From IMG/VR virus record IMGVR_UViG_3300045988_061615: a DNA stretch of 64,000 nt, one strand, 5' to 3'. The translations under genes and the position numbers were made by a program. The DNA comes from a virus. The notes beneath the pieces were generated by a model. That model was not told the DNA's origin. It made no database searches and saw only the letters and a program-made list of their open reading frames with translations. How positions within the stretch are numbered: position 1 is the stretch's first letter; every line of letters begins with the position of its first letter. Below, one piece after another: positions 1-64,000 of this stretch.

Positions 1-2486
1 ACATCTCCCATATAAATCTCAAAGTTCTTAGCGTTATAAGATAGAGAAGATGTACCCTGTAGACCAATAGTAACACCATTACCTTCAGATACACCACTGG
101 GAGTACTAATAACTACCTTACCTTTACTATCTTGATAAGTGATTTTAACTGGGAACTTAGTACCCATTACTTCTACCTTGTCAGATGCAGAGAAGATAGC
201 TGTTGAGTATGGTTCAAATAATGTTGGACTATTAGATGTTTCTTCTACTAATACAATGGGGTATGGAGTATTAATCTCCATTTGTTCTACAAGTTTTGAG
301 TATAACAACTCACCAGTTAGAAATCCTCCTTTGCCACCATCTAGTGTCTTATCCCAAATTAAACAGTTGCCTGCACTATCGAATAGGTTCTTAGTTCTTA
401 ACTCAGCATCTAATGATGCGTCAATCTGACCTCTTACAAGCCTTGCTTGTTCAGTAGCAGATATGTAGTTTTGAACAATAGCATATTCACTCTGTGAAGA
501 TGTATAAATCTTAATATCGTAGATATTGACATCGGAGAATCTACTTCTTACTCCGTTATCATTTCTACATCCGAAATAGAAGTCAGTACCAAACATCCAG
601 TCAATGTCAGATTGGAGTACTCTACTTACAGCAGATAGTACACCATTAACATAGATTTTAAAGTACCAAGCATTTCCAGACAGTAATGATACATCTAGGT
701 CTACAGTAAGTAGTTCATTCTGTGGTAACTTAACTGTAAGGGTATCAGCAGAACCAATCTTACATACAGCCTTCTCTAGTGTTACTTCATAACCTGTCTT
801 TAGTTCTCCATCCTCATACTGACCTATACCACATACTACTTCCTCTGGATAAGAAGAAGCATCTGCCTTATATGTACATGAGATATGGAATCCCATAGGT
901 TGGAAGAATGATACACCAGCACTAACATCAACAGCGGGGAACATTTGGTCAGCTACTTCGAGATAACCATAGGCTTCACCACTCAACCTTGTTGCAGGTA
1001 TTTGATTTACACCATCACTATCTTGTAAGAAACCACTAGTCTTACCATTTACACCTTTCAGAGTAAAGTTTACACCATCTTGGAACTTAGATGCAAATGC
1101 ACCCTCATAGATAAACTCTCCACCACTCTTGATAGGATAGTTCCAAGTACCAGTAGCTGTATTGGGAAATCCCGTAATTTTACTGAAGTATGCCAGCAAT
1201 GTGTGCATATCATTATTAGCATATAACTCTGTACTTACACTCTCTACTATTCTACAAGTAACTGTCTTAGTATACTGGGCAGAAGTATCACCAGGGTCAT
1301 TTACTGCATATCCAAATAGAGTAATTCTTAAATACTCGTCAGCCTTATTAACAGATAAGTTTACTGTACTATATACGAACCTATTAGTTTCACTCTTATT
1401 GATGTTCTTAATTGTACCTATATCAAGTAATGACACTTCACCACTTCCATTCATTAAATGGATTTTATAATCCATATTGAATGTACTATACTTACTAAGA
1501 CCATAACTAAAGTAATAGCTAAATCCTAATTGAGAACCCTGACCATACTGAGTTAAATCCTCAATAGTTTCACCAGGATTAGAAGAAGGAGTAAACTCTG
1601 TAATATCCTCAGTTACAATAACTAGGTTATTGCTGTCTGCCACAGTAACATCGAACTTAATTTGCTCAGATGATAATATCTCACCATTAAGAGTAGTACT
1701 AGCTTGTGCTACAAAGTAGAATCTCTGTCCAGCCTTAGGATTGAAATGCTCGCTCTCAAATAATAACTTACGAGCATCATAACTTAATGCACGAATAGCT
1801 GTAGTAATGTTACTCACTCTGGCGACTTCAATGCCATTGATAGTCATCCAGAACTCTGCTGGACTTTGCAAGATATTATTAGTTACTGTATAGTTAAGAG
1901 ACACTTCTGCAACACCACCCATGTACATAGTTTTAGGTGGTATAGATTGAATCTCCAAAGAGATAGCTCCAGCTACAATCTTAACATAGGTAGGAGTAGC
2001 ATAGGTGTTCTCACTATCATAAGCGGATAGTTCCACGTCAGTAGTTCCAGATAATCCAGTAATGGTAATATCTGTCCTTGCCATAGAATACTTCTTCCAT
2101 GTTCCTAATGTTCTATTAGTAGCTAAATCTTTAGCAATTACAGTGAATGACTTTTTAACACCGCCACTCTTAATTAAGATATTAAGTGTAACAGTATTAG
2201 TAGCTGTATAGACTGTGCTACCCTCAGCTACATCAATAGTATATTCGGAGCCGTCACCACCGCCACCACCGCCACCACCTCCGATTGCACCATTAAGGTA
2301 CACCCAGGCTAGGTTTTGTTCTAACTTAGTCATTCTATTATCTAGCTTTGTAAAGCCATTGTCAATAGAAACTGATTCCCCAGCTTCATTTAAGAAGCCA
2401 GGGTTTGTCAGTTCCAATTCTGAAGCATTAGAAGCACCGTCGATTACCCATCTTCCAGTTACTTCATCATAATGTTTTATTTTCAT
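1..2486 (-). CDS. tail-associated structural protein, N-terminal part (gene runs off window start)
   Basis: Apparently uninterrupted minus-strand frame from ATG at 2486-2484 to the window edge, read by eye. Its ATG forms an ATGA overlap with the stop of the upstream 1243-aa gene. Gly9-10 linker encoded at 2254-2283. Beta-rich, fibre-like composition. Confidence 0.5.
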   Translation of the reverse strand, partial: MKIKHYDEVTGRWVIDGASNASELELTNPGFLNEAGESVSIDNGFTKLDNRMTKLEQNLAWVYLNGAIGGGGGGGGGDGSEYTIDVAEGSTVYTATNTVTLNILIKSGGVKKSFTVIAKDLATNRTLGTWKKYSMARTDITITGLSGTTDVELSAYDSENTYATPTYVKIVAGAISLEIQSIPPKTMYMGGVAEVSLNYTVTNNILQSPAEFWMTINGIEVARVSNITTAIRALSYDARKLLFESEHFNPKAGQRFYFVAQASTTLNGEILSSEQIKFDVTVADSNNLVIVTEDITEFTPSSNPGETIEDLTQYGQGSQLGFSYYFSYGLSKYSTFNMDYKIHLMNGSGEVSLLDIGTIKNINKSETNRFVYSTVNLSVNKADEYLRITLFGYAVNDPGDTSAQYTKTVTCRIVESVSTELYANNDMHTLLAYFSKITGFPNTATGTWNYPIKSGGEFIYEGAFASKFQDGVNFTLKGVNGKTSGFLQDSDGVNQIPATRLSGEAYGYLEVADQMFPAVDVSAGVSFFQPMGFHISCTYKADASSYPEEVVCGIGQYEDGELKTGYEVTLEKAVCKIGSADTLTVKLPQNELLTVDLDVSLLSGNAWYFKIYVNGVLSAVSRVLQSDIDWMFGTDFYFGCRNDNGVRSRFSDVNIYDIKIYTSSQSEYAIVQNYISATEQARLVRGQIDASLDAELRTKNLFDSAGNCLIWDKTLDGGKGGFLTGELLYSKLVEQMEINTPYPIVLVEETSNSPTLFEPYSTAIFSASDKVEVMGTKFPVKITYQDSKGKVVISTPSGVSEGNGVTIGLQGTSSLSYNAKNFEIYMGD

Positions 2487-5400
2487 TGTAATGTCTTTTC
2501 AATTACTATATTGTTGCTTGGATTGGTAGAACCATTACCTCCCACCTTTTTAAGGTCAGTATAAGCTATAGGTACATTATACTTGTAAGCCCAAACCTTA
2601 GTATTATCCTTTAGTTGAAGCTTGTATGATTTACCAAGTATTCTCTCCCTCGAAGCTGTTGTCATAGAAGGAGTCTCAACCTCATCACCACTACCTATAT
2701 TCCATATAATGTAATTAGGATATTGCTGTGCTGAGTTAACCTTTACTGTAGCAGTATTAGTTGTATTGTTCTCAATCTGACTAGATACTGGGTAGTATTC
2801 TAACAACCAAGGAATATTCTTTGCAGGTAATTCCTTATTAGAAGTTAACTTATATCCAGTAGCCTGACACATTACATATCTTACATAATTCAAGCTTGCA
2901 TCAGTGGAGATTTGAACACATTGTCTTTCTCTATCTGGTAAGCTAGTATACCATGAAGGAGTTAAGGAAGTATCGTAAACGATAGGTTCCATTGTCCTAC
3001 TTGGGTTCTCTCTTATATATCTTGAATTGGCATATGTATGTTTGTGACCACATAGGCATAGTTTAAAATCATTATCTTGCATCCATTGGCTGAACCAATA
3101 ACTACCTACTGTATTTAAGTGACTACCACCCCTCTTGATGTTTAGGTCTTTATCATAAGTTCCACTCTCATTTTTCTTTAGATAACTCATAATTAAGTCA
3201 GCCGTAATGATAGTAAATGGAGCTTCGTGACAGAACGCAACCTTCCACTTAATTTTAGCATCAGCTGCGTGTTGTGCCAAATCAGCAGTTGCCCAGTCTT
3301 TTAAGTCATTATATACATTCACACCAGTTATATCTCCGAACACGTCTGTCCTCGCTAATTCAGTGATTTCAGAGTTCATAGACAAGAAATAGGTGTTACC
3401 ATATACGAAACTATAGCAGCAGGGTATGTACACTCCAGCAGACGAAATGGGTACTGTATAAGGGTGTTCAAATGTAAAGAAAAATTCTACATTGGCTGGG
3501 TTAGTTTTACTTTTATCTTCCCCATCCCCTAACGTGTACACATCTACAGGTGTTAAATCATTGTTGCCTACTGAGTACATCTGTTCTGTATCTCTATAGA
3601 TAACATCTCCTCCCTTGTAATAGTCAATCCATTCATTAAATCTATTACCATTCTGAGTTTGGTCTCCAGTATTTAAACACCATTCATATGGATTCTCAGC
3701 TTTGTCAGAGTTGATATACTCTGCACTAACTCTCCACATTTCATACTCTTCTGCATTGAAACCTTGTTGGTCACTTACTTGTAGGAAGTTAAATCCTCTT
3801 TCAATAACCTTGTCCCTATTTCTAAGAGTAAATGACCTTTCCTCAGTCCACGCTCCGTCTCTTCCTACCTTGTAATAATACTTCTGAGTATCAGTAGGTT
3901 CGTCGAAGTCTTTAATGAACTTATGAACTGTAAATGGTGTACCATCTGTAGTTATACTTCTAATCCTATTGTATATTTTATTAGCCCAATTCTTGTGGTT
4001 GGTAGGTCTGTTAGGATTCTGGCTAACGTCTTCTGTATTGAAGTCTTCTTTCTTGAAAGACTCAAACTTATTCTCTGGAGTATATTCTTCCCCATCTTTC
4101 CTTATCCAGATATATTCATCATAATATCCAACTGATACCCAGTTAAAGCATCTAGTCTTATGTGCGTCATGTCCTAATGTACAAGTAACAATGTTAGGAG
4201 CACCCTCAACTAATAGATGTTTATTGAAGAATATATTCTTATTTTGTGATGAGTTCTTAGGAGTGTACTCTTGAATATCAATAGCAGGGTTAATCTTATC
4301 CATATTGATGTAAGTCCAGTCCTTAACATTACTCCTAGCACTCAGAGCCTTAGTAGCTTGCTTAACTGGGTCCATATTATAGTAACGCATTAATAATACA
4401 TTACTTCCCTTAGTAGCTATAGGAGATGCTTCACATGGCATTGACTTATCATTGTAGTTACCTATTCCGACTAAATCTACATACCATTTAATCACTCCAT
4501 TAGTAGTCCAAGGTGCTGTACTATTCATAACAGTAGTCTTGAAGTAATCTGTTGTTTCCTCACTACTAATGTAGAATGCACAGTCGTAACTAAATTTGAT
4601 GCAGTTATCTTTGCTAGACCAAATACTATGAGCTTGAACTCCAGCACCTTCATCCACAGCAATCTCAAGCCTTGTATTATTAAGAGTGTCATCTTTAGTC
4701 CAATACATATCAGGTTCACCAACTCTAATTAGTGTAGTATTGATGTTCTCTACTGAGCATTGAGCACCCTTAATCAAGAATGTGCCTTGAGATTTAAGAG
4801 TACCAATTAGAGGTAATGTAACCCAATCTCCACTATTCCTTTCTGTGTAATGTAAGTATAATCCTTTTAGATTTAAGTCCTTCTTACCTAGGTTACATAG
4901 TTCTACGAAATTGTGAGATACTGGATTATAATCCTTATCCTCAGATGTTCCTCCACAATATACCATATTAACATATATCTTTGGAGAGTCTTTAGAACCA
5001 ACTTCCTCTGGAATAATTGGGAAATAAGGAGTAGTATAATAAATTCCAGTACCTTGAGTCTGAGCATTACCAGCTAAAGTATTCTTATCTAATCTATAAT
5101 CATGTATATCTAACTTGCCATCCTTAACCTGAATAAGGAATGTATTCTCTTTATTCGTCATGTCAGCGAACTCAATACCAATAATCTTGGTTTTAGCTCC
5201 ACTACCACTTCCAATGACTTCGGTTAATATTCCATCCATTGTCTCTGGGTCTGGTCCAGGTCCTGGGTCTTCTCCACCACCTGTGCTACCTATTTTAATT
5301 AATTTATATGTCTTAGGGTCTTTAATCCATAATGTCTGAGTATCATAACACCATAACAATTCTTTCGGTAGGAAATCACCCTTATTAGCCTGCATTTCTG

Positions 5401-6214
5401 CATACGTACCACTTTTAATACATATATGCTTGGCATTAGGTAAATACTCTTCATACTCAGTAGGTTCAGGTGAATCAGCAAGAACTATATCCTTATTAGC
5501 CTCTTGAGTGGCATTATCCTCTTCCTCTGAAGTACCGTAATTAGGCTCCTCATTAGGCATACCATCGTAAGCATATCTCTGATTGTTGGTAAAATCACCC
5601 GAATCTATCTGGCAGTTAAATGCAAACTCTAGCTTCCGTACCTTGTCTTGCAGTACTGATATAACTTTCAATAGGTCTTGAATTACAGTACTACTTGTCA
5701 TATGTTCTTTATTCTCAGAAGTATCTATCCAAATACCTCCTTTATCTTCAGGTGGTGCATCCTGTATGTAGATTTTGGAGAAGGATTCCCAAACGAATCC
5801 ATTAAAGTAACGTATTTCATTAATATCATTAACGAATACTATTTGTCCTTTAATTCTAAGGTCGTCTCTATCAAGTAGTTCCTCTAAGGTCTCAACTACT
5901 ACAATAGACATTCCTCCACCTCCTCCACCTCCTCCACCTCCTTGTACTTTCCATACATTCCACACCCCACTATAGAATTGATACATATGGTTGTCGTCAG
6001 GTGAATTTTTAACGTAACACAGCATACCTTCCTTTAGCTTATTAGTACTAAGGAAGGCTTCCATATCACTCATATTGGTAACTTGGATGTAACCACCACG
6101 TAAGTCATTAACATCTGCTAACGGAAAGTTAGCATTGTTCTTGGGTTTTAATTGACCAATTACCTCAATATATTCATTCATGTGTATAAAAAAATAAAGG
6201 GCTGTGAATAACAC
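2483..6214 (-). CDS. large tail/baseplate-associated protein with poly-Gly linker and a possible C-terminal metallophosphoesterase-like domain
   Basis: 1243-aa ORF. Gly11 tract near the N-terminus (plus 5896-5946). Contains CHEAP(F) and LCGHKHTY, which resemble the GNHE and GHxH motifs of calcineurin-like phosphoesterases. Position within the tail module. Confidence 0.5.
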   Translation of the reverse strand: MLFTALYFFIHMNEYIEVIGQLKPKNNANFPLADVNDLRGGYIQVTNMSDMEAFLSTNKLKEGMLCYVKNSPDDNHMYQFYSGVWNVWKVQGGGGGGGGGGMSIVVVETLEELLDRDDLRIKGQIVFVNDINEIRYFNGFVWESFSKIYIQDAPPEDKGGIWIDTSENKEHMTSSTVIQDLLKVISVLQDKVRKLEFAFNCQIDSGDFTNNQRYAYDGMPNEEPNYGTSEEEDNATQEANKDIVLADSPEPTEYEEYLPNAKHICIKSGTYAEMQANKGDFLPKELLWCYDTQTLWIKDPKTYKLIKIGSTGGGEDPGPGPDPETMDGILTEVIGSGSGAKTKIIGIEFADMTNKENTFLIQVKDGKLDIHDYRLDKNTLAGNAQTQGTGIYYTTPYFPIIPEEVGSKDSPKIYVNMVYCGGTSEDKDYNPVSHNFVELCNLGKKDLNLKGLYLHYTERNSGDWVTLPLIGTLKSQGTFLIKGAQCSVENINTTLIRVGEPDMYWTKDDTLNNTRLEIAVDEGAGVQAHSIWSSKDNCIKFSYDCAFYISSEETTDYFKTTVMNSTAPWTTNGVIKWYVDLVGIGNYNDKSMPCEASPIATKGSNVLLMRYYNMDPVKQATKALSARSNVKDWTYINMDKINPAIDIQEYTPKNSSQNKNIFFNKHLLVEGAPNIVTCTLGHDAHKTRCFNWVSVGYYDEYIWIRKDGEEYTPENKFESFKKEDFNTEDVSQNPNRPTNHKNWANKIYNRIRSITTDGTPFTVHKFIKDFDEPTDTQKYYYKVGRDGAWTEERSFTLRNRDKVIERGFNFLQVSDQQGFNAEEYEMWRVSAEYINSDKAENPYEWCLNTGDQTQNGNRFNEWIDYYKGGDVIYRDTEQMYSVGNNDLTPVDVYTLGDGEDKSKTNPANVEFFFTFEHPYTVPISSAGVYIPCCYSFVYGNTYFLSMNSEITELARTDVFGDITGVNVYNDLKDWATADLAQHAADAKIKWKVAFCHEAPFTIITADLIMSYLKKNESGTYDKDLNIKRGGSHLNTVGSYWFSQWMQDNDFKLCLCGHKHTYANSRYIRENPSRTMEPIVYDTSLTPSWYTSLPDRERQCVQISTDASLNYVRYVMCQATGYKLTSNKELPAKNIPWLLEYYPVSSQIENNTTNTATVKVNSAQQYPNYIIWNIGSGDEVETPSMTTASRERILGKSYKLQLKDNTKVWAYKYNVPIAYTDLKKVGGNGSTNPSNNIVIEKTLQ

Positions 6215-6229
6215 AGCCCTTATTTGTAC

Positions 6230-6682
6230 TTATTCTACAAACAAGCTGTAGATTATTTCAAGAAAATCAGCAGCCTTTAGTTTAGTGCCATTAATTTCTA
6301 CATCATTACCTGAATTTACGTCCACAAGCTCAAAATACTCTTCCTCGGTGAATTTACCATCCCAATCTAACTCTTCATTACTCTTTTCAGTAAGATAGGT
6401 GTCATAGCCATCCTTGATGTCAGCATTCCACTGGTTTAGTTGCGCTGCTTCTTCCTCGTTCTTTCCCTCTTTGGCAGCAAGAGCATCATAACCCTTTGGT
6501 TTAAGATTCTCCACGATAGACTTTAAATCTCTCTCAAAAGCTGACTTAATTTTTGATAACTCAAGTCTCATCGACATAACCTTTACCTTTAAAGTTTTAG
6601 GTAGCTCAGCGTCGTCAGACTTTAATAGAATCTTACTAATAAAATTGTGTTTTACGAATGCATCATTTAACGTCATATTCAT
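6230..6682 (-). CDS. hypothetical protein (structural module)
   Basis: 150-aa ORF tightly packed between tail genes. Confidence 0.5.
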   Translation of the reverse strand: MNMTLNDAFVKHNFISKILLKSDDAELPKTLKVKVMSMRLELSKIKSAFERDLKSIVENLKPKGYDALAAKEGKNEEEAAQLNQWNADIKDGYDTYLTEKSNEELDWDGKFTEEEYFELVDVNSGNDVEINGTKLKAADFLEIIYSLFVE

Positions 6683-6954
6683 TATACATTTTTAAGTTCT
6701 ACCACAGTAGCATCTAATAGTGCCACTGCCTTACCATCTATACCATTAGGGATACTACTCACACTTTGTGAGAAGTCTCCTTCCATCTCAAAGTAAGAGA
6801 AGTTGCCAGCATAATTGTCGTCTAATGTAAAGAACTGACCATTGAAATTGGTTATTCTCTTAGTTGCATCAAATGTAACATCTCCTACTAGTTTTAGGTC
6901 ACTAGTTTCGTTGGATACGTTGTAAATTTCTCTCTTGTTACTTAATTGTATCAT
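6682..6954 (-). CDS. hypothetical protein (structural module)
   Basis: 90-aa ORF whose stop overlaps the downstream start. Confidence 0.45.
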   Translation of the reverse strand: MIQLSNKREIYNVSNETSDLKLVGDVTFDATKRITNFNGQFFTLDDNYAGNFSYFEMEGDFSQSVSSIPNGIDGKAVALLDATVVELKNV

Positions 6955-7065
6955 AATTTATATTATTTAGTCTGTCATTTAATACTTGTACAAATATACA
7001 AACAAATACCTGAACTACAAAAGAATTTTAAGTAAATAAAGTTAAATTTGTATAAGTGCCTGATA

Positions 7066-10000
7066 TTATAACTTTCTTAAGAATCTCACTGCCCTATACT
7101 TGGGTATTAATGTGAAATAAGCGTATGTGCTACTATTATAGTTGTATCCAGTTGAGTTACACTTACTACCTGTTCTAAATATACCCTGGTGGGTACTTTC
7201 TCCAGAGTCGTGACCTCTATTATGCTTACCATTCAGGCTGGAAATTTTCTTAAATTCTTCATCAGATGAACTCTCAGTATATGTACCGCCCCAATAGTTA
7301 TTAGTACCATTAACAAATCTATGATAGTGGTTTGGTAAATAATCGCCATCGACTGTTACATAATCGTCACCACCAATAGTATTAACCCCAGCACTGTACG
7401 TATTCTTAACACTCGTACCCCATCCTGGATGTCTTGCAGTACCTGCACCCATGGGAAATCTACCATCAAATAATGATGTAATGTCTTCCCATCCAGATGG
7501 AATATTATCACCCAGCCACATAATGATTGTACCACTAGGTATAGCGTTAGCTACGTCCTCAGTAGTAGCTAGTGCTTTCCAGCTTTGCCACCCAGAGTTA
7601 TATCTTCTTGTATAGGTTCTATCATCCCACATGTTTTGTACTATCTGGAAACCATAAGCCTGGTCACCAGGATTAGAACCGATAGTGATACCATTACTAT
7701 ATCCAGCACTACTGTTATTAGCCTGACCAATATTCCAAGAATAGAATACCTTAGCACCATATCCTGGATGAGAGCCATCTGGACTTGCAGAATGCCCAGA
7801 TAGCATATTAGCTCTTTCAGTTGAATCAGCTACAGTAGCTCTATCAGCTTTAGATGCTATAGCACATGTTCCTACTCTACTACTAGCTTCTTGCTCCCAT
7901 TCATTATTTAGTCTACTGGTTCTTGGTGCTACATAGTCAGGGTATGTACTATCTCCAATATTAGTATTACTTGAATAGACAGAGAATGAACGTCCGTCGG
8001 TAGTCCTGTACTGATAATTAGCTCCACCTCTCATATATAGTACTAGTGCACTTCTGTTATTTCTTTGTTCAAGACCATAACAAGGGTCATCATTAGCAAA
8101 AGAATATGAATGTCTATATATTCTTAAATACCAAGATATAGTTCCCCAACCTCCACCAATCCAGTCGAAATCAAATTGGAATGAAAAACCACCACCATGT
8201 GCAGACCATGAAGGTACATTAGATGACAGAGCATTACAGAATGTTACTCTTACTGGAGTACTATTACCAGGACTTGCATACATTACACAAGGATACCATG
8301 TATTAGAATCTAAATGTGTTAATGATAGAGTTTGTTGACTATTAGCATTAACATAGTTAGCTGTTACATTACCGTTATGTACACCGTCTAATAAGTCAGC
8401 GTTAAGATTTGTCCACAGTCCTGAACCACTTACAAAGTGGTTGGAACCGTTATATCCAAACTGATAACCACTTTTGCCCAACTTAATCATACCTGCACTA
8501 TTATTAGTAGTACCCATTATACCTATGGTATTAACCATATTGCAATCTCCAATATAACAATCATCACCTACCAACAATCCACTATATGTACCATTCAACC
8601 CAGCTGATTGTATAGTTAATCTACCTGTCATAGTATCTCCTGTAACATTGACATACGCAGAATCATGGTTATGTGTGCTTAGTGATATAGGTATATCATC
8701 TACGGCAAACTGACCATCACTTCTCATACCAAATCTCTTAGCATACCTATTACCCCAGTGAAATGTTATTGCAGGAGAATAACCCCATGCTAATTGAGTA
8801 TTAGTAACATTTCCATATTCTCTAATCTGGATAGCACCTCCGTATGAAGCATCTGTACTCCATGAGTTCCAAAGCATTTGAGCACTCTTAGAACCACCTA
8901 CTTGAGAGTTAATTTCATCCTTAAATGCTAATATTCTACTATAGGATGCACCTCCATACACATTACCTGCCACATAGACATTTTTGTTAAACCAGTGTCC
9001 AGAACTAGCATTAGTATTATGATGTGTGTACGCACCATTATCATTACTAATGGATGAGGTAACTCCATTCATAACCCATGACAATCTACCTGTCATAGTA
9101 TCTCCAGCTTTATTAACTTTAGTATTGGGGTCGAAGTTAGCTGAGTTCCATATAGTATATACGCTTCCCCAAGTTCCATTAGCTCTAGACTTCATGTAAA
9201 GGTTTCCACCAGTACCATAGTCATGATATATCTTACACTGATAGTTAGCGCTGTCTGAGTGCATTAATGTTACACCATAAGCACCAAGATTGTTATCTCT
9301 CCAGAATCCAGCTCTACCTAAATCATCAGAATTACCAGTCCTTTCGTTTACACCACAAGAGCCATATGTAGAATAGATGAACTGATTCAAAGCCTTATGT
9401 CCTCCATCTCCAAGTAATACATAGGCAGCTGAAGAACCACTCTTTATAAAAGCAGGTGCTGTTACTCCGTTAGACTTTATTGACATCCATTGAGTTAAAG
9501 TAGAACCACTCTTTCCAGAGAATTTAAAGTACTCGTTACCATTATTACCAGTTTCAAATCCAAGATACGAATCAGCATCACTATCTCCTGTATTCTTAAA
9601 GTGAATTTTAGCATAGTCTGTGTTCCTAGACCATTGTACTACTGAATCAGTGGATATTGTAATACTACCCGTCATCGTTCCACCAGCTAAAGGTAAGAAC
9701 TTACCATCAGCCCATCCTGTAGTAGCTAGCTGCTTCCATGCTTCCCAAGCTGTACCAGTGCCAAATCTAACCCACACATTAGAATTATCAGTAAATCCAA
9801 GCTGAGCCGCCTTACCACCAGACCAGTCAGAAGTACTACCATACTTTCTAACAGTTAGTAATCCTGTGTAACTACCACCATCAGTGAGGTTCGCCTTGGC
9901 ATTAGATTTAAAATCCAACCAAACACCTGCTGAATGTTCTTGTGGAGTTGACGCTGTTTCTCTATTATCAATATGGTTTATAGTATTGTGAGAGTGCTCT

Positions 10001-12426
10001 GTTCTTAGTCCCACTAAGTTTCTAGCATCCCATATATTATAGTCAGTGCCATTATACCTATGTTGTAAGTCAGTTGCACCACTTCTAATATAAGTAGTAC
10101 CAGCTTGCATACCAAGATATGTGTAAGTAGTTCCAGAATACATTACAAGACCATTACCTCCAGTACTCTGAATTTCAGTCACTTTGAGAGCCCCAGTCAT
10201 TGTATCACCTGCTCTATTCACAGCATTAGCAAATGCTCTAATATTGTCACCACTAAATATGTAAGCTTGCCCTGATTCTCCATCCTTAGTGCCCCAAACA
10301 TGGGTAGGTGTAGCATTACCTATAGTCCAATTCATTGTTAATCCACCCTCTAAAGAGTACCTAACAAAGTTCTTCAGTTGATTAGGGTCGGTTTGTTTCT
10401 GGATATAGGTATCATCTAAGTAAGTGTGGAAGTTGCTTTTATCAATAACAGGTGTCCAACCTGTAATACTTCCTGCTGTATTTCTTCTGTGCCACAATCC
10501 CTCTACACCTGTTATGGCTTGAGCTAATTCAGTATAGTAACCAGACTCATTGTTGTGAAGTATTTTAAGTCTATTCGACCATGAACCTTCTATTGGTCCA
10601 TTAGTAGAGTCTTGTAACACACCTGCATATGTACCATAGGATGCTCCAAGCAATCCTACTGGATTAAGGTCTATCCTTAATGCTGCACCACCAGCTGTTA
10701 ATGAACCTGCATATAGGTGGGTATGTCCTTCTGTAGATACTTTAATGCCATTACTATACAAACAGTTATCTGTGCCTACATACACATATTGGTTACTATA
10801 TGTTTGAGGAGAAGTAGTTTGAGATTCTGCACCAATTAGGAATAGTTTTCTATTTATTAAATTGGTAGCGCCCGCTGTATTTACTGTATCACTACCTGGG
10901 TCAGCAGCTAATGTGATATTGCCCTGAGCATCTACAGTAATAAACATATTATCTCCAGCAATGAAGTTTATAATCTTCTCTTCATGACCATCAAACTCTA
11001 AAAAGTCTACAAGATTATACCTAAACTTTAATTTATGATTTAACCTATCAGGTTTATCTTCCCATTTAGGAATGCCAGCACTCCCAATAACCATCATCTG
11101 TCCTATACTACCGTTAGCTAAACCTTTTATAAGTTTACCAGTAGTAGAATTAAATATAGCTAGTTGACCTACAATAGAAGCCGATGGACCACTTACTACA
11201 CCAGTGGTATTAGTCTGTACATATGTCCATTTCTTTTTAACGTCTTGCCAGTTAGAAGAGTTAGATGCCTGAGCCGATTCTTTACATATTAATAGGTCAC
11301 CTATTTCTACAGGTTCCCCATTAATGTATCCTACATTATCTATATAGTTTCCAGAACCAAATGTTACCACATAAGTATTACCAATGTCAGCAGCAGGGGT
11401 GTATGTTCCTGGTGTGGATAAGCCAGCTTCCAAAGCACCTTTATAAAGCATAGCATTGTTAGCCCCCAAGATACTATCAGCATATGCCTTAGCTGTTTCT
11501 ATAGCATTCCATACCATTAAAGGTGAGGCAGCTATAGCTGTAATTTCAGTATTATTAATATTAGTGTTACTAGTAGAGGGATTGGGCTTACTGTTTAAAG
11601 TATCTTGTAGTTTAACGTGACCATACAATTCTAACGAAGAGCCACCATATTCAGGTTTTAATGATAAGTGAATCTTTGGCGTGGCAGAGCCCTCTACATC
11701 ACCCTTCAACTTACCTATGATATAACCATCTATCACTGTTAAGTCAGAGCCTACTACATTAACAGTACCCGTAGAGTTTAAGCCCCCTGTTAGTATAAGC
11801 TTTTTTGTGGCATCATTGTAACTCATACCATTAGCTTTACGTACCTGGGCTGACTCTGAGACATCCATATCAGAATATGCTAGTAATACATTCCTCTCTC
11901 CAATTGAGGTAGATGGAGTAAGTTGTTCTACATAATCCCTAATAGACACATTTCTATTAGCTATATCAGTTACATGTCCCCATTCATCTACCGTTACATT
12001 TGGTATTGAGAATATACTAGCATTATTTACATTAGTAGATTGTCCGAAAGTCCCAGCATTAGTACCACTCTTTTTATGTATTAGCTTTCTATCAGCAGTT
12101 ATCCATTCTAGTGGGACATCTGTATTCACTCTGTTAAGTGCATTACTACTAAGAATGATCCTATTACCATCACCTTTCCTTACACTTATACTTTCACCAG
12201 TAGTAGACATCATAAAGAATGAGTTACCAATGGTTACTTTAACAGACCCACTTTCTTCTGATACCTCTATGCTTGGATAACCAATGCTGAAATAAGTTCC
12301 GCATGTCCACATTTCTCTTGTATCTTCTATAAATACTATAGGATTTAGTCCTGTAGGTATAGTAGGTATAAGAGGTTCAAACAACTCCTTCTTCTTTACA
12401 TATGCAATCTTCTTATCAATCACCAT
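7066..12426 (-). CDS. giant tail fibre protein
   Basis: 1786-aa ORF with recurrent GDTMTG(R/A)L and GGTMTGSI motifs typical of phage tail fibres. C-terminal HYHRF region. Beta-rich composition with Asn/Gly/Ser/Thr bias. Confidence 0.7.
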   Translation of the reverse strand: MVIDKKIAYVKKKELFEPLIPTIPTGLNPIVFIEDTREMWTCGTYFSIGYPSIEVSEESGSVKVTIGNSFFMMSTTGESISVRKGDGNRIILSSNALNRVNTDVPLEWITADRKLIHKKSGTNAGTFGQSTNVNNASIFSIPNVTVDEWGHVTDIANRNVSIRDYVEQLTPSTSIGERNVLLAYSDMDVSESAQVRKANGMSYNDATKKLILTGGLNSTGTVNVVGSDLTVIDGYIIGKLKGDVEGSATPKIHLSLKPEYGGSSLELYGHVKLQDTLNSKPNPSTSNTNINNTEITAIAASPLMVWNAIETAKAYADSILGANNAMLYKGALEAGLSTPGTYTPAADIGNTYVVTFGSGNYIDNVGYINGEPVEIGDLLICKESAQASNSSNWQDVKKKWTYVQTNTTGVVSGPSASIVGQLAIFNSTTGKLIKGLANGSIGQMMVIGSAGIPKWEDKPDRLNHKLKFRYNLVDFLEFDGHEEKIINFIAGDNMFITVDAQGNITLAADPGSDTVNTAGATNLINRKLFLIGAESQTTSPQTYSNQYVYVGTDNCLYSNGIKVSTEGHTHLYAGSLTAGGAALRIDLNPVGLLGASYGTYAGVLQDSTNGPIEGSWSNRLKILHNNESGYYTELAQAITGVEGLWHRRNTAGSITGWTPVIDKSNFHTYLDDTYIQKQTDPNQLKNFVRYSLEGGLTMNWTIGNATPTHVWGTKDGESGQAYIFSGDNIRAFANAVNRAGDTMTGALKVTEIQSTGGNGLVMYSGTTYTYLGMQAGTTYIRSGATDLQHRYNGTDYNIWDARNLVGLRTEHSHNTINHIDNRETASTPQEHSAGVWLDFKSNAKANLTDGGSYTGLLTVRKYGSTSDWSGGKAAQLGFTDNSNVWVRFGTGTAWEAWKQLATTGWADGKFLPLAGGTMTGSITISTDSVVQWSRNTDYAKIHFKNTGDSDADSYLGFETGNNGNEYFKFSGKSGSTLTQWMSIKSNGVTAPAFIKSGSSAAYVLLGDGGHKALNQFIYSTYGSCGVNERTGNSDDLGRAGFWRDNNLGAYGVTLMHSDSANYQCKIYHDYGTGGNLYMKSRANGTWGSVYTIWNSANFDPNTKVNKAGDTMTGRLSWVMNGVTSSISNDNGAYTHHNTNASSGHWFNKNVYVAGNVYGGASYSRILAFKDEINSQVGGSKSAQMLWNSWSTDASYGGAIQIREYGNVTNTQLAWGYSPAITFHWGNRYAKRFGMRSDGQFAVDDIPISLSTHNHDSAYVNVTGDTMTGRLTIQSAGLNGTYSGLLVGDDCYIGDCNMVNTIGIMGTTNNSAGMIKLGKSGYQFGYNGSNHFVSGSGLWTNLNADLLDGVHNGNVTANYVNANSQQTLSLTHLDSNTWYPCVMYASPGNSTPVRVTFCNALSSNVPSWSAHGGGFSFQFDFDWIGGGWGTISWYLRIYRHSYSFANDDPCYGLEQRNNRSALVLYMRGGANYQYRTTDGRSFSVYSSNTNIGDSTYPDYVAPRTSRLNNEWEQEASSRVGTCAIASKADRATVADSTERANMLSGHSASPDGSHPGYGAKVFYSWNIGQANNSSAGYSNGITIGSNPGDQAYGFQIVQNMWDDRTYTRRYNSGWQSWKALATTEDVANAIPSGTIIMWLGDNIPSGWEDITSLFDGRFPMGAGTARHPGWGTSVKNTYSAGVNTIGGDDYVTVDGDYLPNHYHRFVNGTNNYWGGTYTESSSDEEFKKISSLNGKHNRGHDSGESTHQGIFRTGSKCNSTGYNYNSSTYAYFTLIPKYRAVRFLRKL

Positions 12427-12803
12427 TATTCAATAATTTGAGTTGTTAATAAATCATCAAATCTTTTAGCTGTTTGAGCTACAGTGGATTGGGAGTTAAC
12501 AAAGTTACCTGTCCAACCTATTAATAAATCTGTTCCATCAAGAATAGGATTATTCTTTATAGCTTTTCTGTTGACCGTTTTATCACCTAAGTCATTAATC
12601 TGTTTCTGCATGTTATCGAGTTTTTCTTGAACCTTATTAACAATCTCTATGATTTCTTTGTTGTCAAGAAAGACTACCCACTGACTTCCGTCATAAAGCA
12701 ACATCTTACTGTTATCCTTAATCCAGATATGGTAAATAGTTGGAGGGATTGTATCACCCCTCCAGAAATTTACCTGCCTATTGTTTACCATTGCATCTGC
12801 CAT
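12426..12803 (-). CDS. hypothetical protein between fibre genes (possible fibre assembly/adaptor)
   Basis: 125-aa ORF whose ATG overlaps the stop of the neighbouring gene. Confidence 0.4.
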   Translation of the reverse strand: MADAMVNNRQVNFWRGDTIPPTIYHIWIKDNSKMLLYDGSQWVVFLDNKEIIEIVNKVQEKLDNMQKQINDLGDKTVNRKAIKNNPILDGTDLLIGWTGNFVNSQSTVAQTAKRFDDLLTTQIIE

Positions 12804-12804
12804 G

Positions 12805-15690
12805 TTATTCTAGTATTATAGAAGCATTAGTAGTAATGTTATTAACAATTTCCTCTAATGCTGTAAGTTTGTCCATTAATAGTTTACCCTGCGCTGCTGA
12901 TAAGCTCATGTTGGCATCTTCTGTGGTCAGATTGTTTGCTATTGTTGAAAGTATTCTCTTTGTGCAGGTGAACTTGAAAGTCTCCTCCTCACTTTCGTTA
13001 TACTCCAGATTAGTAATCACCTCCAAGTCTTCGTAGTTATTTAAGTGACACATAGTAGTTACACTTACCCTTTTAACTGAATTTATGTCAGTCTGGCTAG
13101 TTCCAACCTTGTTATACACAGCAACATAATTATCAGTATCATATTCTACCACAGAGGCATAAGATGAGAATAAGGATTCCATAAATTCAATAGCATCATC
13201 TCTTACATCAAAAGGATTCTCCAAGTTTAAGATATCGTTATAAATCACTGATTGAGCTGAGTTTAAATCAGTTCTGATAGAATCTACTTCTGACTTGATA
13301 GTAGTATCATTGTAATTCTCCAGACTGTCAACTTTATCCTTATATAGATTAGTAAAGTCATTAGTAGAAAGCCCCTTACCTTCCTCCTTTAACACAAATT
13401 TACTAACATCAGGTATTTCAGACTTTAAAGCATAACCACTTAAATCAACACCAGGTATTGCAGCTATTTGTTGTTGTACCCAAGTTTGTGAAGCTAATCC
13501 TTCAATACTAGGAATACTCGGAGTATTGATAAGGTCATTATAATCTTTAGAGAATAATTCTGACTTATCAGCTTTACTATTCAAGGCAGTCTTTACATTA
13601 CCTATCTCAGTATTGATACCACCTATTGTAGTATTCTGAGCAAGTATAGCATCACTCAGTTCCTTAAACGTAGTATATGATGGGTCAGCACCTTCTAAGA
13701 TTATATCAAACCTTCCATCAGTATATTGCTTAGCTTCTAATAAAGCATTACCAGCAGCACCTGCTGCTTCAGCTCCAAGTTCATCTAATGTATATGTTGG
13801 TTTATTGGGTTGTTTAGCCCATGAGGGAACAGTAGGGTCAGTTTCTACAAACTCAGTTAAATAACCTTTAGCTTCTAACTCTTGTTCAGTAACTAAGTTA
13901 TCTGGTATTGAGTTTATATAGCCCTTGTCATTCTCTAACTGTGATACTCTGGTAGGTATTTCAGTCTTATCTGCCTTACTACTAATATCTGGAATGTCAG
14001 TCTTATTAGCTTTCTTATCTACTTCACTAGATAAGTTAGTTATAGACTTTCTAATTCCAGAGTCATTGTAGTTAGTAAGACCTTGCAGTTTAGCTTTCTC
14101 AGCAGTAGTAAAGCTCTGCTCTGATAAACCCATTCCAACCTGCTTGTCAACCTTGTTGTTCCAACTATCAATATCCTGCTGATTTATGTTCTTAGCAGCA
14201 CTAGCAGCAAATTGAGGCTCTAACTCTTCTGTTAGATAACCTTTAGCTTCTAGTTCCTTATCGGTAACATACTCTTCAGGAACTTCAGTTAGATACTCTG
14301 AGTCATTCTCTAATTGAGAGACTTTAGTGGGTATCTCACTCTTATCAGCTTTACCAGAGACATCTGGAATCTTAGCATCTACTTCCTGCTTAGTATAGTA
14401 GTTATTAAGCTGTATGTCTCCGCCTTCAATAGCTGCAAGTTTATCATCAACCTCATCCTTAGTATATACTGTATGTTTGTCAGCCTTAGCTGCTAATAGT
14501 TCTCGTATAGTTGTAGTATCAATAGTCTCAGGATTATAACCGCTCTGGTCAAGTATCTCTACAGTTGTCTCTCCTAACCCTGCATGAGCACTCTTAAATA
14601 TGTAGTACAGATTACTAAATATCTCCTGTGTTCCAAGTAACTTGAATCCACCTATGACACTACTAACTCCCAGAACTGTGTTAGCCCCATTAGGAATCAT
14701 AACATATATATACTCACCAGCTCCAGCATTTACTGTGTAGACATTATCAATAGTTCTATCTAACTGTGTATAGTCTGGAGAAGTTCCAAAATAATTTGGA
14801 TATTTAATGTCAAATGTAACAACTCTCGTAGCACTAATATCTTCATACTTGTACTTAAGAGTAACTACCATAGATGTAGTCCTATTAGTAAAGATATACT
14901 CTCGCACTTCTGGACTTAGTGTAACGCCATTGATAGATTGCTCAATAACATCCTTATGGTATTCCCAAGTAACCTTTACATCAGTAGGTTCATCTCCATA
15001 ACACATATACTCAGGGTCTAGAGATATAGCCTTGACGTTATCATCAATAGATGCAGCTGCAATTTTAGCATTAACCCATTCAGTAGAGGCAATTCTGTTA
15101 GAATTATCTGTCATCAAGGGCAATGTAGTAGTAGGAGTTCCAGCAAAGCTTGGAGAGAATATATCAGCTTTGTTCTTAAATCTAATTTCTATCTCACATG
15201 CCCATTGAGCGAGCTTGAGGTTAATTTCATCAATAACCTTATTAATGTCAAAGGCTATTGAATCAGTTACAAAGGTATATAAATCTTTTTGATTAGACAA
15301 GTTACCTTTGATGTTTCCCCACTTTAGAGCATATTCATCTGCTATACCAAGATTAATTCTGGCTATAGTTCTCTGATACTCATCAGTTAACTCTGAGAAT
15401 AGATTCTCCTTTTGGAATCCATCATCCCCGCCAGTACACCCATAATATTTAGAAGTATCACAATCATCCTTAATACAGATGTGGTCTACTCCTTCCTCTT
15501 CTATTTTTACACTGTCTATCTTGTCTATTGTAATAACACCATAGTCAGCACAAATTCCCTCTACTTCTTCTTTCTCTATAACACCATCAATTATTTTAGT
15601 ATCTGGCTTTATGTTAGAAATAGAATGTGGGTAGTCAGGTAAAATGGGAGTTTCTTGTTCTTGTTCGTCAAGACGTATAAACTCTGCCAT
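12805..15690 (-). CDS. tail fibre protein with phage-fibre repeats and internal tandem repeat
   Basis: 961-aa ORF. Carries LSEQSFTTAEKAKLQGL-type repeats that resemble Pfam Phage_fiber_2. Duplicated KADK(S/T)EIPT(K/R)VSQLEND..ELEAKGYLTE segment. Confidence 0.65.
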   Translation of the reverse strand: MAEFIRLDEQEQETPILPDYPHSISNIKPDTKIIDGVIEKEEVEGICADYGVITIDKIDSVKIEEEGVDHICIKDDCDTSKYYGCTGGDDGFQKENLFSELTDEYQRTIARINLGIADEYALKWGNIKGNLSNQKDLYTFVTDSIAFDINKVIDEINLKLAQWACEIEIRFKNKADIFSPSFAGTPTTTLPLMTDNSNRIASTEWVNAKIAAASIDDNVKAISLDPEYMCYGDEPTDVKVTWEYHKDVIEQSINGVTLSPEVREYIFTNRTTSMVVTLKYKYEDISATRVVTFDIKYPNYFGTSPDYTQLDRTIDNVYTVNAGAGEYIYVMIPNGANTVLGVSSVIGGFKLLGTQEIFSNLYYIFKSAHAGLGETTVEILDQSGYNPETIDTTTIRELLAAKADKHTVYTKDEVDDKLAAIEGGDIQLNNYYTKQEVDAKIPDVSGKADKSEIPTKVSQLENDSEYLTEVPEEYVTDKELEAKGYLTEELEPQFAASAAKNINQQDIDSWNNKVDKQVGMGLSEQSFTTAEKAKLQGLTNYNDSGIRKSITNLSSEVDKKANKTDIPDISSKADKTEIPTRVSQLENDKGYINSIPDNLVTEQELEAKGYLTEFVETDPTVPSWAKQPNKPTYTLDELGAEAAGAAGNALLEAKQYTDGRFDIILEGADPSYTTFKELSDAILAQNTTIGGINTEIGNVKTALNSKADKSELFSKDYNDLINTPSIPSIEGLASQTWVQQQIAAIPGVDLSGYALKSEIPDVSKFVLKEEGKGLSTNDFTNLYKDKVDSLENYNDTTIKSEVDSIRTDLNSAQSVIYNDILNLENPFDVRDDAIEFMESLFSSYASVVEYDTDNYVAVYNKVGTSQTDINSVKRVSVTTMCHLNNYEDLEVITNLEYNESEEETFKFTCTKRILSTIANNLTTEDANMSLSAAQGKLLMDKLTALEEIVNNITTNASIILE

Positions 15691-15693
15691 ATT

Positions 15694-16674
15694 TTAGATT
15701 TGAATAATTTGATAAGCATATGTCATAGGGTCTAAGAAGGATATGATTGTAGCTTCATTGACCTTATGAATTGTTTTAGTAATGGTCATTGATAAACTAG
15801 TATCTCCAATAGGGAATACCTTGTTATATAATGAACCTTCCATGTAACATACATTCTCATTAAACATATTATTAACAGAGTTCCACCTTAAAGTTGTATC
15901 ATGACAGCCTCTAAGGAATGTATTACCCTTACAGTCAGCTTCCAATACATTGTCATAAGTATCTCCCAAGAATATGTTGTTAGTACACCCTTGTTTTAAT
16001 TCGTTATGTTTAGTATTATGTAATTCTGAACTGTCAGTAATAACTCCACCAGTTAAGTCTGAGAATGTGTAGAAATCTCCATATGCTGCTCCAAGATTAA
16101 GATTAGTGTTGTCTAATTCATCAGCAGTTCTTCTGAACTTAATATTCTTAAAGTCATAGTATGCTGAGTTGAAGTGATTGTCTCTCATAAAGGTTATTCT
16201 ACCTTTGGTAGTAATACCATCTTCAAGAGTTTCTTTAGTCGGGTCATATTCAATAACCCAATCCTTCATTTTATTATCATCAATAACAACCCTTGGGTCT
16301 AACCTATTGTTAGTAATAGCTGTTACAATTAGCTTCCAAATAGGTGAGGGGTTAGTGGAGCTATCAGTGCCCCACGTAACCTTCTGACCAGAACTATTAG
16401 TAACGTTAGAAGAATAGATAGTTTGAAAGTCTGCAATAACATACCTTGCCCCTGTTACTAAACTCTTCTTACCTATATTATCATTGAGTACTGCATAGGT
16501 AACTTCTAATGGTTTGGATTGTCCACCTTCTCCAGTATAATCAATGATACCTATGTTCTTCCTTAGTTGTTCCTGCTCTAAATCAGTTAAACCACCCAAT
16601 AAGTCTTTCTTCTTGAAATAATTATTTAAATCATGAATACAGGCATAACGTCTTGTATCCCTTTCTATTGCCAT
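15694..16674 (-). CDS. hypothetical structural protein
   Basis: 326-aa ORF in the tail module. Confidence 0.5.
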   Translation of the reverse strand: MAIERDTRRYACIHDLNNYFKKKDLLGGLTDLEQEQLRKNIGIIDYTGEGGQSKPLEVTYAVLNDNIGKKSLVTGARYVIADFQTIYSSNVTNSSGQKVTWGTDSSTNPSPIWKLIVTAITNNRLDPRVVIDDNKMKDWVIEYDPTKETLEDGITTKGRITFMRDNHFNSAYYDFKNIKFRRTADELDNTNLNLGAAYGDFYTFSDLTGGVITDSSELHNTKHNELKQGCTNNIFLGDTYDNVLEADCKGNTFLRGCHDTTLRWNSVNNMFNENVCYMEGSLYNKVFPIGDTSLSMTITKTIHKVNEATIISFLDPMTYAYQIIQI

Positions 16675-16675
16675 G

Positions 16676-16861
16676 TTAATTATTCATTAGAAATTCGTAT
16701 ATTCCATCTATCTTATCAAAGTATTGACAAGTCTGAATAAAGGATATTTGGTGTAGAATCATACTATAGTCTTCTACGTATCCCTTATTTAGCCTCTTAA
16801 GGAATTTGTCAAAGTCTTTGATTACTTTCTTCTTAAGGTTAGTTATTGCATCCACAACCAC
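16676..16861 (-). CDS. small hypothetical protein
   Basis: 61-aa ORF packed between genes. Confidence 0.3.
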   Translation of the reverse strand: MVVDAITNLKKKVIKDFDKFLKRLNKGYVEDYSMILHQISFIQTCQYFDKIDGIYEFLMNN

Positions 16862-17633
16862 CTCCTCCTATAGTATTCTTATCAACCATAACATCTTTAC
16901 AAATTCCTCCACATTGAGTAATGTCTTCTAAGACTCTCTGAGCCTCATAGTATTGACCTAACTCAATTAAGTACTTGATAACATTAATTGCCATCCATAT
17001 AATATCTCTATTATAGATTAGCATCTTAACATCATCAGTTCTATTCTTACATCTTCCTGGTAAGTCTCCTAAAAGATTCTTACATAGTCTATAGAAACAT
17101 TCATTAATATGACAAACACAGAATGTGTTCTTATCACCTCTAATGATTGTAGTAGTCTTCTCTGTAACAGTAGCTGGAGGCATAGCATTCACCTCTAATA
17201 TTTCCTCTACAGTTACTGCAATAGACTCTTCATCAACATACTTCATGAATGTCTCAGACTCTGTATCGTAGTAATAAACAGAATTATAAGCTGTTAGTGC
17301 AGTGGGATTTCTCTCTAACACATACTTCAACCATACATCAGTTGGCAGAATTATATGTGTAACTTCATATAGACCATCAATGGGCATCTCTAATTCGGAT
17401 TCATCAATGCAGTCTATAACGTGTTCTACAACATCATACTTCTGAGTTACTTCGTCTCCTGAAGACTTAATACTTGTTATAGCATTAAGAGTAATTGTTT
17501 GGCTATAGGCATAACTACGAGTACTAACTGTGATTCCATCAGTCTCGTTTAAGTACTCGTCATTATCCCTCTCCAATCCAGTTATCGTAATACCACAAGC
17601 ACCTTTCTTGCATATTTTAAATACTGAATCCAT
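16839..17633 (-). CDS. hypothetical protein with Cys-rich Gly-rich C-terminus
   Basis: 264-aa ORF with several Cys pairs and a GGGGCGCNN tail. Confidence 0.5.
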   Translation of the reverse strand: MDSVFKICKKGACGITITGLERDNDEYLNETDGITVSTRSYAYSQTITLNAITSIKSSGDEVTQKYDVVEHVIDCIDESELEMPIDGLYEVTHIILPTDVWLKYVLERNPTALTAYNSVYYYDTESETFMKYVDEESIAVTVEEILEVNAMPPATVTEKTTTIIRGDKNTFCVCHINECFYRLCKNLLGDLPGRCKNRTDDVKMLIYNRDIIWMAINVIKYLIELGQYYEAQRVLEDITQCGGICKDVMVDKNTIGGGGCGCNN

Positions 17634-17635
17634 AA

Positions 17636-18013
17636 TTATACGTTGAAGTCAGCTCTAACTTTAGTTTTGATTTCTCCTACTAGTGTAAGATAGTCTAGGT
17701 ATTTCTGTCTATCAGTTTGATTATCAGATAATCCTAATACAATACTGTTGGAGCTGTTGATTAAATCAAACTCTTCATCTTGGTCTACATACTGCCTAAT
17801 AATAGCTTTAATGCATTCTTTATGGTCTGGTTGACCATGTAGATGAACCTGAACATATGTCCACCTTGTTTCTTGTGTTACATCTTCTGTTTCTGGGTCT
17901 ATAACATCAACCACCTTTGACTTAATGTCATAGTTATAGTAATATGTGCCATTACCTAGTTTCTCTATTGAGTTAGGTTGTACATTCATTTCTATTCTTC
18001 TTGGTTCTAACAT
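17636..18013 (-). CDS. hypothetical protein downstream of DGR RT
   Basis: 125-aa ORF that overlaps the 3' end of the RT gene. It is not basic, so it is probably not an Avd accessory protein. Confidence 0.4.
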   Translation of the reverse strand: MLEPRRIEMNVQPNSIEKLGNGTYYYNYDIKSKVVDVIDPETEDVTQETRWTYVQVHLHGQPDHKECIKAIIRQYVDQDEEFDLINSSNSIVLGLSDNQTDRQKYLDYLTLVGEIKTKVRADFNV

Positions 18014-19208
18014 AAGGTCTTATTTTAAAATTTACTGGGAATGAATATCTGGTTAGAGAGTAGAATAGGTCCCTACTCTTGCTCTCAAAGTAATAAGATT
18101 TGTTATTGTACACAAAGTTAACCCTAAAACACTTGCTATAGCTAACCATATCTACAACATGAATATACTTGTTATAAAATCTTGAAATATTAGACTTCTT
18201 CCCATCCCAATTAGAGAACCTTAAACCTGTATCTCTTTGAATCTTTCTTAATAGATTCTTAGAATTACAGAACTTTAGCCAACCAAAGTATGATTGCATT
18301 CTCCTTCTCAATTCCTGTCTGTCAATCTTACCAGACTGATATTTCCTAACAAGTCTGAATAGTCTAATCTTAATTGACTTCCTTAGTAATACATGGGTAT
18401 GATAGAACCTATAACCTACAAAGTCTATACCTCTATCATCTACTGGGAATATTTGGTAATTTGATTTTAACCTTAAATTTAGAACCTCCTTCAAGTACAT
18501 CTTAATTGCTATAAGTACTGTTCTCAAGAAGTTCTTATCACTGCTGAGAATTACAATATCATCAGCATACCTGAAATAGAATTTACATTTCAACTCTTCC
18601 TTGACCCAATGGTCAAAGTAAGCTAAGTACAGATTAGCGAAGAACTGCGATAAGTAATTACCTATAGGAACTCTGTCGGCAGAATATATGATTTCAATAA
18701 GCAATAGTAAAAGACCTTGGTCTTTAATCTTCTTCTTAATGATTTCACATAGTATGTCGTGATTAACAGATGGGTAAAACTTTCTGACATCCATCTTAAG
18801 ACAGTACATTGTCTCCTCTGGATGTTTAGTTAATGCCGCTCTTAGGTCATAAGCTACATTATGAATTCCTCTATCTTTGATGCAAGAGTAAGTTTGCTTA
18901 ATAAATATTTTAGTCCAAATAGGTTCCATCACGTTCATTATAGCGTGATGTGTTATCCTATCTGGATAGTATGGTAGTCTAAATATCAACCTTTCTTTAG
19001 GTTCGTATATCTTAAACGTACTATACTCAGAGGTTTCATATACTAAGTCTTTTAATTGCTCAGATAACCTCTCATTCTCCTCCTGTCTATTCCTGTCATG
19101 CTTGAGGATTCCCCATCTAGCTGACTTATGCTTTCTAGCCTTATCATCAGCTTTCTCAATATTCTCTATATCATAAACCTTCTCATGTAAATAACCTATA
19201 CGTTTCAA
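17973..19208 (-). CDS. DGR-type reverse transcriptase
   Basis: 411-aa ORF with the RT motif RYADDIVILS (YADD box). Carries the DGR-typical PIGNYLSQFFANLYL motif. Lies immediately downstream of a TR/VR pair. Confidence 0.9.
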   Translation of the reverse strand: MKRIGYLHEKVYDIENIEKADDKARKHKSARWGILKHDRNRQEENERLSEQLKDLVYETSEYSTFKIYEPKERLIFRLPYYPDRITHHAIMNVMEPIWTKIFIKQTYSCIKDRGIHNVAYDLRAALTKHPEETMYCLKMDVRKFYPSVNHDILCEIIKKKIKDQGLLLLLIEIIYSADRVPIGNYLSQFFANLYLAYFDHWVKEELKCKFYFRYADDIVILSSDKNFLRTVLIAIKMYLKEVLNLRLKSNYQIFPVDDRGIDFVGYRFYHTHVLLRKSIKIRLFRLVRKYQSGKIDRQELRRRMQSYFGWLKFCNSKNLLRKIQRDTGLRFSNWDGKKSNISRFYNKYIHVVDMVSYSKCFRVNFVYNNKSYYFESKSRDLFYSLTRYSFPVNFKIRPYVRTKKNRNECTT

Positions 19209-19354
19209 GTCTTATATATTTATTATGGAAGCTTTCGAGACTTAACCTACTAACACCCAGTTATTAAATACTACGTTGTCTTTTGCCAAGAGGCAAGGGT
19301 ACTATTTAGACTGTAAAATGAAAACCAAATTACCTAAATAAAGAAATATATAAT

Positions 19355-19457
19355 AAGCCTACATTCGTATTAGCATTACTGACTCCATTATTAGAATTGA
19401 AGTAGCTAAGACTAGCATTACTACCATTATTAGCGTTGCTGCTAACGATGAGTGTTT
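19355..19457 (-). repeat. DGR template repeat (TR)
   Basis: Non-coding copy of the VR, about 103 bp. Differs from the VR at 19 positions, and every one is an adenine on the minus (coding) strand in the TR. Confidence 0.85.
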
Positions 19458-19540
19458 TATAGTAAATATAACTTGTCCAGCACCAACAGTATGTAGGTAA
19501 ATAGTACCCTAATCTCGTATTCTATCTATTGTATATTTTG

Positions 19541-21571
19541 TTAAACTGCCTTATTTAGTGTTCTGAAGCCCACATTCGTATCAGCATTACCGACCCCATA
19601 ATGAGAATCGAAGTAGCCAAGACCAGCATTACCACCAGTATGAGCGCGGCCGCCAACGACGAGCGTTCTTAATGCTGTGCTTGAAGCATTGCAGTAGTGA
19701 TAGTCACACATGTAAGTAGTAGCAGAACCGCCAACTACTGAAGGTATGATTTCACCAGTTTCTCCAAGGTCAAAGTCCTTTGTCCATCCATCAGCTGCTA
19801 CTTCTGTACCAGCAACAGTCATCTTACCTTTAGCAGTATTATCGTCTCCGAATGCTGTTGGGTCAGTAGTAGTGTACACACTACTTGGTTGATTAGCTTC
19901 TGTTCTCTCTAGGATAATGCCATCCAAGTTAGTCCAGATGTCTCCGAATGGATTATCGAATCCTCTCCATCTTGGAACCTTGAATGTTTTAGATGCTACT
20001 GTCGTAGACTCATTTATTACTGTTTCAGGAATAACTAAATCCTTAACTCCAGTAAAGTTACCAATATCATTACAGTATCCGCATGGTGTTAATGGGTAAT
20101 AACCATTATAGTTATTCCAGTTAGTTCCATCCCATGTAGTAACACCATCTCCTAGTCCACCTTGATGATAACCATCAGCTGTTAAGTCAGCAGTGTAAGC
20201 CTTCTGTGAGTTTAGTGTAGCATACTCGATAACCCAAGCCCAGTAGAATATCCACTTGTAATATTCATAGCATAGCATTTCTGAACCAGCATTAGTAGCA
20301 TAAGTTCTCATGTTTGCTCTTGAGATATTAGTTCTTGGCTTACCTAAATCACTCCTAAACTTATCTGTCTCCAAATATGTGTCATTAGCTGTTCTGTTAC
20401 CTCCACCCCTGAACTGAGTAGTGGTATTAACAACTGATACAGCTTTAGGAGTTGCGGATACAGTAGTATCAACAGTGCTTCTATAAGCATCTACTAACAT
20501 TTCTGGAATCTCAATCCACGTATCATCCATTTTAATAGTAGACATTCTAACCCATCTCTTAGTACCTTCAACTCCAGACTTACCATAGAACTTAGGAATG
20601 TGTACCCTTACAGTACCATCAGTTCCATCAAGTACTGAATCACTTCCGTCAGCTTTCTTGGACCAGTCATTAGGGTCTAGGTAATAATTAATCGTAGCTC
20701 CGTCAGCTACACAACCTTTATACTGAGATTGTACTGGTAATGACTTATGTAGTAATGGATTACCAATTCTAGTTAGTGTTGGGTCTGCTACTGTAGAATC
20801 CCATTCAACTCCGTAGGAGTAAATGTCTTCTAATCCAGTGTAATCAATTCCTCCTCCGCCTTGGTTATCTTGCCATTCAGCTGTTCCATCACCAGTATTT
20901 ACTAGGATTTGTCCTTTAGCTCCTCCAGCTGGAATATGTTTGTTACCTGCTGTAGTAGGGTGTACATAGTTGTTAGCATTAGCTGCCACACCTTGTAGTT
21001 TAGTCTTCTCAGCTGTTGTATAATCTTCTGTAGATAATTGTTTACCTTCAACCTTATCCACCTTATTAGCTATCTTTGCTACTTCTTGCTTCTCAGCTGT
21101 TGTGTAGTCGTTAGTAGATAACTGCTTACCGTCTACCTTATCAACTTTTAGAGCAATAGCAGCTGTGCTTCTTGCCTCAGAATCCTCAATAGCTTTATCT
21201 ACTTGTGTCTTGTTGTAGTAACCTGTTAGGTCTACCTCTACGTGCTTATTACCTAAGAACTCCCATCCAGTCTTCTCACTAGTAACCATCCATATATATT
21301 CATCATATACATCGTTGGCTCTAGAGCCTTCATTAGGAACCATGTAAATGGTATTGGGATTACCCTTAGCTGGTAGTTCTGTAACAACAAGAACTTTACC
21401 ACCTGCATCAGCTATTGCATCAGTTACCCACTGTTCTGTAGCTAAACCTTCAATTACCTTATTAACAGTAGTTGACTTATTAGCCCCATTCTGAACGATA
21501 GGGATTAACTCATCACCAGCCAGTGTCGTAGCAGGGGTCATTTGAGAGATTTTAATGTCAGTTGCTGCCAT
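19541..21571 (-). CDS. DGR target protein: tail-fibre-like receptor-binding protein with C-terminal variable (C-type-lectin-like) region
   Basis: 676-aa ORF. Carries GKQLSTNDYTTAEK..KL phage-fibre repeats. The VR sits at its C-terminus. Confidence 0.8.
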   Translation of the reverse strand: MAATDIKISQMTPATTLAGDELIPIVQNGANKSTTVNKVIEGLATEQWVTDAIADAGGKVLVVTELPAKGNPNTIYMVPNEGSRANDVYDEYIWMVTSEKTGWEFLGNKHVEVDLTGYYNKTQVDKAIEDSEARSTAAIALKVDKVDGKQLSTNDYTTAEKQEVAKIANKVDKVEGKQLSTEDYTTAEKTKLQGVAANANNYVHPTTAGNKHIPAGGAKGQILVNTGDGTAEWQDNQGGGGIDYTGLEDIYSYGVEWDSTVADPTLTRIGNPLLHKSLPVQSQYKGCVADGATINYYLDPNDWSKKADGSDSVLDGTDGTVRVHIPKFYGKSGVEGTKRWVRMSTIKMDDTWIEIPEMLVDAYRSTVDTTVSATPKAVSVVNTTTQFRGGGNRTANDTYLETDKFRSDLGKPRTNISRANMRTYATNAGSEMLCYEYYKWIFYWAWVIEYATLNSQKAYTADLTADGYHQGGLGDGVTTWDGTNWNNYNGYYPLTPCGYCNDIGNFTGVKDLVIPETVINESTTVASKTFKVPRWRGFDNPFGDIWTNLDGIILERTEANQPSSVYTTTDPTAFGDDNTAKGKMTVAGTEVAADGWTKDFDLGETGEIIPSVVGGSATTYMCDYHYCNASSTALRTLVVGGRAHTGGNAGLGYFDSHYGVGNADTNVGFRTLNKAV
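19565..19667 (-). repeat. DGR variable repeat (VR) at 3' end of target gene
   Basis: About 103 bp aligned with the TR at a 210-bp offset. Mismatches are restricted to TR adenines (A to G/T/C). Lies inside the last 43 codons of the 676-aa ORF. Confidence 0.85.
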
Positions 21572-21990
21572 TATTCAAATAAAATTAAATCACCATTTTC
21601 TGTAACCATAAATTTACCATCTTCTAATATAATGTTTGCCAAATCCCTAAAGATTAGACCACCATCTTCTGTAAGTATATTAACGCCAATTTCGGCAAGA
21701 ATATTTCTAGTAACATCAGTAAGATAAATGTCCCCATTCTCTAACTTCCACTTGTCTACAACAACAGATTCATGTCCTTGTCTCTTGACTATCAGTGGAT
21801 AACTGCTGTTCTCAAATCCTTTTAATATTACTTGTCCATTGGCATCAGTTATGTACTCCTTACCTTTAAAGATAACTATGGCTCCTACTAAAGGTAGCCC
21901 AGTACCTCTATCTATAATTCTAACTACAACTGAGATAACCTTCAGATTGGCTCTCCCAATATGGTTACCAATGCCAATATAAATTCCCAT
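21571..21990 (-). CDS. hypothetical protein
   Basis: 139-aa ORF whose stop overlaps the next start. Confidence 0.45.
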   Translation of the reverse strand: MGIYIGIGNHIGRANLKVISVVVRIIDRGTGLPLVGAIVIFKGKEYITDANGQVILKGFENSSYPLIVKRQGHESVVVDKWKLENGDIYLTDVTRNILAEIGVNILTEDGGLIFRDLANIILEDGKFMVTENGDLILFE

Positions 21991-21991
21991 G

Positions 21992-22255
21992 TTAGTTACC
22001 TACTTGTAATGTGTTTTCAGGTACAGCTTTAATTCCTATAACTAATTCAGGATTCCATCCAGGATAGAACACAGTAGCTATATACTGACCCTCTGAATCT
22101 TTTAACAACACCTCTACTGTTACATTATCTTCAGTAATATTCTTAACAAGAACTGCATTACTTCCATAAGGTAACTCAAAGTCACCTGCAGGTAGTAGAG
22201 ATAGTCTACTTACTTGCAGGGAGGTTGGTCTTTCATTTTGATTGAGATTAATCAT
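21992..22255 (-). CDS. hypothetical protein
   Basis: 87-aa ORF. Confidence 0.4.
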   Translation of the reverse strand: MINLNQNERPTSLQVSRLSLLPAGDFELPYGSNAVLVKNITEDNVTVEVLLKDSEGQYIATVFYPGWNPELVIGIKAVPENTLQVGN

Positions 22256-22257
22256 TC

Positions 22258-24480
22258 TTATGCGTTTTTAACTTCGTTATTCATTTGATTACCATCGAAT
22301 AATTGAGCATATTCAATGTCTGTTCTCTTAGTATCATTATCAGCATCACTCTGAGATTTGTCTCTTTGAGTCCTGGCATTATACCAGTTAATATCAGCTT
22401 CATTCTGAACCTTCTGTCTTTCAATCTCCAACTTAGCCTCATTAAGACTTTCAATCTTACCTTGAGCTTGTTGTAGTTGTTGTTGTAACTTCTGATTCTC
22501 TTGTTGTAATTGTTCAAGCTGTTGTTGCATCTGACCCATCTCATTCATCTCCTTCTTCTTCTTAGCAAATGCTTTAGTAACCTTAGCTTTCAGTTCAGTA
22601 AGACTTCTGGCAGTTAAAGCATCAACAATCATATCTGGGTCTAATTGACCACTCTTTATAAGCTCAATAATGATTTGCTGAACGTTCTGCATCTCCTTCA
22701 TAATCTGAGTACTTGGCACAATGTGTACATCGTAATCAGTATGGGTGAAATGCTCTGGTAATGCTGTGAATACCTTTTGTAACTTATCTCCAAGAATTAG
22801 AGTTCCAGTTAATCCTTTCTTCCATACTATCTTAGCTATATCAAGACAGTCTCTAAGGATGTCTATTGACAATGTATCCATAGTCTGATAGAATGGTTTA
22901 GTAATTGTATAGGAGTTCCTTGCTCCAGCTTCTACATTACTAACAGCATCCTTCTGTTGGATACCATTTAACCTTTCCCTAAATACTCCTGTGATAGACG
23001 AAGTCTGGTCTTCTACTCTCTGTAATGCTAAGTCAAATGCTTGGATTGTTTGTACTTTAATAGTATCAGTAAATCCAGCAAATGAAGTATTGTTATTAAA
23101 TGCTCTACCTTCTTGACTTGTATCTACTAAGGCTACTCCAGTCTTCTTAAATGCTATCCACTTCTGTATTCTTTCAGTAAGGTCATCGCCTAATATAGTT
23201 GGAAGCATTGATAAGTCTAGCCAGTCTCCATCAGTACCACTATTAGCTAGAATATTATCTCTAAAGTAAGTAATTAAGTCATACTTGTCTTGTAGGTGTG
23301 CACATTGTAATACTAAAGATTGTGGGACATTATCCCTATTAACCAGATATACACCATTAACAGATAGTCCGCATTTAGTAGGAGCATCCTTAGTTCTAAT
23401 TACATTCTCTGATTTACCAGTAAGAACATATATTGACTGTCCTATTCTAACTCCCTCGTACCTATTCTGAACATACTCATCACCTTCCTTATCTATGTCA
23501 ATCCATTCAGTTTCATAGACTGGTAATAGCTTATAGTTGAATGACTCATAAGTATCTGCGGGGAATCCTGGAACAATACCTTTACCAGCATCTAATCCAG
23601 CACCCTCGCCTTCCATAATAGGTCTACATCCTACTTGATTCTCCATAGCTCTAATATACATATAAGAACTATCAGAGTAATGTTCATACATATCCTCTAA
23701 CTCAGCTCTACTCTCATCACTTAGGTCTTTGCCATACTCAACAAGAATCTGCTGTTTAGTCATCCATTTCCTAATCACAACCCTGTAACTATCCTTTACA
23801 TAAGGAGATTCAGGGTTTCTATCAACAAATGTGTTTAATGGGTTAAGAACATCAATACTAATATTAGTTCCACTGGCTGATGGTTTGACCTTATAGAATG
23901 AGCATCCAGTAACAAGTAAGTCTAATAACAGTGCCTTTAGTTTATTAGCCAGGTCAGTGTTCCTTGATTGGATTACATACTCAATAACGTTTTGTGCAGC
24001 TATCTCATAGTCACTAATGAAGTTATTATTAATATCTTCAATTAGCTTCTCTATGTCTGCCTCAACTGAAGCATCACTAACATTACCCCCTCCTATAAAG
24101 GCTAGAATCTGATTGTTCAAATGCTTCTGTAAGAATGTATAGACTTGCTGACTTATTTCTAACTCCTTCTGTCTAGTAATCTTGGAGATTGTTTCCTTAT
24201 CTTTGCAAGATACCTTTGGAAGAATTGGAATGTCTAAATACTCTCCAATTAAAGCATCAACGTGTTTCTTTATAAGAGGAGTGAACTCAATAGAAGTAGG
24301 ATTACCTATTCCAAAGTTTTCTTCAAGATACCTAAATTGCTCGGCGTCTCTCTTACCGTTATAATAGTTGTATGCCTTCTGTAACTTCCATTTGTTGAAG
24401 ACTAACTCATTTACAGCTTTGTCAATCTTCTCTATCAAATAATCATCACTTCTTTGCTTTGCACTCATCTTCGTAATCAT
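22258..24480 (-). CDS. putative portal protein
   Basis: 740-aa ORF that follows the 104-aa ORF downstream of the terminase large-subunit gene. Gln-rich coiled-coil C-terminus. Assignment rests on synteny only. Confidence 0.4.
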   Translation of the reverse strand: MITKMSAKQRSDDYLIEKIDKAVNELVFNKWKLQKAYNYYNGKRDAEQFRYLEENFGIGNPTSIEFTPLIKKHVDALIGEYLDIPILPKVSCKDKETISKITRQKELEISQQVYTFLQKHLNNQILAFIGGGNVSDASVEADIEKLIEDINNNFISDYEIAAQNVIEYVIQSRNTDLANKLKALLLDLLVTGCSFYKVKPSASGTNISIDVLNPLNTFVDRNPESPYVKDSYRVVIRKWMTKQQILVEYGKDLSDESRAELEDMYEHYSDSSYMYIRAMENQVGCRPIMEGEGAGLDAGKGIVPGFPADTYESFNYKLLPVYETEWIDIDKEGDEYVQNRYEGVRIGQSIYVLTGKSENVIRTKDAPTKCGLSVNGVYLVNRDNVPQSLVLQCAHLQDKYDLITYFRDNILANSGTDGDWLDLSMLPTILGDDLTERIQKWIAFKKTGVALVDTSQEGRAFNNNTSFAGFTDTIKVQTIQAFDLALQRVEDQTSSITGVFRERLNGIQQKDAVSNVEAGARNSYTITKPFYQTMDTLSIDILRDCLDIAKIVWKKGLTGTLILGDKLQKVFTALPEHFTHTDYDVHIVPSTQIMKEMQNVQQIIIELIKSGQLDPDMIVDALTARSLTELKAKVTKAFAKKKKEMNEMGQMQQQLEQLQQENQKLQQQLQQAQGKIESLNEAKLEIERQKVQNEADINWYNARTQRDKSQSDADNDTKRTDIEYAQLFDGNQMNNEVKNA

Positions 24481-24760
24481 ATAATTGTATGGCAGTGAAG
24501 TACTTAGTTCTTACTAAGCTTCTCTCCTTTAATTCTTTCTCAATAAACTTCATAAATTCCTCAGCCGTCCCATCACACGCAATGGACAATGGCTTCTCAT
24601 CTTTATTAAGTCCAAGGTCCATTCTATATCCCACGTGCTCAGGTTCCTCACCTGGAAATTTATAAGTGGTTTCGTAAACCTTTAGGACTCCTTGATACTC
24701 TACACAATACAAAGATTTAATTAAATCTCGTATCGCTTGTTCGATGTCCTGTGTCGTCAT
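24446..24760 (-). CDS. hypothetical protein
   Basis: 104-aa ORF between the terminase and portal candidates. Confidence 0.4.
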   Translation of the reverse strand: MTTQDIEQAIRDLIKSLYCVEYQGVLKVYETTYKFPGEEPEHVGYRMDLGLNKDEKPLSIACDGTAEEFMKFIEKELKERSLVRTKYFTAIQLYDYEDECKAKK

Positions 24761-26966
24761 AATATTGTGTAGGGAATAAGTTAAACTTAGGTACTATAGA
24801 CTGTTTGTCTGGAATAACTCCCTTATGTTTAATGCCATATTCATCAGTCCAGTAACCAAATAGTCTTAGCTTCCTACCCCCATTATCAGCTTCCTGTGGT
24901 GGAATACCACTTAATTCTTCATCTCCCAGTTCAGCCATACCCATTGCAGCCACAATATCAAACTTTCTCTTATTCTCGTATGAGTAAGTGATAAGCTCGT
25001 TAATCATTGGCTCAAACCACATATTATGACAATAGTCATTGATGTAACAATCAATAAGGTCTAACTGATGTTGAATAACTGCCTCAGTTGCTGGAGCACC
25101 AAATTGTCTACTCTTACCAGCTTGTATATCTGATTGAGTAGCTCTAGGTCTTCTCATTAAGAATCTCTCTTCCTTATGTTTAGTTCTAAACCAAGTAAGA
25201 ATACTAATACGAGTAGATTCCAGACAAGCCTTACAGTTATAATATTCCAATATCTTTAAGGTAGTTCTATATGCCTCTTCAAGGTTGTTAGGTCTGTCCT
25301 TGTAGACACAAACATACATTGGTTCTTGTAAACCAAAGCATCTCTTCTTAACTACAACACAGAAGTCTGATGGGTCTCTTGTGCTATCTGATGTATCATT
25401 CATACCCATATCAATACCGTCAATACCAGCTACATACAGATTTCTAAAGTCTGAACCATTCTCACTCTTAATAGGATGTTCAATAATGCAAACTTTACCT
25501 TTATCACTAGGGATGAACCTTACTCCATTCTTAGCTTCCTCTGAATGTACATTGTTTTGGAATGTATATTCTAATTGTCCCCATTTAGGCTTTAACTCTT
25601 GTGGAGTAATCTTATGTAATTTAATTGCAGCTAACTGTTCTGTTAATAATACAGTATTGAACTGATTATCACCTTCCAAAGCTAATGCTTCATCAGGAGT
25701 AAAGCAATACTCAGCAGAGTATAGCATTAATCCCTTAGGGTCAGCTAACTTAGTAGCTCTCTTAGCTAAGTAGAACTCTTTACCTTTCTCTGGGTCTGTC
25801 CATCCTCTATTGTCAACATATCCTGGAGCAGTAACAATAGTATATGCAGGAATGAAATATGCAGTTTCTACATAAGTACCTTCTTTAGTATAGTTATGTT
25901 TATAAGGAAGAACATCATATCCTCTGGGGTCATGGAATGCAGCAGCTACACCTTCTAATGCAGGACCACTATCACCACCTGTACCCCAAGCTAGTTTAAT
26001 ACCGAATCTCTGTCCTTGAATATCAATCAAAGCATCACCCTGAATGAAAGCTTTCTTCCAATTTGGCCACGAACCGCTTTCTTCGTACATCAGAATATCA
26101 GTACGGTCACCTCTAATCTTATTAGGCTTATCAGCTGTAATACCTTCAATCTCTGACATCCACCCAGATTCTACACCATCTACATTCTTACTAGAAGCTC
26201 TCTTCCATTTAGCTGTGTTGTGAACCTGTCTTAGCTTTCTCATACCATCTTCCGTGTTATCATCTAGGTATGATAATTGCATCCAGCACTTACTAAGGGT
26301 ATCATCAACATAACCTTCCTGCTGTGCAGCTACTACTCCTCTGAAGTGTGGTCTTGTTATATAACCATTAATAAGGATGGCAGCAGCTATTTCTGAGAAT
26401 CCAACACCTCTGGCTTTTAATCCAATGGCATTCTTTCTCAATACTTTACATAGCTCTATGTAATGGAAGTACTCATATTGTTTTACGAAGAAATTCGGGA
26501 AGTCTACTGAACGACCACCACCAGCTTTAGTAGCAGAAGATAGATTAGGCAACTGGTAGTAATTTATAAAATAATAATTATCACCAGTAATAGTATAACC
26601 ATTAACAGTCATACCATTTCTACATCTATCATATTCCTGGTCCCAGAACTCACCATAAGCCTTACCAAACATTGGTTCATTGCAGTATTTACCAGTAGCA
26701 GCCTTAGTTCGTCTAGCTTCCATAAACCATTCTGGGTCAAAGTCTAATCCTCTTGTACCATCAATAGGTCTATAACCAGTAAGTTCATAAGATAGATTAG
26801 AGTCAAAATAGTCTATTGGGTCTCCAATCCTAACATCCCACCCAAATTCTGTGAGCTTCTGTTCTAGTATTCCAGTAGTTTCCCCTACCTCAGTAACCTT
26901 TTCAACTAAGACCTGGACGGTAGGGGACTCTGGTAATTTATTCTTAGGTTTCCTTCCACGTGCCAT
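24717..26966 (-). CDS. terL: terminase large subunit (putative)
   Basis: 749-aa ORF. C-terminal YVAGIDGIDMG resembles the first catalytic-Asp motif of the RNase-H-like nuclease domain of large terminases. N-terminal region looks like an ATPase. Basic N-terminus. Confidence 0.55.
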   Translation of the reverse strand: MARGRKPKNKLPESPTVQVLVEKVTEVGETTGILEQKLTEFGWDVRIGDPIDYFDSNLSYELTGYRPIDGTRGLDFDPEWFMEARRTKAATGKYCNEPMFGKAYGEFWDQEYDRCRNGMTVNGYTITGDNYYFINYYQLPNLSSATKAGGGRSVDFPNFFVKQYEYFHYIELCKVLRKNAIGLKARGVGFSEIAAAILINGYITRPHFRGVVAAQQEGYVDDTLSKCWMQLSYLDDNTEDGMRKLRQVHNTAKWKRASSKNVDGVESGWMSEIEGITADKPNKIRGDRTDILMYEESGSWPNWKKAFIQGDALIDIQGQRFGIKLAWGTGGDSGPALEGVAAAFHDPRGYDVLPYKHNYTKEGTYVETAYFIPAYTIVTAPGYVDNRGWTDPEKGKEFYLAKRATKLADPKGLMLYSAEYCFTPDEALALEGDNQFNTVLLTEQLAAIKLHKITPQELKPKWGQLEYTFQNNVHSEEAKNGVRFIPSDKGKVCIIEHPIKSENGSDFRNLYVAGIDGIDMGMNDTSDSTRDPSDFCVVVKKRCFGLQEPMYVCVYKDRPNNLEEAYRTTLKILEYYNCKACLESTRISILTWFRTKHKEERFLMRRPRATQSDIQAGKSRQFGAPATEAVIQHQLDLIDCYINDYCHNMWFEPMINELITYSYENKRKFDIVAAMGMAELGDEELSGIPPQEADNGGRKLRLFGYWTDEYGIKHKGVIPDKQSIVPKFNLFPTQYYDDTGHRTSDTRFN

Positions 26967-26967
26967 A

Positions 26968-27555
26968 TTACTTTAGTTTTGGTACATATCCCTCAACAGC
27001 ACCAGCACGAAGACCTGTAGCAGCTTTCTGTTTCTTCTTAATACGGGCTTCTAAGGCATCTAATTCATCTAATACCTTAGATATAGATGACATTTCACCA
27101 ATAACATCTTTAGCCTTAAAGATTGGCTTACCAGTGATTGGGTCTCTTTCTTGTAAATCTGAACCCTCATTGAAATAATCAATTAGTTCATCTACCTTAT
27201 TCTGAGCTGCCCTTATTAACTTAATGTCTCTTGCTGATTCTTGTATCTCTCTATATTTCCTACATGCTGCCCTAAACAGAGGGTCGTTAAACTCCTCTTC
27301 TGTAATACCACTATCCTGCTTAGCAGCCTCATTACGTTCTGCTTCAGTAAATTGTGAGTAGTGTGATTGCCAATCAATCATTAGGTACATATAGGTAAAC
27401 TCTTTGAATGCTCTTAGTTTCTTAGTACCCTTTGGGTCTTCCTTACTGATATTTCTATCATTAGTCCACAGCTCAGCGAACTCCTTAATAAGGAGAATCT
27501 CTGGCTCATTTAATCGCAATTCATGATTTACATTATCATATAGAAATATTGTCAT
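26968..27555 (-). CDS. putative terminase small subunit / DNA-binding packaging protein
   Basis: 195-aa ORF immediately upstream of terL, with a 2-nt gap. Assignment by synteny only. Confidence 0.3.
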   Translation of the reverse strand: MTIFLYDNVNHELRLNEPEILLIKEFAELWTNDRNISKEDPKGTKKLRAFKEFTYMYLMIDWQSHYSQFTEAERNEAAKQDSGITEEEFNDPLFRAACRKYREIQESARDIKLIRAAQNKVDELIDYFNEGSDLQERDPITGKPIFKAKDVIGEMSSISKVLDELDALEARIKKKQKAATGLRAGAVEGYVPKLK

Positions 27556-27560
27556 AATAA

Positions 27561-28235
27561 TTACTGTTTAATTATACGTCTTTGGACTGTTCCTCCGAAG
27601 TAATTCTTACCAATTCCTTTGTTTTTAACTACATGAGCACCTTCTCCGCCTCTACCATTCTCTTGGTCTTTTAGGTCAACTTTAACTTTCTCGTTATGGG
27701 GAAGTTTCTTGTAGTCAGCTGGTGTCATCTTTTTATAAGGAAGTTTCTTATTACTAACATTGTATACTCCTTTACTAGTGTGTACGGTATCAGTCTTATT
27801 AACTGTAGCTCCCTTTTGGTCTTTAGGTACTGACCAAGAGTTATCTACGGTTCCACCCATATTCTTCTTAACTCTCTTCTTAGCTTTACCTCCACACTTA
27901 TCCTTAAATATATCTACTACTTTAGCACCCTCAGCTTTCTTCTTACATTTAACACAGCCTCCAGCCATATACTTCTCAACCTCGTATCCTTCTGGGCACT
28001 CACCTCTAAGGGTTTGAACATAACTTAACTTGGCTCCTAATTTAGCCATTGAAATTTGATTACCTTCCATTGCTTTGTATTGTTTATAAAACTCTTTTAA
28101 ATCGTTCTCTGATAGCTGTGCTACTTTGTTCTCAAAGTCCGCTGCATCTTTAGGGTTTAGGACTTTAATAAGATAGGCAGTGAACGCTTGTTGTTCTTCG
28201 TTCATCTGCCCACCCTGTTGAAACATACTTATCAT
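27561..28235 (-). CDS. lysine-rich basic hypothetical protein
   Basis: 224-aa ORF with a strongly basic, K-rich C-terminal half. Confidence 0.45.
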   Translation of the reverse strand: MISMFQQGGQMNEEQQAFTAYLIKVLNPKDAADFENKVAQLSENDLKEFYKQYKAMEGNQISMAKLGAKLSYVQTLRGECPEGYEVEKYMAGGCVKCKKKAEGAKVVDIFKDKCGGKAKKRVKKNMGGTVDNSWSVPKDQKGATVNKTDTVHTSKGVYNVSNKKLPYKKMTPADYKKLPHNEKVKVDLKDQENGRGGEGAHVVKNKGIGKNYFGGTVQRRIIKQ

Positions 28236-28459
28236 ACTTTAACTAAATCCTTAGTATTGTAGATAGCTTCCTGCAAAACTCCTTCTGTAGAGAACCATCT
28301 ACATCTAATACCTTTAAAATAATCTTCTGTTACGTTTGGAACACCATGAGTTCTAATATTCATAGTCTCCTTCTTAACCACAATCATTACAGGCTTGTTA
28401 GGTATATCTTGCTTAAGAGTTACTACCTCACCTGGCATAAAATAAACTTTCTCTTCCAT
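28232..28459 (-). CDS. hypothetical protein
   Basis: 75-aa ORF with an overlapping start and stop. Confidence 0.35.
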   Translation of the reverse strand: MEEKVYFMPGEVVTLKQDIPNKPVMIVVKKETMNIRTHGVPNVTEDYFKGIRCRWFSTEGVLQEAIYNTKDLVKV

Positions 28460-29082
28460 TATGCATTATCACTTTTAAATTCCTTTGTATATCTATCTTT
28501 TAATCCAGAATTAACTACTACTTGAACTTGAGGTTCTGCTACAACTTCAAATCCTTGTCCGAAGAATGGAATAGGAACTCCACAAGCTCTTCTATAGTAA
28601 ATAATATCACCTTCCTTTACGAATTTACATAAGGGACTAGCCTCTATTACTAATGCTTGAACTGATAGGTTCTCCTCTTGGTCCATTTCTCCTGAATCAG
28701 GATTCTTAAATGTACCAGTATATTCTGGAAGTATCAACCCTGACTCTGTTACCTTCATCTTTTGGAATGGGTTCTTAGCATAAGGTTGTACTAGTATATA
28801 ACTGTTGATGGGGACAATTTGTAAGTCCTTCATCTTCTCATCCATCATCTTAGCGTGTCTTTCCTGCTCATCAATTTTAGCATTCCATTCTGCTCTAGCT
28901 TCTTCAACTTGTTCATTGAACTTTACTTTAGCATCCTGTTTAGCCATTTCAGCTACAGTAGGAGACATAATAAATACTTCTCCATTACCCATTAAACTAT
29001 TCTTACCATTAGCATCTCCTCTAACCAATTGATTCTTTGTCTTTAATACTGCTTCTACTGTACTTAAACTATTCATACTCAT
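28459..29082 (-). CDS. hypothetical protein
   Basis: 207-aa ORF. Confidence 0.45.
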   Translation of the reverse strand: MSMNSLSTVEAVLKTKNQLVRGDANGKNSLMGNGEVFIMSPTVAEMAKQDAKVKFNEQVEEARAEWNAKIDEQERHAKMMDEKMKDLQIVPINSYILVQPYAKNPFQKMKVTESGLILPEYTGTFKNPDSGEMDQEENLSVQALVIEASPLCKFVKEGDIIYYRRACGVPIPFFGQGFEVVAEPQVQVVVNSGLKDRYTKEFKSDNA

Positions 29083-29094
29083 TAAAAATTAAAT

Positions 29095-29367
29095 TTACCA
29101 TTTTCCTATAGGACACGTCGCAGTAGGCAAAGTTGTTTTAGCTCTTAACCTGCACCCACATCCATTAATATAACCATCTTTCTTCTCTGTACTTATATCT
29201 TCATTATCGGGGTTTACCCATAACTTACTGTTACATATCTCCCCCAATACTACACTCTTCTTGTAGAGTTTACATCCTTTACACAAACGGATGCGGGCTT
29301 CTGATATATTCTTATTAAGCCCAAGCATCTCGTTAGTGTGTCCATTTAAAATAGCACCAAGACCCAT
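29095..29367 (-). CDS. Cys-rich small protein (possible zinc-binding)
   Basis: 90-aa ORF with CKGC, CGC and C..C pairs. Confidence 0.4.
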   Translation of the reverse strand: MGLGAILNGHTNEMLGLNKNISEARIRLCKGCKLYKKSVVLGEICNSKLWVNPDNEDISTEKKDGYINGCGCRLRAKTTLPTATCPIGKW

Positions 29368-29440
29368 ATTATTCTATTTAGTTCATAAAGTTGCTAATAT
29401 CTCAAACCTAGTTGTTTGAAAGATACTCATATAGGTATTG

Positions 29441-30358
29441 TTAGAATTCTATAGGTCTTCTGCTATTCTTTCTGGCTTCTAATATAGCTTCCTTCTTATA
29501 GAACCTACACATTCTTTCCACATCATCCTTCAGATAGTCAAGCTCATGTTCTGTAACATTGCCTTGATGGTCGTAATGTATAAGTATTAATTTCTTAACG
29601 ACGAACTTAGGGTTTAGCTTCTGAAGCATCCAGGCATAAGTTGATAACTGTAATGCATAGTGCATCTTGTTACAATCCATAATGTTATTCATAGGATACT
29701 TCATCATTTGACACTTCTTTGTTCTCTTATCAAAGAATGACTTATCATCCAATTTCTTATTAGTCTTATAGTCTATGATATAGATGTCATTGCCGTCCTT
29801 AATTAGTAAGTCGATCTGACCTGCTAATCTAAACTTACCATCATCTGACTTTCTATATATCATATACTCAGGGAATACTCCCTTCTCAATGTCAAGTAAA
29901 TCCTTATTGCGCTCCATTAATGAGTCATTAGTATTTACTTCAAACTTACCTCCAAGTCCAAACTTTCTTAATTCACATTGCTTCTTAGAAGTATAATTGC
30001 CTTCTAATTCTGCATGAATTTTAGAACCCCTTTCGCAGGATTCAGCATTAGTCTTCTGCCACTCATCTAAAATATCTTGTTGAGCTTTATTGTAATCATT
30101 AACAGTAAACCCATACATATCGCAGAAGTATTTAACATCTATCTTATGTGTGTTTAGTAGCTGAGACTTCTCAGCCTTAAATTCGTCTGCTGATAATAAC
30201 TTCTCTAATGCTTTATAGCCTGACCAGAAATCCTTATCAAAATCTTGGCAGAATTTGCCAATTAATGTTGTTACTGATACATATACTCCATTTTCATCCC
30301 AGTACATATGCTTCTCATCGTTGTAGCAAACGTTCTGGTTCCGCTTGTCCACTTTCAT
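29441..30358 (-). CDS. PD-(D/E)XK family nuclease
   Basis: 305-aa ORF. GQIDLLIKDG..IYIIDYKTNKK fits the D..(D/E)xK core. N-terminal H.Y....G.YVSVTTLI motif as in RecB/Cas4/YqaJ-like nucleases. Confidence 0.55.
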   Translation of the reverse strand: MKVDKRNQNVCYNDEKHMYWDENGVYVSVTTLIGKFCQDFDKDFWSGYKALEKLLSADEFKAEKSQLLNTHKIDVKYFCDMYGFTVNDYNKAQQDILDEWQKTNAESCERGSKIHAELEGNYTSKKQCELRKFGLGGKFEVNTNDSLMERNKDLLDIEKGVFPEYMIYRKSDDGKFRLAGQIDLLIKDGNDIYIIDYKTNKKLDDKSFFDKRTKKCQMMKYPMNNIMDCNKMHYALQLSTYAWMLQKLNPKFVVKKLILIHYDHQGNVTEHELDYLKDDVERMCRFYKKEAILEARKNSRRPIEF

Positions 30359-31052
30359 ATAGCCTTTTAAATTTATCCTTTACTGAATTATAATCTAACC
30401 ATGTTGTAAGAGGTTGAAGAGATGGGGCTATTATAGATTGATAATATCCCAGGTAATATTCCTTCTTAATAGGATAGATAACCACAAGCATTCCTACAGG
30501 TCCGTCTACTCCAGATAGCCTATAGAAGGCAGCTGACTTAGCATTGCTACGTTGTAACAACTCTACTAAGTTGGGCAGACTTGTGCTATATTGTTGAATA
30601 CTATCCATTCTTAAAGACTTATTCTCATTTATCTTTTCAATCTCATCTCCATAGTTTGTATATTCTAGCTCCTTCCATATTCTTAAACAGCTCTTAGTAT
30701 CCAGACCTCTCTTCTTCTCAGTTAGTGCTGTAAGGTATCTATACGATAATCCATGAGTACTAACCAAGGAATTGTGATAATTCAATAGGATAACATTAGA
30801 CGCATCCTTGTCCTGTACCAATATTCTTTCAATGCATTCATTAATAGAAGGGGAGATTATCTTTGTATATTCCTCAGCGAGGTACTTTTCCTGCTGGACT
30901 TGTTCAGTATAATCTTGTAAGATAAGTTTCGTATGACCTCTAAAACTAGTTTCCACTACTATTACTGATAAAACTATAATAATGATAGTCTTAACGTTTG
31001 GACCTAAGTTATTAATCCAGCCATAAATTGCTTCTAGTCTACTTAACGACAT
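30315..31052 (-). CDS. membrane-anchored hypothetical protein
   Basis: 245-aa ORF with an N-terminal hydrophobic helix (IIIIVLSVIVV). Confidence 0.45.
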   Translation of the reverse strand: MSLSRLEAIYGWINNLGPNVKTIIIIVLSVIVVETSFRGHTKLILQDYTEQVQQEKYLAEEYTKIISPSINECIERILVQDKDASNVILLNYHNSLVSTHGLSYRYLTALTEKKRGLDTKSCLRIWKELEYTNYGDEIEKINENKSLRMDSIQQYSTSLPNLVELLQRSNAKSAAFYRLSGVDGPVGMLVVIYPIKKEYYLGYYQSIIAPSLQPLTTWLDYNSVKDKFKRLYESGQAEPERLLQR

Positions 31053-31181
31053 TAATCTATTTCCTTTAATTGTTGAATGTTAGTCTGTCTGAAATTAAAC
31101 TCTAATTCATTTTCATCAATCCATTATTTATAATTTACTACCTTTCATTTGATAATGTGCAAATTTAGCTTTAATTTTGTA

Positions 31182-31189
31182 AATAAAAA
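31182..31189 (+). promoter_or_regulatory. Bacteroidota-type -7 promoter element candidate (TAATTTTG)
   Basis: Matches TAnnTTTG about 25 nt upstream of the ATG at 31214, in the divergent intergenic region 31053-31213. Confidence 0.3.
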
Positions 31190-31213
31190 AATGAAACATA
31201 AACTTATTTAATT

Positions 31214-31513
31214 ATGGAACTAAATCAGAAAGAATTGAAGGCAATGTACGTCTCTTTAAGGGAAATGTGCAGTAATGTAGATTGTGGGGGTATTCCTATG
31301 TTTAGACAGGGAAGTAAGTTAATACCAAGATGTAAGAATGGAAGTGGTATCCATATTAAGAAAGAGAATAGAGGTAAGTTTACAGCATCAGCTAAGAAAG
31401 CTGGACAAAGTGTTCAAGAACATGCACGTTCTGTACTTAATAATCCTAATGCTACTCCATTACAGAAGAAGAGAGCTAATTTCGCTAGGAATGCAGCTAA
31501 GTGGCATCATTAA
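31214..31513 (+). CDS. small basic hypothetical protein
   Basis: 99-aa ORF. First plus-strand gene after the strand switch. Confidence 0.45.
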   Translation: MELNQKELKAMYVSLREMCSNVDCGGIPMFRQGSKLIPRCKNGSGIHIKKENRGKFTASAKKAGQSVQEHARSVLNNPNATPLQKKRANFARNAAKWHH

Positions 31514-31522
31514 TGATTAATT

Positions 31523-31795
31523 ATGACAGAGAATGCTGAAACAGCTAAAATTAACAAAAGTTTATTAAGGGAGAGGAAGAAAGAATGTTGTATATGTGGG
31601 GAGACTACTTACTGCTGCTTAGAGTTACATCATATAAGGAATAAACTCTATACAATATCCAGAGCAGTTAAGAACCTTCCCACTCCTCTTTTTATAAAGG
31701 AGATGAATAAATGTATAGTAGTTTGCTCAAACTGCCACAAGAAACTACATAATAATATTATTAGATATGAGGATAAAGAAGTTACAGGAAGGTAA
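31523..31795 (+). CDS. HNH endonuclease
   Basis: 90-aa ORF with CCICG..HHI..N..CSNCH spacing, a classic HNH/zinc-finger pattern. Confidence 0.65.
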   Translation: MTENAETAKINKSLLRERKKECCICGETTYCCLELHHIRNKLYTISRAVKNLPTPLFIKEMNKCIVVCSNCHKKLHNNIIRYEDKEVTGR

Positions 31796-34022
31796 TATAG
31801 TAGCTAAACAGGATAATACTAGAGTAACTAGACCTATTGTTCCAGAAATTATTAAGGCTAAACCTAGACAAGACCAGCTTATTGATTTGGGAGGAACACC
31901 ATCTACTGATACCAGAACTGCTGCTGAGAGAAACAGAGACTACTGGCATTCTATTAAAGGAGCTAAGGAGAGGTTTAAATCTTCAATGAGGAATGAAACT
32001 AATCCATTAGTAGGCTTAGAAAGGACAGTAATGCCTGCAATGGCAGGAGCTGCATTAGTAACAACTCCAGCTACAGTACTGGGAGGATTATTAGGTAGTG
32101 AAACTGTTAATAATGCTACTGGTGGATTTGGACAATGGCTTGAAGGTAAGACTGGTATTCCGTCTGAAGTTGGAGAATATCTAAACCCAGGTGCAGTATA
32201 CGGAGGAAGTAAAGGACTTAATATTACTAAGAATGGATTAGCTACTAAGTTTATTAAGGGAGATGCTGACTTAGGTTGGAATGCTCTTAATAAGAATCAT
32301 TGGATATTTAATAGAGAAGCACGTACTCCTACTAACATTGCTATGGCTACTGCTAATAGAGTAATGCCATTCTTATCTAATGTAGAGAAGACTCCAGCTA
32401 GAGTTGCAGCTTATAAAGTAGGCAGAAGAACTAAAGGTAATGCTTCTGTATCTCTAAAGGATATAAAGAGTAATGAATCTACATATACTGGTTCAGCAAC
32501 ACCAGAGGGTAATAATGGTGATAGGGACTTATTAGGAATGTATCTATTCAAGAATGACCCACTAATAAGTAGAAGTCCTTGGTTTCAAAGAGTAGCTCAA
32601 TCATTTAAGCCAGCTAAGGGTCAAGGGTTCAGTCATGGTGAGAGGTATAATAAGTTATATCATGGTATTGAGAATAGAAGATACCAAATGCAATCTGTAG
32701 TTAAAGATTCTAGACCATTAAGGTTTAGAGATATAGAAGAGTTCAATGAATACTCTAATGGTATAGGTAAGTTGCAAGGTAAGGAAGGTGATATGGTTAT
32801 TGAAATGCCAGATGGATTCCAAACCTTTAGACAACCTGGTACTAATTATGCAGGACCAATAGATGATGTGGGAGGTCATGTTATAAAGATTGACTACAAT
32901 AATAAGGGCAAGCTTACTCAAATATCCCAAGATATGTGGAAATTTAATCCAGCTGACTATGCTAAAAGATGGTCTGGGAAGAATGTAGCAGAAGGAGTAA
33001 GAGCTACTAAACAAGCTGCATTAATGGATAAGGTTGGAACTCCGTTTATATTACAACAAGAGAATCCTATTTATATAGGTAGTAGGAGAGTTTGGGATAG
33101 TATTAAGAGTATTCCTAAGAATCCATACATAAGAAGACAGCCTCTAATGCAAGGTTCATTATTAACTCTCAAGAAAGGTGGAAGTTTAGTATCAGATGGT
33201 AGGAGATTTAAGTTTAAGGATTCTACATTAGTAAGGAACTCTAAGACTCTTAATAACAAGAGAGACATGAGGAAGAAGTTCATGAAGTCTGACAGACCTA
33301 CATATTCTAATAATAGAGTTAGGAAGGGACAAGAAGGATTGAGGTTTACTAGGTATGATGCAATAGAAAGACCCACATTTAATATGGATAATACCTTTGA
33401 GGAGTATAGATTCCCAGTTGATAATGTACCTACACCTATTATTAATAAGGAAGTGGAAACTCCAGTAGATGTACAACAACCTGTTATTAAAGAAGAACAA
33501 CCTATGAAGAGAGAACTATTTAACATTAAGCCATCTAAGGGTTTAGATGAATTTAATAAGTGGTATGATGAAGTAGAGCAAGAAGACCCAGAAGCTAAGA
33601 ACTATAGACAGTTCCTTACTAAAATGGCTGAACAAGAATCTGGATTTAATAGTGCAATTCAGAATAGAGCTGGTGCCCCTGCTTATGGATATTTCCAATT
33701 CATGCAAGATGGTAAGAAATATAATAATATTTCTGCTTATGCTGGAACAGATGTAGATACATTTAGGAATAATCCTAAACTACAGATTAAAGCTGCTATT
33801 AAATTAGCTAAGCAATTTGAAAGAGGGTTTAATAAACAAGATTTAGAGCTAGCTGCACAAAAAGGATATACTAAATTTGGATTGTTAGGTGGAGCATGGT
33901 TAGCTGGTAATGGTGGAGTTAGAAAGTATCTACAAGGATTGGCTAACCCATCTGATAAACATTGGAGTAAATCTGGAAGTGGAACGGATGTAGCTAGTAG
34001 AATACAGATGTTTAATTTCTAA
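31767..34022 (+). CDS. large protein with C-terminal lytic transglycosylase (SLT) domain
   Basis: 751-aa ORF. The C-terminal AEQESGFNSAIQNRAGAPAYGYFQFMQ matches the E-S..GLMQ catalytic region of family-1 lytic transglycosylases. Confidence 0.65.
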   Translation: MRIKKLQEGNIVAKQDNTRVTRPIVPEIIKAKPRQDQLIDLGGTPSTDTRTAAERNRDYWHSIKGAKERFKSSMRNETNPLVGLERTVMPAMAGAALVTTPATVLGGLLGSETVNNATGGFGQWLEGKTGIPSEVGEYLNPGAVYGGSKGLNITKNGLATKFIKGDADLGWNALNKNHWIFNREARTPTNIAMATANRVMPFLSNVEKTPARVAAYKVGRRTKGNASVSLKDIKSNESTYTGSATPEGNNGDRDLLGMYLFKNDPLISRSPWFQRVAQSFKPAKGQGFSHGERYNKLYHGIENRRYQMQSVVKDSRPLRFRDIEEFNEYSNGIGKLQGKEGDMVIEMPDGFQTFRQPGTNYAGPIDDVGGHVIKIDYNNKGKLTQISQDMWKFNPADYAKRWSGKNVAEGVRATKQAALMDKVGTPFILQQENPIYIGSRRVWDSIKSIPKNPYIRRQPLMQGSLLTLKKGGSLVSDGRRFKFKDSTLVRNSKTLNNKRDMRKKFMKSDRPTYSNNRVRKGQEGLRFTRYDAIERPTFNMDNTFEEYRFPVDNVPTPIINKEVETPVDVQQPVIKEEQPMKRELFNIKPSKGLDEFNKWYDEVEQEDPEAKNYRQFLTKMAEQESGFNSAIQNRAGAPAYGYFQFMQDGKKYNNISAYAGTDVDTFRNNPKLQIKAAIKLAKQFERGFNKQDLELAAQKGYTKFGLLGGAWLAGNGGVRKYLQGLANPSDKHWSKSGSGTDVASRIQMFNF

Positions 34023-34026
34023 GAAC

Positions 34027-34284
34027 ATGAAATTTATAACCTTTATAAAGGGGATGGTTACTTCACATTCTGGCATTAGTAGTAAGAGAGTATGTGGAGT
34101 ATTAGGATGGATAGTAGCTATAGTAGTATTGTTATATTGTACTGTTCATGTTATCCAAGCCCCATTAATGATAGATACATTCTTAGTATGCTGTATGGCA
34201 CTACTTGGTATAGATTCAATAACTGGTATCTGGAAGAAATTTGATAAACATGATAGACCAAATAAAGAAATTCCTGAAGAGTAA
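34027..34284 (+). CDS. holin-like small membrane protein
   Basis: 85-aa ORF with two predicted transmembrane helices and a charged C-terminus, immediately downstream of the SLT-domain gene. Confidence 0.4.
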   Translation: MKFITFIKGMVTSHSGISSKRVCGVLGWIVAIVVLLYCTVHVIQAPLMIDTFLVCCMALLGIDSITGIWKKFDKHDRPNKEIPEE

Positions 34285-34483
34285 TAAAATATTACATATG
34301 ATATGCTGTTTTGCTATTGTAGTAATATTTGGATTAATCTTAAATGTAGTTAGTGGAATTGCTCTAGCTCTAATAGCTTCATTTGGTAAAGAAGCCTATG
34401 ATGAAGTAAAGTACAAAGGTTGGAGCTGGGATGATTTACTAGCAGATTTATTAGGAATAGTTTTAGGAATCTTAGTACTATGA
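34241..34483 (+). CDS. small membrane protein (holin/antiholin/spanin candidate)
   Basis: 80-aa ORF with 2-3 hydrophobic helices. Overlaps the previous gene. Confidence 0.35.
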   Translation: MINMIDQIKKFLKSNKILHMICCFAIVVIFGLILNVVSGIALALIASFGKEAYDEVKYKGWSWDDLLADLLGIVLGILVL

Positions 34484-34671
34484 ATTATAATCAAGCTACA
34501 CTCCATGCTGCCACTGGTAAGATATTAATGCTTCCAGGTTGGCACGGATACTTCTATTGGAACTATGGTACTAAAGAGTTGAACTTTAGAGACGGTGATT
34601 ATCATTTAGATGGGAAGCAATTACGAGATATGAACATTAGAGATAGGAATGATTGGTATTATATTACCTAA
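34480..34671 (+). CDS. hypothetical protein
   Basis: 63-aa ORF with an overlapping start. Confidence 0.3.
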   Translation: MNYNQATLHAATGKILMLPGWHGYFYWNYGTKELNFRDGDYHLDGKQLRDMNIRDRNDWYYIT

Positions 34672-34701
34672 ATTTTATTAACAATTAAACACAACACAAT
34701 T

Positions 34702-34902
34702 ATGAGACATTTTATGATGGACGTTTGGATTTGGACAGAGGATAAACATTCTAAGCCATTAAAGACAATTAGATTTGAACAAGACCATTTCCCTACCGAG
34801 AAGGAATGCTGGCATTGGTTTACTAAAGACGAAGATGTAGAAGTATATATGAAGAGTGGTATTTGTGTAAAATTCAATAATATACATGAGTATCAGAAAT
34901 AA
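34702..34902 (+). CDS. hypothetical protein
   Basis: 66-aa ORF followed by the bidirectional terminator hairpin at 34911-34950. Confidence 0.35.
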   Translation: MRHFMMDVWIWTEDKHSKPLKTIRFEQDHFPTEKECWHWFTKDEDVEVYMKSGICVKFNNIHEYQK

Positions 34903-34910
34903 ACAAAAAG

Positions 34911-34950
34911 GCGAGCCTAGCATTTAGCTAAGTTCGCCTTTAATTTTTAC
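34911..34950. terminator. bidirectional intrinsic terminator between convergent transcription units
   Basis: Imperfect GC-rich hairpin (GGCGAGCCTAGC..GCTAAGTTCGCC) followed by a T-run, sitting between a plus-strand gene and a minus-strand gene. Confidence 0.4.
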
Positions 34951-35102
34951 TGATAGTATTGAGTCTTCCCACTGTGTTGAGAAATTCTTTAGAGCATATA
35001 ATATATTCTCTCCGAGTCTATCTAAGGATGATTCTACCTCATTATATGGAAATGGGTCTATAACGCCATAGTCTATACCATATCCTCTAGTTCCTATTAC
35101 TG

Positions 35103-35387
35103 TTATAATGAATTGCATCTTCCTACAAATACAAGAATCGGATAACCATCTTCATCTAATTCCTCATTATACATCTTGTTAGATGTCAAGTTAGAGTAAC
35201 ATACTTCTAGTTCTACTGCTGGATATTTAAGATAGTCCCAGCCTGGATGTATATAAGCTCTTTCTTGTATAGCTCTACACTTTAGATTGTAGAGTGCAGG
35301 AGGCATTGGATTAGAATAATTAAGAACAGCTAAATTAAATAATGCTGCACCCTTCTCACCAGTTATAAATGTAAATTGATTACTCAT
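35103..35387 (-). CDS. hypothetical protein
   Basis: 94-aa ORF in a minus-strand block of small genes. Confidence 0.4.
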   Translation of the reverse strand: MSNQFTFITGEKGAALFNLAVLNYSNPMPPALYNLKCRAIQERAYIHPGWDYLKYPAVELEVCYSNLTSNKMYNEELDEDGYPILVFVGRCNSL

Positions 35388-35592
35388 AATATAATATTTT
35401 ACCGTAATAAGTTCCTTGTATGCTAATGCAGCAATCAGCTTGTCTTAAGAACATTTCATTATTCTTTGCCTCTACTGGAGCAATTATATATGATACATGA
35501 TGACCTCTCAGCTTACTAGCTATACTGTTATCTAAATCACCTTTCTCTATTAAAAGAACTTTGTCAGACCTATCATCCCTGAATACTTTCAT
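35380..35592 (-). CDS. hypothetical protein
   Basis: 70-aa ORF. Confidence 0.35.
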   Translation of the reverse strand: MKVFRDDRSDKVLLIEKGDLDNSIASKLRGHHVSYIIAPVEAKNNEMFLRQADCCISIQGTYYGKILYYE

Positions 35593-35794
35593 CCTTAGTC
35601 TTTATATATAGTTGGCAATGGCACATGCCCTCTTCCATTTCTCTAAACTCTTTACACATACATACTGTATTATCGTCCCTTACTAAGGAGCAAGGACAGT
35701 ATCTTTTACCATACTTCTCCTTGTTCCTTTGTAAGCCTGCTAATACAGCTTCCTTTATTTCTTTATTGTCAGTAATTCTTACCATATGTTTCAA
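35573..35794 (-). CDS. ferredoxin-thioredoxin-reductase-catalytic-subunit-like Fe-S protein
   Basis: 73-aa ORF with CPC..C.C..CHC spacing (CPCSLVRDDNTVCMCKEFREMEEGMCHC), as in the FTR catalytic chain and its homologues. Confidence 0.45.
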   Translation of the reverse strand: MKHMVRITDNKEIKEAVLAGLQRNKEKYGKRYCPCSLVRDDNTVCMCKEFREMEEGMCHCQLYIKTKDESIQG

Positions 35795-35978
35795 TTTCTA
35801 ACGCTCTTCTCTTGTCATTCTTTATCAATTCTGCCATCTGTTCATAAGCCTTGGCTAAGTGCATATGTAATAACTCCTCAGCAATTTGAGGATTAGTGGG
35901 GACTGTATGAGAAATTTGTACCGTTCTGTCTCCTTCTCGAAGGACTATATAGCACATTCTATCCCTGTAGTATATCAT
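35769..35978 (-). CDS. hypothetical protein
   Basis: 69-aa ORF. Confidence 0.35.
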   Translation of the reverse strand: MIYYRDRMCYIVLREGDRTVQISHTVPTNPQIAEELLHMHLAKAYEQMAELIKNDKRRALEIETYGKNY

Positions 35979-36122
35979 TTATTCTTCAGCTTTTCTTCTA
36001 GCTCAGCTATCCTCTTCTTTAAAGAATCATTCTCTTTAGCTAGTTCTATGTTATCATTCTTAACCTGTTCTGCCTTCTTCATAAACTCTTCTACACCCTG
36101 CTCAAACAGAGTTAGATTCATT

Positions 36123-36512
36123 TTAATTTGTCTGATTTCTGGAATCATTGTTAAACTTATCCTCTAGTTCATTAATAATTCTGTGAAGACTTGGAATCTT
36201 ACTTGTAATAATACTATCCAAGTAATCTTTAATATCATCCAGAGTCATTGCATCAAATTCATCTTTAGATAAATTACGTGATTCAATTGTCTCTATAAAT
36301 ACATCAATAGCATCTTTAATAGCCTGTTTGTCTCTTAGTAGCTGTTCATGCGTTAGATGAACATTAGTAATCTTAGAGAACAATGCTGGATACTTAGTAA
36401 ATATCTCTTCCAATTCTTCATCACTAATTAGCTGTAATAGTTCTACAGCTTTATTATAGAGTACTTGTGCCTCTACAACATCATACTTATCAAGTATAGC
36501 TTTTAATTGCAT
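36123..36512 (-). CDS. hypothetical protein
   Basis: 129-aa acidic ORF. Confidence 0.45.
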   Translation of the reverse strand: MQLKAILDKYDVVEAQVLYNKAVELLQLISDEELEEIFTKYPALFSKITNVHLTHEQLLRDKQAIKDAIDVFIETIESRNLSKDEFDAMTLDDIKDYLDSIITSKIPSLHRIINELEDKFNNDSRNQTN

Positions 36513-36715
36513 AGATTTCTGTAAATATTAGATAGTGTTAGACAATGCTCAATATTAGCACCATTCTCTAGTCCTGATATGATTTTATCTAATACTGTCA
36601 GTTTAGCCACCATAGCCTTACCCCATACAATAGAATCCTCTTTAGGTTCGCAAGAACCACACTGACATTTACAACCTTCTTCTGTTGTTACAATTTCTTT
36701 TACTTCTTTAGCCAT
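36503..36715 (-). CDS. Cys-rich small protein
   Basis: 70-aa ORF containing CKCQCGSC. Confidence 0.4.
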   Translation of the reverse strand: MAKEVKEIVTTEEGCKCQCGSCEPKEDSIVWGKAMVAKLTVLDKIISGLENGANIEHCLTLSNIYRNLCN

Positions 36716-36908
36716 AATTCAAAATTTTATAATTAATACGTTATTTCTTCCTTATTGTTTGGTAATACAAAGATAATACATTCTAAATAGATTACCTAAT
36801 GAGTTATACTTAAATATACTTAATATAGGTGAACTCAATTACTAGGTACTCCAAAAATACGCCCCTCCCCATTGAGGTGACCAGTCAATAAATATTTGAG
36901 TTTTATTG

Positions 36909-36924
36909 GTAGATAATTGTTAGA
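36909..36924. promoter_or_regulatory. 16-bp perfect palindrome GCAATTCGCGAATTGC in divergent intergenic region
   Basis: Exact inverted repeat in the 420-bp region where the minus-strand and plus-strand gene blocks diverge. Operator or origin-like. Confidence 0.35.
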
Positions 36925-37165
36925 TTCGCAATTCGCGAATTGCAAATTCTTTAGTCTGAGTTTGTTATGAGATATGTAGTAAGTGAAATGAGGTGTATTA
37001 TGAAAGGGAGGGTAGTGTACTACAAAACGCCCCCTCTGGGTTACTCAAGAAAAATCAAAAAGTTTTAGAGAATTGTCCTGTACTATTACTAATATATTTC
37101 ATCAGTCTTTGCTTGAATTGTTGAACTTAAAACCTTGCGGTGTAGAGGTGAACCGTCATACAGTC

Positions 37166-37246
37166 ATGCAAACTACATACGTTTTATTCAATGGTGTTTT
37201 GGTTACTTTACAAGAGTACAAAGAAATGATTGCAGAGCAACAATAG
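37166..37246 (+). CDS. mini-ORF (26 aa) MQTTYVLFNGVLVTLQEYKEMIAEQQ
   Basis: Has a paralogue at 37380-37457. Preceded by a CGGT..ACCG motif and followed by a GGGAGA..TCTCCC terminator hairpin. Confidence 0.35.
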   Translation: MQTTYVLFNGVLVTLQEYKEMIAEQQ

Positions 37247-37262
37247 TGCTCTGCTTTCAAAA

Positions 37263-37290
37263 GGGAGATTGTCTCCCTTTAATTCTTTTC
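37263..37290 (+). terminator. intrinsic terminator (GGGAGATTGTCTCCC + T-run)
   Basis: Perfect 6-bp stem with a 3-nt loop, followed by TTTAATTCTTTTCTTTT. Confidence 0.5.
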
Positions 37291-37379
37291 TTTTATATAC
37301 TATTACTTGTTATATATCTTCATTATGGTTTTGATTATTAACTTAGGCTTTGCGGTTGTGTGTAACCGTTATCAGAATT

Positions 37380-37457
37380 ATGAATACGACATACGTTCTT
37401 TATTGTGGTGCATTGATTACTTTAGCTGAATACAAAGCAATCATCGCTGAACAGTAG
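37380..37457 (+). CDS. mini-ORF (25 aa) MNTTYVLYCGALITLAEYKAIIAEQ, paralogue of previous
   Basis: Shares TTYVL..L..EYK.IIAEQ with the neighbouring mini-ORF. Has its own upstream motif and downstream hairpin. Confidence 0.35.
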   Translation: MNTTYVLYCGALITLAEYKAIIAEQ

Positions 37458-37464
37458 CATTAAT

Positions 37465-37492
37465 GGGAGTGGCGACACTCCCTTATTTTTTT
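37465..37492 (+). terminator. intrinsic terminator (GGGAGTGGCGACACTCCC + T9)
   Basis: 7-bp stem followed by TTATTTTTTTT. Confidence 0.55.
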
Positions 37493-37675
37493 TACTTTAA
37501 CATTTAACAATATGATTGAGAAGATTATCAATGGAACTTATAAAGCAAAGCTATTAAAGAAGAGACTTTGCGATGTGAAGATTATTGTTTGGGGTAATGG
37601 AGAACCTAAGACAATCGAACAAGTGAGTTACAATGAATATAACATCATTGAACCATACTTAGTTAAAGAGGGAGA

Positions 37676-37699
37676 GTAATCTCCCTTATTTTCTAATCA
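37676..37699 (+). terminator. intrinsic terminator (GGGAGAGTAATCTCCC + T-run); stop codon of the upstream 55-aa ORF lies in the loop
   Basis: Hairpin plus TTATTTTC, after the small ORF 37512-37682. Confidence 0.45.
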
Positions 37700-37877
37700 T
37701 TAATACTTATCTTATGAATACATTAACAGACAAAGAACTTAATGACTTACTATCATTAATGGTTATGGTTGGGCAACAACCATCTATTAAAGCTTATGAC
37801 CTTCTTGACCCATATTATGGAAAGGTCTCTCAGGAGGTGTGGGAACATGCTAACACTCTCATTCAGTTAAGACTAAG

Positions 37878-37905
37878 ACAGGGTTAATCCCTGTTTTAGT
37901 TTTTG
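37878..37905 (+). terminator. intrinsic terminator (ACAGGGTTAATCCCTGT + T-run)
   Basis: Hairpin plus TTTAGTTTTT, after the small ORF ending near 37886. Confidence 0.45.
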
Positions 37906-37996
37906 AATAATATACTATTACTTAATTAATATCTTCAGAATATCCTTGAATTATTAACTTTCCCTTTTACGGTGTGGGTAAAACCGTTAGAAGCAT

Positions 37997-38518
37997 ATGG
38001 ATACATTATTCAGCTTTGCAATCGAGTACAACAAGGCATTCTGTGCCAAGTTAGGTGTTGAGATTAAGACTGGCTTAGATGCCTTCGAGTCTAACGACAC
38101 AGTTGTGCGGCGTTCCTTAGAGGACGCAATGTTTCACGTTGGTGACATCGTGGAAATACCTGCAAAGGATAGTGACCAATGGGTTTCGTGTCCCGTAGCT
38201 AAAGGAGGCAATGCAGTGGTTCGTCCAGTCTGCAAGGTCACCGCATCAGACGGGACAGTTACAGCACGCGAGCTGTTTTACGGTACACTCACCAAATCGG
38301 TGCAGAATCGTGAGACGAAGCAGACCGTAGCTGTTACTGGCACGATTGTCGACGAACTTCGCAACTGCATCATGCAGAAGGAAGGTTGGTTGAAATTGTG
38401 CGGCAAGAAGCTCAAGGTGACCAATGCAGTCGAGGTGCCAATCATCCGAAGAGGGTGGAATGGGCAGCCAGACAGAGCTACCACAACCACAGTCTACAGC
38501 ATAGACGTGGTTGCCTAA
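37997..38518 (+). CDS. hypothetical protein, high-GC paralogue A
   Basis: 173-aa ORF that is clearly homologous to 39150..39680 (shared ..KSVQNRETKQ..VTG..PIIRRG(W/F)NGQPDR..). Local GC is about 50%, versus a genome background of roughly mid-30s percent. Confidence 0.6.
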   Translation: MDTLFSFAIEYNKAFCAKLGVEIKTGLDAFESNDTVVRRSLEDAMFHVGDIVEIPAKDSDQWVSCPVAKGGNAVVRPVCKVTASDGTVTARELFYGTLTKSVQNRETKQTVAVTGTIVDELRNCIMQKEGWLKLCGKKLKVTNAVEVPIIRRGWNGQPDRATTTTVYSIDVVA

Positions 38519-38524
38519 CACAAT

Positions 38525-38560
38525 GGAGAGTGGTGACAGCACTCTCCTTTCTTTTTAAAA
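38525..38560 (+). terminator. intrinsic terminator (GGAGAGTGGTGACAGCACTCTCC + TTTCTTTTT)
   Basis: 8-bp stem directly after the stop at 38518. Confidence 0.6.
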
Positions 38561-38579
38561 CAATTAAATACATTATATT

Positions 38580-38855
38580 ATGCAAACTAAAGAATCAGTT
38601 GAAAGACAATACGAACTATTGAAAGAACTCTATGGAATACAATCAAGGGGTTGGTCTATGCTACATGAACGATTTAACAGATATGTGTTCTGTGAAGCTA
38701 ATCGTAAATCACTTATTACTGAATACCTAATGTGGGAGGAGTTCGTAGAAGATGCTAAGAAACTTGGGGTAGTCTATTATTATGGGATTGACCTATTTCT
38801 TAAAGAATACAAGAATGCAGTCTATTCTTGTTTAACTGGATTAGGGGGAGACTAA
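38580..38855 (+). CDS. hypothetical protein
   Basis: 91-aa ORF followed by a GGGAGACTAACAATCTCCC hairpin at 38846-38864, with the stop codon in the loop. Confidence 0.45.
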   Translation: MQTKESVERQYELLKELYGIQSRGWSMLHERFNRYVFCEANRKSLITEYLMWEEFVEDAKKLGVVYYYGIDLFLKEYKNAVYSCLTGLGGD

Positions 38856-39149
38856 CAATCTCCCTTTAAAACTTTCTAATGCTACATCCTTATACTAGTA
38901 CTCCTCACATCCTCGATATGTATTTGAATAAAATAATATACTAAATACTTTTATGTATTGGTGTATTAGTTTATTCAAACTCATTCAGGGTGAGTATAAA
39001 TAAAATCTGGTTATGGTGCTAAATCTTAACGCACTACTCTTTGTGTTCTGGAGTATAAACTAAACGTGGTTAATCATTAGGAGAGCACTATATGTTGGCA
39101 GCCTGGAAAGACAGGCAATATTGTTAAACTCAAATAAATTTTAAAGATT

Positions 39150-39680
39150 ATGGCAAACGAAAGCCTTTTCGCTTTTGCAACTAATTATGCAGAAGCTAGA
39201 GCTAAAGCTCTTGGTGGTAACATTGTTAAGGGTGCAGCAGCATTCGAAGTTGAAGACGCTCCAGTAAGACGTGACTTGTCGGAAACCCAGTTCAATATTG
39301 GGGATAAGATTGTCATTCCTGCTACTGCTGATTCAGAACAATGGATTTGTACTCCGCTGACTAGAGGACAGAACCCTGTTACTCGTGCATTGTGTGAAGT
39401 CACTGCATCTGACGGTACGAAGAGTGTTAAGGAATTGTTCCTCGGTACACTCATGAAGTCAGTTCAGAATCGTGAAACTAAACAGAACGTCAGCGTTACT
39501 GGCTCAATTACCAATTACACTTCTAACTGTATTACTAAGAAAGAGGTATGGCAGAAGTTGTTCGGTAAGACTCTGGAAGTTGTTGGTGTTCAGATGGTTC
39601 CTATTATCCGAAGAGGATTCAACGGACAACCTGACAGACCGACTGAAACATCAGTACTGAAAATCAATGTCCTCGAATAG
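39150..39680 (+). CDS. hypothetical protein, paralogue B
   Basis: 176-aa ORF, about 45% identical by eye to 37997..38518. GC is about 42%. Confidence 0.6.
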   Translation: MANESLFAFATNYAEARAKALGGNIVKGAAAFEVEDAPVRRDLSETQFNIGDKIVIPATADSEQWICTPLTRGQNPVTRALCEVTASDGTKSVKELFLGTLMKSVQNRETKQNVSVTGSITNYTSNCITKKEVWQKLFGKTLEVVGVQMVPIIRRGFNGQPDRPTETSVLKINVLE

Positions 39681-40087
39681 ACCTCGAAGGACAAAGACAG
39701 TTAAAGCTTGGGTAATGGATAAGTATCGTATTAGGACTAATGATAATATATATCAAGTCTTAGATACGAGTTCATTACCCCAAGACAAAAGCTTCTGGGC
39801 GCTAATAACTCCGCTCGACTTTTGCAACTGGGCAGTCCTGAAATGGATTCCTCTTTGAGGGACATTTGTAACTGTACACACATTTAGACACAAGCTCTAA
39901 AGAATTAAATTCCAAATATACCCAAATTAAGGGTTTGGTTCTAAATGTGTGTACATATATACTTCAAATTATTGTAATGCAGCATATTAGTGTATTAACA
40001 CCAATATAGAGTCCAAAGCCTCTACAAATGCAGATGGTAGTAACTAATCGTAAAACTTCACACTTGGTGGGTAAAGTGTAATACATT

Positions 40088-40582
40088 ATGAATTCATTTA
40101 GAATTTTGAACGCAGAAGGTAAAGCAATGACAATGGGTGAATTGGATAAAGAAGCAGCTGCTTTTTGGAATAAAGAAGTTCATCCAAAGAATTATGCTAA
40201 TCCATTTCCTGATGTAATTGTTAGTGAAGATGCATCCTTTAAAGAGAAAATGCAAGCTGAAATGGCAAACGCTAGAAATAGCTCTTTAAATTGGTATGAA
40301 ATCATTGGATGGAATATTGCAAATCAAGGTGATTATACCTCAGGCTGGCAAAACGTAGTACATACAATGATGGCTGAATCTCTTGGAAATTGTTTATTAA
40401 ACATCAATCAAGGAGAACCAATTAAGATAGCTCATTTCATAAAGCATGATAACAATCAACTGCATCTTGAAGATAGTTACGAGGCAAGAATATATGCAAC
40501 TCTTAACTATTTCAAGCCATTTGTTGATTTAATCAATCATTGGATGTCTAAAGGATATACACCTGAGAAAATCGAAGGATAA
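40088..40582 (+). CDS. hypothetical protein
   Basis: 164-aa ORF. Confidence 0.5.
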   Translation: MNSFRILNAEGKAMTMGELDKEAAAFWNKEVHPKNYANPFPDVIVSEDASFKEKMQAEMANARNSSLNWYEIIGWNIANQGDYTSGWQNVVHTMMAESLGNCLLNINQGEPIKIAHFIKHDNNQLHLEDSYEARIYATLNYFKPFVDLINHWMSKGYTPEKIEG

Positions 40583-40821
40583 TGAAGTACAGAATTGAGT
40601 TTAAATATCGTTACGGTAAAGACTATGTATACTGTAACGAATATCATGAAGATGAAGGGTTTGTACAACCACTTAATTCAAATGGTAAACCAATGTGCAC
40701 AATTGCAAAAACTAATATAATATGTATTAGAGAATGCAAATAATTATACAGAACGCCTATCGCTGTAAAGGATGGGCAAATTTTAACTAATCGTATAAAC
40801 CTATAATTGGAGGATTAAATT

Positions 40822-41208
40822 ATGAAACTATTTTACTTGCCTGATACTAAGGCAATCGTTGCAAAGTACAACAACAAGTTTGTCTCTTTACCTAATGGAG
40901 AAGAGATAGACAAACCTGCTAAGCTCATCCCTTGTCAACCATTCTTAAAGGAGTCTAAAACCTCTAAATGGAATGACATACCAGATGACGATGATGCGTT
41001 CTATGCTCATCTTAACAAATACAATGACCTAAAGACATCTGATAGACGTCCTCGTGTCATTAAAGTTCATAAAGTTAGGATGGCTGTAATATATACTACT
41101 AATGAAGTGGGAGAACCTTGGTTCCAGCTATCTGGCAATGTTCCTCACTATGTATTAAATGGAATTGCTAACGTTCTAAAAGAAGAATATTATGATTCTA
41201 TTAAGTAG
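40822..41208 (+). CDS. hypothetical protein
   Basis: 128-aa ORF. A GGAGG Shine-Dalgarno-like sequence lies 8 nt upstream. Confidence 0.5.
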   Translation: MKLFYLPDTKAIVAKYNNKFVSLPNGEEIDKPAKLIPCQPFLKESKTSKWNDIPDDDDAFYAHLNKYNDLKTSDRRPRVIKVHKVRMAVIYTTNEVGEPWFQLSGNVPHYVLNGIANVLKEEYYDSIK

Positions 41209-42331
41209 TGGTATATTCATCTCTGATGGCATGGCTTCGGTCATAGCCATCATTATTGGAGTACTAACTTGTGTATTCTGGTATAAATGCAGTAAAGAAA
41301 AGTAAAATAACAATAAAATAACTAATCTACATGAAAGTAATCAAAACTAATATTAAGGCTGAAACTGTAGAAATTAATCCTAGAGAAGCGGAAGCTCTCA
41401 GAGACACATTCCAGGACAATAGACGTACTTATAACGATAATATACGCAAGTAAGAATATGTATCACCTATGTGTCTGGAACATTTGAATAAACCTACGTA
41501 ATGGGTGCTAGTTTAATAGCTAGCACCGTTTATCCATAATTAAGGCAGGTTCTCCGCGAGGGGAATAAGTGAAAGCACAAGTGCAATCATCTAAAAGTTT
41601 AGTGATTGATTACTGTGAGTCGAGTAGCCCAAGACCTGTGCTCACTTGGTATAAGAAGAAGCGTTTAATAGTGTACATAAAAGCGTGGATACTCAGAGCA
41701 CCAAGTATGGTTGTAGGTCTCAAAAGTCTAAAGTTTATATAATGACTTTAAATCGTGAGCTTAACACCAGGTCATGTTTGAACATTAAGCTTTAAACATT
41801 TAGTCAGCTTATCTGACATTTTAAAAAACTCAATATAAAAGATATTGACTAATGTGTGTAACTAGTTGTCTTTAACCGCACGCCGAAGTGTTTCTACCGT
41901 AGTAGCAACAATCTCTACTAATGATGTAGATTATAGACAATGAACCACACTAGCTCTAAGAGTATTAGTTTCAGTATTTCCAAGACGTTGAGGACGCCAG
42001 TTTCTTATCTTTCTGTATATCTAATTATGTACCCGAACTACTGCTGATCCGGTTTTAGTGAATATCAGAGTAATACTAATGAATCAGTACTGATTACGCT
42101 AATGTAATTTCATGGCTTATTAAGCTTACTAATTATTTATAGCCAAATGATAAGTTTTAGGTGTAAAATGCAATCTTCTGCATAATTATTCATTTTAGAT
42201 GGATATAATTCCATACCCCCCCCGTGAAGGGGTCGGCATCATGACTAAGCCTTTACGTGGCGATGCTATAAGTAACCTATTAATAGGTGAAACTAATTGG
42301 TCATATTGTTTAATTTAATAACTAATCGACA

Positions 42332-42625
42332 ATGAAAATTGAAAAGAACAAATTAGTGAATCGTGCTCAAGTGTTGAACCAAGACATTCAGTTAGGTATT
42401 ATTGCCTATTCTGTAGCTGAAATGGCATCTATAATCGAACAGACAGATGCTAAGCTCCACAAGGGTGAAATCACCGAAGAGCAGCACAAAACTATAGTTG
42501 ATGATTGTACTGAATACATCAAGTCAGCTAAAGAGATGTGTGACGAATCCAAAATGGATTGGAGTGTATGTATCTTGTTATCACGTACTAATCTTGATAA
42601 GTATGTGGAAAGCAAGATTGACTAA
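42332..42625 (+). CDS. hypothetical protein
   Basis: 97-aa ORF. Confidence 0.45.
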   Translation: MKIEKNKLVNRAQVLNQDIQLGIIAYSVAEMASIIEQTDAKLHKGEITEEQHKTIVDDCTEYIKSAKEMCDESKMDWSVCILLSRTNLDKYVESKID

Positions 42626-42751
42626 GGCATTGTTCCTACTAATGGTAGGATACTTAGGCTGGCAATGTACTAGAGCATCCTTATGGATTCCTCTGGTATT
42701 ATGTGTGTTATTAGGCATTTTTATTATTCAACTTAAAAATAAGGATTTAGC

Positions 42752-43192
42752 ATGAAAAAGATTGACGCAATTTTGAATGGAACTAAAGAACAGTACCCAT
42801 CATTAATAAGCAAGTTATCTAATATTCTCGAACCGTTTGCCCTGCTTGCAGTAGGCAAAGCACCCGTTTACGTTGGACGTGTAGTTGAAGAACTCGGAGT
42901 AAAGCAATGCAAGGACTGCGGAGCTTTCATATTTAACATTGATGGCAATGATGTTGCCCATGTTGATGTTAAAAGAATGGAAGCATCAGTATTCGGTGGT
43001 GAGACATTCTCAATCTCTACAGAAGATGCCGAGTCGGTAACTAATGTACTGGCTGCATTTGAGAACCATAAAGAAGAGGATGATGAGAATCCTGTTAAGG
43101 AAATTCTTGAGAATATGCCTAAGGAACTCAAATCTCTTCTTGGAGCAGCTATCATGGTATCTAAACTCCGTAGAAAGGGAGAAGACAACTAA
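42752..43192 (+). CDS. hypothetical protein
   Basis: 146-aa ORF. Confidence 0.5.
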   Translation: MKKIDAILNGTKEQYPSLISKLSNILEPFALLAVGKAPVYVGRVVEELGVKQCKDCGAFIFNIDGNDVAHVDVKRMEASVFGGETFSISTEDAESVTNVLAAFENHKEEDDENPVKEILENMPKELKSLLGAAIMVSKLRRKGEDN

Positions 43193-43451
43193 AGAAGGTT
43201 TTTGAAGACAAATATCAAGGGGTTAGTCCACTGTGAAGTGAGCTAGCTCCGCCAACTTTTAAAGCTAATAATGAAATGGATATACTGAAGCAATTAGAAG
43301 AAGGCAAACCTTTCTCTGGTAGAAATGGTGCTTTTACTGGAAGAGTTGAACCGCAATCAATAAGTGGAGATACTCTGAATGTCATATGTGATAAGGATGG
43401 CACAAGATGGCATGAGAATTGGGAATTACAGCATGTTATTTGGGCATTTGA

Positions 43452-43874
43452 ATGTGGAGATTATTACTTCTTATGATTAAGTGTGATATATCTAAATGCC
43501 ATGCGAGTTGTTGTTATAACGCTCCATTGCCTAAGAAATACATATTTGCATTAAAGAATAGGATTGTTACTCCAGTTAAGGAGATTCTCGTTATTGATGA
43601 TGAGAATATGAAAGGTGAGGTAATGTGTTATCCAATCACAGACCATAACCCTGATAAGAACAAATGTCCATTCTTAACTGAGAATTGTAGATGTAATATT
43701 TATGATAGAAGACCACCAATATGTAAGAAGTTTGGTAATGGTACAGAACCATTATTAACTTGCTCATTCTTAGTTCCAGAAGAACAAAGAGAGTCTGTAT
43801 TGGCTGGTTATAAGTCTGCTATTAATAACCTAACATCTCCAACTGCTTGGGAACTTGCTAAAAAGTATAAGTAA
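43452..43874 (+). CDS. Cys-rich hypothetical protein (possible metal-binding)
   Basis: 140-aa ORF containing CHASCC, C..C and CRC clusters. Confidence 0.45.
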   Translation: MWRLLLLMIKCDISKCHASCCYNAPLPKKYIFALKNRIVTPVKEILVIDDENMKGEVMCYPITDHNPDKNKCPFLTENCRCNIYDRRPPICKKFGNGTEPLLTCSFLVPEEQRESVLAGYKSAINNLTSPTAWELAKKYK

Positions 43875-44235
43875 TATGCCAAAGGATTATGCGCTAAGAA
43901 AGTTACATTCTAAGGAGAAGATTATCTTCTGTGGATGTGATGCTATAAGTGGTTTATTAATGCATTACCTACTTGATGAATTGTTTGGCAGAGGTGAGTA
44001 TAAGATACTTCATCACTATGATTTACGATTACAACAAGAATGGGAATGGACTATTGATGAGCCAATACCTGACAAAGATATTATTAAGGAATGGTTCTTC
44101 TGTGAACCTGAGAGAATAATAACTACTTGTTGGGATTACGAGAGAACTCTCAAAGCTGTAGAAGATGCGCAGATTACAAATGTGCGTATCTATGAGTTTT
44201 GTAAGTATAAACACATAACTGATTTACCATTCTAA
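43855..44235 (+). CDS. hypothetical protein
   Basis: 126-aa ORF. Confidence 0.45.
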   Translation: MLKSISNMPKDYALRKLHSKEKIIFCGCDAISGLLMHYLLDELFGRGEYKILHHYDLRLQQEWEWTIDEPIPDKDIIKEWFFCEPERIITTCWDYERTLKAVEDAQITNVRIYEFCKYKHITDLPF

Positions 44236-44790
44236 TGGTGAATACTCATAGTGCAGGAGTACAACTGCACTAACTGGGCTTGTATGGTTTTGACAGGCGA
44301 TTACGAGTTAGTAAGACGTGTAGAGTTGGCACCAACTCTTTAATAATGATGCACAATTTTAAGTGGAAACACTGAAGTAAGAATGGCAGCCTAAGCTGCT
44401 GGCTTATCTATTAATTTAGCTCTAAGTCGGGTTAATGGGAGAGACCTAGAAACAGAAGAGGTGTGGGAAGAAGCGTATAGGGCAGCCCACTTAACTTGAA
44501 CGCCAAAGGTTAGTAGAGCTGAAATCTCCGTCACCTAGCTATGGGTTACAAATAGACGTTCTCCAACGTAAATGGAGTGGTGGAGCGACCGTTCGGTCAA
44601 GCCCAGTTTGGTAGTTTGTGAACAACTAAGTCGTAGCCTTACGAGGAGACGTAATTGGTGAATTAACACTCAGCTTCTTAGTAAAACTACCTACATGCTG
44701 AACTCAACAGCTGATGTAATAAAATAGAGATACACGTAATCTTATTATTTAGAGTTGTGAAGACCGCGGTTCGAGTCCGCGATGGTCCAC
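44236..44790 (+). ncRNA. ORF-free structured region ending in an orphan tRNA-like T-arm and acceptor 3' half (candidate tmRNA, interrupted tRNA or att core; unresolved)
   Basis: No ORF of 60 aa or more is present. The 3' end (44765-44789) is CGCGG-TTCGAGT-CCGCG-ATGGTCC-A, i.e. a tRNA T-arm plus acceptor strand. No matching 5' acceptor lies within 90 nt upstream. Confidence 0.3.
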
Positions 44791-44817
44791 TATTATTAAC
44801 GTTTAAATATCAATTTT

Positions 44818-45171
44818 ATGGGATTATTTATTATTGCAGTGATTGTTTTACTTATTTGTGTATGTCTTTCGCGAGTAGGGTCTGAAGACCTAAGAGGAGT
44901 TGCAGTGGCAGTTGAGGTTGTATTCTCAATAGCAACAGTTGGGGCAGCGATTTCATTACCATTCGCTATTACAAGGAATATTCAAATTATTGGCAAGCAC
45001 GCAGTGCTCAAAGAAACATTGGAGGCTACTGATAGGAAGAATTACTATCTTATATCTAGTGATATCTTAAGGCTTAATTATACCATCATGAATCATAGGA
45101 ACTTTGTAGACAACTTCTGGATTGGGATATGGTATGATAAGGACGTAGCTAAATTGGAACTATTAAAATGA
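44818..45171 (+). CDS. membrane protein
   Basis: 117-aa ORF with two N-terminal hydrophobic helices. Confidence 0.45.
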   Translation: MGLFIIAVIVLLICVCLSRVGSEDLRGVAVAVEVVFSIATVGAAISLPFAITRNIQIIGKHAVLKETLEATDRKNYYLISSDILRLNYTIMNHRNFVDNFWIGIWYDKDVAKLELLK

Positions 45172-45449
45172 AAGCAAGGTTATTAAAGAAACTTCGCAAG
45201 GAGTCAAAGAAGCTGAAATTAATAAGAGGTGAGGATTATCAATACATAGTTACTGATAGTCCTCATGACATATTAAGACCAAAGCTTGATACTTACTACA
45301 GTGGCACATACTACTGTGGTCAAGAATTATTATTTGACGAAGATGTAATTGCATGGTTACATCAATGCAGACGTAATTGGATTCTGTCCGAGGTTAAACG
45401 AATGCGTGTACATCTACGTAAATCTCGAATTAGAATATATAAAGAGTAA
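45168..45449 (+). CDS. hypothetical protein
   Basis: 93-aa basic ORF. Confidence 0.4.
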   Translation: MKARLLKKLRKESKKLKLIRGEDYQYIVTDSPHDILRPKLDTYYSGTYYCGQELLFDEDVIAWLHQCRRNWILSEVKRMRVHLRKSRIRIYKE

Positions 45450-45475
45450 TTGTTTCACTAAAAGTTATTGAAATT

Positions 45476-45973
45476 ATGGGAAAGAGGTCAATATCCGACG
45501 ATGACATCGTTCGGATTTTTAACACGGTAAAGGCAATGAATCCTGGGCCTTTTAAGATTACAGATGTAGTCAGGGATTTAAAGAAGAATGGCTTCCCAAG
45601 GCCAGAGAACTTCATGGCTGTTTTGCGTAAGCAGGGAGTGATTGAACCTGACGGTGCTATCTATACTAAAGGATTTATGTGGAAAGAACATGGCCCTTTG
45701 TATAAGACTAGAGTCATTGAATTGATAACTATCAGTAGGAAAGAAATGGCTAAGATACAGAGAGATGCATATGCTAAGAGAATGGCTATTAAAGCTGGCA
45801 CTTATGTAGCACCTCCCAAACCTAAGCCACAAGCTGAAATGGAAGCTGTTACAGAAGCGGAAGAAGACAAACATCTGATTCCTATTACACAAGCTGAAAT
45901 GGAAGCAATCAAATTCCTGAAATCAAGAGGTTACAGAATCACTAAATTAATAACAGTTGAACAGATAGTATGA
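45476..45973 (+). CDS. hypothetical protein
   Basis: 165-aa ORF. Confidence 0.5.
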   Translation: MGKRSISDDDIVRIFNTVKAMNPGPFKITDVVRDLKKNGFPRPENFMAVLRKQGVIEPDGAIYTKGFMWKEHGPLYKTRVIELITISRKEMAKIQRDAYAKRMAIKAGTYVAPPKPKPQAEMEAVTEAEEDKHLIPITQAEMEAIKFLKSRGYRITKLITVEQIV

Positions 45974-46665
45974 AGTTTACAGTACAAGGGAACACGCCAT
46001 TCAGTGCACACATTTGCCAATATCTATATGATTTGGAAAGCAACTTTGCTAAGGAGAAATTATCATTGCCACTTAGTCAGATTATAGCTCATATCTTATA
46101 TGGGACTAAGAGAATCAGACTTGGTAATGAAGCTATTCCGTCCGAAGCAATCACTATTTTGGAAGAATGTATTGAAGCTAATCAGCCAATACCAATTAAT
46201 TGTATCTTCGGTAGTTCTGAATCGGAGAAAGACTATGTTGATGTTGCTGAATTTCAATCTCTTCAAACGTTGAAGGATATAAGCAGGAGAGTTGCTAAAT
46301 TCTACTATCCAGGCTTGAACATAAGACTAGATGTAGTAGGCGATTCAAAATATGTTAGTAAGGTGATGAGACTAGCAACAGTCCTAGGTGGTTTTACCAT
46401 AGGCACACACCAATCAGCTATTAATGTATCATTCGCTCACTACCGGCCAGCACACTATTATTATAAGTCTATTCCGTCTCGAAACATTCTACGAGGTGGA
46501 TATGTTCCAGCTTGGGATGGTAGAGGTTATTTATACTTAGAATCCCCACATGATATTGTGAGTATGATAACTACAGCTGACAATCCTGACATTCTTTCGA
46601 CGACTGTGGTGTTAGAAGCAAACGAAGAGACGGTAGACCTTCGTGTGGACTATCTAATACCGTAA
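45970..46665 (+). CDS. hypothetical protein
   Basis: 231-aa ORF with an overlapping start. Confidence 0.5.
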   Translation: MKFTVQGNTPFSAHICQYLYDLESNFAKEKLSLPLSQIIAHILYGTKRIRLGNEAIPSEAITILEECIEANQPIPINCIFGSSESEKDYVDVAEFQSLQTLKDISRRVAKFYYPGLNIRLDVVGDSKYVSKVMRLATVLGGFTIGTHQSAINVSFAHYRPAHYYYKSIPSRNILRGGYVPAWDGRGYLYLESPHDIVSMITTADNPDILSTTVVLEANEETVDLRVDYLIP

Positions 46666-47043
46666 ATCCACTATTGACGAATGGTGGTAGCAAAACTTGG
46701 TCTGAAGAACCAGTAGACATATTCCGGAGTATGTCTATGACTTAAAGGCTATATCAAAGAGTTGAAACCTGTATCTATTCGAACAGTAGAAGTTCACCTG
46801 ATTAAGCATCAGAAAACAGTAGTGCAAATCTACTATAGCTATTGTGTAAGAGAGAATCTACACGGTCTGCATTATATAATCAGCATGCAGATAGGTCACC
46901 AAGCAAACCTCTTTCCTGCCTGGTCAAGTGTGCATTACGGTCTGTAAGTGGCGAGCGGGTTAACGTATGTCCGATTGCCGTAATGCCGCTTGTTTATTGT
47001 TTAGAATAAAGAAAGACTCTCATAACAATAAATTTAACAAGAG

Positions 47044-48738
47044 ATGGAAATGAAAGGAGCACAAAGGCCAAGGAGGCCTTACCCTAATGCCGCACGTCAA
47101 AGGCGGGATGAGAATAAACCTAAGTTTGTGGATACTAATCAGTTATTCATAGACCAGTTTGTTAATCTTAAGAAATGTCTTCAGCCACGTACCTACGTGC
47201 AAGTGGCTAAAGATATGTATCCTTTATGGAAAGCTAATCCATTACTATGTACCAAGTTTACTGCATATACGAGGATGATAACTCGTAAATGTAGAATAAC
47301 TACCCCGGAAGGAGTTATACAGCTTGATACACAGCAAGGAGAAGGTTTGAAGAATGAAGGTATAATGAGGATGCTGTGGTTGGCAATCTATCACAAACCC
47401 ACATTCCATGCCAACATTGCTTATTTTGCAGCAGCTGGATGCTGGAAAGATTTCATTACTATGATGGCTTTAGATGTTCAACTCCATGGCTTTAAGCACA
47501 GATTGGATTGGGACTTCTTCAAGAAAGTCATATTCGCAGGTCTTGCCAACGGTCAGACATGTGATTTAGTAAAGAAGTATCTTCCTCGTGTTCGTTCCAG
47601 TGTTGCATGTAAGACAGATGAGGCAAAAGCACGTAACACAGTAGCCAAATTCTTGGCGGAAGGCCTTTATGGTAAACCTAAGGACGAAGGAGACTATTCA
47701 ACCTATCGTAAATATAGGAAGATGAAGAATAGCGGGAAAGCAGCCCAATGGCAGCAGTTAATCAGTCAAAAGAAATTCTTGGAAATTGATTTTGACACTG
47801 TTACTGGAAAGGCGCTGGCACAGCTAGTAGGCTCTAAATTCCTCAAACATCAAGGTCTTAAAGAGAAGTATCAGAACTGGTTGAAGAACCGTAAGAAGCC
47901 CTCTAATAGCGGATTTCTACATACTCTGTTCAAACCATACGGATTGGATAAAATTGCCGAAGAGATTCCAGAATTTATGGAAACTTCTATTAATGCAAGT
48001 TTCAATGTATTTGTTGATAATGCTAAACGCAATAGAGTAGCTCCGTTGTTGGTAGTAAGAGATATAAGTCATTCTGCTAATGGTGAGATAGAGAATAGCG
48101 AAACATCTGCTTACAGTTTGGGTAAAGCATATGCTTTATATCATTCTGAATTACTTCCTACAATATTCAAGAACTCCTATGCCGTGTTAGAGGATAACAT
48201 GGTTCTACGTAAGTTCAAAGGTCAGAATGTCATTGAGAAATGGAAATCTGACAAAGAAGAAGCATTATGCCAGAATCCTTCTATTATTAATATAGCAGAA
48301 ATGCTGTGTAAAATGAAAGAAGATTATGGTGTGGATGAAGGAGAGTTCCCTAGAGGCTGTGTGGTAATTACTAACCATACATATTTTACCAAGTTGAACA
48401 ACCAAGCATTCGTGGAATTTAAGCAAAGACTGCTTAAAGCAAATTTCAGTAAGGAATTTGTAAGAGCATTCAAAGTTATCATTTGGAGAGTTCCTTTAGC
48501 ATATAAGGGAAGACCTAATGTGGCTTTGGTTCCAGGAGTGTCAAATTGCTTCTTAGTAAATGGACTTAATAATTCAACATCCTCATTTATTACTGGAGAG
48601 AAGAGGTTCCAGGTGCCTAAAACCACTAGAGACATCTTTAAGCATGCTATGAATCAAGAGTTGCTTAATATGATGATTCTAGAGAAGGATGTTGTCAAGA
48701 AGAATGCAAGCGTGCAGAAGAAGCCTGTGAAGGCCTAA
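47044..48738 (+). CDS. hypothetical protein (564 aa)
   Basis: Long uninterrupted ORF with a basic N-terminus. Confidence 0.55.
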   Translation: MEMKGAQRPRRPYPNAARQRRDENKPKFVDTNQLFIDQFVNLKKCLQPRTYVQVAKDMYPLWKANPLLCTKFTAYTRMITRKCRITTPEGVIQLDTQQGEGLKNEGIMRMLWLAIYHKPTFHANIAYFAAAGCWKDFITMMALDVQLHGFKHRLDWDFFKKVIFAGLANGQTCDLVKKYLPRVRSSVACKTDEAKARNTVAKFLAEGLYGKPKDEGDYSTYRKYRKMKNSGKAAQWQQLISQKKFLEIDFDTVTGKALAQLVGSKFLKHQGLKEKYQNWLKNRKKPSNSGFLHTLFKPYGLDKIAEEIPEFMETSINASFNVFVDNAKRNRVAPLLVVRDISHSANGEIENSETSAYSLGKAYALYHSELLPTIFKNSYAVLEDNMVLRKFKGQNVIEKWKSDKEEALCQNPSIINIAEMLCKMKEDYGVDEGEFPRGCVVITNHTYFTKLNNQAFVEFKQRLLKANFSKEFVRAFKVIIWRVPLAYKGRPNVALVPGVSNCFLVNGLNNSTSSFITGEKRFQVPKTTRDIFKHAMNQELLNMMILEKDVVKKNASVQKKPVKA

Positions 48739-48901
48739 GTATTTCGCGCACCGTTTATTTAATAGTTGAATTAATGTTCTGATTGGATAGAAGATAGATT
48801 TCATTATGCATGGAGAAGAGCGCATATTTGGTATAGTAATCTTTGTGCATATCTAGTAACACTAGGTGGGAATTTATTGGATGATTCCATAGGGACTGGA
48901 T

Positions 48902-48975
48902 AGAGATATAGTTCAGTGGTAGAACAGCTAAAGTCAATCTTTAGAAGAACATCAGTTCGAATCTGGTTATCTCTA
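48902..48975 (+). tRNA. noncanonical class-I tRNA, anticodon CAA (identity unclear)
   Basis: Acceptor AGAGATA/TATCTCT. D-arm GTTC-AGTGGTA-GAAC. Anticodon arm CTAAA-GTCAATC-TTTAG. T-arm ATCAG-TTCGAAT-CTGGT. 2 nt at position 26 and a 6-nt variable loop. Confidence 0.45.
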
Positions 48976-49078
48976 CACCATTTTATTAATATGATTCTTT
49001 CAACATATGCAGTGTCATTTCTATCTCGACTCATAGTCATTATTACGAGTTAAAGTATCTGCAATTGTTGAATAACTA

Positions 49079-49114
49079 CTAAGCTCATCGGTTCGAGAGA
49101 ATATGTGAGCTTAG
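49079..49114 (+). repeat. conserved-loop hairpin, copy 1 (loop TCGGTTCGAGAGAATATG)
   Basis: 9-bp stem CTAAGCTCA/TGAGCTTAG. Member of a four-copy family with the same loop consensus and different stems. Confidence 0.55.
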
Positions 49115-49225
49115 TTTAATACCGAGCAAACTTCTATCGTATTTAATACATATTAACTTTTACATGTGGGGAAGATTCATTACCTTTGCACTCACAATTC
49201 ACAGTTAATATGGATTGTGTGATTC

Positions 49226-49309
49226 GGGCACGTAACCGGTAATTGGTAGCCGCGTAGACTGTAAATCTACTCCTTAATTGGACTGGAGGTTCGAGTCCTC
49301 CCGGGCCCA
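49226..49309 (+). tRNA. tRNA-Tyr (GTA), type II
   Basis: Acceptor GGGCACG/CGGGCCC with one A.G mismatch. Anticodon arm GTAGA-CTGTAAA-TCTAC. Long variable arm. T-arm GGAGG-TTCGAGT-CCTCC. Confidence 0.6.
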
Positions 49310-49362
49310 CTCACACTGCGATAATTAAATACAATATCTGTTGAGGTCAAACTCGACAAACC

Positions 49363-49390
49363 CTTCTATGGTTCGAGAGAATAGTAGAAG
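49363..49390 (+). repeat. conserved-loop hairpin, copy 2 (loop TGGTTCGAGAGAATAG)
   Basis: 6-bp stem CTTCTA/TAGAAG. Confidence 0.55.
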
Positions 49391-49396
49391 TAAACT

Positions 49397-49468
49397 GCGG
49401 GATTCGTATAATGGTTATTATAACAGCCTTCCAAGCTGAAGATGACAGTTCAATTCTGTTATCCCGCT
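49397..49468 (+). tRNA. tRNA-Gly (TCC)
   Basis: Acceptor GCGGGAT/ATCCCGC. Anticodon loop CTTCCAA. T-arm GACAG-TTCAATT-CTGTT. Confidence 0.7.
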
Positions 49469-51044
49469 CATTATTAATAATAGATTAGATTATGAAAGAG
49501 ACATCATTTAAGGCAGGTGTTATTGGTGGATTATGTGGAGTATTTACCTTCTTGGCATTATTTGCAACCACAAGTAAAGCATCAATTAATGAGTCTGCTG
49601 CTACTAATGGAGATTATAAAATCAACAGAGTGCAGTATGAATTTATTAACGAACTAACCATTTATAAGGTATCAGGTCCTGGTATTCCAGGTATTAAGTA
49701 TGTGCTTAGAGATTCCGAGAAAGGTGGTTTATGTGTATTAAATCCATGAGTGAACACTGTCTTATTAAGAAGAATACTCCAGAACTTCGTAAGAAACTAG
49801 AGGATGCTGGGTTAAGTGTGTGTATATGTACTACATTTGAGGATGCTGATTGGCTTAGTTGCTGGGGTTCTCATATGTCATATGATGTACATGGTGTGTA
49901 TCCGGATGACGTGGACGATTTGTCTAAAGAAGCCTATCTGGAGATGTATCTCAAGGAAACGAATCCGATTATATGTGAATCGGATGATGAGTTTATTAAC
50001 ATGTGTAAACAAATTAAAGGGAAATGATTATGCGGTAGATTACTTACAAGCCACCATAAGATAGTTGATTATTAATTAAGGCAATTTATTTATTAACTTA
50101 TTAACAATTAACTATCATGGCAACAATTAAACAATTTAAACAAGAAATCGCGAATTTAGTAAAAGCACAGAAAGCAGCTAAGAATATTAATGACTGCTCA
50201 TCAGTTTATTACAACAGAGGAAGATTACATGCAATGTATGTAGCTTATTACATATTAAAGCATAAACTAATCGGAGAAGCTATGGATGAGTATCTCGCTA
50301 AAGTTATCAAAGAATGGAAATCACTTGAAACTCAAGGTTGGTGTGGTTATTCTAAGATGTATAGTGGAGAGAAGTATTTCCGAGAAAGAGTTGATTCACT
50401 GATTGATACATATTCTGATGAAGAGATTGTATGTGCTGATAGACCAGAAGCTTGATGCAGTTTATGGTTGTGTACAAGGAGGTCATGCAGTAGCGCAGTG
50501 GTTATTAGAACATCCTAAGCAGGATTGGAATAATAACTACTTAATCTACTTATATGCTGACTTGGACAAATGGAAAGTAAGACTGGACTTAGTTAATAAG
50601 GACTATTCTTCATTCTATGAACCAGACCTTGGCAATCAATTAACAGCAATCGCATTACAAGATGACGGTCGCATGTTCAAGAAACTTAAATTAGTAAGAG
50701 AATGATATACAAACGAGATTATTATGTCAGTATAGGTGACGAACAGGTAATTATTACTAAGAACGCCATTATGCCATATAATGTAATGGAGCCTAGAAAC
50801 AAATACTTTTATAAAGTTGGAGATAAGGTTTTAACTCCGTTCGGGATACAAACTATTAAGGACATTATAAAGGATTATAGTTCTCAACCAGGTCATGAAT
50901 GGATTATCCTAGTAGAGGAGAATGGCAATCAGTATAAGCCGTGTGAGTTAATTGGCATAGTAGTCAAGGAACTTACACTTGAACAGTGGAATCAAATTAT
51001 CGAATAGTTGATGAGTTGTGGGTAATCTCGTAAAACCCTCTGTC

Positions 51045-51116
51045 GCCCCATTACTTCAGTGGTAGAAGAGCAAATTCTAAACTTGTATGGCGTTGGTTCG
51101 AGTCCAACATGGGGCA
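51045..51116 (+). tRNA. suppressor tRNA, anticodon CTA (reads UAG)
   Basis: Acceptor GCCCCAT/ATGGGGC. D-arm CTTC-AGTGGTA-GAAG. Anticodon arm GCAAA-TTCTAAA-CTTGT. T-arm GTTGG-TTCGAGT-CCAAC. Confidence 0.7.
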
Positions 51117-51118
51117 CT

Positions 51119-51197
51119 TGCGGAGGAATGAAACGGATATATAAATCATACTAGTCTCATAAGCTAGTTATATTGGGTTCGACTCCCATCTCCGCAA
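51119..51197 (+). tRNA. tRNA-Met/Ile2 (CAT) with enlarged D-loop
   Basis: Acceptor TGCGGAG/CTCCGCA. D-stem ATGA/TCAT with a 14-nt loop. Anticodon arm CTAGT-CTCATAA-GCTAG. T-loop TTCGACT. Confidence 0.5.
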
Positions 51198-51297
51198 CTA
51201 CAATCATTGTACATTTGCATTTTCAGAATGTTAAGAAGACACACAGCAATTTCCTGTATGTTGGCATAAGTAAATGAATCTATTGTCTTCTGATGAT

Positions 51298-51370
51298 GGG
51301 TGTATAACTCAGGTGGTAGAGTAACACGCTGATAACGTGTAAGTCCTTGGTTCAAGTCCAAGTACACCCA
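51298..51370 (+). tRNA. tRNA-Ile (GAT)
   Basis: Acceptor GGGTGTA/TACACCC. D-arm ACTC-AGGTGGTA-GAGT. Anticodon arm ACACG-CTGATAA-CGTGT. T-arm CTTGG-TTCAAGT-CCAAG. Confidence 0.85.
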
Positions 51371-51472
51371 CAATACAACAATTTTCAATAGCTTTGAATA
51401 AGAAGTCTTACGGCACGAAAGAAAGTGTTTCATATTTTATGATTTTAATTAAACTAAGAGACTTCTGTAGTC

Positions 51473-51545
51473 CGGGATGTAGTTCAGTAGATAGAATGCG
51501 TGGTTTGGGACCACGAGGTCGCTGGTTTGAATCCAGTCATCCCGA
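51473..51545 (+). tRNA. tRNA-Pro (TGG)
   Basis: Acceptor CGGGATG/CATCCCG. Anticodon arm CGTGG-TTTGGGA-CCACG. T-arm GCTGG-TTTGAAT-CCAGT. Confidence 0.85.
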
Positions 51546-51600
51546 CCCCCTGTAGCATCCAAGAGAGGATGCTGATAATCCCATAATAGCAAATATGGAC

Positions 51601-51630
51601 AACTACTCAGTTCGTGAGAATAGAGTAGTT
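51601..51630 (+). repeat. conserved-loop hairpin, copy 3 (loop AGTTCGTGAGAATA)
   Basis: 8-bp stem AACTACTC/GAGTAGTT. Confidence 0.55.
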
Positions 51631-51770
51631 TTAATAAGAACCATAATTAACACAATAATATATAGTTTCACTAAACAATCATCAAATCAACTCAACAATC
51701 AACCCAACAACTTTTAATTTATGATTTGATTAACCTGTTTCATAGTTAAGCCCATAAGTCGTATTGATAT

Positions 51771-51842
51771 GTGGGCTTGCCCGAGAGGTTTAGGGGCTGG
51801 TCTGCAAAACCAGTTAGGACGGTTCGATTCCGTCAGCCCACT
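51771..51842 (+). tRNA. tRNA-Cys (GCA)
   Basis: Acceptor GTGGGCT/AGCCCAC. Anticodon arm CTGGT-CTGCAAA-ACCAG. T-arm GACGG-TTCGATT-CCGTC. Confidence 0.8.
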
Positions 51843-51925
51843 CTCGATTTAGTGAAACATAAGAAGGCGTACAGCACTAATCATTGTACAGTTTACATGT
51901 TTTTGATAACGCGCCTTCTGTGGAT

Positions 51926-51997
51926 GATTCCGGAGCATGTATGGATATGCTATAGACTTTTAATCTATAGAACAGGGTTCAAGTCCCTGCGGAATCA
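51926..51997 (+). tRNA. tRNA-Lys (TTT)
   Basis: Acceptor GATTCCG/CGGAATC. D-arm GCAT..ATGC. Anticodon arm ATAGA-CTTTTAA-TCTAT. T-arm CAGGG-TTCAAGT-CCCTG. Confidence 0.85.
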
Positions 51998-52037
51998 CAT
52001 ATGTACTAAGATTGTACATGATGTCAAAGAACGAGTT

Positions 52038-52070
52038 TAACCACTCAGTCTGTGAAGATAGAGTGGTTTA
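52038..52070 (+). repeat. conserved-loop hairpin, copy 4 (loop AGTCTGTGAAGATA)
   Basis: 10-bp stem TAAACCACTC/GAGTGGTTTA. Confidence 0.5.
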
Positions 52071-52102
52071 TTTAGATTATTAATTTAAAATCAGATACAT
52101 TT

Positions 52103-52246
52103 ATGAGTAAGATTATTGGAGTATTGTTAGTAATTGGTTCTGTTATAGGAACAGTTGCTTGTATAGCTCAACATCAATTTAATCCATTCACTGGAGTATT
52201 GTTGTTGCTAGTATTTTGCTTTGGTTGCTGTTTAGCGATGAGCTAG
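52103..52246 (+). CDS. micro-ORF encoding a 47-aa two-transmembrane-helix peptide
   Basis: MSKIIGVLLVIGSVIGTVACIAQHQFNPFTGVLLLLVFCFGCCLAMS. Lies between tRNA genes. Confidence 0.3.
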   Translation: MSKIIGVLLVIGSVIGTVACIAQHQFNPFTGVLLLLVFCFGCCLAMS

Positions 52247-52422
52247 ATTATTTATTTATTGACTAAAACTGATGTATTATGAGACTATTTAAGTTAATTA
52301 AGAAAGCAGTTCGTTGGTATTTTAGAATAGCTGCAAATAGCTATGCTTGGACACCAACAGGAGTAGTTCCTTACCATAGGGATTAACTCCGATGCAATCG
52401 GGATAGGTCAATTAAACATTAT

Positions 52423-52494
52423 GGCAAGTTAGCTCAGTGGTAGAGCAGTTGGCTGTTAACCAATTGGTCGCAGGTTCGAGTCCTGCACTTGCCG
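52423..52494 (+). tRNA. tRNA-Asn (GTT)
   Basis: Acceptor GGCAAGT/ACTTGCC. D-arm GCTC-AGTGGTA-GAGC. Anticodon arm GTTGG-CTGTTAA-CCAAT. T-arm GCAGG-TTCGAGT-CCTGC. Confidence 0.85.
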
Positions 52495-52608
52495 CATTAT
52501 TAACATTAAATTATAAGATTATGCATAGTTTTGGTGCTTACATTGTGGGAGCTATAGTGCTAGTAGTATTGTATTACATCTTTAAAGATTCCACAATCTA
52601 AAATTGAT

Positions 52609-52683
52609 GCGTCCTTAGCTCAATCGGTAGAGCCCCTGTCTCCAAAACTGGGTGTGTTGCATGTTCGAGTCGTGCAGGGCGTG
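52609..52683 (+). tRNA. tRNA-Trp (CCA)
   Basis: Acceptor GCGTCCT/AGGGCGT with two G.U pairs. Anticodon loop CTCCAAA with one T.T mismatch in the stem. T-arm GCATG-TTCGAGT-CGTGC. 7-nt variable loop. Confidence 0.6.
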
Positions 52684-52729
52684 CATGGTAGAAAATAGAT
52701 AGGTTATCTATTAATTAGAATTACTAAAT

Positions 52730-53137
52730 GTGAAGTGTTCCGTATGTGGAAAGCAATTAAGTGCTGGTAATCAATCTGGATTATGTCAAGAATGTTACCG
52801 TAAGAAAGTAAACGAAGATAAGATTGCAAAGTGGAAAGAGACTGGAGATACTGGATGTAAAGTTTCAACTACGCTTAGAAATTGTATCAGAGATTATATT
52901 GCAGATAAACAGGAACACAAGTGTGCTATATGTGGTATAGATAGTGTATGGCAGGGCAAGCCCCTGAACTTTATACTTGACCATATAAACGGAGATGCTT
53001 CTAACAACTGGGAACATAATTTACGATTAATATGTCCTAACTGTGATTCACAGTTGGACACTTATAAGTCTAAGAATAAGAACAGTGCTAGAACACATAG
53101 AAAGAAATATCAAGGAAGTATGCCGGAGCCAGGTTGA
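52730..53137 (+). CDS. HNH endonuclease with N-terminal zinc ribbon; 3' end reads into tRNA-Ser
   Basis: 135-aa ORF. LDHINGDASNNWEHNLRLICPNCDS is a classic HNH core. The last 8 codons are encoded by the 5' part of tRNA-Ser(TGA). Confidence 0.65.
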   Translation: MKCSVCGKQLSAGNQSGLCQECYRKKVNEDKIAKWKETGDTGCKVSTTLRNCIRDYIADKQEHKCAICGIDSVWQGKPLNFILDHINGDASNNWEHNLRLICPNCDSQLDTYKSKNKNSARTHRKKYQGSMPEPG

Positions 53138-53200
53138 ACGGAACGGACTTGAAATCCGTAGGCCCTTCGGGGTCCGGGGGTTCGAATCCCTCTGCTTCCT
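53114..53200 (+). tRNA. tRNA-Ser (TGA), type II
   Basis: Acceptor GGAAGTA/TGCTTCC. D-arm carries the ATGCCGGAG signature. Anticodon arm ACGGA-CTTGAAA-TCCGT. Long variable arm GGCCC..GGGTC. T-arm GGGGG-TTCGAAT-CCCTC. Confidence 0.8.
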
Positions 53201-53219
53201 CAACTAATTTGAATGTACT

Positions 53220-53543
53220 ATGAAGTTTAAAGTGAAATTAAGGAGAGTGTCTACGTTAAGTAGAAACCAAATTTGTAGAGTGTACGAATCTGGAATGCGA
53301 GAAATGGTAAAACGTCCCACATTAGTTAGAGTCCTTCTTAAGGATTACAAAACTAAAGAAGATGTTAATGCTTTACTTGAGCAATTAAGCGAAGCAAGTA
53401 GAGCCGCTGAACAGGATTTATATGCAGAGTACCCAAAGTTGCCCAGAAAGGCTAAGAAGGAACTCAAGAAAAGGTTGAATGCAGTCAATAATGCCTATTG
53501 TGTTGGTATTACTTTATTGCTGGCTGAATCAGATGGCTTATAA
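53220..53543 (+). CDS. hypothetical protein
   Basis: 107-aa ORF. Confidence 0.45.
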   Translation: MKFKVKLRRVSTLSRNQICRVYESGMREMVKRPTLVRVLLKDYKTKEDVNALLEQLSEASRAAEQDLYAEYPKLPRKAKKELKKRLNAVNNAYCVGITLLLAESDGL

Positions 53544-53826
53544 ATTCATACCTACTCGATATGTAGACAATAACTCCAAGTTGTTGGCAAGAATTTACTT
53601 AAATAGACAAAATTCTCGCCGAGTGGTATTACGAGGATACTATGATTTTGATAAAGAGAAGTTTTACATTTCATCTATATCAAAGAAGGCTAATACAAGG
53701 TCTGTGATGAAGTTCTTACTAAAGACTATAGAATGTAGTAGATTTCATTGGGAGTATTCAGGTAACTATGATGATAAGCTCTATCAAGAGTGGTTAAAGG
53801 AACATGCAGTATTTAATAGATTGTAA
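53479..53826 (+). CDS. hypothetical protein
   Basis: 115-aa ORF. The true start is probably an internal ATG, because the ORF overlaps the previous gene. Confidence 0.4.
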   Translation: MQSIMPIVLVLLYCWLNQMAYKFIPTRYVDNNSKLLARIYLNRQNSRRVVLRGYYDFDKEKFYISSISKKANTRSVMKFLLKTIECSRFHWEYSGNYDDKLYQEWLKEHAVFNRL

Positions 53827-53919
53827 AATTATCGTATGAAAGGAATTAATTTAACAGGATTGGACATGAAGAAGTTTGTTGGAACCGGCTACAACCCGTC
53901 TCAAGACATTATTAACACT

Positions 53920-54226
53920 AATGGTAGAGACGATGGAAGAACTAAGAACGGAGAGACTGAAGGATTCACTAATCCAAAGAAACAAAAGGTGGAGGAACCT
54001 AAAGAAAGACCAGAAGTATATTACTAGGATTAAACTCCACGCTGCCTACTGGTATAATCCAGATAAAACGGCAAGAGGTAGACATTGGACAGAATTATAT
54101 AATTCTAAATATACGTTTGCCTATAAAACAACCAGCACTCCTTGTAATTGTCCTATATGTAAAGGAGAACGCTATAATAGGAGACAGTTTAAGAAAGAGA
54201 CAAGAGAATTACTTAATCTAGAATAA
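53920..54226 (+). CDS. basic zinc-ribbon protein (CNCPICKG)
   Basis: Frame of track ORF 53876..54226, taken from the first ATG. Overlaps the alternative-frame ORF 53836..54027, so one of the two is probably spurious. Confidence 0.35.
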
Positions 54227-54296
54227 CTGAATGGGTAATATAAGAAGGCATCAGCACTTTTACTGTGTCATGTAGTTCAATTTGCCTTCTGATGAT

Positions 54297-54369
<73 letters not shown>

Positions 54370-54375
54370 CTAATA

Positions 54376-54687
54376 GTGGTTAACATGATTGGGTTCGTAG
54401 AGTATTTAATTAGTAAAGGGTATAAACCTTATCGCAAGGTAATGTCTAAGAAGGGTTCTACATATGTAGAGGATTCTAATATAGGATTTTATTCTTCTAT
54501 GTCAGAGCATATTGACCTTCGTCTTATTAAAGGTAAGAAGGAAGTAGTGTATGGATTACATGAGAGAGGACATTCTCCTACTCTTATATATCCTAGACCT
54601 AAATGGGTTAAATCTGATGCAGATATGGATAGACTATTTCTGAATTATTCATTTGAAGAAATTGCTGAAATGATAGGTTTAAAATAG
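54376..54687 (+). CDS. hypothetical protein
   Basis: 103-aa ORF. Confidence 0.45.
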   Translation: MVNMIGFVEYLISKGYKPYRKVMSKKGSTYVEDSNIGFYSSMSEHIDLRLIKGKKEVVYGLHERGHSPTLIYPRPKWVKSDADMDRLFLNYSFEEIAEMIGLK

Positions 54688-54874
54688 TGCACAATGAGGA
54701 GGGTATGCATGTAGAGTTCTATAACATGCTATGGGTTGGAGTCGGAGACTGACAAGAACAGTTGGGGCATGACTAAGTAATTGTGCATTTTATAGGTTAT
54801 CAGACCGGTAGGTAACCTTCCGTAATCAGTCGGACGTTGGGAGCTGATAGCCCTACGATAGTGTGGCTAAATAT

Positions 54875-54947
54875 GGGCTGTGTAGTGTAAATGGCTAACA
54901 CATCACTCTTGCACAGTGAAGTTGGAGTTCGAGTCTCACACGGTCCA
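54875..54947 (+). tRNA. tRNA-Ala (TGC)-like, imperfect T-stem
   Basis: Acceptor GG(G)CTGT(G)/..ACGGTCC. D-arm GTGT..ACAC. Anticodon arm TCACT-CTTGCAC-AGTGA. T-loop TTCGAGT with only 3-4 stem pairs. Confidence 0.5.
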
Positions 54948-54975
54948 CAGATTGTTGAACTTAAATTGAAAGGTA

Positions 54976-55554
54976 ATGAATCGAGAAGAATTAGAAGATT
55001 TGAAAATAACCAAGATTAGTGAAGAGGAATATGAACGCCTTAAAGATTCAGACGAAGGAGAAGCTATGGAAGTGTCAATTGATTCATTAAAAGCTGAACA
55101 AGAGAAGCTAAAAGAGTCAGCATCATTACTTGATGAAGCAAAGAAGGCATTTTCAGCTTATTGGTTCTTACTGTCCCTCTTTGTAGGACAGAATCTATGT
55201 TTGGGTGTTGTATTGTGTCAAATCTATTCAGCATGGTCTAAAGGAGAACCCCTCGGATTTATGGTACTATGTGCCATATCAATAATAGTGGCTGCTTCAT
55301 ATTCATGGAATGCAATAAGACCATATCGAGAACGATATAAGAACTATAAACAAGTTCGCACTGCTTATAGTCGTCTGGTTGAAGCTAATAGAGCTGTGTT
55401 GGAATTACTGGAATATGTAGAATCTAAGCCCAAAGAAGAAAGAGCTGAAGAAGCCGAAGAGTTAGCAGAGCCAGTAGTTATGGCTGTAGCTGAACTATTC
55501 TTTGCTAGAATGGCATACACTAGGGCACTAAAAGAAGGATTAGAGTTGCAATAA
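54976..55554 (+). CDS. membrane protein with coiled-coil termini
   Basis: 192-aa ORF. Central hydrophobic segments (FLLSLFVGQNLCLGVVL, FMVLCAISIIVAA) are flanked by E/K-rich helices. Confidence 0.5.
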   Translation: MNREELEDLKITKISEEEYERLKDSDEGEAMEVSIDSLKAEQEKLKESASLLDEAKKAFSAYWFLLSLFVGQNLCLGVVLCQIYSAWSKGEPLGFMVLCAISIIVAASYSWNAIRPYRERYKNYKQVRTAYSRLVEANRAVLELLEYVESKPKEERAEEAEELAEPVVMAVAELFFARMAYTRALKEGLELQ

Positions 55555-55562
55555 CTCAATAT

Positions 55563-55636
55563 GGTGGCATTAGCTCAATTGGCAGAGCATTAGGTTGTGG
55601 TTCTAAGGGTTACGAGTTCAAGTCTCGTATGTCACC
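55563..55636 (+). tRNA. tRNA-His (GTG) with encoded G-1
   Basis: G-1 plus acceptor GTGGCAT/ATGTCAC with discriminator C. Anticodon arm TTAGG-TTGTGGT-TCTAA. T-arm ACGAG-TTCAAGT-CTCGT. Confidence 0.8.
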
Positions 55637-63750: not shown

Positions 63751-64000
63751 TTATTATGATAAATATAGTTTTAGGTAGTTTCTTCGGCGATTGCGGTAAG
63801 GGACAGACAGTTCACAACTTATGTAACAAGTACATAGGTAAGCGAGAGTCTGTGTTAGTAGTCAGGTTTAGTGGTGGACATCAAGTAGGACATACTGTAA
63901 AGCATGGAGACATGATGCACACCTTTAGTAACTTTGGCAGCGGAACCTTACTTGGAGTGCCGACGTATTGGTCCGAATACTGTACTGTAGACCCAATTAC
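63749..64000 (+). CDS. adenylosuccinate synthetase homologue (PurA/PurZ-like), N-terminal fragment; runs off window
   Basis: MINIVLGSFFGDCGKGQTVHNLC..VVRFSGGHQVGHTV aligns with the PurA N-terminus (VVLG.QWGDEGKGK...V.R.QGGHNAGHT). The P-loop diverges from PurA: GDCGKGQ in place of GDEGKGK. Confidence 0.55.

Follow-up and report, generated by a model that had tools for sequence, protein, structure and literature searches.

A Probably Functional, Avd-Less Diversity-Generating Retroelement in a Large Gut crAss-Like Phage

Introduction

CrAss-like phages are among the most abundant viruses of the human gut, and diversity-generating retroelements (DGRs) retarget the receptor-binding proteins of gut phages while the rest of the genome remains unchanged. 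The locus described here lies on the minus strand of a 64-kb stretch of viral DNA, referred to as the window, and raises the question whether it constitutes a working DGR, and how such an element could operate without Avd. The answer put forward, to which we assign a probability of about 0.9, is a functional Avd-less DGR of the order target-VR-TR-RT (target gene, variable repeat, template repeat, reverse transcriptase) in a large gut crAss-like phage most like the Zeta group. An initial annotation, made from the sequence, had proposed a complete DGR, and each element of this reading survived testing. Cassettes of this type have been reported from crAss-like phages before (LMMB 2020; Zeta group 2025), such that the locus is a good example and not a discovery.

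Template and Variable Repeats

19355..19458, minus strand: non-coding template repeat (TR) of 104 nt, 36 of them adenines
19566..19669, minus strand: variable repeat (VR) within the 676-codon target (codons 635-669), ungapped match to the TR

Recomputed on the minus strand, the alignment of the two repeats is free of gaps, with a constant VR/TR offset of 211. All 19 mismatches fall on an adenine of the TR (14 A>G, 4 A>C, 1 A>T), an outcome with a hypergeometric chance of 2.9e-11 given 36 adenines among 104 TR bases. The programmatic realignment, a check proposed in the initial annotation, bears out its claim of adenine-only differences. Its TR coordinates were also right, as was the placement of the VR in the C-terminus of the target, whereas the VR coordinates (19565-19667) were one base off. 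Fifteen of the 19 changes concern codon positions 1 or 2, and AAT, AAC and AGY codons are abundant in the TR.

The cassette follows the order target-VR-TR-RT on the minus strand, as had been claimed, with the TR sitting within the 332 nt that separate the stop of the target from the start of the RT. As in DGRs generally, the VR is embedded in the 3' end of a coding target, and the non-coding TR adjoins the RT gene. When both strands of the window were scanned with tolerance for adenine changes, no second VR emerged. Beyond the last mismatch the homology of TR and VR extends for only 5 nt (GGCUU), and all relatives share a fixed difference, A in the TR and G in the VR, at 6 nt from the end (TR positions 99-101). 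Neither a GC-rich, IMH-like 14-mer nor a stable DNA hairpin was found 3' of the VR, in contrast to the prototype DGR of Bordetella phage BPP-1, in which IMH/IMH* elements and a hairpin at that place direct homing.

The Target Protein

19541..21571, minus strand: target gene, tail-fibre-like protein of 676 aa; open reading frame with PHROG matches
19544..20533, minus strand: aa 347-676 of the target, its last 330 aa, predicted C-type-lectin (FGE-like) fold

The target matches phrog_5302, 'tail protein', at 3.3e-89, and public data contain at least 6744 of its homologues. The protein is composed of an N-terminal fibre-repeat region, which is matched by tail-fibre PHROGs, and a C-terminal receptor-binding module. 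The phage-fibre repeats noted earlier, GKQLSTNDYTTAEK / GKQLSTEDYTTAEK, do occur in the protein. The suggestion of a lectin-like receptor-binding tip likewise agrees with structure prediction, according to which the variable region is carried on a C-type-lectin (FGE-like) fold, as in other variable proteins of DGRs. The targets of DGRs display such regions on a C-type-lectin or an Ig-like fold. The domain shares 18% identity with TaqVP, the DGR variable protein of Thermus aquaticus (PDB 5VF4), a relationship undetectable by sequence search; unlike in TaqVP, the lectin domain is fused here to a phage fibre N-terminus.

The Reverse Transcriptase

17973..19208, minus strand: DGR reverse transcriptase (RT), 411 aa, TTG start at 19206-19208; bRT as best PDB match; RVT_1
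17976..18224, minus strand: C-terminal extension of the RT (aa 329-411), basic with pI 10.0; no counterpart in Bordetella bRT

The reading frame carries RYADDIVILS and PIGNYLSQFFANLYL, and matches Pfam RVT_1 at 1.7e-17. The assignment to the DGR type, made previously from its motifs, is upheld by three features: the YADD catalytic box (YxDD), the motif-4 signature IGNYLSQ (IGxxxSQ / [ILV]GxxxSQ), and its affinity to the Bordetella phage DGR enzyme bRT (8ub7), the best match among solved structures (E 4.5e-46, full length), compared with ~1e-14 for the RTs of group II introns and retrons. The closest named phage relative is the RT of crAssphage LMMB (56.9% identity over residues 1-411), and the N-terminus MKRIG is common to the homologues. 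The alignment with bRT stops at aa 328; the basic extension that follows is kept in 27 homologues, down to 58% identity, and in crAssphage LMMB.

The Question of Avd

In the Bordetella system Avd is essential, and bRT activity requires it. Most DGRs possess Avd, and Avd-less DGRs are an accepted subclass represented by lineage 3 (PMC7290462, PMC12386605); lack of Avd is typical of the DGR lineage found in crAss-like phages (PMC7290462). No match to BPP-1 Avd was obtained by tblastn and phmmer against all six-frame ORFs of the window, and Pfam scans of 19 ORFs around the cassette revealed no member of the Avd family, which confirms the earlier statement of absence for these 64 kb of a genome of perhaps ~186 kb.

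The likeliest alternative is that the DGR is canonical and does depend on Avd, its avd gene being located beyond the window or too diverged for recognition. It draws on the dependence of bRT on Avd, on the presence of Avd-like proteins in most DGRs and in the Zeta phages Lera and ct1yV3 (PMC12386605), and on the size of related contigs (~185-190 kb), which leaves much genome beyond the window. We regard it as unlikely, in view of the negative searches, of the position of avd within the cassette in known DGRs, of published RT relatives that lack avd, namely LMMB (lineage 3) and most Zeta phages (PMC7290462, PMC12386605), and of the conserved basic C-terminal domain of this RT family that is missing in bRT. 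We infer that the DGR works independently of Avd.

Structure of the Spacer RNA

19498..19509, minus strand: 5' arm of the bracketing helix, GGGUACUAUUUA, perfect 12-bp complement of 19297-19308
19297..19308, minus strand: 3' arm of the bracketing helix, UAAAUAGUACCC, in the TR-RT spacer; covariation with the 5' arm
19283..19296, minus strand: hairpin UUGCC-UCUU-GGCAA, immediately following the helix, with unpaired AAAAG next; conserved
19207..19300, minus strand: RT-17-like match (Rfam RF03020), full length, 28.5 bits, below the gathering score of 40.4

A long-range helix brackets the TR, with 12/12 perfect pairs in the window and compensatory changes across lineages. It was recovered by RNAalifold, with changes on both sides in 8 of the 12 pairs, and the observed covariation was reached by none of 500 shuffles. 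Its cells are paired to ~97-98%, compared with 28-57% in slid controls, figures somewhat inflated by the complementarity search through which the 5' arm was found, as non-cognate arms reach 9.4/12 pairs. The helix is retained despite unrelated sequences in LMMB, cr7_1 and two further loci (L081 and L083), and the adjoining hairpin appears in the compensatory forms UUACC/GGUAA (LMMB) and UAACC/GGUUA (L081). A conserved primer duplex between TR and spacer was looked for and not found, nor was a priming nucleotide identified.

The spacer RNA is a relative of the RT-17 motif (Rfam RF03020; Weinberg et al. 2017), not a scored member: the threshold of 40.4 bits was reached by none of 11 related loci, and the homologous cr7_1 spacer came to 38.6 bits. 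The match covers positions 1-95, directly upstream of the RT gene as in RT-17, and both RNAs share the CCUUGCCUCUUGGCAAAA hairpin and a UAGUAG...UCGAAA core; the Rfam model lacks the long-range helix with the region 5' of the TR. By analogy, the layout of the helix resembles the Bordetella "cPRT Stop". In BPP-1, too, the spacer forms a helix with sequence that lies upstream of the TR, and a small stem-loop and unpaired adenosines come thereafter. The BPP-1 spacer, on the other hand, belongs to Rfam RT-10, and its upstream helix arm is the 3' end of avd, whereas the arm is non-coding here.

Variation in Natural Relatives

Adenine-only TR/VR pairs were found in most of 80 related IMG/VR loci. 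Among the 19 relatives with almost the same TR, eight TR variants with at most three changes stand against 19 distinct VRs. Variability in these VRs affects 28 of the 36 adenine positions (1.06 bit) compared with 10 of the 68 other positions (0.07 bit), and the rare non-adenine changes mirror the TR of the respective locus. At the protein level, 38 natural variants of 676 aa yielded an entropy of 0.99 bit/site for residues 635-669 and 0.017 elsewhere. Hypervariability at adenine sites combined with a conserved TR, the hallmark of retrohoming, is accordingly seen at the level of the lineage. The initial annotation had proposed to look for such natural variability, and the related public sequences place it at TR-adenine positions and codons. 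The outcome AG to GG is near-deterministic in natural variable repeats, a preference in common with the Bordetella DGR, where a G in the following template position promotes A>G (bioRxiv 10.1101/2025.03.24.644984). Judged from these relatives, the DGR of the present genome is apparently active.

A fossil DGR, active in an ancestor and silent here, with VR differences that were merely inherited, would have precedents. Degenerate cassettes are common in crAss-like phages, 73% being incomplete in genus I (PMC7290462); the closest IMG/VR relative (L002, 98% identical target) carries a 42-nt internal deletion in its TR, and several relatives (L020, L033, L049) show truncated RT matches. In the window, by contrast, the RT reading frame is intact with its catalytic motifs, the TR is of full length and identical to the TRs of loci L003 and L022, and the helix of the spacer RNA is perfect. 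Furthermore, an inactive pair would gather ordinary substitutions, and no non-adenine mismatch is present in the VR, which makes a silent element improbable.

The reading as an RT of another retroelement (retron, group II intron or Abi/DRT defence) next to a fibre gene whose 3' end was duplicated for unrelated reasons can call on NCBIfam, which returned only sub-threshold matches to group II intron, retron and Drt3a models, all far under the cut-offs, and on database records that label some RT homologues 'retron-type'; it is effectively refuted by bRT, whose E-value betters that of any other solved relative by >30 orders of magnitude, by the DGR-specific GxxxSQ motif, and by an adenine-only pattern with a chance of ~3e-11 that recurs in dozens of independent loci.

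Proposed Mechanism

For the functional, Avd-less DGR the following scheme can be drawn. The transcript would cover the TR together with the spacer of 146 nt that precedes the RT gene. It would fold such that the spacer pairs, through the 12-bp helix, with the bases immediately 5' of the TR; the short hairpin, unpaired adenosines and the RT-17-like stem-loop would follow. That the spacer primes in cis, that synthesis terminates at the bracketing helix, and how homing proceeds are inferences. The cDNA would replace the VR, which accounts for the final 35 variable-region codons of the C-type-lectin tip used by the fibre protein in receptor binding. Because the TR would stay unchanged, the phage could resample about a dozen ligand-contacting residues and track changes of the host surface.

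More tentatively, and with some doubt on our part, the RT family might be a self-sufficient, Avd-independent DGR RNP, in which the basic C-terminal domain and the RT-17-type spacer RNA stand in for Avd in the tasks that it has in the Bordetella system, namely template positioning and processivity, with the long-range helix of the RNA clamping both ends of the TR. It is also possible that TR adenines before G are almost always read as G, in which case the AGY codons of the TR would represent hard-wired glycine codons. If the proposal were true, the element would be a compact targeted mutagenesis module of one protein and one RNA. The covarying TR-bracketing helix, the conserved extra RT domain and the near-deterministic AG-to-GG outcome go a little beyond the cited papers; they are relevant to the way in which a DGR dispenses with Avd, and may aid the engineering of smaller DGR-based mutagenesis tools.

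Phage Context and Relation to Known DGRs

The named relatives of the terminase are Crassvirales phages at only ~30% identity, and its two closest records are unannotated 'Bacteriophage sp.' (best 58.7%). The portal shows a weak match to P22_portal (Pfam). The window harbours an array of 19 tRNAs, including one with a CTA anticodon, and uses the standard genetic code. The host of the cassette most resembles a large gut crAss-like phage, nearest in kind to the Zeta group.

Avd-less target-TR-RT cassettes with CLec3-type VRs have been described in crAss-like phages (PMC7290462, PMC12386605). The DGR of crAssphage LMMB (Intestiviridae, genus I) has the order target-VR-TR-RT, no avd and a TR of ~35 codons (Morozova et al. 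2020, PMC7290462), and was assigned to 'lineage 3' of Wu et al. 2018 (PMC7290462). The present cassette shares this order and the lack of avd, as well as the RT including its C-terminal extension; the C-terminal region of the target is homologous (30% identity over 480 aa), and the layout of the spacer is the same, LMMB having a 14/14 helix, the UUACC/GGUAA hairpin and a UGGUAG...CGAA motif. The two differ in the phage backbone, with a terminase ~30% identical to classical crAss phages, a 19-tRNA array and related contigs of ~186 kb in the case of the window, and in the target, which is longer here and has another N-terminal fibre part.

The cassettes of the Zeta group are arranged TFP-VR-TR-RT and mostly lack Avd; their RTs have the GxxxSQ motif, up to 414 aa and variable C-termini, and the genomes of 155-190 kb contain tRNA blocks with a CTA suppressor tRNA and no recoding (PMC12386605). 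The window resembles them in its tail-fibre target with a predicted C-terminal C-type-lectin domain and in its tRNA block with the CTA-anticodon tRNA under the standard code. A search of the phage collection gave no close nucleotide match between the window and the 43 Zeta genomes of PMC12386605, a paper that covers neither spacer RNA structure nor population-level TR-to-VR tracking. With the BPP-1 system the locus has in common the RT clade and adenine-specific mutagenesis; it differs by the absence of Avd between VR and TR and by the extra basic RT domain of ~85 aa. Near relatives in public data number in the thousands, and a clean, apparently active locus together with thousands of natural variants provides material for the study of host-range dynamics.

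The 125-Residue Reading Frame

17636..18013, minus strand: acidic ORF of 125 aa, pI 4.8, overlapping the RT stop by 41 nt; phrog_11557, function unknown

The ORF downstream of the RT is acidic, as described before. It is a conserved neighbour of uncertain membership in the DGR: IAS virus has it without the RT, and LMMB has the RT without the 125-aa ORF. In 69 of 72 related loci it comes next after the RT, whereas other neighbours are retained in 25-29 only.

The repeat pair and the layout of the cassette

The cassette of the window is a complete and probably active diversity-generating retroelement (DGR) of the crAss type that lacks the accessory variability determinant (Avd). The DGR interpretation of the initial annotation is supported by adenine-only repeats, a DGR-type reverse transcriptase (RT), a predicted C-type-lectin (CLec) tip and natural variation of the variable repeat (VR). 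The Avd-less crAss DGR is a published type, and public data contain very close sequences in abundance; the additions made here are modest, namely an RNA helix bracketing the template repeat (TR), an extension of the RT and an AG-to-GG pattern. The features are:

19541-21571, minus strand: target ORF, tail-fibre-like protein of 676 aa
19566-19669, minus strand: VR, from coding-strand realignment; target codons 635-669
19355-19458, minus strand: TR, from coding-strand realignment
17973-19208, minus strand: RT ORF, 411 aa
17976-18224, minus strand: C-terminal extension of the RT, ~85 aa, pI 10.0, conserved and basic
17636-18013, minus strand: ORF125, the 125-aa ORF after the RT, acidic, pI 4.8, phrog_11557 (function unknown), overlapping the RT stop by 41 nt

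The 676-aa ORF, a non-coding gap of 332 nt and the 411-aa ORF are co-oriented on the minus strand, and the repeat search returned one strong direct repeat with a spacing of 211. Its alignment, computed on the coding strand, extends over 104 nt without gaps and contains 19 mismatches, every one at a TR adenine (14 A>G, 4 A>C, 1 A>T); as 36 of the 104 bases are adenine, such an outcome has a chance probability of 2.9e-11. The restriction of substitutions to adenines, claimed early on from a manual alignment, therefore held on recomputation, and the repeat itself had been described correctly, the VR coordinates being one base off and now recomputed as 19566-19669. Fifteen of the 19 changes fall on codon positions 1 or 2, and the bulk of the TR is made up of AAT, AAC and AGY codons. 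No second VR turned up in the window when both of its strands were scanned in an adenine-tolerant manner.

The reverse transcriptase

The RT ORF matches Pfam RVT_1 and carries YADD together with IGNYLSQ, which corresponds to the DGR signature GxxxSQ. Of all PDB sequences, bRT from the DGR of Bordetella phage BPP-1 matches it best (8ub7, E 4.5e-46, residues 7-328 against 8-324), compared with ~1e-14 for retron and group II intron RTs, and the scores with the NCBIfam intron, retron and Drt3a models stay far under the cut-offs. Of the RTs from named phages, that of crAssphage LMMB is closest (56.9% identity across residues 1-411); LMMB carries the earliest crAss-like DGR in print (PMC7290462). 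Public data hold at least 7990 homologues. The N-terminus MKRIG, read from a TTG start, is shared with homologues.

Its C-terminus makes this RT ~85 aa longer than bRT, where the basic extension is absent. The extension is kept in LMMB and in homologues down to 58% identity; in many other crAss RTs the match to the window RT ends at about residue 325. Searching its profile against the PDB gave no convincing solved relative; a kinship with mitoribosomal bS21m was considered on a marginal match (E 0.007) and set aside as not reliable.

Variation among natural relatives

With the target protein as query, 80 IMG/VR loci were retrieved, most of them with an A-only TR/VR pair at the same spacing. 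For comparison, 19 loci were taken whose TR is identical to that of the window at 101 or more of 104 positions; all 19 VRs are distinct, as against only 8 TR variants. In these VRs, 28 of the 36 TR-adenine positions are variable, with a mean entropy of 1.06 bit, compared with 10 of the 68 other positions (0.07 bit). The few non-adenine changes in the VRs (positions 13, 21, 81, 84 and 93) mirror a change in the TR of the same locus, which is the signature of information transfer from TR to VR. Among the proteins, 38 natural variants of 676 aa have an entropy of 0.99 bit per site within residues 635-669, compared with 0.017 for the rest of the chain, and the variation is concentrated at 13 residues with A-containing TR codons. 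Hypervariability at TR-adenine positions in nature, which had been proposed as a check, is hence seen among related public sequences. In the closest IMG/VR relative (IMGVR_UViG_3300045988_025321; target 98% and RT 99.8% identical), the TR at ~5312-5373 has an internal deletion of 42 nt between two GTAATGCTA repeats, which has probably deprived this cassette of the ability to rewrite its VR in full.

The mutation spectrum depends on the following base. Across 54 distinct TR/VR pairs, a TR adenine followed by G appears as G in the VR in 91% of cases. At four interior AG sites (TR positions 12, 15, 45 and 75) the change is synonymous, such that selection on the protein cannot act there, and of 81 cases 79 have G in the VR. 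Accordingly, practically all VRs have GGY (Gly) where the TR has AGY (Ser) codons. For Bordetella bRT it was reported that a +1 G biases misincorporation to A>G and lowers the error rate (bioRxiv 10.1101/2025.03.24.644984); the direction is the same here, but the frequency in the window lineage is far above what the error rate reported for bRT would give. Judged from these alignments, the AG-to-GG outcome looks almost deterministic.

The target protein and its C-terminal fold

The target has at least 6744 homologues in public data, and its C-terminal 330 aa recur widely as a module (1347 clusters at E <= 1e-3 among 50%-identity representatives), always C-terminal, in proteins of 258-1708 aa. 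A CLec fold was not detected from the sequence of the C-terminal part by Pfam, NCBIfam, phmmer or a family profile against the PDB, nor in Pfam scans of 68 diverse target relatives. AlphaFold2 applied to the full-length target with an alignment of 24 close homologues was unusable (pLDDT 27), while the 330-aa module, modelled with an alignment of 68 of the 50%-identity representatives, reached pLDDT 96.5 and pTM 0.93, and a C-type-lectin fold of the target C-terminus is supported by this prediction. A second large fibre-like protein of 961 aa is encoded downstream of the DGR (12805-15690, minus strand), separated from it by ORFs of 125, 264 and 326 aa; it contains GKGLSTNDFT fibre repeats like those of the target (Pfam Phage_fiber_rpt, 3.2e-07) and has no VR.

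Avd and ORF125

That no Avd is evident, as stated in the initial annotation, was borne out by a search of the window with BPP-1 Avd as query and by Pfam searches with 19 ORFs that surround the cassette, both of which returned no Avd. The window shares this absence with the published crAss cassettes of "lineage 3", which are arranged target-TR-RT with CLec3 VRs and no avd (PMC7290462), and with most Zeta crAss-like phages (PMC12386605). One candidate for a replacement is ORF125, whose acidic character, noted earlier, agrees with its pI of 4.8. Of 72 related loci, 69 have it next after the RT, other neighbours being conserved in only 25-29, and a distant contig has it there too. This strong linkage notwithstanding, IAS virus has ORF125 but no RT, the gene there coming immediately behind a short ORF whose C-terminus resembles a VR, and LMMB has the RT without ORF125. 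Given these two cases, an Avd replacement is not supported; ORF125 fits better as a companion of the fibre module than of the RT, and may, for example, be a chaperone rather than a DGR component.

Affiliation of the phage and the cassette of cr7_1

The named relatives of the terminase are Crassvirales phages, at only ~30% identity. The window holds 19 tRNA genes (array 48902-61563, plus strand), including one with a CTA anticodon at 51045-51117 (amber suppressor; ARAGORN label tRNA-Pyl), in spite of which the long structural ORFs are read without disruption under the standard bacterial code. A CTA suppressor tRNA without recoding is known from one clade of Zeta crAss-like phages, a group in which 18 of 43 genomes contain DGRs of the same architecture, with RTs of at most 414 aa and CLec-tipped fibres (PMC12386605). 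The tRNAs, the code and the contig sizes of relatives, which cluster at ~185-190 kb, match the published description of these phages.

A nucleotide search of the phage collection gave one distant match only, at 69.8% identity, to the RefSeq crAss-like phage cr7_1 (Suoliviridae; NC_055895.1), in which a homologous, unannotated DGR lies at 4850-6477, with the TR at 6210-6312, the VR at 6375-6477 and 28 A-only mismatches. In-frame TAG codons occur in genes of cr7_1, that of the tail protein alone having 14, a pattern consistent with TAG recoding, and because of such codons its RT CDS is annotated ~95 codons too short.

VR boundaries and RNA around the TR

No BPP-1-style DNA hairpin was found 3' of the VR (z-score +0.7). 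At its outer ends the repeat pair has A/G differences, at TR positions 2, 6 and 99 (19457, 19453 and 19360), that every relative examined has in common; the one nearest the 3' end shifts among positions 99, 100 and 101 by lineage, yet each time the TR base is A and the VR base G. The end adenines (positions 2, 6 and 99-101), for which VRs invariably have G, may not be part of the tract actually transferred, and the 3' difference could be the functional equivalent of that between the BPP-1 homing elements IMH and IMH*, by which the TR would be spared as a homing target.

Motifs RT-1 to RT-19 adjoin RT genes, the BPP-1 spacer between TR and RT being RT-10 (PMC5737381); the spacer of cr7_1 scored 38.6 bits with the RT-17 covariance model (Rfam RF03020), below the gathering score of 40.4. 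When the window sequence is folded, GGGUACUAUUUA (19498-19509), which lies 39 nt 5' of the TR, pairs perfectly over 12 bp with UAAAUAGUACCC (19297-19308) of the spacer, and this helix is followed immediately by the hairpin UUGCC-UCUU-GGCAA and then AAAAG. RNAalifold recovers the helix across 19 distinct relatives, with changes on both sides in 8 of 12 pairs, a covariation reached by none of 500 shuffles. The 5' arm was found by complementarity search, a caveat on the pairing figures: the proposed structure is 98% paired against 28-57% in slid controls, cognate arms pair at 11.5/12 against 9.4/12 for non-cognate ones, and 0 of 2000 shuffled upstream sequences reached 12 pairs. The helix is kept despite unrelated arm sequences in LMMB (14/14), cr7_1 and two further related loci (L081 and L083). 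Helix, hairpin and A-rich stretch have the same arrangement as the "cPRT Stop" of Bordetella, which is required for cDNA synthesis and limits its extent; cryo-EM of that RNP showed a duplex between TR-upstream sequence and spacer, then a short stem-loop and unpaired adenosines (bioRxiv 10.1101/2023.10.23.563531).

Neither a primer nucleotide nor a conserved template:primer duplex was found with RNAduplex in 11 lineages, where the candidate spacer UUUACA : TR UGUAGG had no consistent register and was dropped. A scan for sigma-70 promoters and terminators was uninformative (24 found, 18.6 expected) and is probably unsuited to hosts of the Bacteroidota type. Directly 3' of the TR lies a conserved AU-only stretch, UUAUUAUAUAUU (19346-19355, minus strand), complementary to the conserved AAAUAUAUAA (19212-19221, minus strand) just before the RT start codon; a second long-range pairing between them is possible, both being invariant in most lineages and covariation thus uninformative.

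What the first reader, a model, noticed from the sequence alone, without database searches (positions are those of the whole stretch)
44236..44790. 560-nt ORF-free structured region ending in an orphan tRNA-like T-arm and acceptor
No ORF of 60 aa or more is found in 44236-44817, although the flanks are densely coding.

The 3' end (44765-44789) is CGCGG-TTCGAGT-CCGCG followed by ATGGTCC-A. That is a perfect tRNA T-arm plus a 3' acceptor strand and discriminator. No complementary 5' acceptor or D-arm lies within the preceding 90 nt.

The interior has many GC-rich helices. It also contains a short frame ending ..GCA GCC TAA (..AA-stop), which is reminiscent of tmRNA tags. I could not pair the 3' acceptor convincingly with a 5' GGGG-type end.

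Three candidate explanations:
- a phage tmRNA or tmRNA-like element;
- a tRNA whose 5' part is far upstream, i.e. an intron-containing tRNA;
- an attP core carrying the 3' end of a host tRNA.
Basis: seen in the sequence. Interest (0 to 1): 0.6.

Follow-up and report, generated by a model that had tools for sequence, protein, structure and literature searches.

The report
Phage-encoded tmRNA gene, mosaic copy
The ORF-free stretch is a complete ribosome-rescue RNA (tmRNA) gene carried by a crAss-like gut phage; it belongs to a widespread family of long phage tmRNAs that ARAGORN does not report, and in this copy the two ends come from different lineages and no longer pair fully.

Summary
Window 44236-44817 has no ORF of 60 aa or more, and 44765-44789 is a T-arm, a 3' acceptor strand and discriminator A.

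The T-arm is not orphan. Its 5' partner, GGGCUUG, lies 507 nt upstream at 44276. Rfam's tmRNA model (RF00023) matches 44276-44792 end to end at 50.3 bits (cut-off 47).

I found 91 full-length relatives in gut-phage contigs, 64 of them distinct and 500-601 nt long. In 62 of the 64 the two ends form a perfect 7-bp acceptor with an invariant G3.U70, in five covarying versions. Across the acceptor, T-stem and helix 2, 97% of cells pair, against 81% in shuffles and 37-47% when partners are slid.

The tag frame (GGA 44365 to TAA 44394, GNTEVRMAA) is kept in all 23 variants. All end in [R/K]MAA-stop, with synonymous changes and a 3-nt indel.

The attP and intron-tRNA readings fail for the window, although one relative (L070) does carry a group I intron in its T-loop.

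The window's copy is a mosaic. Its 5' end is identical to one lineage and its 3' end to another, which costs two acceptor pairs and three helix-2 pairs. I could not tell natural recombination from assembly chimerism.

Phage tmRNAs are already known, so this is a new member of a known kind.

The parts
44276..44789 (+). tmRNA (ssrA) gene, 514 nt up to discriminator A. CCA is not encoded; the next bases are CTA.
   Evidence: RF00023 matches 44276-44792 over model positions 1-374 of 374, 50.3 bits (GA 47). Homologues were aligned.
44276..44282 (+). Acceptor 5' strand GGGCUUG. It pairs with 44782-44788 as G-C, G-C, G.U, C-G, U.G, then U.U and G.A mismatches.
   Evidence: In 62 of 64 distinct relatives all 7 pairs form, and G3.U70 is invariant.
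44283..44293 (+). D-loop analogue UAUGGUUUUGA. It aligns to the Rfam consensus cuGGaUUCGA(C); the C of GAC at 44294 begins helix 2a.
   Evidence: Alignment; TGG..TTGA is conserved in alignment A1.
44294..44321 (+). Helix 2, 5' strand: H2a 44294-44302, H2b 44307-44315, H2c 44316-44321.
   Evidence: H2a has 7 of 9 pairs with changes on both sides, H2b 5 of 9, H2c is 100% paired. In the window the outer three H2a pairs are lost.
44322..44352 (+). Pseudoknot 1. Stem 1 is AGAGUU 44322-44327 with AACUCU 44334-44339. Stem 2 is GGCAC 44329-44333 with GAUGC 44348-44352, in which four positions pair and C44332/A44349 is a mismatch.
   Evidence: stem 1 is 100% paired. Stem 2 is paired in 26 of 26 copies that carry this module, with 5 compensatory UA-to-CG changes.
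44365..44394 (+). Tag reading frame GGA AAC ACU GAA GUA AGA AUG GCA GCC UAA = GNTEVRMAA-stop. GGA is the inferred resume codon.
   Evidence: All 23 tag variants end in [R/K]MAA, stop at TAA or TGA (never TAG), and show synonymous changes and an in-frame 3-nt indel.
44385..44400 (+). Helix 5 hairpin GGCAGC-CUAA-GCUGCU, with the stop codon in its loop.
   Evidence: 100% paired but invariant. Also recovered in the MFE fold.
44429..44529 (+). Candidate pseudoknot 2: GGGUUAA 44429-44435 with UUAACUU 44491-44497, crossing GGAGA 44438-44442 with UCUCC 44525-44529.
   Evidence: helices are 97% and 83% paired. Read by eye in alignment A1, L048 has GGAAGG with CCUUCC and the L019 type has GGAGAA with UUCUCC. 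Inferred, not proven.
44533..44577 (+). Two small candidate pseudoknots: ACCU/GGGU crossing CUAU/AUAG at 44533-44555, and the invariant ACGUU/AACGU crossing CUCC/GGAG at 44556-44577.
   Evidence: The first is specific to one module (A-U becomes G-C in L001-type copies). The second never varies, partly because it was my search pattern. Both are weakly supported.
44610..44691 (+). Long-range helix GGUAGUUU 44610-44617 with AAACUACC 44684-44691, enclosing a hairpin module (44618-44683) that is swapped between lineages.
   Evidence: 97.5% paired, with G-C, G.U and A-U at one position. Module replacement is visible in alignment A1.
44692..44718 (+). Conserved hairpin UACAUGCUG-AACUCAA-CAGCUGAUGUA.
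   Evidence: 95.6% paired, 3 pairs with changes on both sides.
44732..44761 (+). Helix 2, 3' strand: H2c 44732-44737, H2b 44741-44749, H2a 44753-44761.
44765..44781 (+). T-arm CGCGG-UUCGAGU-CCGCG.
   Evidence: T-stem is 100% paired, and 4 of 5 pairs have changes on both sides across relatives.
44782..44789 (+). Acceptor 3' strand AUGGUCC plus discriminator A.
44251..44270 (+). Hairpin GTGCAG-GAGTACAA-CTGCAC, 5 nt upstream of the mature 5' end. Role unknown; it may be a precursor or processing element, or the end of the upstream transcript.
   Evidence: Present with a different, still complementary stem (GGCATGA..TCATGCC) in L003-type relatives, and identical in L085-L094.

Best explanation
This is a one-piece tmRNA (ssrA) gene encoded by a crAss-like phage of a probable Bacteroidota host. 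It lies about 4 kb upstream of the phage's 19-gene tRNA island, on the same strand.

Inferred mechanism, by analogy with bacterial trans-translation:
1. The RNA is transcribed, its 5' end is cut at G44276 by host RNase P, and its 3' end is trimmed after A44789.
2. CCA is added by the host enzyme. None of the phage's 17 tRNA genes matched by Rfam encodes CCA either.
3. G3.U70 plus A73 make it a substrate for host alanyl-tRNA synthetase.
4. With host SmpB and EF-Tu it enters ribosomes stalled on broken or stop-less mRNAs.
5. The ribosome switches to the internal frame at GGA (44365), adds (A)GNTEVRMAA and terminates at UAA (44392-44394).
6. The ribosome is recycled and the product is marked by a C-terminal ..MAA degron.

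A phage that destroys host mRNA and floods the cell with its own transcripts would gain from extra ribosome-rescue capacity.

What is shown: family membership, the TLD and helix-2 structure, and conservation of the tag frame.

What is inferred: expression, processing, charging, tagging, and the benefit to the phage.

The window's copy is a patchwork. Its 5' end is of the L088 type and its 3' end of the L084 type, so 2 of 7 acceptor pairs and 3 helix-2a pairs are lost. It may work less well than its relatives or not at all.
For: Rfam:
- RF00023 full-length hit above the curated cut-off in the window.
- Stronger hits in relatives: L001 68.8 bits, L015 60.0, L010 and L011 58.3.

Family size and TLD:
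- 99 loci including the window carry the conserved core. 91 are full length and 64 are distinct, at 500-601 nt.
- 62 of 64 have a fully paired 7-bp acceptor with G3.U70 and discriminator A.
- The five acceptor versions are GGGCCUA/UAGGUCC, GGGCCAU/AUGGUCC, GGGCUUG/CAAGUCC, GGGCCUG/CAGGUCC and GGGCUUG/CAGGUCC.

Formal pair count on acceptor, T-stem and helix 2:
- 97.0% of cells paired against 81.0% in shuffles (0 of 500 shuffles reach it) and 37-47% when partners are slid.
- 20 of 36 pairs change on both sides.

Lineages whose tmRNA body and downstream genes are near-identical (L071 type and L084 type) carry different 5' and 3' TLD ends, and each pair of ends is mutually matched. The two ends are therefore kept compatible across about 450 nt.

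Tag frame:
- All 23 variants are in frame and end in [R/K]MAA-stop.
- Synonymous changes: GGA/GGC, GCA/GCT, GCC/GCG/GCT, GAT/GAC, TAC/TAT.
- R/K replacement and a 3-nt deletion in L048.
- The stop codon sits in the helix 5 loop.

Other points:
- PK1 stem 2 shows compensatory changes.
- Neither the tRNA genes nor the tmRNA encode CCA, and each is followed by C.
- Phage context: terminase, portal and tail genes; terminase about 30% identical to crAss-like phages of Bacteroides.
- Phage tmRNAs have precedent (PMC4131195; PMC7162821).
Against: - The window copy has U6.U67 and G7.A66 mismatches and loses three H2a pairs, for 6 non-standard cells against 0-2 in 28 of the other 32 distinct sequences (3-5 in L065, L048 and L037).
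- Its TLD plus helix-2 mini-construct is the least stable of 33: -31.4 kcal/mol against a mean of -38.5, sd 2.1.
- ARAGORN reports no tmRNA in the window or in any of the first 15 relative loci tested, L001-L015.
- The Rfam score is only 3 bits above the cut-off, and about 250 nt of the middle are unaligned to the model.
- The fold energy is not better than shuffles, z = -0.44.
- No SmpB homologue was found in the window.
- No sigma-70-like promoter lies upstream on the + strand. This is uninformative for Bacteroidota.
- There are no expression data.
- The PK2-PK4 region is only partly resolved.
Confidence: 0.9

Rival explanations
1. The window's copy belongs to the tmRNA family but is not functional as it stands. 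Either it is a recent natural recombinant whose mismatched ends cripple the tRNA-like domain, or the contig is an assembly chimera joined inside the conserved tmRNA body.
For: - 42001-44275 and tmRNA nt 1 to about 133 are 100% identical to L088, whose own tmRNA is GGGCUUG/CAAGUCC and fully matched.
- 44790-47000 is 99.3% identical to L084, whose tmRNA is GGGCCAU/AUGGUCC and fully matched.
- Only 2 of 64 distinct copies have unmatched ends.
- This TLD is the least stable of 33.
- None of the places shown that carry the exact flanking proteins has the window's left-plus-right gene combination.
Against: - The copy is a patchwork of at least three lineage types with a short unique segment. A simple two-strain join would not give that, and modular exchange is the rule in this family.
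- Five acceptor pairs, including G3.U70, remain, as do the T-arm, PK1, the tag frame and helix 5.
- From general knowledge, AlaRS charges acceptor microhelices with only a few pairs.
- No read-level data were available.
Confidence: 0.3
2. The RNA acts as a decoy rather than a rescuer. It soaks up host SmpB, AlaRS or EF-Tu to shut down host trans-translation, as proposed for TLD-only molecules such as that of mycobacteriophage DS6A.
For: - Hudson et al. 2014 note that a TLD-only molecule strongly inhibits tmRNA, perhaps by titrating SmpB (PMC4131195).
- The window copy has a weakened acceptor.
- No SmpB gene was seen in the window.
Against: - A decoy would not need a tag frame, yet the frame, its [R/K]MAA end, the stop codon and PK1 are conserved with synonymous changes in all 23 variants.
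- Relatives keep perfect acceptors with the alanine identity pair.
Confidence: 0.06
3. The 3' end is an attP core carrying the 3' end of a host tRNA or tmRNA gene, and the rest of the gap is unrelated.
For: The 3' 22-mer, extending to 27 nt (CCGCGGTTCGAGTCCGCGATGGTCCAC), is identical to the 3' end of a tRNA-Lys(CTT) gene in one Bacillota MAG from goat caecum.
Against: - That is 1 hit among 185,579 species genomes. It lies in a GC-rich, unrelated context and in the wrong phylum for a crAss-like phage.
- T-arm plus acceptor sequences occupy a small sequence space.
- The upstream 490 nt match tmRNA end to end.
- Relatives with this same 3' end have the perfectly complementary 5' strand GGGCCAU.
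Confidence: 0.01
4. It is a tRNA gene split by a very long intron, with the 5' half about 500 nt upstream.
For: - The 5' and 3' acceptor strands are about 500 nt apart.
- A relative (L070) really has an 866-nt group I intron in the T-loop.
Against: - No intron family reaches E<=1 in 44100-44900.
- There is no anticodon arm.
- The intervening sequence holds PK1, a conserved tag frame and helix 5.
- In L070 the intron interrupts a tmRNA, not a tRNA.
Confidence: 0.01

Closest known systems
Bacterial one-piece tmRNA (ssrA, Rfam RF00023)
   Same: - tRNA-like domain formed by the two ends, with G3.U70, discriminator A and a GGUUCGAnUCC T-arm
- long helix 2
- PK1 just before the resume codon
- a tag of 9-10 codons starting with Gly or Ala and ending ..AA
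- stop codon in the helix 5 loop
- further pseudoknots after the tag
   Different: - 500-601 nt, against a 374-position Rfam model. About 250 nt of the window copy are not aligned to it.
- C4-G69 in place of the model's G-C.
- The tag ends in [R/K]MAA, not the ..LAA/..YALAA type I recall for bacteria.
- The post-tag region is built from modules that are exchanged between lineages.
- CCA is not encoded.
- It is encoded by a phage.
Known phage tmRNAs: Bxz1-like mycobacteriophages, Bacillus phage G (PMC4131195) and huge phages (PMC7162821)
   Same: A complete ssrA gene in a phage genome, together with many tRNA genes.
   Different: - Those were found with standard detectors (ARAGORN in PMC7162821). 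This family is not reported by ARAGORN.
- The hosts and phage group differ: here crAss-like phages in contigs of about 90-190 kb, two of them labelled human faecal samples.
- Full-text searches of the held library found no paper that reports a tmRNA in crAss-like phages. The collection is incomplete, so this is only absence from it.
TLD-only RNA of mycobacteriophage DS6A (PMC4131195)
   Same: A phage-borne RNA with a tmRNA-type tRNA-like domain.
   Different: The window RNA keeps the whole mRNA-like and pseudoknot part.
tmRNA genes interrupted by a group I intron in the T-loop (Clostridium botulinum; recalled from memory, not checked here)
   Same: Relative L070 has an 866-nt group I intron between GGUU and CGAG of the T-loop.
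   Different: The window's gene is uninterrupted.

Membership tests
tmRNA (RF00023) | Score at or above the curated Rfam gathering threshold over the full model | tested here: met
   50.3 bits against 47, model positions 1-374 of 374, window 44276-44792. Relatives score up to 68.8 bits.
tmRNA (RF00023) | 5' and 3' ends pair into a 7-bp acceptor stem with G3.U70 and an unpaired discriminator | tested here: inconclusive
   Met in the family: 62 of 64 distinct copies have 7 of 7 pairs, G3.U70 is invariant, and three positions covary. The window forms only 5 of 7 pairs (U.U and G.A at 6:67 and 7:66) but keeps G3.U70 and A73.
tmRNA (RF00023) | T-arm with GGUUCGAnUCC, and no anticodon arm | tested here: met
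   44765-44781. The T-stem is 100% paired, with 4 of 5 pairs changed on both sides.
tmRNA (RF00023) | Long helix 2 joining the TLD to the rest of the RNA | tested here: met
   H2a, H2b and H2c are 92-100% paired, with 13 pairs changed on both sides. The window lacks the outer three H2a pairs.
tmRNA (RF00023) | Pseudoknot PK1 immediately upstream of the resume codon | tested here: met
   Stem 1 is 100% paired. Stem 2 is paired in 26 of 26 copies of this module, with 5 compensatory changes. The other PK1 module was not resolved.
tmRNA (RF00023) | Short internal reading frame with no start codon, ending in a hydrophobic ..AA tag, with the stop codon in or near helix 5 | tested here: met
   GNTEVRMAA-UAA at 44365-44394. 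The frame and the [R/K]MAA end are conserved in 23 variants, with synonymous changes and a 3-nt indel. The resume codon is inferred from the Rfam alignment, not mapped.
tmRNA (RF00023) | Pseudoknots PK2-PK4 between the tag and the helix 2 3' strand | tested here: inconclusive
   Several crossing helices are compatible and partly covary, but the modules differ between lineages and the structure was derived from the window itself. Overall 88% of cells are paired, against 32-43% when slid.
tmRNA (RF00023) | Expressed, alanylated, bound by SmpB, and tags stalled polypeptides | not testable with these tools
   No transcript, biochemical or proteomic data are available.
attP core or tRNA 3' fragment | Only the last 25-45 nt match a host tRNA or tmRNA gene, with no functional RNA upstream | tested here: not met
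   The upstream 490 nt are tmRNA. The single genome match is a coincidental Bacillota tRNA-Lys.
Group I or group II intron-containing tRNA | An intron model hit between the tRNA halves, and an anticodon arm | tested here: not met
   No intron hit at E<=1 in 44100-44900.
crAss-like phages (context) | Terminase, portal and other core genes homologous to crAss-like phages | tested here: inconclusive
   The terminase is 29-31% identical over about 82% of its length to crAss-like phages (E 9e-53) and 59% identical to an unclassified gut phage. Portal and tail PHROGs matched. No phylogeny was made.

The most novel reading that the evidence does not exclude
These crAss-like phages carry their own expanded lineage of tmRNA. 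Its tag (..[R/K]MAA) and its swappable, mutually matched TLD modules would be tuned to particular hosts' AlaRS, SmpB and proteases. On this reading the phage does not just add rescue capacity but redirects ribosome rescue and the fate of tagged proteins during infection. TLD swaps would then track host switching. Mismatched recombinants like this one would be the visible cost of the rampant module exchange.
Probability: 0.15. Interest if true: 0.7.

Novelty: new member of a known kind. Interest (0 to 1): 0.42.

Why it matters
crAss-like phages are described as the most abundant viruses of the human gut (PMC7886860, PMC6235969). Several phage annotation pipelines detect tmRNA with ARAGORN (for example PMC13503771 and PMC7162821).

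ARAGORN reported none in the window or in the 15 relative loci I tested. The gene is nevertheless present in at least 98 other public contigs, with strong purifying constraint on its tRNA-like domain and its tag frame. So a translation-rescue function of these phages is probably being missed systematically.

The family also offers a natural experiment on tmRNA structure: matched TLD ends swapped as a pair, interchangeable pseudoknot modules, and an intron-bearing member.

It also gives a concrete peptide signature, ..[R/K]MAA, to look for in gut metaproteomes. The kind of element itself, a phage tmRNA, is already known.

Tried and rejected
- ARAGORN on the window and on 15 loci found no tmRNA. 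I treat this as a detector limit, because Rfam and the comparative data agree with each other.
- The energy z-score is uninformative at -0.44.
- The attP test by scanning species genomes gave one coincidental tRNA-Lys hit.
- Intron models gave nothing in the window.
- A naive all-against-all column scan for helices was too noisy because G.U pairs are tolerated. I replaced it with named helices.
- The SmpB search in the window found nothing.
- The sigma-70 promoter scan found nothing upstream on the + strand. Bacteroidota promoters are not covered by that scan.
- I searched for an independent assembly with the window's exact chimeric configuration. There were 0 hits for the window's 5' 43-mer in IMG/VR. 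There were 0 hits in JGI metagenomes both for the paired-end pattern and for the 5' end alone, so that negative is uninformative.
- Look-ups by exact flanking proteins showed only the two parental gene arrangements.
- I tested the idea that the tmRNA compensates for amber suppression. The window has a CUA-anticodon tRNA, but its large ORFs are intact under the standard code and show no sign of in-frame TAG use. I therefore do not rest the mechanism on recoding.
- The 564-aa neighbour has no match by sequence in the PDB.
Full report
OBSERVATION

The stretch 44236-44817 holds only ORFs of 30-47 aa, between genes ending at 44235 and starting at 44818. The frame ..GCA GCC TAA is at 44386-44394.

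MFE is -137.9 kcal/mol against -135.3 +/- 5.9 for dinucleotide shuffles, z = -0.44.

WHAT IT IS

Rfam's tmRNA model RF00023 matches 44276-44792 on the + strand over all 374 model positions, at 50.3 bits (gathering score 47) and E 7e-17 for the whole window. The alignment places these elements:
- the 5' end at GGGCUUG-UAUGGUUUUGAC
- PK1
- the conserved UAAnUGCnAAC region on UAAGUGGAAAC
- the 3' GACCGCGGUUCGAGUCCGCGAUGGUCCA

About 250 nt of the middle are left unaligned. No intron family reaches E<=1. ARAGORN finds 19 tRNAs at 48.9-61.6 kb, including one with a CUA anticodon, but no tmRNA.

RELATIVES

- The 3' 22-mer occurs in 13 IMG/VR contigs.
- A conserved interior 24-mer occurs in 71.
- Look-ups by flanking proteins added 27 loci from ENA and Logan assemblies.

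In total 99 loci including the window carry the core. Of these, 91 copies are full length and 64 are distinct, at 500-601 nt up to the discriminator. Rfam scores some relatives higher: L001 68.8 bits, L015 60.0, L010 and L011 58.3. ARAGORN reports no tmRNA in any of the 15 loci tested.

TRNA-LIKE DOMAIN

In 62 of 64 distinct copies the first seven and the last seven nucleotides before the discriminator form seven standard pairs, with G3.U70 invariant. There are five versions:
- GGGCCUA/UAGGUCC
- GGGCCAU/AUGGUCC
- GGGCUUG/CAAGUCC
- GGGCCUG/CAGGUCC
- GGGCUUG/CAGGUCC

I made an alignment of 33 distinct mini-constructs holding the acceptor, the helix 2 strands and the T-arm (A2). On it, the named structure of 36 pairs gave these results:
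- 97.0% of cells paired, against 81.0 +/- 0.7% in shuffles (0 of 500 shuffles reach the observed value)
- 37-47% paired when the 3' partners are slid by 1-3 columns
- 20 pairs with changes on both sides

By helix, the pairs with changes on both sides are acceptor 3 of 7, H2a 7 of 9, H2b 5 of 9 and T-stem 4 of 5.

One observation is especially telling. L071-type and L084-type phages are near-identical to each other in the tmRNA body and in the downstream genes. Yet they have different 5' and 3' TLD ends, and each pair of ends is mutually matched. The two ends, about 450 nt apart, are kept compatible.

TAG

Counting back from the stop in the helix 5 loop, the window encodes GGA AAC ACU GAA GUA AGA AUG GCA GCC UAA, which is GNTEVRMAA (44365-44394).

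Across the copies surveyed there are 23 nucleotide variants of this frame. The peptides include GNTTYRMAA, AEIAPVRMAA, ATYSEVRMAA, AEIDYNRMAA, AERSDV/YRMAA, GETEGFRMAA, ANTSVRMAA, GNTRVKMAA and GNTEVKMAA.

Features of the variants:
- All end in [R/K]MAA followed by TAA. One variant stops at TGA and none at TAG.
- Synonymous changes are GGA/GGC, GCA/GCT, GCC/GCG/GCT, GAT/GAC and TAC/TAT.
- The one length change within a module is 3 nt.

This is the signature of a translated frame. The resume codon itself is inferred from the Rfam alignment, not mapped.

OTHER STRUCTURE

- PK1 stem 1 and helix 5 are invariant and fully paired.
- PK1 stem 2 pairs in all 26 copies that carry this module, with 5 compensatory changes.

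After the tag I could name:
- a probable PK2 (GGGUUAA/UUAACUU crossing GGAGA/UCUCC, with compensatory variants seen by eye in L048 and L019-type copies in alignment A1)
- two small candidate knots
- a long-range helix (97.5% paired) enclosing a hairpin module that is replaced wholesale between lineages
- a conserved hairpin (95.6% paired)

These helices were derived from the window sequence. Non-homologous modules blur the counts (88% paired overall, 32-43% when slid). I regard the PK2-PK4 region as only partly resolved. The extra length over a standard tmRNA comes from this modular region (alignment A1).

CONTEXT

The window is phage DNA:
- Terminase, portal and tail proteins and a reverse transcriptase (PHROG 'Reverse transcriptase'; a DGR type is my guess) are present.
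- The terminase is 29-31% identical to crAss-like phages of Bacteroides and 59% identical to an unclassified human-gut phage.
- Related contigs are mostly 90-190 kb.
- The tmRNA gene lies upstream of a RAGATH-34 RNA (46668-46775) and of the tRNA island, all on the + strand.
- None of the 17 tRNA genes matched by Rfam encodes CCA. Each is followed by C, as is the tmRNA gene. This points to a common maturation route with CCA added by the host; that step is inferred.
- No SmpB homologue was detected in the window (weak test).
- The window's large ORFs are intact under the standard code, so I do not tie the tmRNA to stop-codon recoding.

THE WINDOW'S COPY IS A MOSAIC

- Left side: 42001-44275 is 100.000% identical to L088 (ENA ERZ1314844 NODE_12, 188 kb), and so is the tmRNA up to about 44408. 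L088's own tmRNA is GGGCUUG/CAAGUCC and fully matched.
- Right side: 44790-47000 is 99.3% identical to L084 (ERZ24911547 NODE_34, 184.7 kb). L084's own tmRNA is GGGCCAU/AUGGUCC and fully matched.

In 40-nt steps the window's gene switches type as follows:
- 44236-44395: L088 type
- 44396-44435: L071/L018 type
- 44436-44515: L071/L084 type
- 44516-44555: a short unique stretch
- 44636-44675: L088 type
- 44756-44830: L084 type

The result is a 5' strand from one TLD type and a 3' strand from another. Pairs 6:67 (U.U) and 7:66 (G.A) fail, and the outer three H2a pairs fail as well. That makes 6 non-standard cells, against 0-2 in 28 of the other 32 distinct sequences and 3-5 in L065, L048 and L037. 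The TLD plus helix-2 mini-construct is the least stable of 33, at -31.4 against -38.5 +/- 2.1 kcal/mol.

None of the places shown that carry the exact flanking proteins has the window's left-plus-right arrangement. Pattern scans for it were empty or uninformative.

The multi-lineage patchwork and the general modularity of the family favour natural recombination. Assembly chimerism inside a conserved gene cannot be excluded without reads. Whether the RNA still works is open. G3.U70, A73, four other acceptor pairs, the T-arm, PK1 and the tag frame are all intact.

REJECTED READINGS

- attP core. The only exact match of the 3' 22-mer in one genome per species (185,579 species) is the 3' end of a normal tRNA-Lys(CTT) in a GC-rich Bacillota MAG. 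That is a coincidence in a small sequence space, and relatives with this 3' end have the complementary 5' strand.
- Intron-tRNA. There is no intron hit and no anticodon arm, and the 'intron' would contain a conserved tag frame.
- Decoy RNA (compare the DS6A TLD-only RNA, PMC4131195). This is unlikely, because the mRNA-like part is under coding-type constraint.

COMPARISON WITH WHAT IS KNOWN

Phage tmRNAs are established. Examples are Bxz1-like mycobacteriophages and Bacillus phage G (PMC4131195), and huge phages, where ARAGORN was the detector (PMC7162821).

In the held literature I found no report of a tmRNA in crAss-like phages. The term appears there only in methods sections or reference lists. 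That collection is incomplete, so this is absence from it, not proof of absence.

I therefore file this as a new member of a known kind, with three noteworthy traits: its length and modular post-tag region, the [R/K]MAA tag, and the fact that ARAGORN does not report it.

VERDICT

The other two are wrong for this window.
- Confidence that this is a tmRNA-family gene: about 0.9.
- Confidence that this particular copy is fully functional: about even.
- Interest is moderate at 0.42.

Noticed in passing
L070 7750-8615 (IMGVR_UViG_3300045988_023864): A relative's tmRNA gene is split in the T-loop (..GACCGCGGTT | 866 nt | CGAGTCCGCGATGGTCCA) by a group I intron. RF00028 scores 94.4 bits, E 2e-24. The 5' exon ends in U and the insert ends in G. 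A 194-aa ORF on the opposite strand inside the insert has no Pfam hit.
   Followed up: partly
window 46668-46775 and 47044-48738: A RAGATH-34 RNA (119 bits) sits directly upstream of a 564-aa protein that matches PHROG 850 'RNA-binding protein' and, weakly, DUF2828. This could be an RNA-protein pair; a Ro/TROVE-like relation is my guess only. RAGATH-34 is also found 1.5-2 kb downstream of the tmRNA in seven relatives. The protein has no match by sequence in the PDB.
   Followed up: partly
window 48902-61563: An island of 19 tRNA genes on the + strand, including one with a CUA (amber-reading) anticodon at 51045-51117. None of the 17 matched by Rfam encodes CCA and all are followed by C. The window's large ORFs nevertheless show no in-frame TAG use.
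   Followed up: partly
window 44251-44270: The hairpin GTGCAG-GAGTACAA-CTGCAC lies 5 nt before the tmRNA 5' end. L003-type relatives have a different but still complementary stem (GGCATGA..TCATGCC) at the same place. It may be a precursor or processing element, or a terminator.
   Followed up: no
window 17973-19208 (-) with 19541-21571 and 7066-15690 (-): A reverse transcriptase (PHROG 1423, E 1e-112) lies next to tail and tail-fibre genes. I read this arrangement as that of a diversity-generating retroelement. Template and variable repeats were not searched.
   Followed up: no
L047 7934-7960: In this relative the acceptor 3' strand is replaced straight after the T-stem by unrelated sequence (..CCCGT|TGGCGTTACTATG..), followed by a terminator-like hairpin. 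It is probably a 3'-truncated tmRNA gene, and it is the only other copy with unmatched ends.
   Followed up: partly
L024 about 588 onward and L051 (3' flank of the tmRNA): In some relatives a tRNA gene starts 7 nt after the tmRNA discriminator (..TAGGTCCACATAATA|GGGCTATAGCTCA..). This suggests co-transcription and shared processing of the tmRNA and tRNAs.
   Followed up: no
L009 285-358: A RAGATH-1 hammerhead ribozyme (82.6 bits) lies in a related contig about 6 kb upstream of its tmRNA.
   Followed up: no
alignment A1, columns 446-505 (L030, L026, L009 and others): A module of about 30 nt (GGTTTGGAAGCGTCAGCTTCTGAACCTTTAA) is present in 0, 1 or 2 tandem copies in different tmRNA copies. It accounts for part of the 500-601 nt length range.
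   Followed up: no

What the first reader, a model, noticed from the sequence alone, without database searches (positions are those of the whole stretch)
49079..52070. Family of hairpins with a conserved loop and covarying stems, interspersed among tRNA genes
Four hairpins share a 14-18-nt loop with consensus RGTYYGWGARRATA, but their stems are completely different:
- 49079-49114, stem CTAAGCTCA/TGAGCTTAG, loop TCGGTTCGAGAGAATATG;
- 49363-49390, stem CTTCTA/TAGAAG, loop TGGTTCGAGAGAATAG;
- 51601-51630, stem AACTACTC/GAGTAGTT, loop AGTTCGTGAGAATA;
- 52038-52070, stem TAAACCACTC/GAGTGGTTTA, loop AGTCTGTGAAGATA.

Loop conservation together with stem covariation is the signature of a selected RNA structure rather than of DNA repeats.

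Each hairpin lies 30-120 nt from a tRNA gene. Two are followed by short T-runs. They could be recognition sites for a processing nuclease or RNA-binding protein, terminators or attenuators with a protein-binding loop, or targets of the neighbouring homing endonucleases.
Basis: seen in the sequence. Interest (0 to 1): 0.65.

Follow-up and report, generated by a model that had tools for sequence, protein, structure and literature searches.

The report
Conserved-apex RNA hairpins in gut phages
The four hairpins among the tRNA genes of this crAss-like gut phage are real and belong to a large RNA hairpin family, absent from Rfam 15, in phages of Bacteroidales bacteria: the lower stem changes freely, a 16-base tip is almost invariant, and the hairpins sit where transcripts end or are cut, probably as a landing pad for an unknown cell factor.

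Summary
The "14-18-nt loop" is itself structured: a 4-bp inner helix (invariant G·U and U-A, then two covarying pairs) is capped by a GNGA tetraloop. A G•A mismatch (2x2 loop in copy 1) separates it from a variable 6-11-bp outer stem.

A weak fifth copy follows tRNA-Ser(GCT). The core occurs 5 times in the window against 0.38 expected, always on the + strand.

Three capped scans of viral contigs gave 220 distinct hairpins in 78 nucleotide lineages with unrelated stems. Cultured Bacteroides phages crAss001 and B40-8 also carry copies. No Rfam 15 family matches.

Non-Watson-Crick stem positions are G·U 217 times and A·C 17 times, so the structure forms on the sense strand, most simply the RNA.

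About half of the hairpins carry a 4-9-nt U-tract, like intrinsic terminators. About a fifth end 2-13 nt (mostly 2-7) before a same-strand tRNA, a 60-fold enrichment.

The motif appears to follow the host clade rather than the phage lineage, has no shared neighbouring phage gene, and is rare in bacterial genomes.

Best reading (confidence about 0.45): a transcript-end or punctuation hairpin whose apex docks a host factor. The partner and its exact effect are unknown.

The parts
49078..49115 (+). Copy 1. Outer stem 49078-49088 / 49105-49115 (11 bp). 2x2 internal loop CG/AU. Inner helix GUUC/GAAU (49091-49094 / 49099-49102). Tetraloop GAGA (49095-49098). Tail UUUAAUA. Lies 102 nt after tRNA-Leu and 110 nt before tRNA-Tyr.
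   Evidence: Sequence. Fold -17.7 kcal/mol, z -4.21. CM R1 30.7 bits, R2 30.6 bits. Conserved in close relatives L002, L036, L041, L042, L043, L069 and L108, with changes only in the internal loop or to a wobble pair.
49363..49390 (+). Copy 2. Outer stem CUUCUAU/GUAGAAG (7 bp, including U·G). G•A mismatch (49370/49383). Inner helix GUUC/GAAU. Tetraloop GAGA (49375-49378). No U-tract. Ends 6 nt before tRNA-Gly (49397) and starts 52 nt after tRNA-Tyr.
   Evidence: -10.7 kcal/mol, z -2.75. CM 38.2 and 35.4 bits. Identical in 12 related loci.
51601..51630 (+). Copy 3. Outer stem AACUACUC/GAGUAGUU (8 bp). A•A mismatch. Inner helix GUUC/GAAU. Tetraloop GUGA (51614-51617). Followed by UU, which makes a UUUU run together with the last two stem bases. 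Lies 53 nt after tRNA-Pro and 140 nt before tRNA-Cys.
   Evidence: -12.5 kcal/mol, z -3.40. CM 41.2 and 39.2 bits. In relative L043 the mismatch base changes A to C and nothing else changes.
52039..52068 (+). Copy 4. Outer stem AACCACUC/GAGUGGUU (8 bp). A•A mismatch. Inner helix GUCU/AGAU, a compensatory swap relative to copies 1-3. Tetraloop GUGA (52052-52055). Tail UAUUUAG. Lies 40 nt after tRNA-Lys and 34 nt before a 47-aa ORF (52103).
   Evidence: -15.4 kcal/mol, z -4.63. CM 38.3 and 39.0 bits. L042 and L043 have A-U changed to G·U at the stem base. The apex is identical to that of the 5' hairpin of Rfam BTnc201/MasB.
58719..58746 (+). Possible degenerate copy 5. Outer stem UAAUAA/UUAUUA (6 bp). 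2x2 loop GA/CA. Inner helix GUUU/AAAU. Tetraloop GCGA. Starts 6 nt after tRNA-Ser(GCT) and lies 17 nt before an ORF (58764).
   Evidence: Matches the strict core. The orthologue in L036 has loop GUGA and L043 has GCGA. The fold is weak (-6.4 kcal/mol, z -0.44) and only the core scores with the CM (9.5 bits).

Best explanation
**What it is.** The hairpins are a sense-strand structure, most simply formed in the transcript. They belong to a family specific to phages and mobile elements of gut Bacteroidales.

**Two-part build.**
- A sequence-free outer stem, 8 ± 1 bp in most members, supplies stability.
- An almost invariant apex supplies identity. Its consensus is 5'-Y G G U Y Y G N G A R R A U A G-3'. 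It consists of a Y-G closing pair, a G•A mismatch, a G·U pair, a U-A pair, two covarying pairs and a GNGA tetraloop.

**Where it sits.** The hairpin lies where an RNA 3' end is made.
- About half of the copies are followed by a 4-9-nt U-tract and would act as intrinsic terminators or attenuators between co-directional genes or in 5' leaders.
- About a fifth end 2-13 nt, mostly 2-7 nt, before a tRNA. There RNase P cleavage of that tRNA would leave the hairpin as the 3' cap of the upstream spacer RNA.

**In the window.**
- Copies 1, 3 and 4 (U-rich tails) most likely close tRNA sub-units.
- Copy 2 is a read-through leader or spacer cap in front of tRNA-Gly.

**Role of the apex.** It is proposed to be the docking site of a trans-acting host component, such as RNA polymerase with Nus factors, a ribonuclease or an RNA-binding protein. 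That partner would set termination efficiency or 3'-end stability.

**Shown:** the structure, its strand, the covariation, the U-tracts, the tRNA adjacency and the distribution.
**Inferred:** termination, 3'-end capping, and the existence and host origin of the partner.
For: **Structure and selection.**
- 69 of 80 and 66 of 86 distinct contexts of two apex 15-mers in viral contigs have an outer stem of 6 bp or more. By my own estimate chance would give about 4%.
- 130 model hits from 78 lineages plus the two cultured phages are 98.4% paired, against 63% after shuffling and 35-47% with slid partners. Every outer pair shows all four Watson-Crick types.
- The inner pairs covary: U-A 80 / C-G 43 at one pair and C-G 82 / U-A 46 at the other. 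G·U and U-A are invariant in 127 of 128.

**Strand.** Non-Watson-Crick stem positions are G·U 217 and A·C 17. Only 3 hairpins have an opposite-strand tRNA nearby.

**3'-end theme.**
- T frequency is 0.55-0.69 at positions +1 to +5 after the stem and falls to about 0.3 by +9.
- A T-run of 3 or more follows 103 of 220 hairpins, against a 6.7% background. A T-run of 4 or more follows 69 of 220, against 1.8%.
- T-runs are depleted where a tRNA follows directly: 9 of 41 against 94 of 179.
- 18.6% of hairpins end 15 nt or less before a same-strand tRNA, against 0.3% of random positions. This holds in 17 lineages.
- In B40-8, two tandem copies with U5 tails lie between the end of the lysis module and a canonical TTTG/TAnnTTTG promoter.
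- In L087 a copy with a UUUU tail follows the DUF2693-FD sRNA motif by 40 nt.

**Host rather than phage partner.**
- The motif is present in crAss001 (Crassvirales), B40-8 (an unrelated Bacteroides fragilis phage) and temperate phages with a CI-like repressor.
- It is absent from Cellulophaga phage phi14:2, which is in the same subfamily as crAss001.
- No neighbouring protein family is shared by more than 8 of 78 lineages.
- The 5' hairpin of the B. thetaiotaomicron sRNA MasB has the same inner helix and tetraloop.
Against: - No RNA-end or expression data were available, so termination and processing are inferred from sequence only.
- In the window the U-tails are short or interrupted (UUUAAUA, UUUUAAUAA, UAUUUAG), and copies 2 and 5 have none.
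- About 39% of family members have neither a T-run of 3 or more nor a called tRNA downstream.
- 28 hairpins lie in divergent intergenic regions, in 5' leaders with no upstream co-directional gene, against 10 in convergent ones. This fits attenuators or 5'-terminal hairpins better than operon-end terminators.
- A host factor that reads the apex should also have host targets, yet the exact 16-mer gave only 9 real hairpins in 185,579 genomes, several of them on prophage or phage-like contigs. Only one apex variant could be scanned there.
- The host-tracking argument rests on three cultured phages.
- No partner has been identified.
Confidence: 0.45

Rival explanations
1. Processing signal or sRNA handle. 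The hairpin marks spacers for an endoribonuclease, or it is the common 3' scaffold of small spacer RNAs released by tRNA processing (RNase P downstream, RNase Z or E upstream). The apex would be bound by an RNA chaperone or nuclease, and termination would be secondary.
For: - Enrichment directly upstream of tRNAs is 60-fold, with 2-13-nt (mostly 2-7-nt) A/U-rich leaders.
- The 30 nt upstream are U-rich and C-poor, like the single-stranded sites that RNase E/Y-type enzymes cut (enzyme preference from general knowledge).
- In the window a second, unrelated hairpin type also ends exactly 6 nt before five tRNAs, so 'hairpin then RNase P site' is a rule of these arrays.
- crAss001 has both types.
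- MasB carries a similar apex in a trans-acting sRNA.
Against: - Two thirds of members are not near tRNAs.
- The distance from apex to tRNA +1 is not fixed (10-22 nt) and stem length does not compensate for leader length (r = -0.08). A loop-anchored ruler nuclease acting on the tRNA end is therefore unlikely.
- The U-tract signal is specific and strong.
Confidence: 0.2
2. Ordinary intrinsic terminators or stabiliser hairpins with no specific partner. The apex would be conserved because it is a favourable folding nucleus that spreads among co-infecting phages by recombination, like mobile regulatory cassettes.
For: - U-tracts follow about half of the copies.
- GNRA tetraloops are common in terminators (general knowledge).
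- No partner was found, and distribution by host could simply reflect gene flow among phages that share hosts.
Against: - Sixteen near-invariant positions persist across 78 lineages whose hairpins range from 19% to 66% G+C. They include a weak G·U, two A-U pairs and a mismatch, which lower stability.
- The flanks and stems are unrelated, so copies are not recent transfers.
- Host genomes seldom use the motif.
Confidence: 0.1
3. Processive antitermination element, comparable to lambda nut/boxB or HK022 put. The nascent hairpin would bind RNA polymerase, alone or with a factor, and make it resistant to downstream terminators or Rho. It would be re-installed after each tRNA because processing cuts the tether.
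For: - GNRA-type loop on a conserved short helix.
- Copies lie at the start of, and just after the first ORF of, the rightward early operon next to a CI-like repressor in temperate phages (L033).
- All window copies follow a tRNA.
- Untranslated tRNA arrays are natural Rho targets (general knowledge).
- The motif is phage-specific, and no phage partner would be needed in a put-like mode.
Against: - Half of the copies are directly followed by a U-tract, which would make them terminators themselves.
- No boxA-like linear element or any positioned flanking motif was found.
- It is a single hairpin, not the two-stem put architecture.
Confidence: 0.1
4. Decoy RNA. Many copies of a small hairpin would titrate a host nuclease, RNA-binding protein or immune sensor during infection.
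For: - The motif is rare in bacterial genomes relative to viral contigs.
- There are several copies per genome, up to 7 in one 13.6-kb locus, and a tandem array of five in 500 nt in L062.
- The apex resembles the sarcin-ricin loop in sequence: GGUUCGAGAGAAUA against AGUACGAGAGGACC (the latter from memory).
Against: - The second loop base varies (A, U, C or G) and the pair equivalent to the sheared A•G of the sarcin-ricin loop covaries as a Watson-Crick pair, so it is not a sarcin-ricin mimic.
- Positions at gene boundaries are explained more simply by a cis role.
- No target is known.
Confidence: 0.07
5. DNA-level element: a homing-endonuclease target, a hairpin promoter of the N4 type, a recombination site or a mobile repeat.
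For: - HNH genes lie in the window's tRNA region.
- The hairpin ends a few nt before tRNA starts, as N4 promoter hairpins end a few nt before +1 (N4 detail from memory).
Against: - G·U 217 against A·C 17 means the template strand could not form the hairpin. A single-stranded sense-strand DNA hairpin is not excluded by this test.
- The stems are unrelated between copies, unlike mobile repeats.
- No nuclease co-occurs.
- There is no positioned promoter box.
Confidence: 0.02

Closest known systems
Intrinsic (Rho-independent) terminators
   Same: A stable hairpin directly followed by a short U-tract, on the sense strand, between genes. About half of the family has this form.
   Different: Terminators have no family-wide conserved sequence. 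Here 16 apical positions are near-invariant and include a mismatch and a wobble pair. Many copies lack a U-tract and sit 2-7 nt before a tRNA that must be transcribed through them.
Lambda-type nut site (boxB hairpin bound by N) and HK022 put RNA
   Same: Phage-specific cis-acting RNA hairpin with a GNRA-type loop on a short conserved helix. In temperate phages it lies near the start of the early operon.
   Different: No boxA-like partner motif. A single hairpin with a long variable lower stem. It is often its own terminator. It is conserved across unrelated phages, whereas boxB is specific to each N protein (general knowledge).
5' hairpin of the Bacteroides thetaiotaomicron sRNA MasB (Rfam RF04177, BTnc201)
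   Same: Identical inner helix and tetraloop (GUCU-GUGA-AGAU). A C-G closing pair and G•A at the edge of the internal loop. Same host clade (PMC10994844).
   Different: MasB has a 4x4 internal loop instead of a 1x1 mismatch. Its hairpin is at the 5' end of a roughly 100-nt trans-acting sRNA. The window copy scores 23 bits against a gathering score of 105, so it is not a MasB homologue.
PeSL (promoter-early stem-loop) cassettes of T4-type phages
   Same: Short regulatory stem-loops repeated between small genes of a phage plastic region (from memory of Arbiol et al. 2010).
   Different: PeSLs are DNA-sequence repeats that include a promoter and are thought to mediate recombination. Here only the apex is conserved, the stems covary, and no promoter box is positioned next to the hairpin.
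Rnt1p (yeast RNase III) substrates with AGNN tetraloops
   Same: The architecture: a conserved tetraloop plus the top few pairs give identity, and the lower stem is free (from memory).
   Different: A eukaryotic enzyme. No bacterial loop-reading RNase III is known to me. Here the distance from loop to the nearest processing site (tRNA +1) is not fixed.
Theta (HDV-like) ribozymes next to gut-phage tRNAs
   Same: Structured RNAs interspersed in tRNA arrays of gut Caudoviricetes, including recoded phages with suppressor tRNAs (PMC10879173). The window also has a CTA suppressor tRNA.
   Different: Theta ribozymes are nested double pseudoknots that cut at the tRNA 3' end. This is a plain hairpin with no room for P1.1/P2, and it lies mostly upstream of tRNAs.

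Membership tests
Any Rfam 15 family | Score at or above the family's gathering threshold | tested here: not met
   No hit on the hairpins at gathering thresholds. With E up to 10 on 48700-52300 the only overlapping hits were chance-level: BTnc201 at 23 bits against 105, and RsaJ at 16 bits against 100. Six other hairpin-rich loci gave nothing on the hairpins.
Intrinsic terminator | Stable stem-loop on the transcribed strand | tested here: met
   MFE -10.7 to -17.7 kcal/mol, z -2.8 to -4.6 for copies 1-4. The G·U against A·C test places the structure on the sense strand.
Intrinsic terminator | U-tract immediately 3' of the stem | tested here: inconclusive
   Family-wide, a T-run of 3 or more follows 47% and of 4 or more follows 31%, with T frequency 0.55-0.69 at +1 to +5. 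In the window, copies 1, 3 and 4 have short or interrupted U-rich tails and copies 2 and 5 have none. The simple terminator scan did not flag them because it does not allow internal loops.
Intrinsic terminator | Causes RNA polymerase to release the transcript | not testable with these tools
   Needs Term-seq or in vitro transcription.
Lambda nut (boxA + boxB) | Conserved linear boxA element a few nt from the hairpin | tested here: not met
   Position-wise composition of 40 nt upstream and downstream shows only U-richness and no conserved motif.
Lambda nut (boxA + boxB) | GNRA-like loop on a short stem, promoter-proximal in early operons | tested here: inconclusive
   A GNGA tetraloop is present in all copies. 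An early-operon position is seen in the L033-type temperate phages but not in most contexts.
HK022 put RNA | Two adjacent stem-loops of about 70 nt acting together | tested here: not met
   Single hairpins of about 30 nt. The spacing between neighbouring copies is variable, from 70 to more than 400 nt.
tRNA or tRNA-like T-arm/minihelix mimic | 7-nt T-loop closed by G53-C61, with a cloverleaf or a 12-bp acceptor/T stack | tested here: not met
   ARAGORN and Rfam tRNA do not call them. The GGUUCG resemblance holds only for one apex variant. GUCU, GUCC and GUUU variants are equally frequent and the loop is a tetraloop. Helix length varies: the outer stem is 6-11 bp.
Sarcin-ricin loop mimic | Invariant GAGA loop and a bulged-G motif with a sheared A•G pair | tested here: not met
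   Loop position 2 is A, U, C or G. The position equivalent to the sheared pair covaries as U-A/C-G.
BTnc201/MasB sRNA | Full-length match (99 model positions) at 105 bits or more | tested here: not met
   23 bits, and only the first hairpin aligns.
N4-type DNA hairpin promoter | Hairpin formed by the template DNA strand | tested here: not met
   G·U 217 against A·C 17 at non-Watson-Crick stem positions in a strand-neutral selection.
Mobile DNA repeats (REP/MITE-like) or CRISPR-repeat mimics | Stem sequence conserved between copies | tested here: not met
   Stems are unrelated between copies in one genome and between genomes. Every outer pair shows all four Watson-Crick types.

The most novel reading that the evidence does not exclude
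The invariant apex is a dedicated RNA 'handle' by which many unrelated phages of gut Bacteroidales engage one host machine, and which the host itself hardly uses. The machine could be RNA polymerase with NusA, or an as yet unknown RNA-binding protein or nuclease in a phylum that lacks Hfq and ProQ. That would be a new class of phage cis-RNA comparable in rank to boxB or put, and it would give a bait for finding the partner.
Probability: 0.3. Interest if true: 0.85.

Novelty: new variant of a known kind. Interest (0 to 1): 0.68.

Why it matters
Gut Bacteroidales and their phages, crAss-like phages above all, are among the most abundant biological entities in humans. Their RNA biology is poorly known. 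The phylum lacks Hfq, ProQ and CsrA, uses unusual promoters, and has few described RNA-protein recognition elements.

This is a short motif with very strong covariation support. It is present in at least 78 phage lineages and in two cultured model phages, yet it is absent from Rfam.

It offers three things:
1. An annotation feature for transcript boundaries in thousands of uncultured phage genomes.
2. A defined bait of 16 invariant nucleotides to fish for the unknown partner.
3. A portable part, a terminator or stability element, for Bacteroides genetic engineering, if its activity is confirmed.

Because it appears to track the host clade rather than the phage lineage, it may also help host prediction for gut phages.

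Tried and rejected
- **Rfam.** Whole window at gathering thresholds, the region itself, and six other hairpin-rich loci at permissive E-values. No family covers the hairpins.
- **Literature search by sequence.** Four apex strings gave only irrelevant hits. Keyword searches for a described motif found nothing. Two large catalogues of candidate phage and microbiome RNAs exist (PMC10690425, PMC8040213). One was read in part, the other only as a search abstract, and neither could be searched for this motif. It may sit unnamed in them.
- **BLAST of the region against phage records.** Only tRNA-to-tRNA hits.
- **Promoter just upstream.** No positioned TTTG or TAnnTTTG box, only a broad U-rich, C-poor tract. 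The sigma-70-type scan was at chance level.
- **Conserved neighbouring protein.** All-against-all clustering of 3,265 ORFs from 147 loci. The best family covers 8 of 78 lineages and is a CI-like repressor.
- **T-arm mimic, sarcin-ricin mimic, N4-type template hairpin, mobile repeat, CRISPR-repeat mimic, theta/HDV-like ribozyme.** Each fails a defining feature (see the membership table).
- **Loop-anchored ruler to the tRNA 5' end.** The distance ranges from 10 to 22 nt and is not compensated by stem length.
- **RbpB as partner.** Its CLIP data show a preference for AU-rich sequence, not for this hairpin (PMC11697453). Not pursued further.

Full report
**1. The observation**

The four hairpins are in the sequence as described. 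RNA folding gives each a clear minimum-energy hairpin: -17.7, -10.7, -12.5 and -15.4 kcal/mol, with z-scores of -4.2, -2.8, -3.4 and -4.6 against dinucleotide shuffles.

GUYY pairs with RRAU around a GNGA tetraloop, and a single purine-purine mismatch (a 2x2 loop in copy 1) separates this inner helix from the variable outer stem. Copy 4 has GUCU/AGAU where the others have GUUC/GAAU. That is two compensatory changes inside the supposed loop.

The core GTYYGNGARRAT occurs five times in the window against 0.38 expected. All five are on the + strand between 49091 and 58738. The fifth (hairpin 58719-58746, 6 nt after tRNA-Ser-GCT) has the right architecture but a weak A/U stem (-6.4 kcal/mol, z -0.44). 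I treat it as a possible degenerate copy.

**2. The setting**

- The window is from a divergent crAss-like phage of the human gut. Its terminase is about 30% identical to those of crAss-like phages and 58.7% identical to that of an uncultured faecal phage.
- The 3' third of the window carries 19 ARAGORN-called tRNAs, including a CTA suppressor, plus a tmRNA and a RAGATH-34 RNA.
- All five hairpins are co-oriented with the tRNAs.
- Copies 1, 3 and 4 lie 102, 53 and 40 nt after a tRNA and have U-rich tails.
- Copy 2 lies between tRNA-Tyr and tRNA-Gly and ends 6 nt before the latter.

**3. It is a large family**

An exact scan of viral contigs with the 14-mer shared by copies 1 and 2 returned many loci in which the same apex sits on completely different stems. 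These queries carry no information about stems, yet 69 of 80 and 66 of 86 distinct contexts had an outer stem of at least 6 bp. By my own estimate (16 register offsets x 0.375^6) chance would give about 4%.

Altogether there are 220 distinct hairpins in 147 loci, which fall into 78 lineages by megablast.
- The outer stem is 6-11 bp, with a mode of 8.
- The internal loop is 1x1 in 184 of 220.
- In the 224 strand-neutrally selected contexts, the mismatch is G•A in 79% and the pair below it is C-G or U·G.

A covariance model built from 39 hairpins recovers the four window copies at 30.7-41.2 bits, with nothing else above 14 bits. It also finds further variant apices such as GUAU/AUAU and GCUU/AAGU.

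On 130 model hits, one set per lineage:
- 98.4% of cells are paired, against 63% after shuffling and 35-47% with slid partners.
- Every outer pair shows all four Watson-Crick types.
- The two upper inner pairs covary (U-A 80 / C-G 43; C-G 82 / U-A 46).
- The G·U and U-A pairs are invariant in 127 of 128.

This alignment is fitted to the model, so the unbiased 15-mer test above is the stronger evidence.

Close relatives of the window phage keep all copies. Their changes fall only at unpaired positions or produce wobble pairs.

**4. RNA, not DNA**

In a strand-neutral selection (at least 5 of 7 Watson-Crick pairs), the remaining stem positions are G·U 217 times and A·C 17 times. The invariant G·U would be an A·C mismatch on the other strand. 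The structure therefore belongs to the sense strand, most simply the transcript. This rules out a template-strand hairpin promoter of the N4 kind and any double-stranded DNA site.

**5. Not in the catalogues**

No Rfam 15 family matches, either at gathering thresholds or at E up to 10. The only overlap is a 23-bit chance-level hit to BTnc201, the MasB sRNA of Bacteroides thetaiotaomicron. Its first hairpin has the very same inner helix and tetraloop (GUCU-GUGA-AGAU) but a 4x4 internal loop. The MasB paper does not discuss this hairpin. Sequence and keyword searches of the literature found no description.

**6. Context across the family**

Three regularities stand out.

(a) *U-tract.* After hairpins that are not next to a tRNA, T frequency is 0.55-0.69 at +1 to +5 and returns to about 0.3 by +9. 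A T-run of 3 or more follows 103 of 220 hairpins (background 6.7%), and a run of 4 or more follows 69 of 220 (background 1.8%). Many copies look like textbook intrinsic terminators, for example CGGCACU-apex-GGUGCCG-U9.

(b) *tRNA adjacency.* 41 of 220 hairpins end within 15 nt of the start of a same-strand tRNA (typically 2-7 nt), against 0.3% of random positions, and this occurs in 17 lineages. The true share is higher, because several downstream tRNA-like sequences are not called by ARAGORN. T-runs are depleted in this class (9 of 41 against 94 of 179), as expected if transcription must continue into the tRNA.

(c) *Position.* About 85% of copies are intergenic by a crude ORF call. They lie mostly between co-directional genes, and more often in divergent (28) than in convergent (10) intergenic regions. 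Many copies sit 25-45 nt before a start codon. No promoter box is positioned upstream, only a U-rich, C-poor tract. The distance from apex to tRNA +1 ranges from 10 to 22 nt and is not compensated by stem length, so no loop-anchored ruler acts on the tRNA end.

**7. Who reads the apex?**

Clustering 3,265 neighbouring ORFs finds no family shared by more than 8 of 78 lineages. The motif occurs in very different phages:
- crAss001, with one copy 5 nt before tRNA-Glu;
- the Bacteroides fragilis phage B40-8, with two tandem copies with U5 tails just before a canonical TTTG/TAacTTTG promoter, plus an expanded variant before the Rha gene;
- temperate phages, where copies flank the first ORF of the rightward operon next to a CI-like repressor.

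It is absent from Cellulophaga phage phi14:2, a marine member of the same subfamily as crAss001. The best hit there is 19.5 bits and matches both strands.

In 185,579 species genomes the exact 16-mer CGGTTCGAGAGAATAG occurs 86 times, which is about chance level or below. Only 9 of these are real hairpins. They lie on Bacteroidales, Prevotella or Porphyromonas contigs or on contigs that look like phages. One is a prophage nin region, one lies after an OmpA-family gene next to a PcfJ-like gene, and one lies in the leader of an epimerase/PAP2 cluster.

The motif therefore appears to follow the host clade, is used mainly by mobile elements, and needs no linked phage gene. This points to a host component as reader. 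The caveats are that only three cultured phages and one apex variant were tested.

**8. Mechanism**

The reading that covers most facts is a transcript-end or punctuation hairpin. In both main classes the hairpin ends up 2-9 nt from an RNA 3' end. With a U-tract, the end is made by intrinsic termination. Next to a tRNA, it is made by RNase P cutting the downstream tRNA.

The outer stem supplies stability, and the apex supplies recognition by a factor that tunes termination or 3'-end stability. In the window this makes copies 1, 3 and 4 the ends of tRNA sub-units, and copy 2 a read-through spacer cap.

I put this at 0.45. Termination, capping and the partner are all inferences.

Rivals:
- processing signal or sRNA handle, 0.20;
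- partner-less terminators, 0.10;
- put/nut-like antitermination, 0.10 (contradicted by the U-tracts and by the lack of a boxA);
- decoy RNA, 0.07;
- DNA element, 0.02.

**9. Novelty and value**

The kind of element is familiar: a terminator or processing hairpin with a protein-docking tip. This family is not in Rfam 15 and I found no description of it. Its combination of a free stem, an invariant structured apex, phage specificity and apparent host tracking is unusual. It is directly testable in two cultured phage-host pairs. I rate it a new variant of a known kind, interest 0.68.

Noticed in passing
window 51233-51291, 51401-51466, 51862-51919, about 54240-54290, about 58556-58617 (looser: about 61440-61473): A second, unrelated family of tRNA-leader hairpins. 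Its form is (T)AAGAAG-NNN-(T)ACAGCA ... 35-45-nt loop ... NNN-CTTCTG-(A/T)(T/G)GAT | tRNA. The 3' strand always ends 6 nt before the mature 5' end of tRNA-Ile, Pro, Lys, Arg and Ser-GCT. crAss001 has an analogous long-loop spacer hairpin that ends ATGAAT before tRNA-Asp (L432, about 1993-2061). 'Hairpin, then 6 nt, then tRNA' seems to be a rule of these arrays.
   Followed up: partly
window 51118-51191: A tRNA-Met-like gene (anticodon CAT) directly abutting the CTA suppressor tRNA. ARAGORN does not call it and Rfam tRNA scores it at only 20.8 bits. BLAST matches annotated tRNA-Met genes of other phages and unannotated stretches of Lak megaphage records.
   Followed up: partly
window 51045-51117: A suppressor tRNA with anticodon CTA, labelled Pyl by ARAGORN. 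It suggests amber-codon reassignment in this phage, as described for gut phages (PMC10879173).
   Followed up: no
window 46668-46775 and 47044-48738; L433 46453-46596 and 46870-48288: A RAGATH-34 RNA (119 bits) lies immediately upstream of a TROVE/Ro60-like ORF (weak DUF2828 match; phrog_850 'RNA-binding protein'). crAss001 also has a TROVE gene, with a 144-nt tRNA-like hit just downstream. These may be Y-RNA-like partners of a phage Ro protein.
   Followed up: partly
window 44276-44792: A phage-encoded tmRNA (Rfam 50.3 bits, just above the gathering score of 47). An unrelated hairpin-bearing phage group (L008, L070, L109) also carries a tmRNA near its hairpins.
   Followed up: no
window 17973-19208 (- strand): A reverse-transcriptase ORF (phrog_1423, E 1.5e-112) next to tail-fibre-like genes. 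It is possibly a diversity-generating retroelement.
   Followed up: no
L087 2881-2929 and 2970-2997: A DUF2693-FD RNA (RF02926, 77.8 bits) lies 40 nt upstream of a family hairpin with a UUUU tail, which is followed by a long tRNA-like sequence. Judged by eye from the aligned flanks, the same T-rich spacer-hairpin-tRNA-like arrangement recurs in L095, L111, L207, L209, L244, L266 and L334. DUF2693-FD itself was confirmed only in L087 and was not detected in L244.
   Followed up: partly
L434 (Bacteroides phage B40-8) 28446-28492: A variant in which the tetraloop is replaced by an extended helix and an 11-nt loop. That loop is complementary to a segment about 40 nt upstream (CCGCCAACAA against UUGUUUGGCGG). 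This suggests alternative pairing, that is an attenuator, in front of the Rha regulator gene.
   Followed up: no
L062 5078-5489 (- strand): Five family hairpins in tandem within about 500 nt of non-coding DNA, four of them with U-tracts. This may be an array of tiny transcription units or stacked terminators.
   Followed up: no
window 51748-51778: A leader hairpin AGCCCAUA...UAUGUGGGCU whose 3' strand is the 5' acceptor strand of tRNA-Cys, so leader pairing would compete with the acceptor stem. It has weak similarity to the family model (13.9 bits).
   Followed up: no
window about 51205, 51884 and 52012: The motif (C)ATTGTACA recurs three times shortly after tRNA genes (Met-like, Cys, Lys). 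Its meaning is unknown.
   Followed up: no
L244 10541-10648: A sub-threshold match (62 bits against a gathering score of 81.9) to the Bacteroides sRNA family BTnc049 on a viral contig.
   Followed up: no

Follow-up and report, generated by a model that had tools for sequence, protein, structure and literature searches.

What appears to be a Zeta crAss-like phage of the human gut carries, inside its tRNA cluster, a real tRNA gene with the amber-reading anticodon CUA, and this gene is kept by selection in a lineage whose genes, in the regions examined, do not need TAG as a sense codon. With somewhat better than even confidence, we read it as a functional UAG-decoding tRNA of a standard-code Zeta lineage that is not there for the phage's own genes and would act on ordinary, mainly host, UAG stops. 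A selected stop-reading tRNA in phages without recoded genes is a puzzle already recognised for this clade, and the idle CUA tRNA itself has been reported before and is not new. New here are the mosaic nature of the window (the whole 64,000-nucleotide stretch analysed, IMG/VR record IMGVR_UViG_3300045988_061615), the orphan isotype of the tRNA, the distinct suppressors (at least one of them Gln-type) in recoded sister phages, and the lack of TAG adaptation in the carriers.

A conserved amber-reading tRNA gene

ARAGORN calls a 73-nt tRNA with anticodon cta at 51045-51117(+), and RF00005, the tRNA model of Rfam, covers 51045-51116 end to end, from model position 1 to 71 of 71, at 62.7 bits where the gathering score is 29 (E = 3e-11 over the 64 kb searched). 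Together with a direct reading of the anticodon loop, this bears out the coordinates and the anticodon given in the preliminary description, which had folded the gene by hand. The acceptor stem is GCCCCAT/ATGGGGC with discriminator A73 and no encoded CCA, followed by a D arm CTTC-AGTGGTA-GAAG, an anticodon arm GCAAA-TTCTAAA-CTTGT, a variable loop ATGGC and a T arm GTTGG-TTCGAGT-CCAAC, which is the architecture of an ordinary type-I tRNA. As in amber suppressors, 5'-CUA-3' occupies positions 34-36 of a 7-nt loop, with U33 on one side and the purine A37, followed by A38, on the other; an A37-A38 'extended anticodon' context favours efficient suppression. The gene also carries G1-C72, C10-G25 and an A31.C39 mismatch. 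The cloverleaf had been described as clean, and this holds for the covariance model and for the covariation presented below, but pair 31-39 is mismatched and the thermodynamic fold contains no cloverleaf (minimum free energy (MFE) -22.6 kcal/mol, z = -2.1, acceptor and T arms only). Since the MFE fold misses it, the cloverleaf rests on the covariance model and on covariation.

The label 'Pyl' that ARAGORN attaches to the gene stems solely from the anticodon. A tRNA-Pyl has a 3-nt variable loop, a small D loop without G18G19, a 6-bp anticodon stem and pylS/pylBCD genes alongside. The canonical D loop with GG, the 5-nt variable loop and the 5-position anticodon stem do not fit this identity; the T loop included in the comparison reads TTCGAGT, and none of the pylS/pylBCD families occurs in the recorded Pfam hits of genes within +/-10 kb of the tRNA on the contigs of its lineage. 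The decoding principle is the one known from laboratory amber suppressors (E. coli supE/supF and engineered CUA tRNAs). Those, however, arose in one step from tRNA-Gln or tRNA-Tyr and their charging is known, whereas the tRNA described here fits no isotype and carries the 31-39 mismatch.

With respect to conservation, the CUA tRNA is found in 27/27 strain-level loci of the lineage that owns it (lineage B, defined below). Its sequence is identical in 26 of these, giving two alleles of which the major one accounts for 96%, and it is among the least variable tRNAs of the cluster; the identical 73 nt recur in 17 IMG/VR loci. Homologues occupy the same position in the cluster, always behind tRNA-Tyr and tRNA-Gly, in relatives whose adjacent 564-aa protein is 84/83, 68, 63 and 45% identical. 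Six distinct CUA tRNA sequences could be aligned, and in this alignment 95.2% of the stem cells are paired and 9/21 stem pairs have changed on both sides in a compensatory manner, with all four stems affected. None of 500 shuffled controls reached the observed values (0/500), and sliding the 3' partners lowered pairing to 29-53%.

The triplet CTA together with A37, A38 and C39 is constant in the six distinct sequences, whereas positions 32/33 vary (TC in L278, a single strain, and CC in lineage C, the 63% lineage), so that U33 is replaced by C in L278 and throughout lineage C. A fixed CTA-A37-A38 amid changing 32/33 and stems is what selection on a folded, codon-reading tRNA predicts. Pair 31-39 is mismatched (A.C or C.C) in 6/6 distinct sequences. 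Given this mismatch and the C33 variants, the tRNA may decode with modest efficiency, and the unusual C10-G25 pair is a further feature that could reduce it.

The gene lies, as had been described, within a phage tRNA cluster of 19 tRNAs on the + strand between 48.9 and 61.6 kb (Table 1), in which ARAGORN calls neither a tRNA-Gln nor a tRNA-Val in the window. The tRNA-Met-like element directly behind the CUA tRNA is aberrant in its D region, which is too long, and Rfam gives no match for it at E<=1; other strains have a canonical tRNA-Met of 72 nt in this place, 1 nt behind the CUA tRNA. The cluster opens with an odd tRNA at 48902-48976(+), which has anticodon CAA ('Leu') yet a short variable arm, and its loop GTCAATC has a pyrimidine at position 37. 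In relatives, the anticodon loops of the equivalent gene differ strongly or defy interpretation (tga, ct, taaa, ttag). The RAGATH-34 RNA is located directly upstream of the gene for the 564-aa protein, at the head of the cluster, and three relatives also have it upstream of their homologous protein. Further along, a 212-aa ORF at 59142-59780(+) has a weak HNH endonuclease match; it is present in some strains (L004, L005), missing from others between the same neighbours, and is likely a mobile homing endonuclease.

Table 1. Positions of the features discussed; coordinates refer to the window unless a contig is named.
Feature	Position	Strand	Basis or remark
CUA (amber/UAG-reading) tRNA gene	51045..51116	+	ARAGORN, Rfam RF00005, covariation in all four stems, conserved loci
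Anticodon loop TTCTAAA of the CUA tRNA	51075..51081	+	CTA at 51077-51079, read directly from the sequence
tRNA cluster with the CUA tRNA	48902..61563	+	19 ARAGORN calls among small ORFs
tRNA-Met-like element, loop CTCATAA	51118..51198	+	Starts 1 nt after the CUA tRNA
101-aa ORF ending in TAG	50702..51007	+	38 nt upstream of the CUA tRNA
564-aa protein gene	47044-48738	+	Homologues carry DUF2828/DUF7788; PHROGs 'RNA-binding protein'
RAGATH-34 RNA	46668-46775	+	119 bits
tmRNA	44276-44792	+	Rfam 50.3 bits here, 72-96 bits in relatives
Mosaic junction, lineage A to lineage B	44238..44308	.	5' end of the tmRNA gene
Diversity-generating retroelement (DGR) in the lineage-A part	17973-19208(-), 19355-19456, 19566-19667, 19541-21571(-)		Complete
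Tandem CTA tRNAs of a recoded sister	L384:1831-1903/1909-1981 (IMG/VR 3300045988_108145)		CTA anticodons, U1-A72
Tandem CTA tRNAs of a recoded sister	L356:1339-1411/1417-1489 (IMG/VR 3300045988_083600)		CTA anticodons, U1-A72

A mosaic window and the lineage that owns the tRNA

The terminase large subunit (TerL) encoded in the window is about 30% identical to that of crAss-like phages, in agreement with the preliminary description, which had mentioned crAss-like phages among those that use such tRNAs. Contigs carrying the window's proteins measure 181-185 kb and come from human gut samples, and the GC content of the window is 36.8%. The two parts of the window, however, belong to different lineages. 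Positions 1-44237 are 90-100% identical to one group of contigs (lineage A), with a TerL that is 97-98% identical to that of lineage A and 59% identical to that of the tRNA-bearing lineage B. To the right of 44285/44309, the window matches lineage B at 96-99% identity up to its end and bears no relation to A; the 564-aa proteins of the two lineages share 44% identity. We find no CTA tRNA in lineage A, either in its tRNA cluster or near its SLT-domain gene.

It follows that the structural ORFs in 1-44237, which come from the tRNA-less lineage A, are no evidence on the genetic code of the tRNA's owner. Long structural ORFs had been reported as intact under the standard code, and they are: no gene in the window needs TAG as a sense codon. 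Their use as evidence on the code is where the argument fails, and the practical lesson is that judging the owner's code from the structural genes of a mosaic window misleads.

Whether the switch of lineage is natural is nearly an even call. A chimeric contig assembled from two co-resident Zeta phages, an artefact that would leave the tRNA itself unaffected, is a serious candidate to which we give slightly less than even weight. The lineage changes inside 44238-44308, and the junction is absent from the 24 long contigs around the last A-side gene and the 23 around the first B-side gene (10 places were fetched per flank, the remaining contigs being grouped as similar). Some contigs of these ~185 kb phages in public assemblies reach 202-372 kb (L008 with 270,378 bp, L295 with 372,390 bp, L430 and L431 with 337,704 and 316,849 bp), and Zeta phages are evidently prone to concatenated or chimeric assembly. 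Against an artefact, exactly shared stretches at the crossover amount to only ~20 nt in the aligned contigs, which is shorter than typical assembly k-mers, and Zeta phages are demonstrably mosaic; L027, for example, is 90-98% identical to the window between 36.6 and 44.2 kb and 44% identical at the next protein. A rare natural recombinant and a chimeric assembly are thus equally possible for the window.

From these features the phage is best described as a ~185 kb Zeta crAss-like phage of the human gut, and lineage B, the owner of the tRNA, matches the published 'clade 8', an assignment made by shared features that concerns only the right part of the window (>44.3 kb). The clade 8 genomes measure 164-188 kb, have a GC content of 36.5-36.9% and predicted Bacteroides hosts, and carry a CTA suppressor tRNA without any suppression in the 12 genomes surveyed (PMC12386605). 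Lineage B has ~182-185 kb, 36.8% GC, the tRNA in all 27 loci and the standard code, and agrees with clade 8 (PMC12386605, Table 1, rows 36-43) in size, GC, a cluster of >19 tRNAs, the CTA tRNA and the absence of suppression. One difference is that clade 8 is listed as DGR-negative (PMC12386605), while the window has a clear DGR; this is because the left 44 kb belong to a DGR-positive, suppressor-free sister clade. The preliminary description had also considered a host with a different code, for which we find nothing in favour, the predicted hosts being Bacteroides (PMC12386605).

Some further elements were observed in and around the two parts. The DGR consists of a reverse transcriptase (PHROG 1423, E=1.5e-112) and two repeats, a template and a variable one, the latter within the 3' end of a tail-protein gene, and mismatches between template and variable repeats sit at template adenines within the 102-nt repeat. 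The tmRNA at 44276-44792 has G3.U70 in its acceptor, and (A)GNTEVRMAA-stop is a plausible reading frame for its tag. A phage tmRNA goes unmentioned in the Zeta crAss-like paper (PMC12386605). In lineage B, the 345-393-aa gene near the SLT-domain gene has opposite orientations relative to the tRNA cluster in L296 (034415) and L302 (033017), and the SLT-like gene, a single 1253-aa ORF in L302, is broken in L296 into two pieces of 751 and 389 aa that lie in different frames.

Genetic code, stop codons and isotype

To the suggestion that any recoding would lie elsewhere in the genome, the carriers give a largely negative answer. We examined ~71 kb of the ~182-185 kb lineage-B genome, made up of the tRNA cluster and sequence to either side of it (the early region, 15 kb to the right and 21 kb of late genes), and ~84 kb of lineage A. 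Within these ~71 kb of lineage B, no gene needs TAG as sense. The first 11 kb of the late block, with the genes for TerL (765 aa) and portal (736 aa), are intact in the standard code on the tRNA-bearing contigs 033017, 052707, 034415 and 045464 plus eight more, where ORFs cover 0.905 under the standard code against 0.91 if TAG counts as sense, and a further 10 kb of late genes are intact in ten ENA contigs, with products of 467-654 aa that all end in TAA. The in-frame TAG in conserved late genes that characterises code 15 is therefore not seen in the ~71 kb of lineage B. Two more divergent lineages that carry the CUA tRNA behave in the same way: the 68% lineage (contig 044054) uses the standard code around TerL and portal, and the 63% lineage (contigs 034401 and 023864) does so at TerL, portal and a second conserved late gene.

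The suggested scan for genes interrupted solely by TAG thus returned none in the ~71 kb of lineage B, while the same test did detect recoding in sister phages. Sister contigs 108145 and 083600, whose late proteins are 84-89% identical to those of the window, served as positive control: with TAG as a sense codon their coverage climbs from 0.43-0.67 to 0.86-1.00, a rise also shown by four more distant relatives. In these recoded sisters nearly every large late gene is broken in the standard code, among them those for TerL, portal and the SLT-domain protein. In the standard code, 97-99% is coding both in the lineage-A part of the window and in the 40 kb beyond its left end. Across the window, reading TAG as sense raises the number of ORFs >=200 aa from 21 to 22, a smaller gain than with TGA or TAA, and rescues no split gene. 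At its left end the window holds, in 1-2498(-), the 5' part of an ORF of 2580 aa whose continuation lies in L063:10013-17755; this ORF is unbroken under the standard code and has TAG as its stop.

Usage of TAG as a stop codon does not set carriers apart. TAG ends 10/85 ORFs in lineage B and 9/111 in the tRNA-less lineage A, with no difference in TAG avoidance or in tandem back-up stops between carriers and non-carriers. In the window, several genes do terminate with TAG, as had been noted (8/87 greedy ORFs, 5/46 of those >=100 aa). In lineage B the next TAA or TGA follows 2-72 codons past a TAG and is no closer than after TAA/TGA stops. A strong suppressor would lead one to expect TAG avoidance or close back-up stops, and neither is seen in the carrier. 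This differs from the Lera group, in which TAG is rare and another stop lies close behind (PMC12386605); lineage B has no such pattern.

A single TAG stop is conserved across lineages: the 101-aa ORF that precedes the CUA tRNA ends in TAG at each of the 19 loci with an orthologue, even where identity falls to 67%, while the other TAG stops are TAA in orthologues. Programmed read-through of a conserved TAG-ended gene was considered and rejected, as only this ORF keeps its TAG and the distance to the next stop, 6 to 27 codons past TAG, varies by lineage (6, 25, 27). A link between the tmRNA and the suppressor, with the tmRNA rescuing read-through ribosomes, was likewise rejected, since relatives have a tmRNA whether or not they carry the CUA tRNA (it occurs in 4/4 relatives with that region scored, L025-L028, of which two have the CUA tRNA and two lack it). 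A theta/HDV-like ribozyme beside the tRNA, as reported for gut-phage suppressors (PMC10879173), was also not found, with no Rfam match at E<=1 between 44 and 62 kb.

The preliminary description called suppressors derived from tRNA-Gln typical, and a Gln-like suppressor does exist among these phages, but it is another gene. The recoded sisters carry two tandem CTA tRNAs 5 nt apart, next to the SLT-domain gene that TAG interrupts (763 aa in L384, where it was mapped); the D arm of these tRNAs resembles that of the same genome's tRNA-Gln(UUG). The window-type CUA tRNA is absent from the clusters of the recoded contigs (L247, L248). We assigned isotypes with profile HMMs made from tRNAs of these phages after masking of the anticodon, which classified 110/117 (94%) held-out tRNAs correctly and give true members a median of 51 bits and a median margin of 24 bits. 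The first tandem copy of the sisters scores 37.6 bits as Gln with a margin of 17.6, and the second is ambiguous, with Thr, Asp and Gln all at 22-23 bits. For the window-type CUA tRNA the best profile is Arg, at a weak and non-discriminating 22-28 bits with margins of 2-5, and Gln is outside the top six. By these scores the window-type tRNA, with its G1-C72 pair, classes as an orphan isotype and not as Gln-type; the tandem tRNAs of the sisters are not homologous to it.

Other comparisons point to no parent either. The best BLAST match among phage records is a weak one to a tRNA-Lys (78.6% over 55 nt, E=4e-3), a search against E. coli gives no match, and pairwise identity yields no isotype beyond a weak best match to Arg. 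That the gene arose from tRNA-Arg(UCU), by a shift of one base in the register of their common TTCTAA hexamer, is unsupported by the profile scores and is kept as a lead; the CUA tRNA and tRNA-Arg(UCU) have D and T loop variants in common in two lineages, which is suggestive.

The Gln-type code-15 suppressors of crAss-like, Lak and Jade/Sapphire phages (Borges et al., bioRxiv 10.1101/2021.08.26.457843; Peters et al., PMC9523058) are, like the tRNA described here, CUA tRNAs encoded by gut Bacteroidota phages. They accompany in-frame TAG in late and lysis genes, whereas the carriers of the window tRNA have no in-frame TAG in the regions examined. The tandem U1-A72 tRNAs of the sisters, too, adjoin a recoded SLT-domain gene, in contrast to the G1-C72 tRNA of the window, which occupies another locus and fits no isotype.

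Possible role of an old suppressor in a standard-code phage

Since no in-frame TAG is present in the lineage-B genes examined, the CUA tRNA would not be needed for the phage's own genes, and the most plausible reading is that of an anti-termination or read-through tool, a role that the preliminary description had listed among its options. We infer that the tRNA is expressed, charged and able to decode, and that it brings the phage a benefit. It would be transcribed together with the tRNA cluster, receive its CCA end from the host and be charged by a host aminoacyl-tRNA synthetase. In engineered CUA tRNAs in E. coli, U35 together with A73 tends to give Lys or Gln, and on this precedent these two amino acids would be favoured here. 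The charged tRNA could then compete with release factor 1 at ordinary UAG terminators, and the predicted outcome is a C-terminal extension of UAG-ending host proteins and of ~10% of the phage proteins. Candidate benefits are host take-over, the impairment of defence proteins and interference with TAG-recoded rival phages.

Among the other explanations, a transitional state is one that we regard as unlikely, though worth weighing in full: the suppressor would have been acquired before in-frame TAGs arose ('pre-emergence'), or would be a leftover after reversion. The genetic code switches at short distance in these phages, given that sisters with 84-89% identical late proteins are recoded and lineage A is not, and such a path has been proposed by Yutin et al. 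(PMC7886860) and Borges et al. Suppressor tRNAs without codon reassignment were noted in the zeta group by Yutin et al. in 2021 (PMC7886860), and Borges et al. (bioRxiv 10.1101/2021.08.26.457843) describe suppressor tRNAs in standard-code relatives of recoded phages. The 'pre-emergence' of Yutin et al. (PMC7886860), a suppressor without reassignment, is the situation of the window phage as well; the example they traced, however, is a recent one-base change of a tRNA-Gln (TTG->TTA) in one genome, whereas the window tRNA is ancient, widely conserved and has no recognisable parent isotype. It is syntenic down to 45% identity of its neighbour, and the three tested lineages that carry it (B, 68% and 63%) are standard-code, which indicates a stable and not a transient state. 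This is in line with the authors of the IJMS 2025 study (PMC12386605), who likewise argue for a stable state. In addition, the recoded phages are sisters of lineage A and not of the carriers, their suppressors are a different, tandem pair of CTA tRNAs, of which at least one is Gln-type and which lie at another locus, and TAG stops are not depleted in the carriers. The age of the tRNA, its unrelatedness to Gln-like suppressors and the unadapted stops thus speak against a 'first step towards recoding' and point to an effect on the host or on competing phages.

A bolder version of such an effect, to which we give a low probability, is that the orphan CUA tRNA might be a dedicated weapon, kept for this reason across diverged standard-code Zeta lineages, whose read-through would damage UAG-ending host proteins (e.g., defence proteins) or would prematurely unlock or scramble the TAG-gated late genes of recoded rival Zeta phages. 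If this were true, stop-codon suppression would be an inter-phage or host-takeover mechanism distinct from recoding, carried out by a tRNA family unrelated to the Gln-type suppressors.

It is rather improbable that the tRNA has a non-decoding role or is weak and nearly inert, serving as decoy or substrate of host tRNA-targeting nucleases or modification enzymes or in the processing of the cluster transcript, with the fold but not UAG reading under selection. The lack of any fitting isotype, the constant 31-39 mismatch, the U33->C change in two lineages and the absence of genomic adaptation to read-through would all suit a tRNA of this kind. The invariance of CTA and A37-A38 while 32/33 and all stems change argues for codon reading instead. 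We consider it very unlikely that the gene is an ordinary recoding suppressor for a few genes with in-frame TAG (e.g., lysis, tail fibres, polymerases) in the remaining ~110 kb: ~71 kb of lineage B have been read and published recoded phages sometimes confine recoding to modules (Borges et al.), but TerL, portal and the SLT-domain protein, all broken in the recoded sisters, are all intact in lineage B, and no suppression was reported for the 12 clade 8 genomes (PMC12386605).

Reading of ordinary UAG stops by the window-type tRNA, which we prefer, concerns one of several kinds of CTA tRNA in these phages. Besides the window-type tRNA and the tandem tRNAs of the recoded sisters, we observe a third kind in more distant relatives, 90 nt in length and with a long variable arm (type II), at L258:528-617 and L262:3132-3221.
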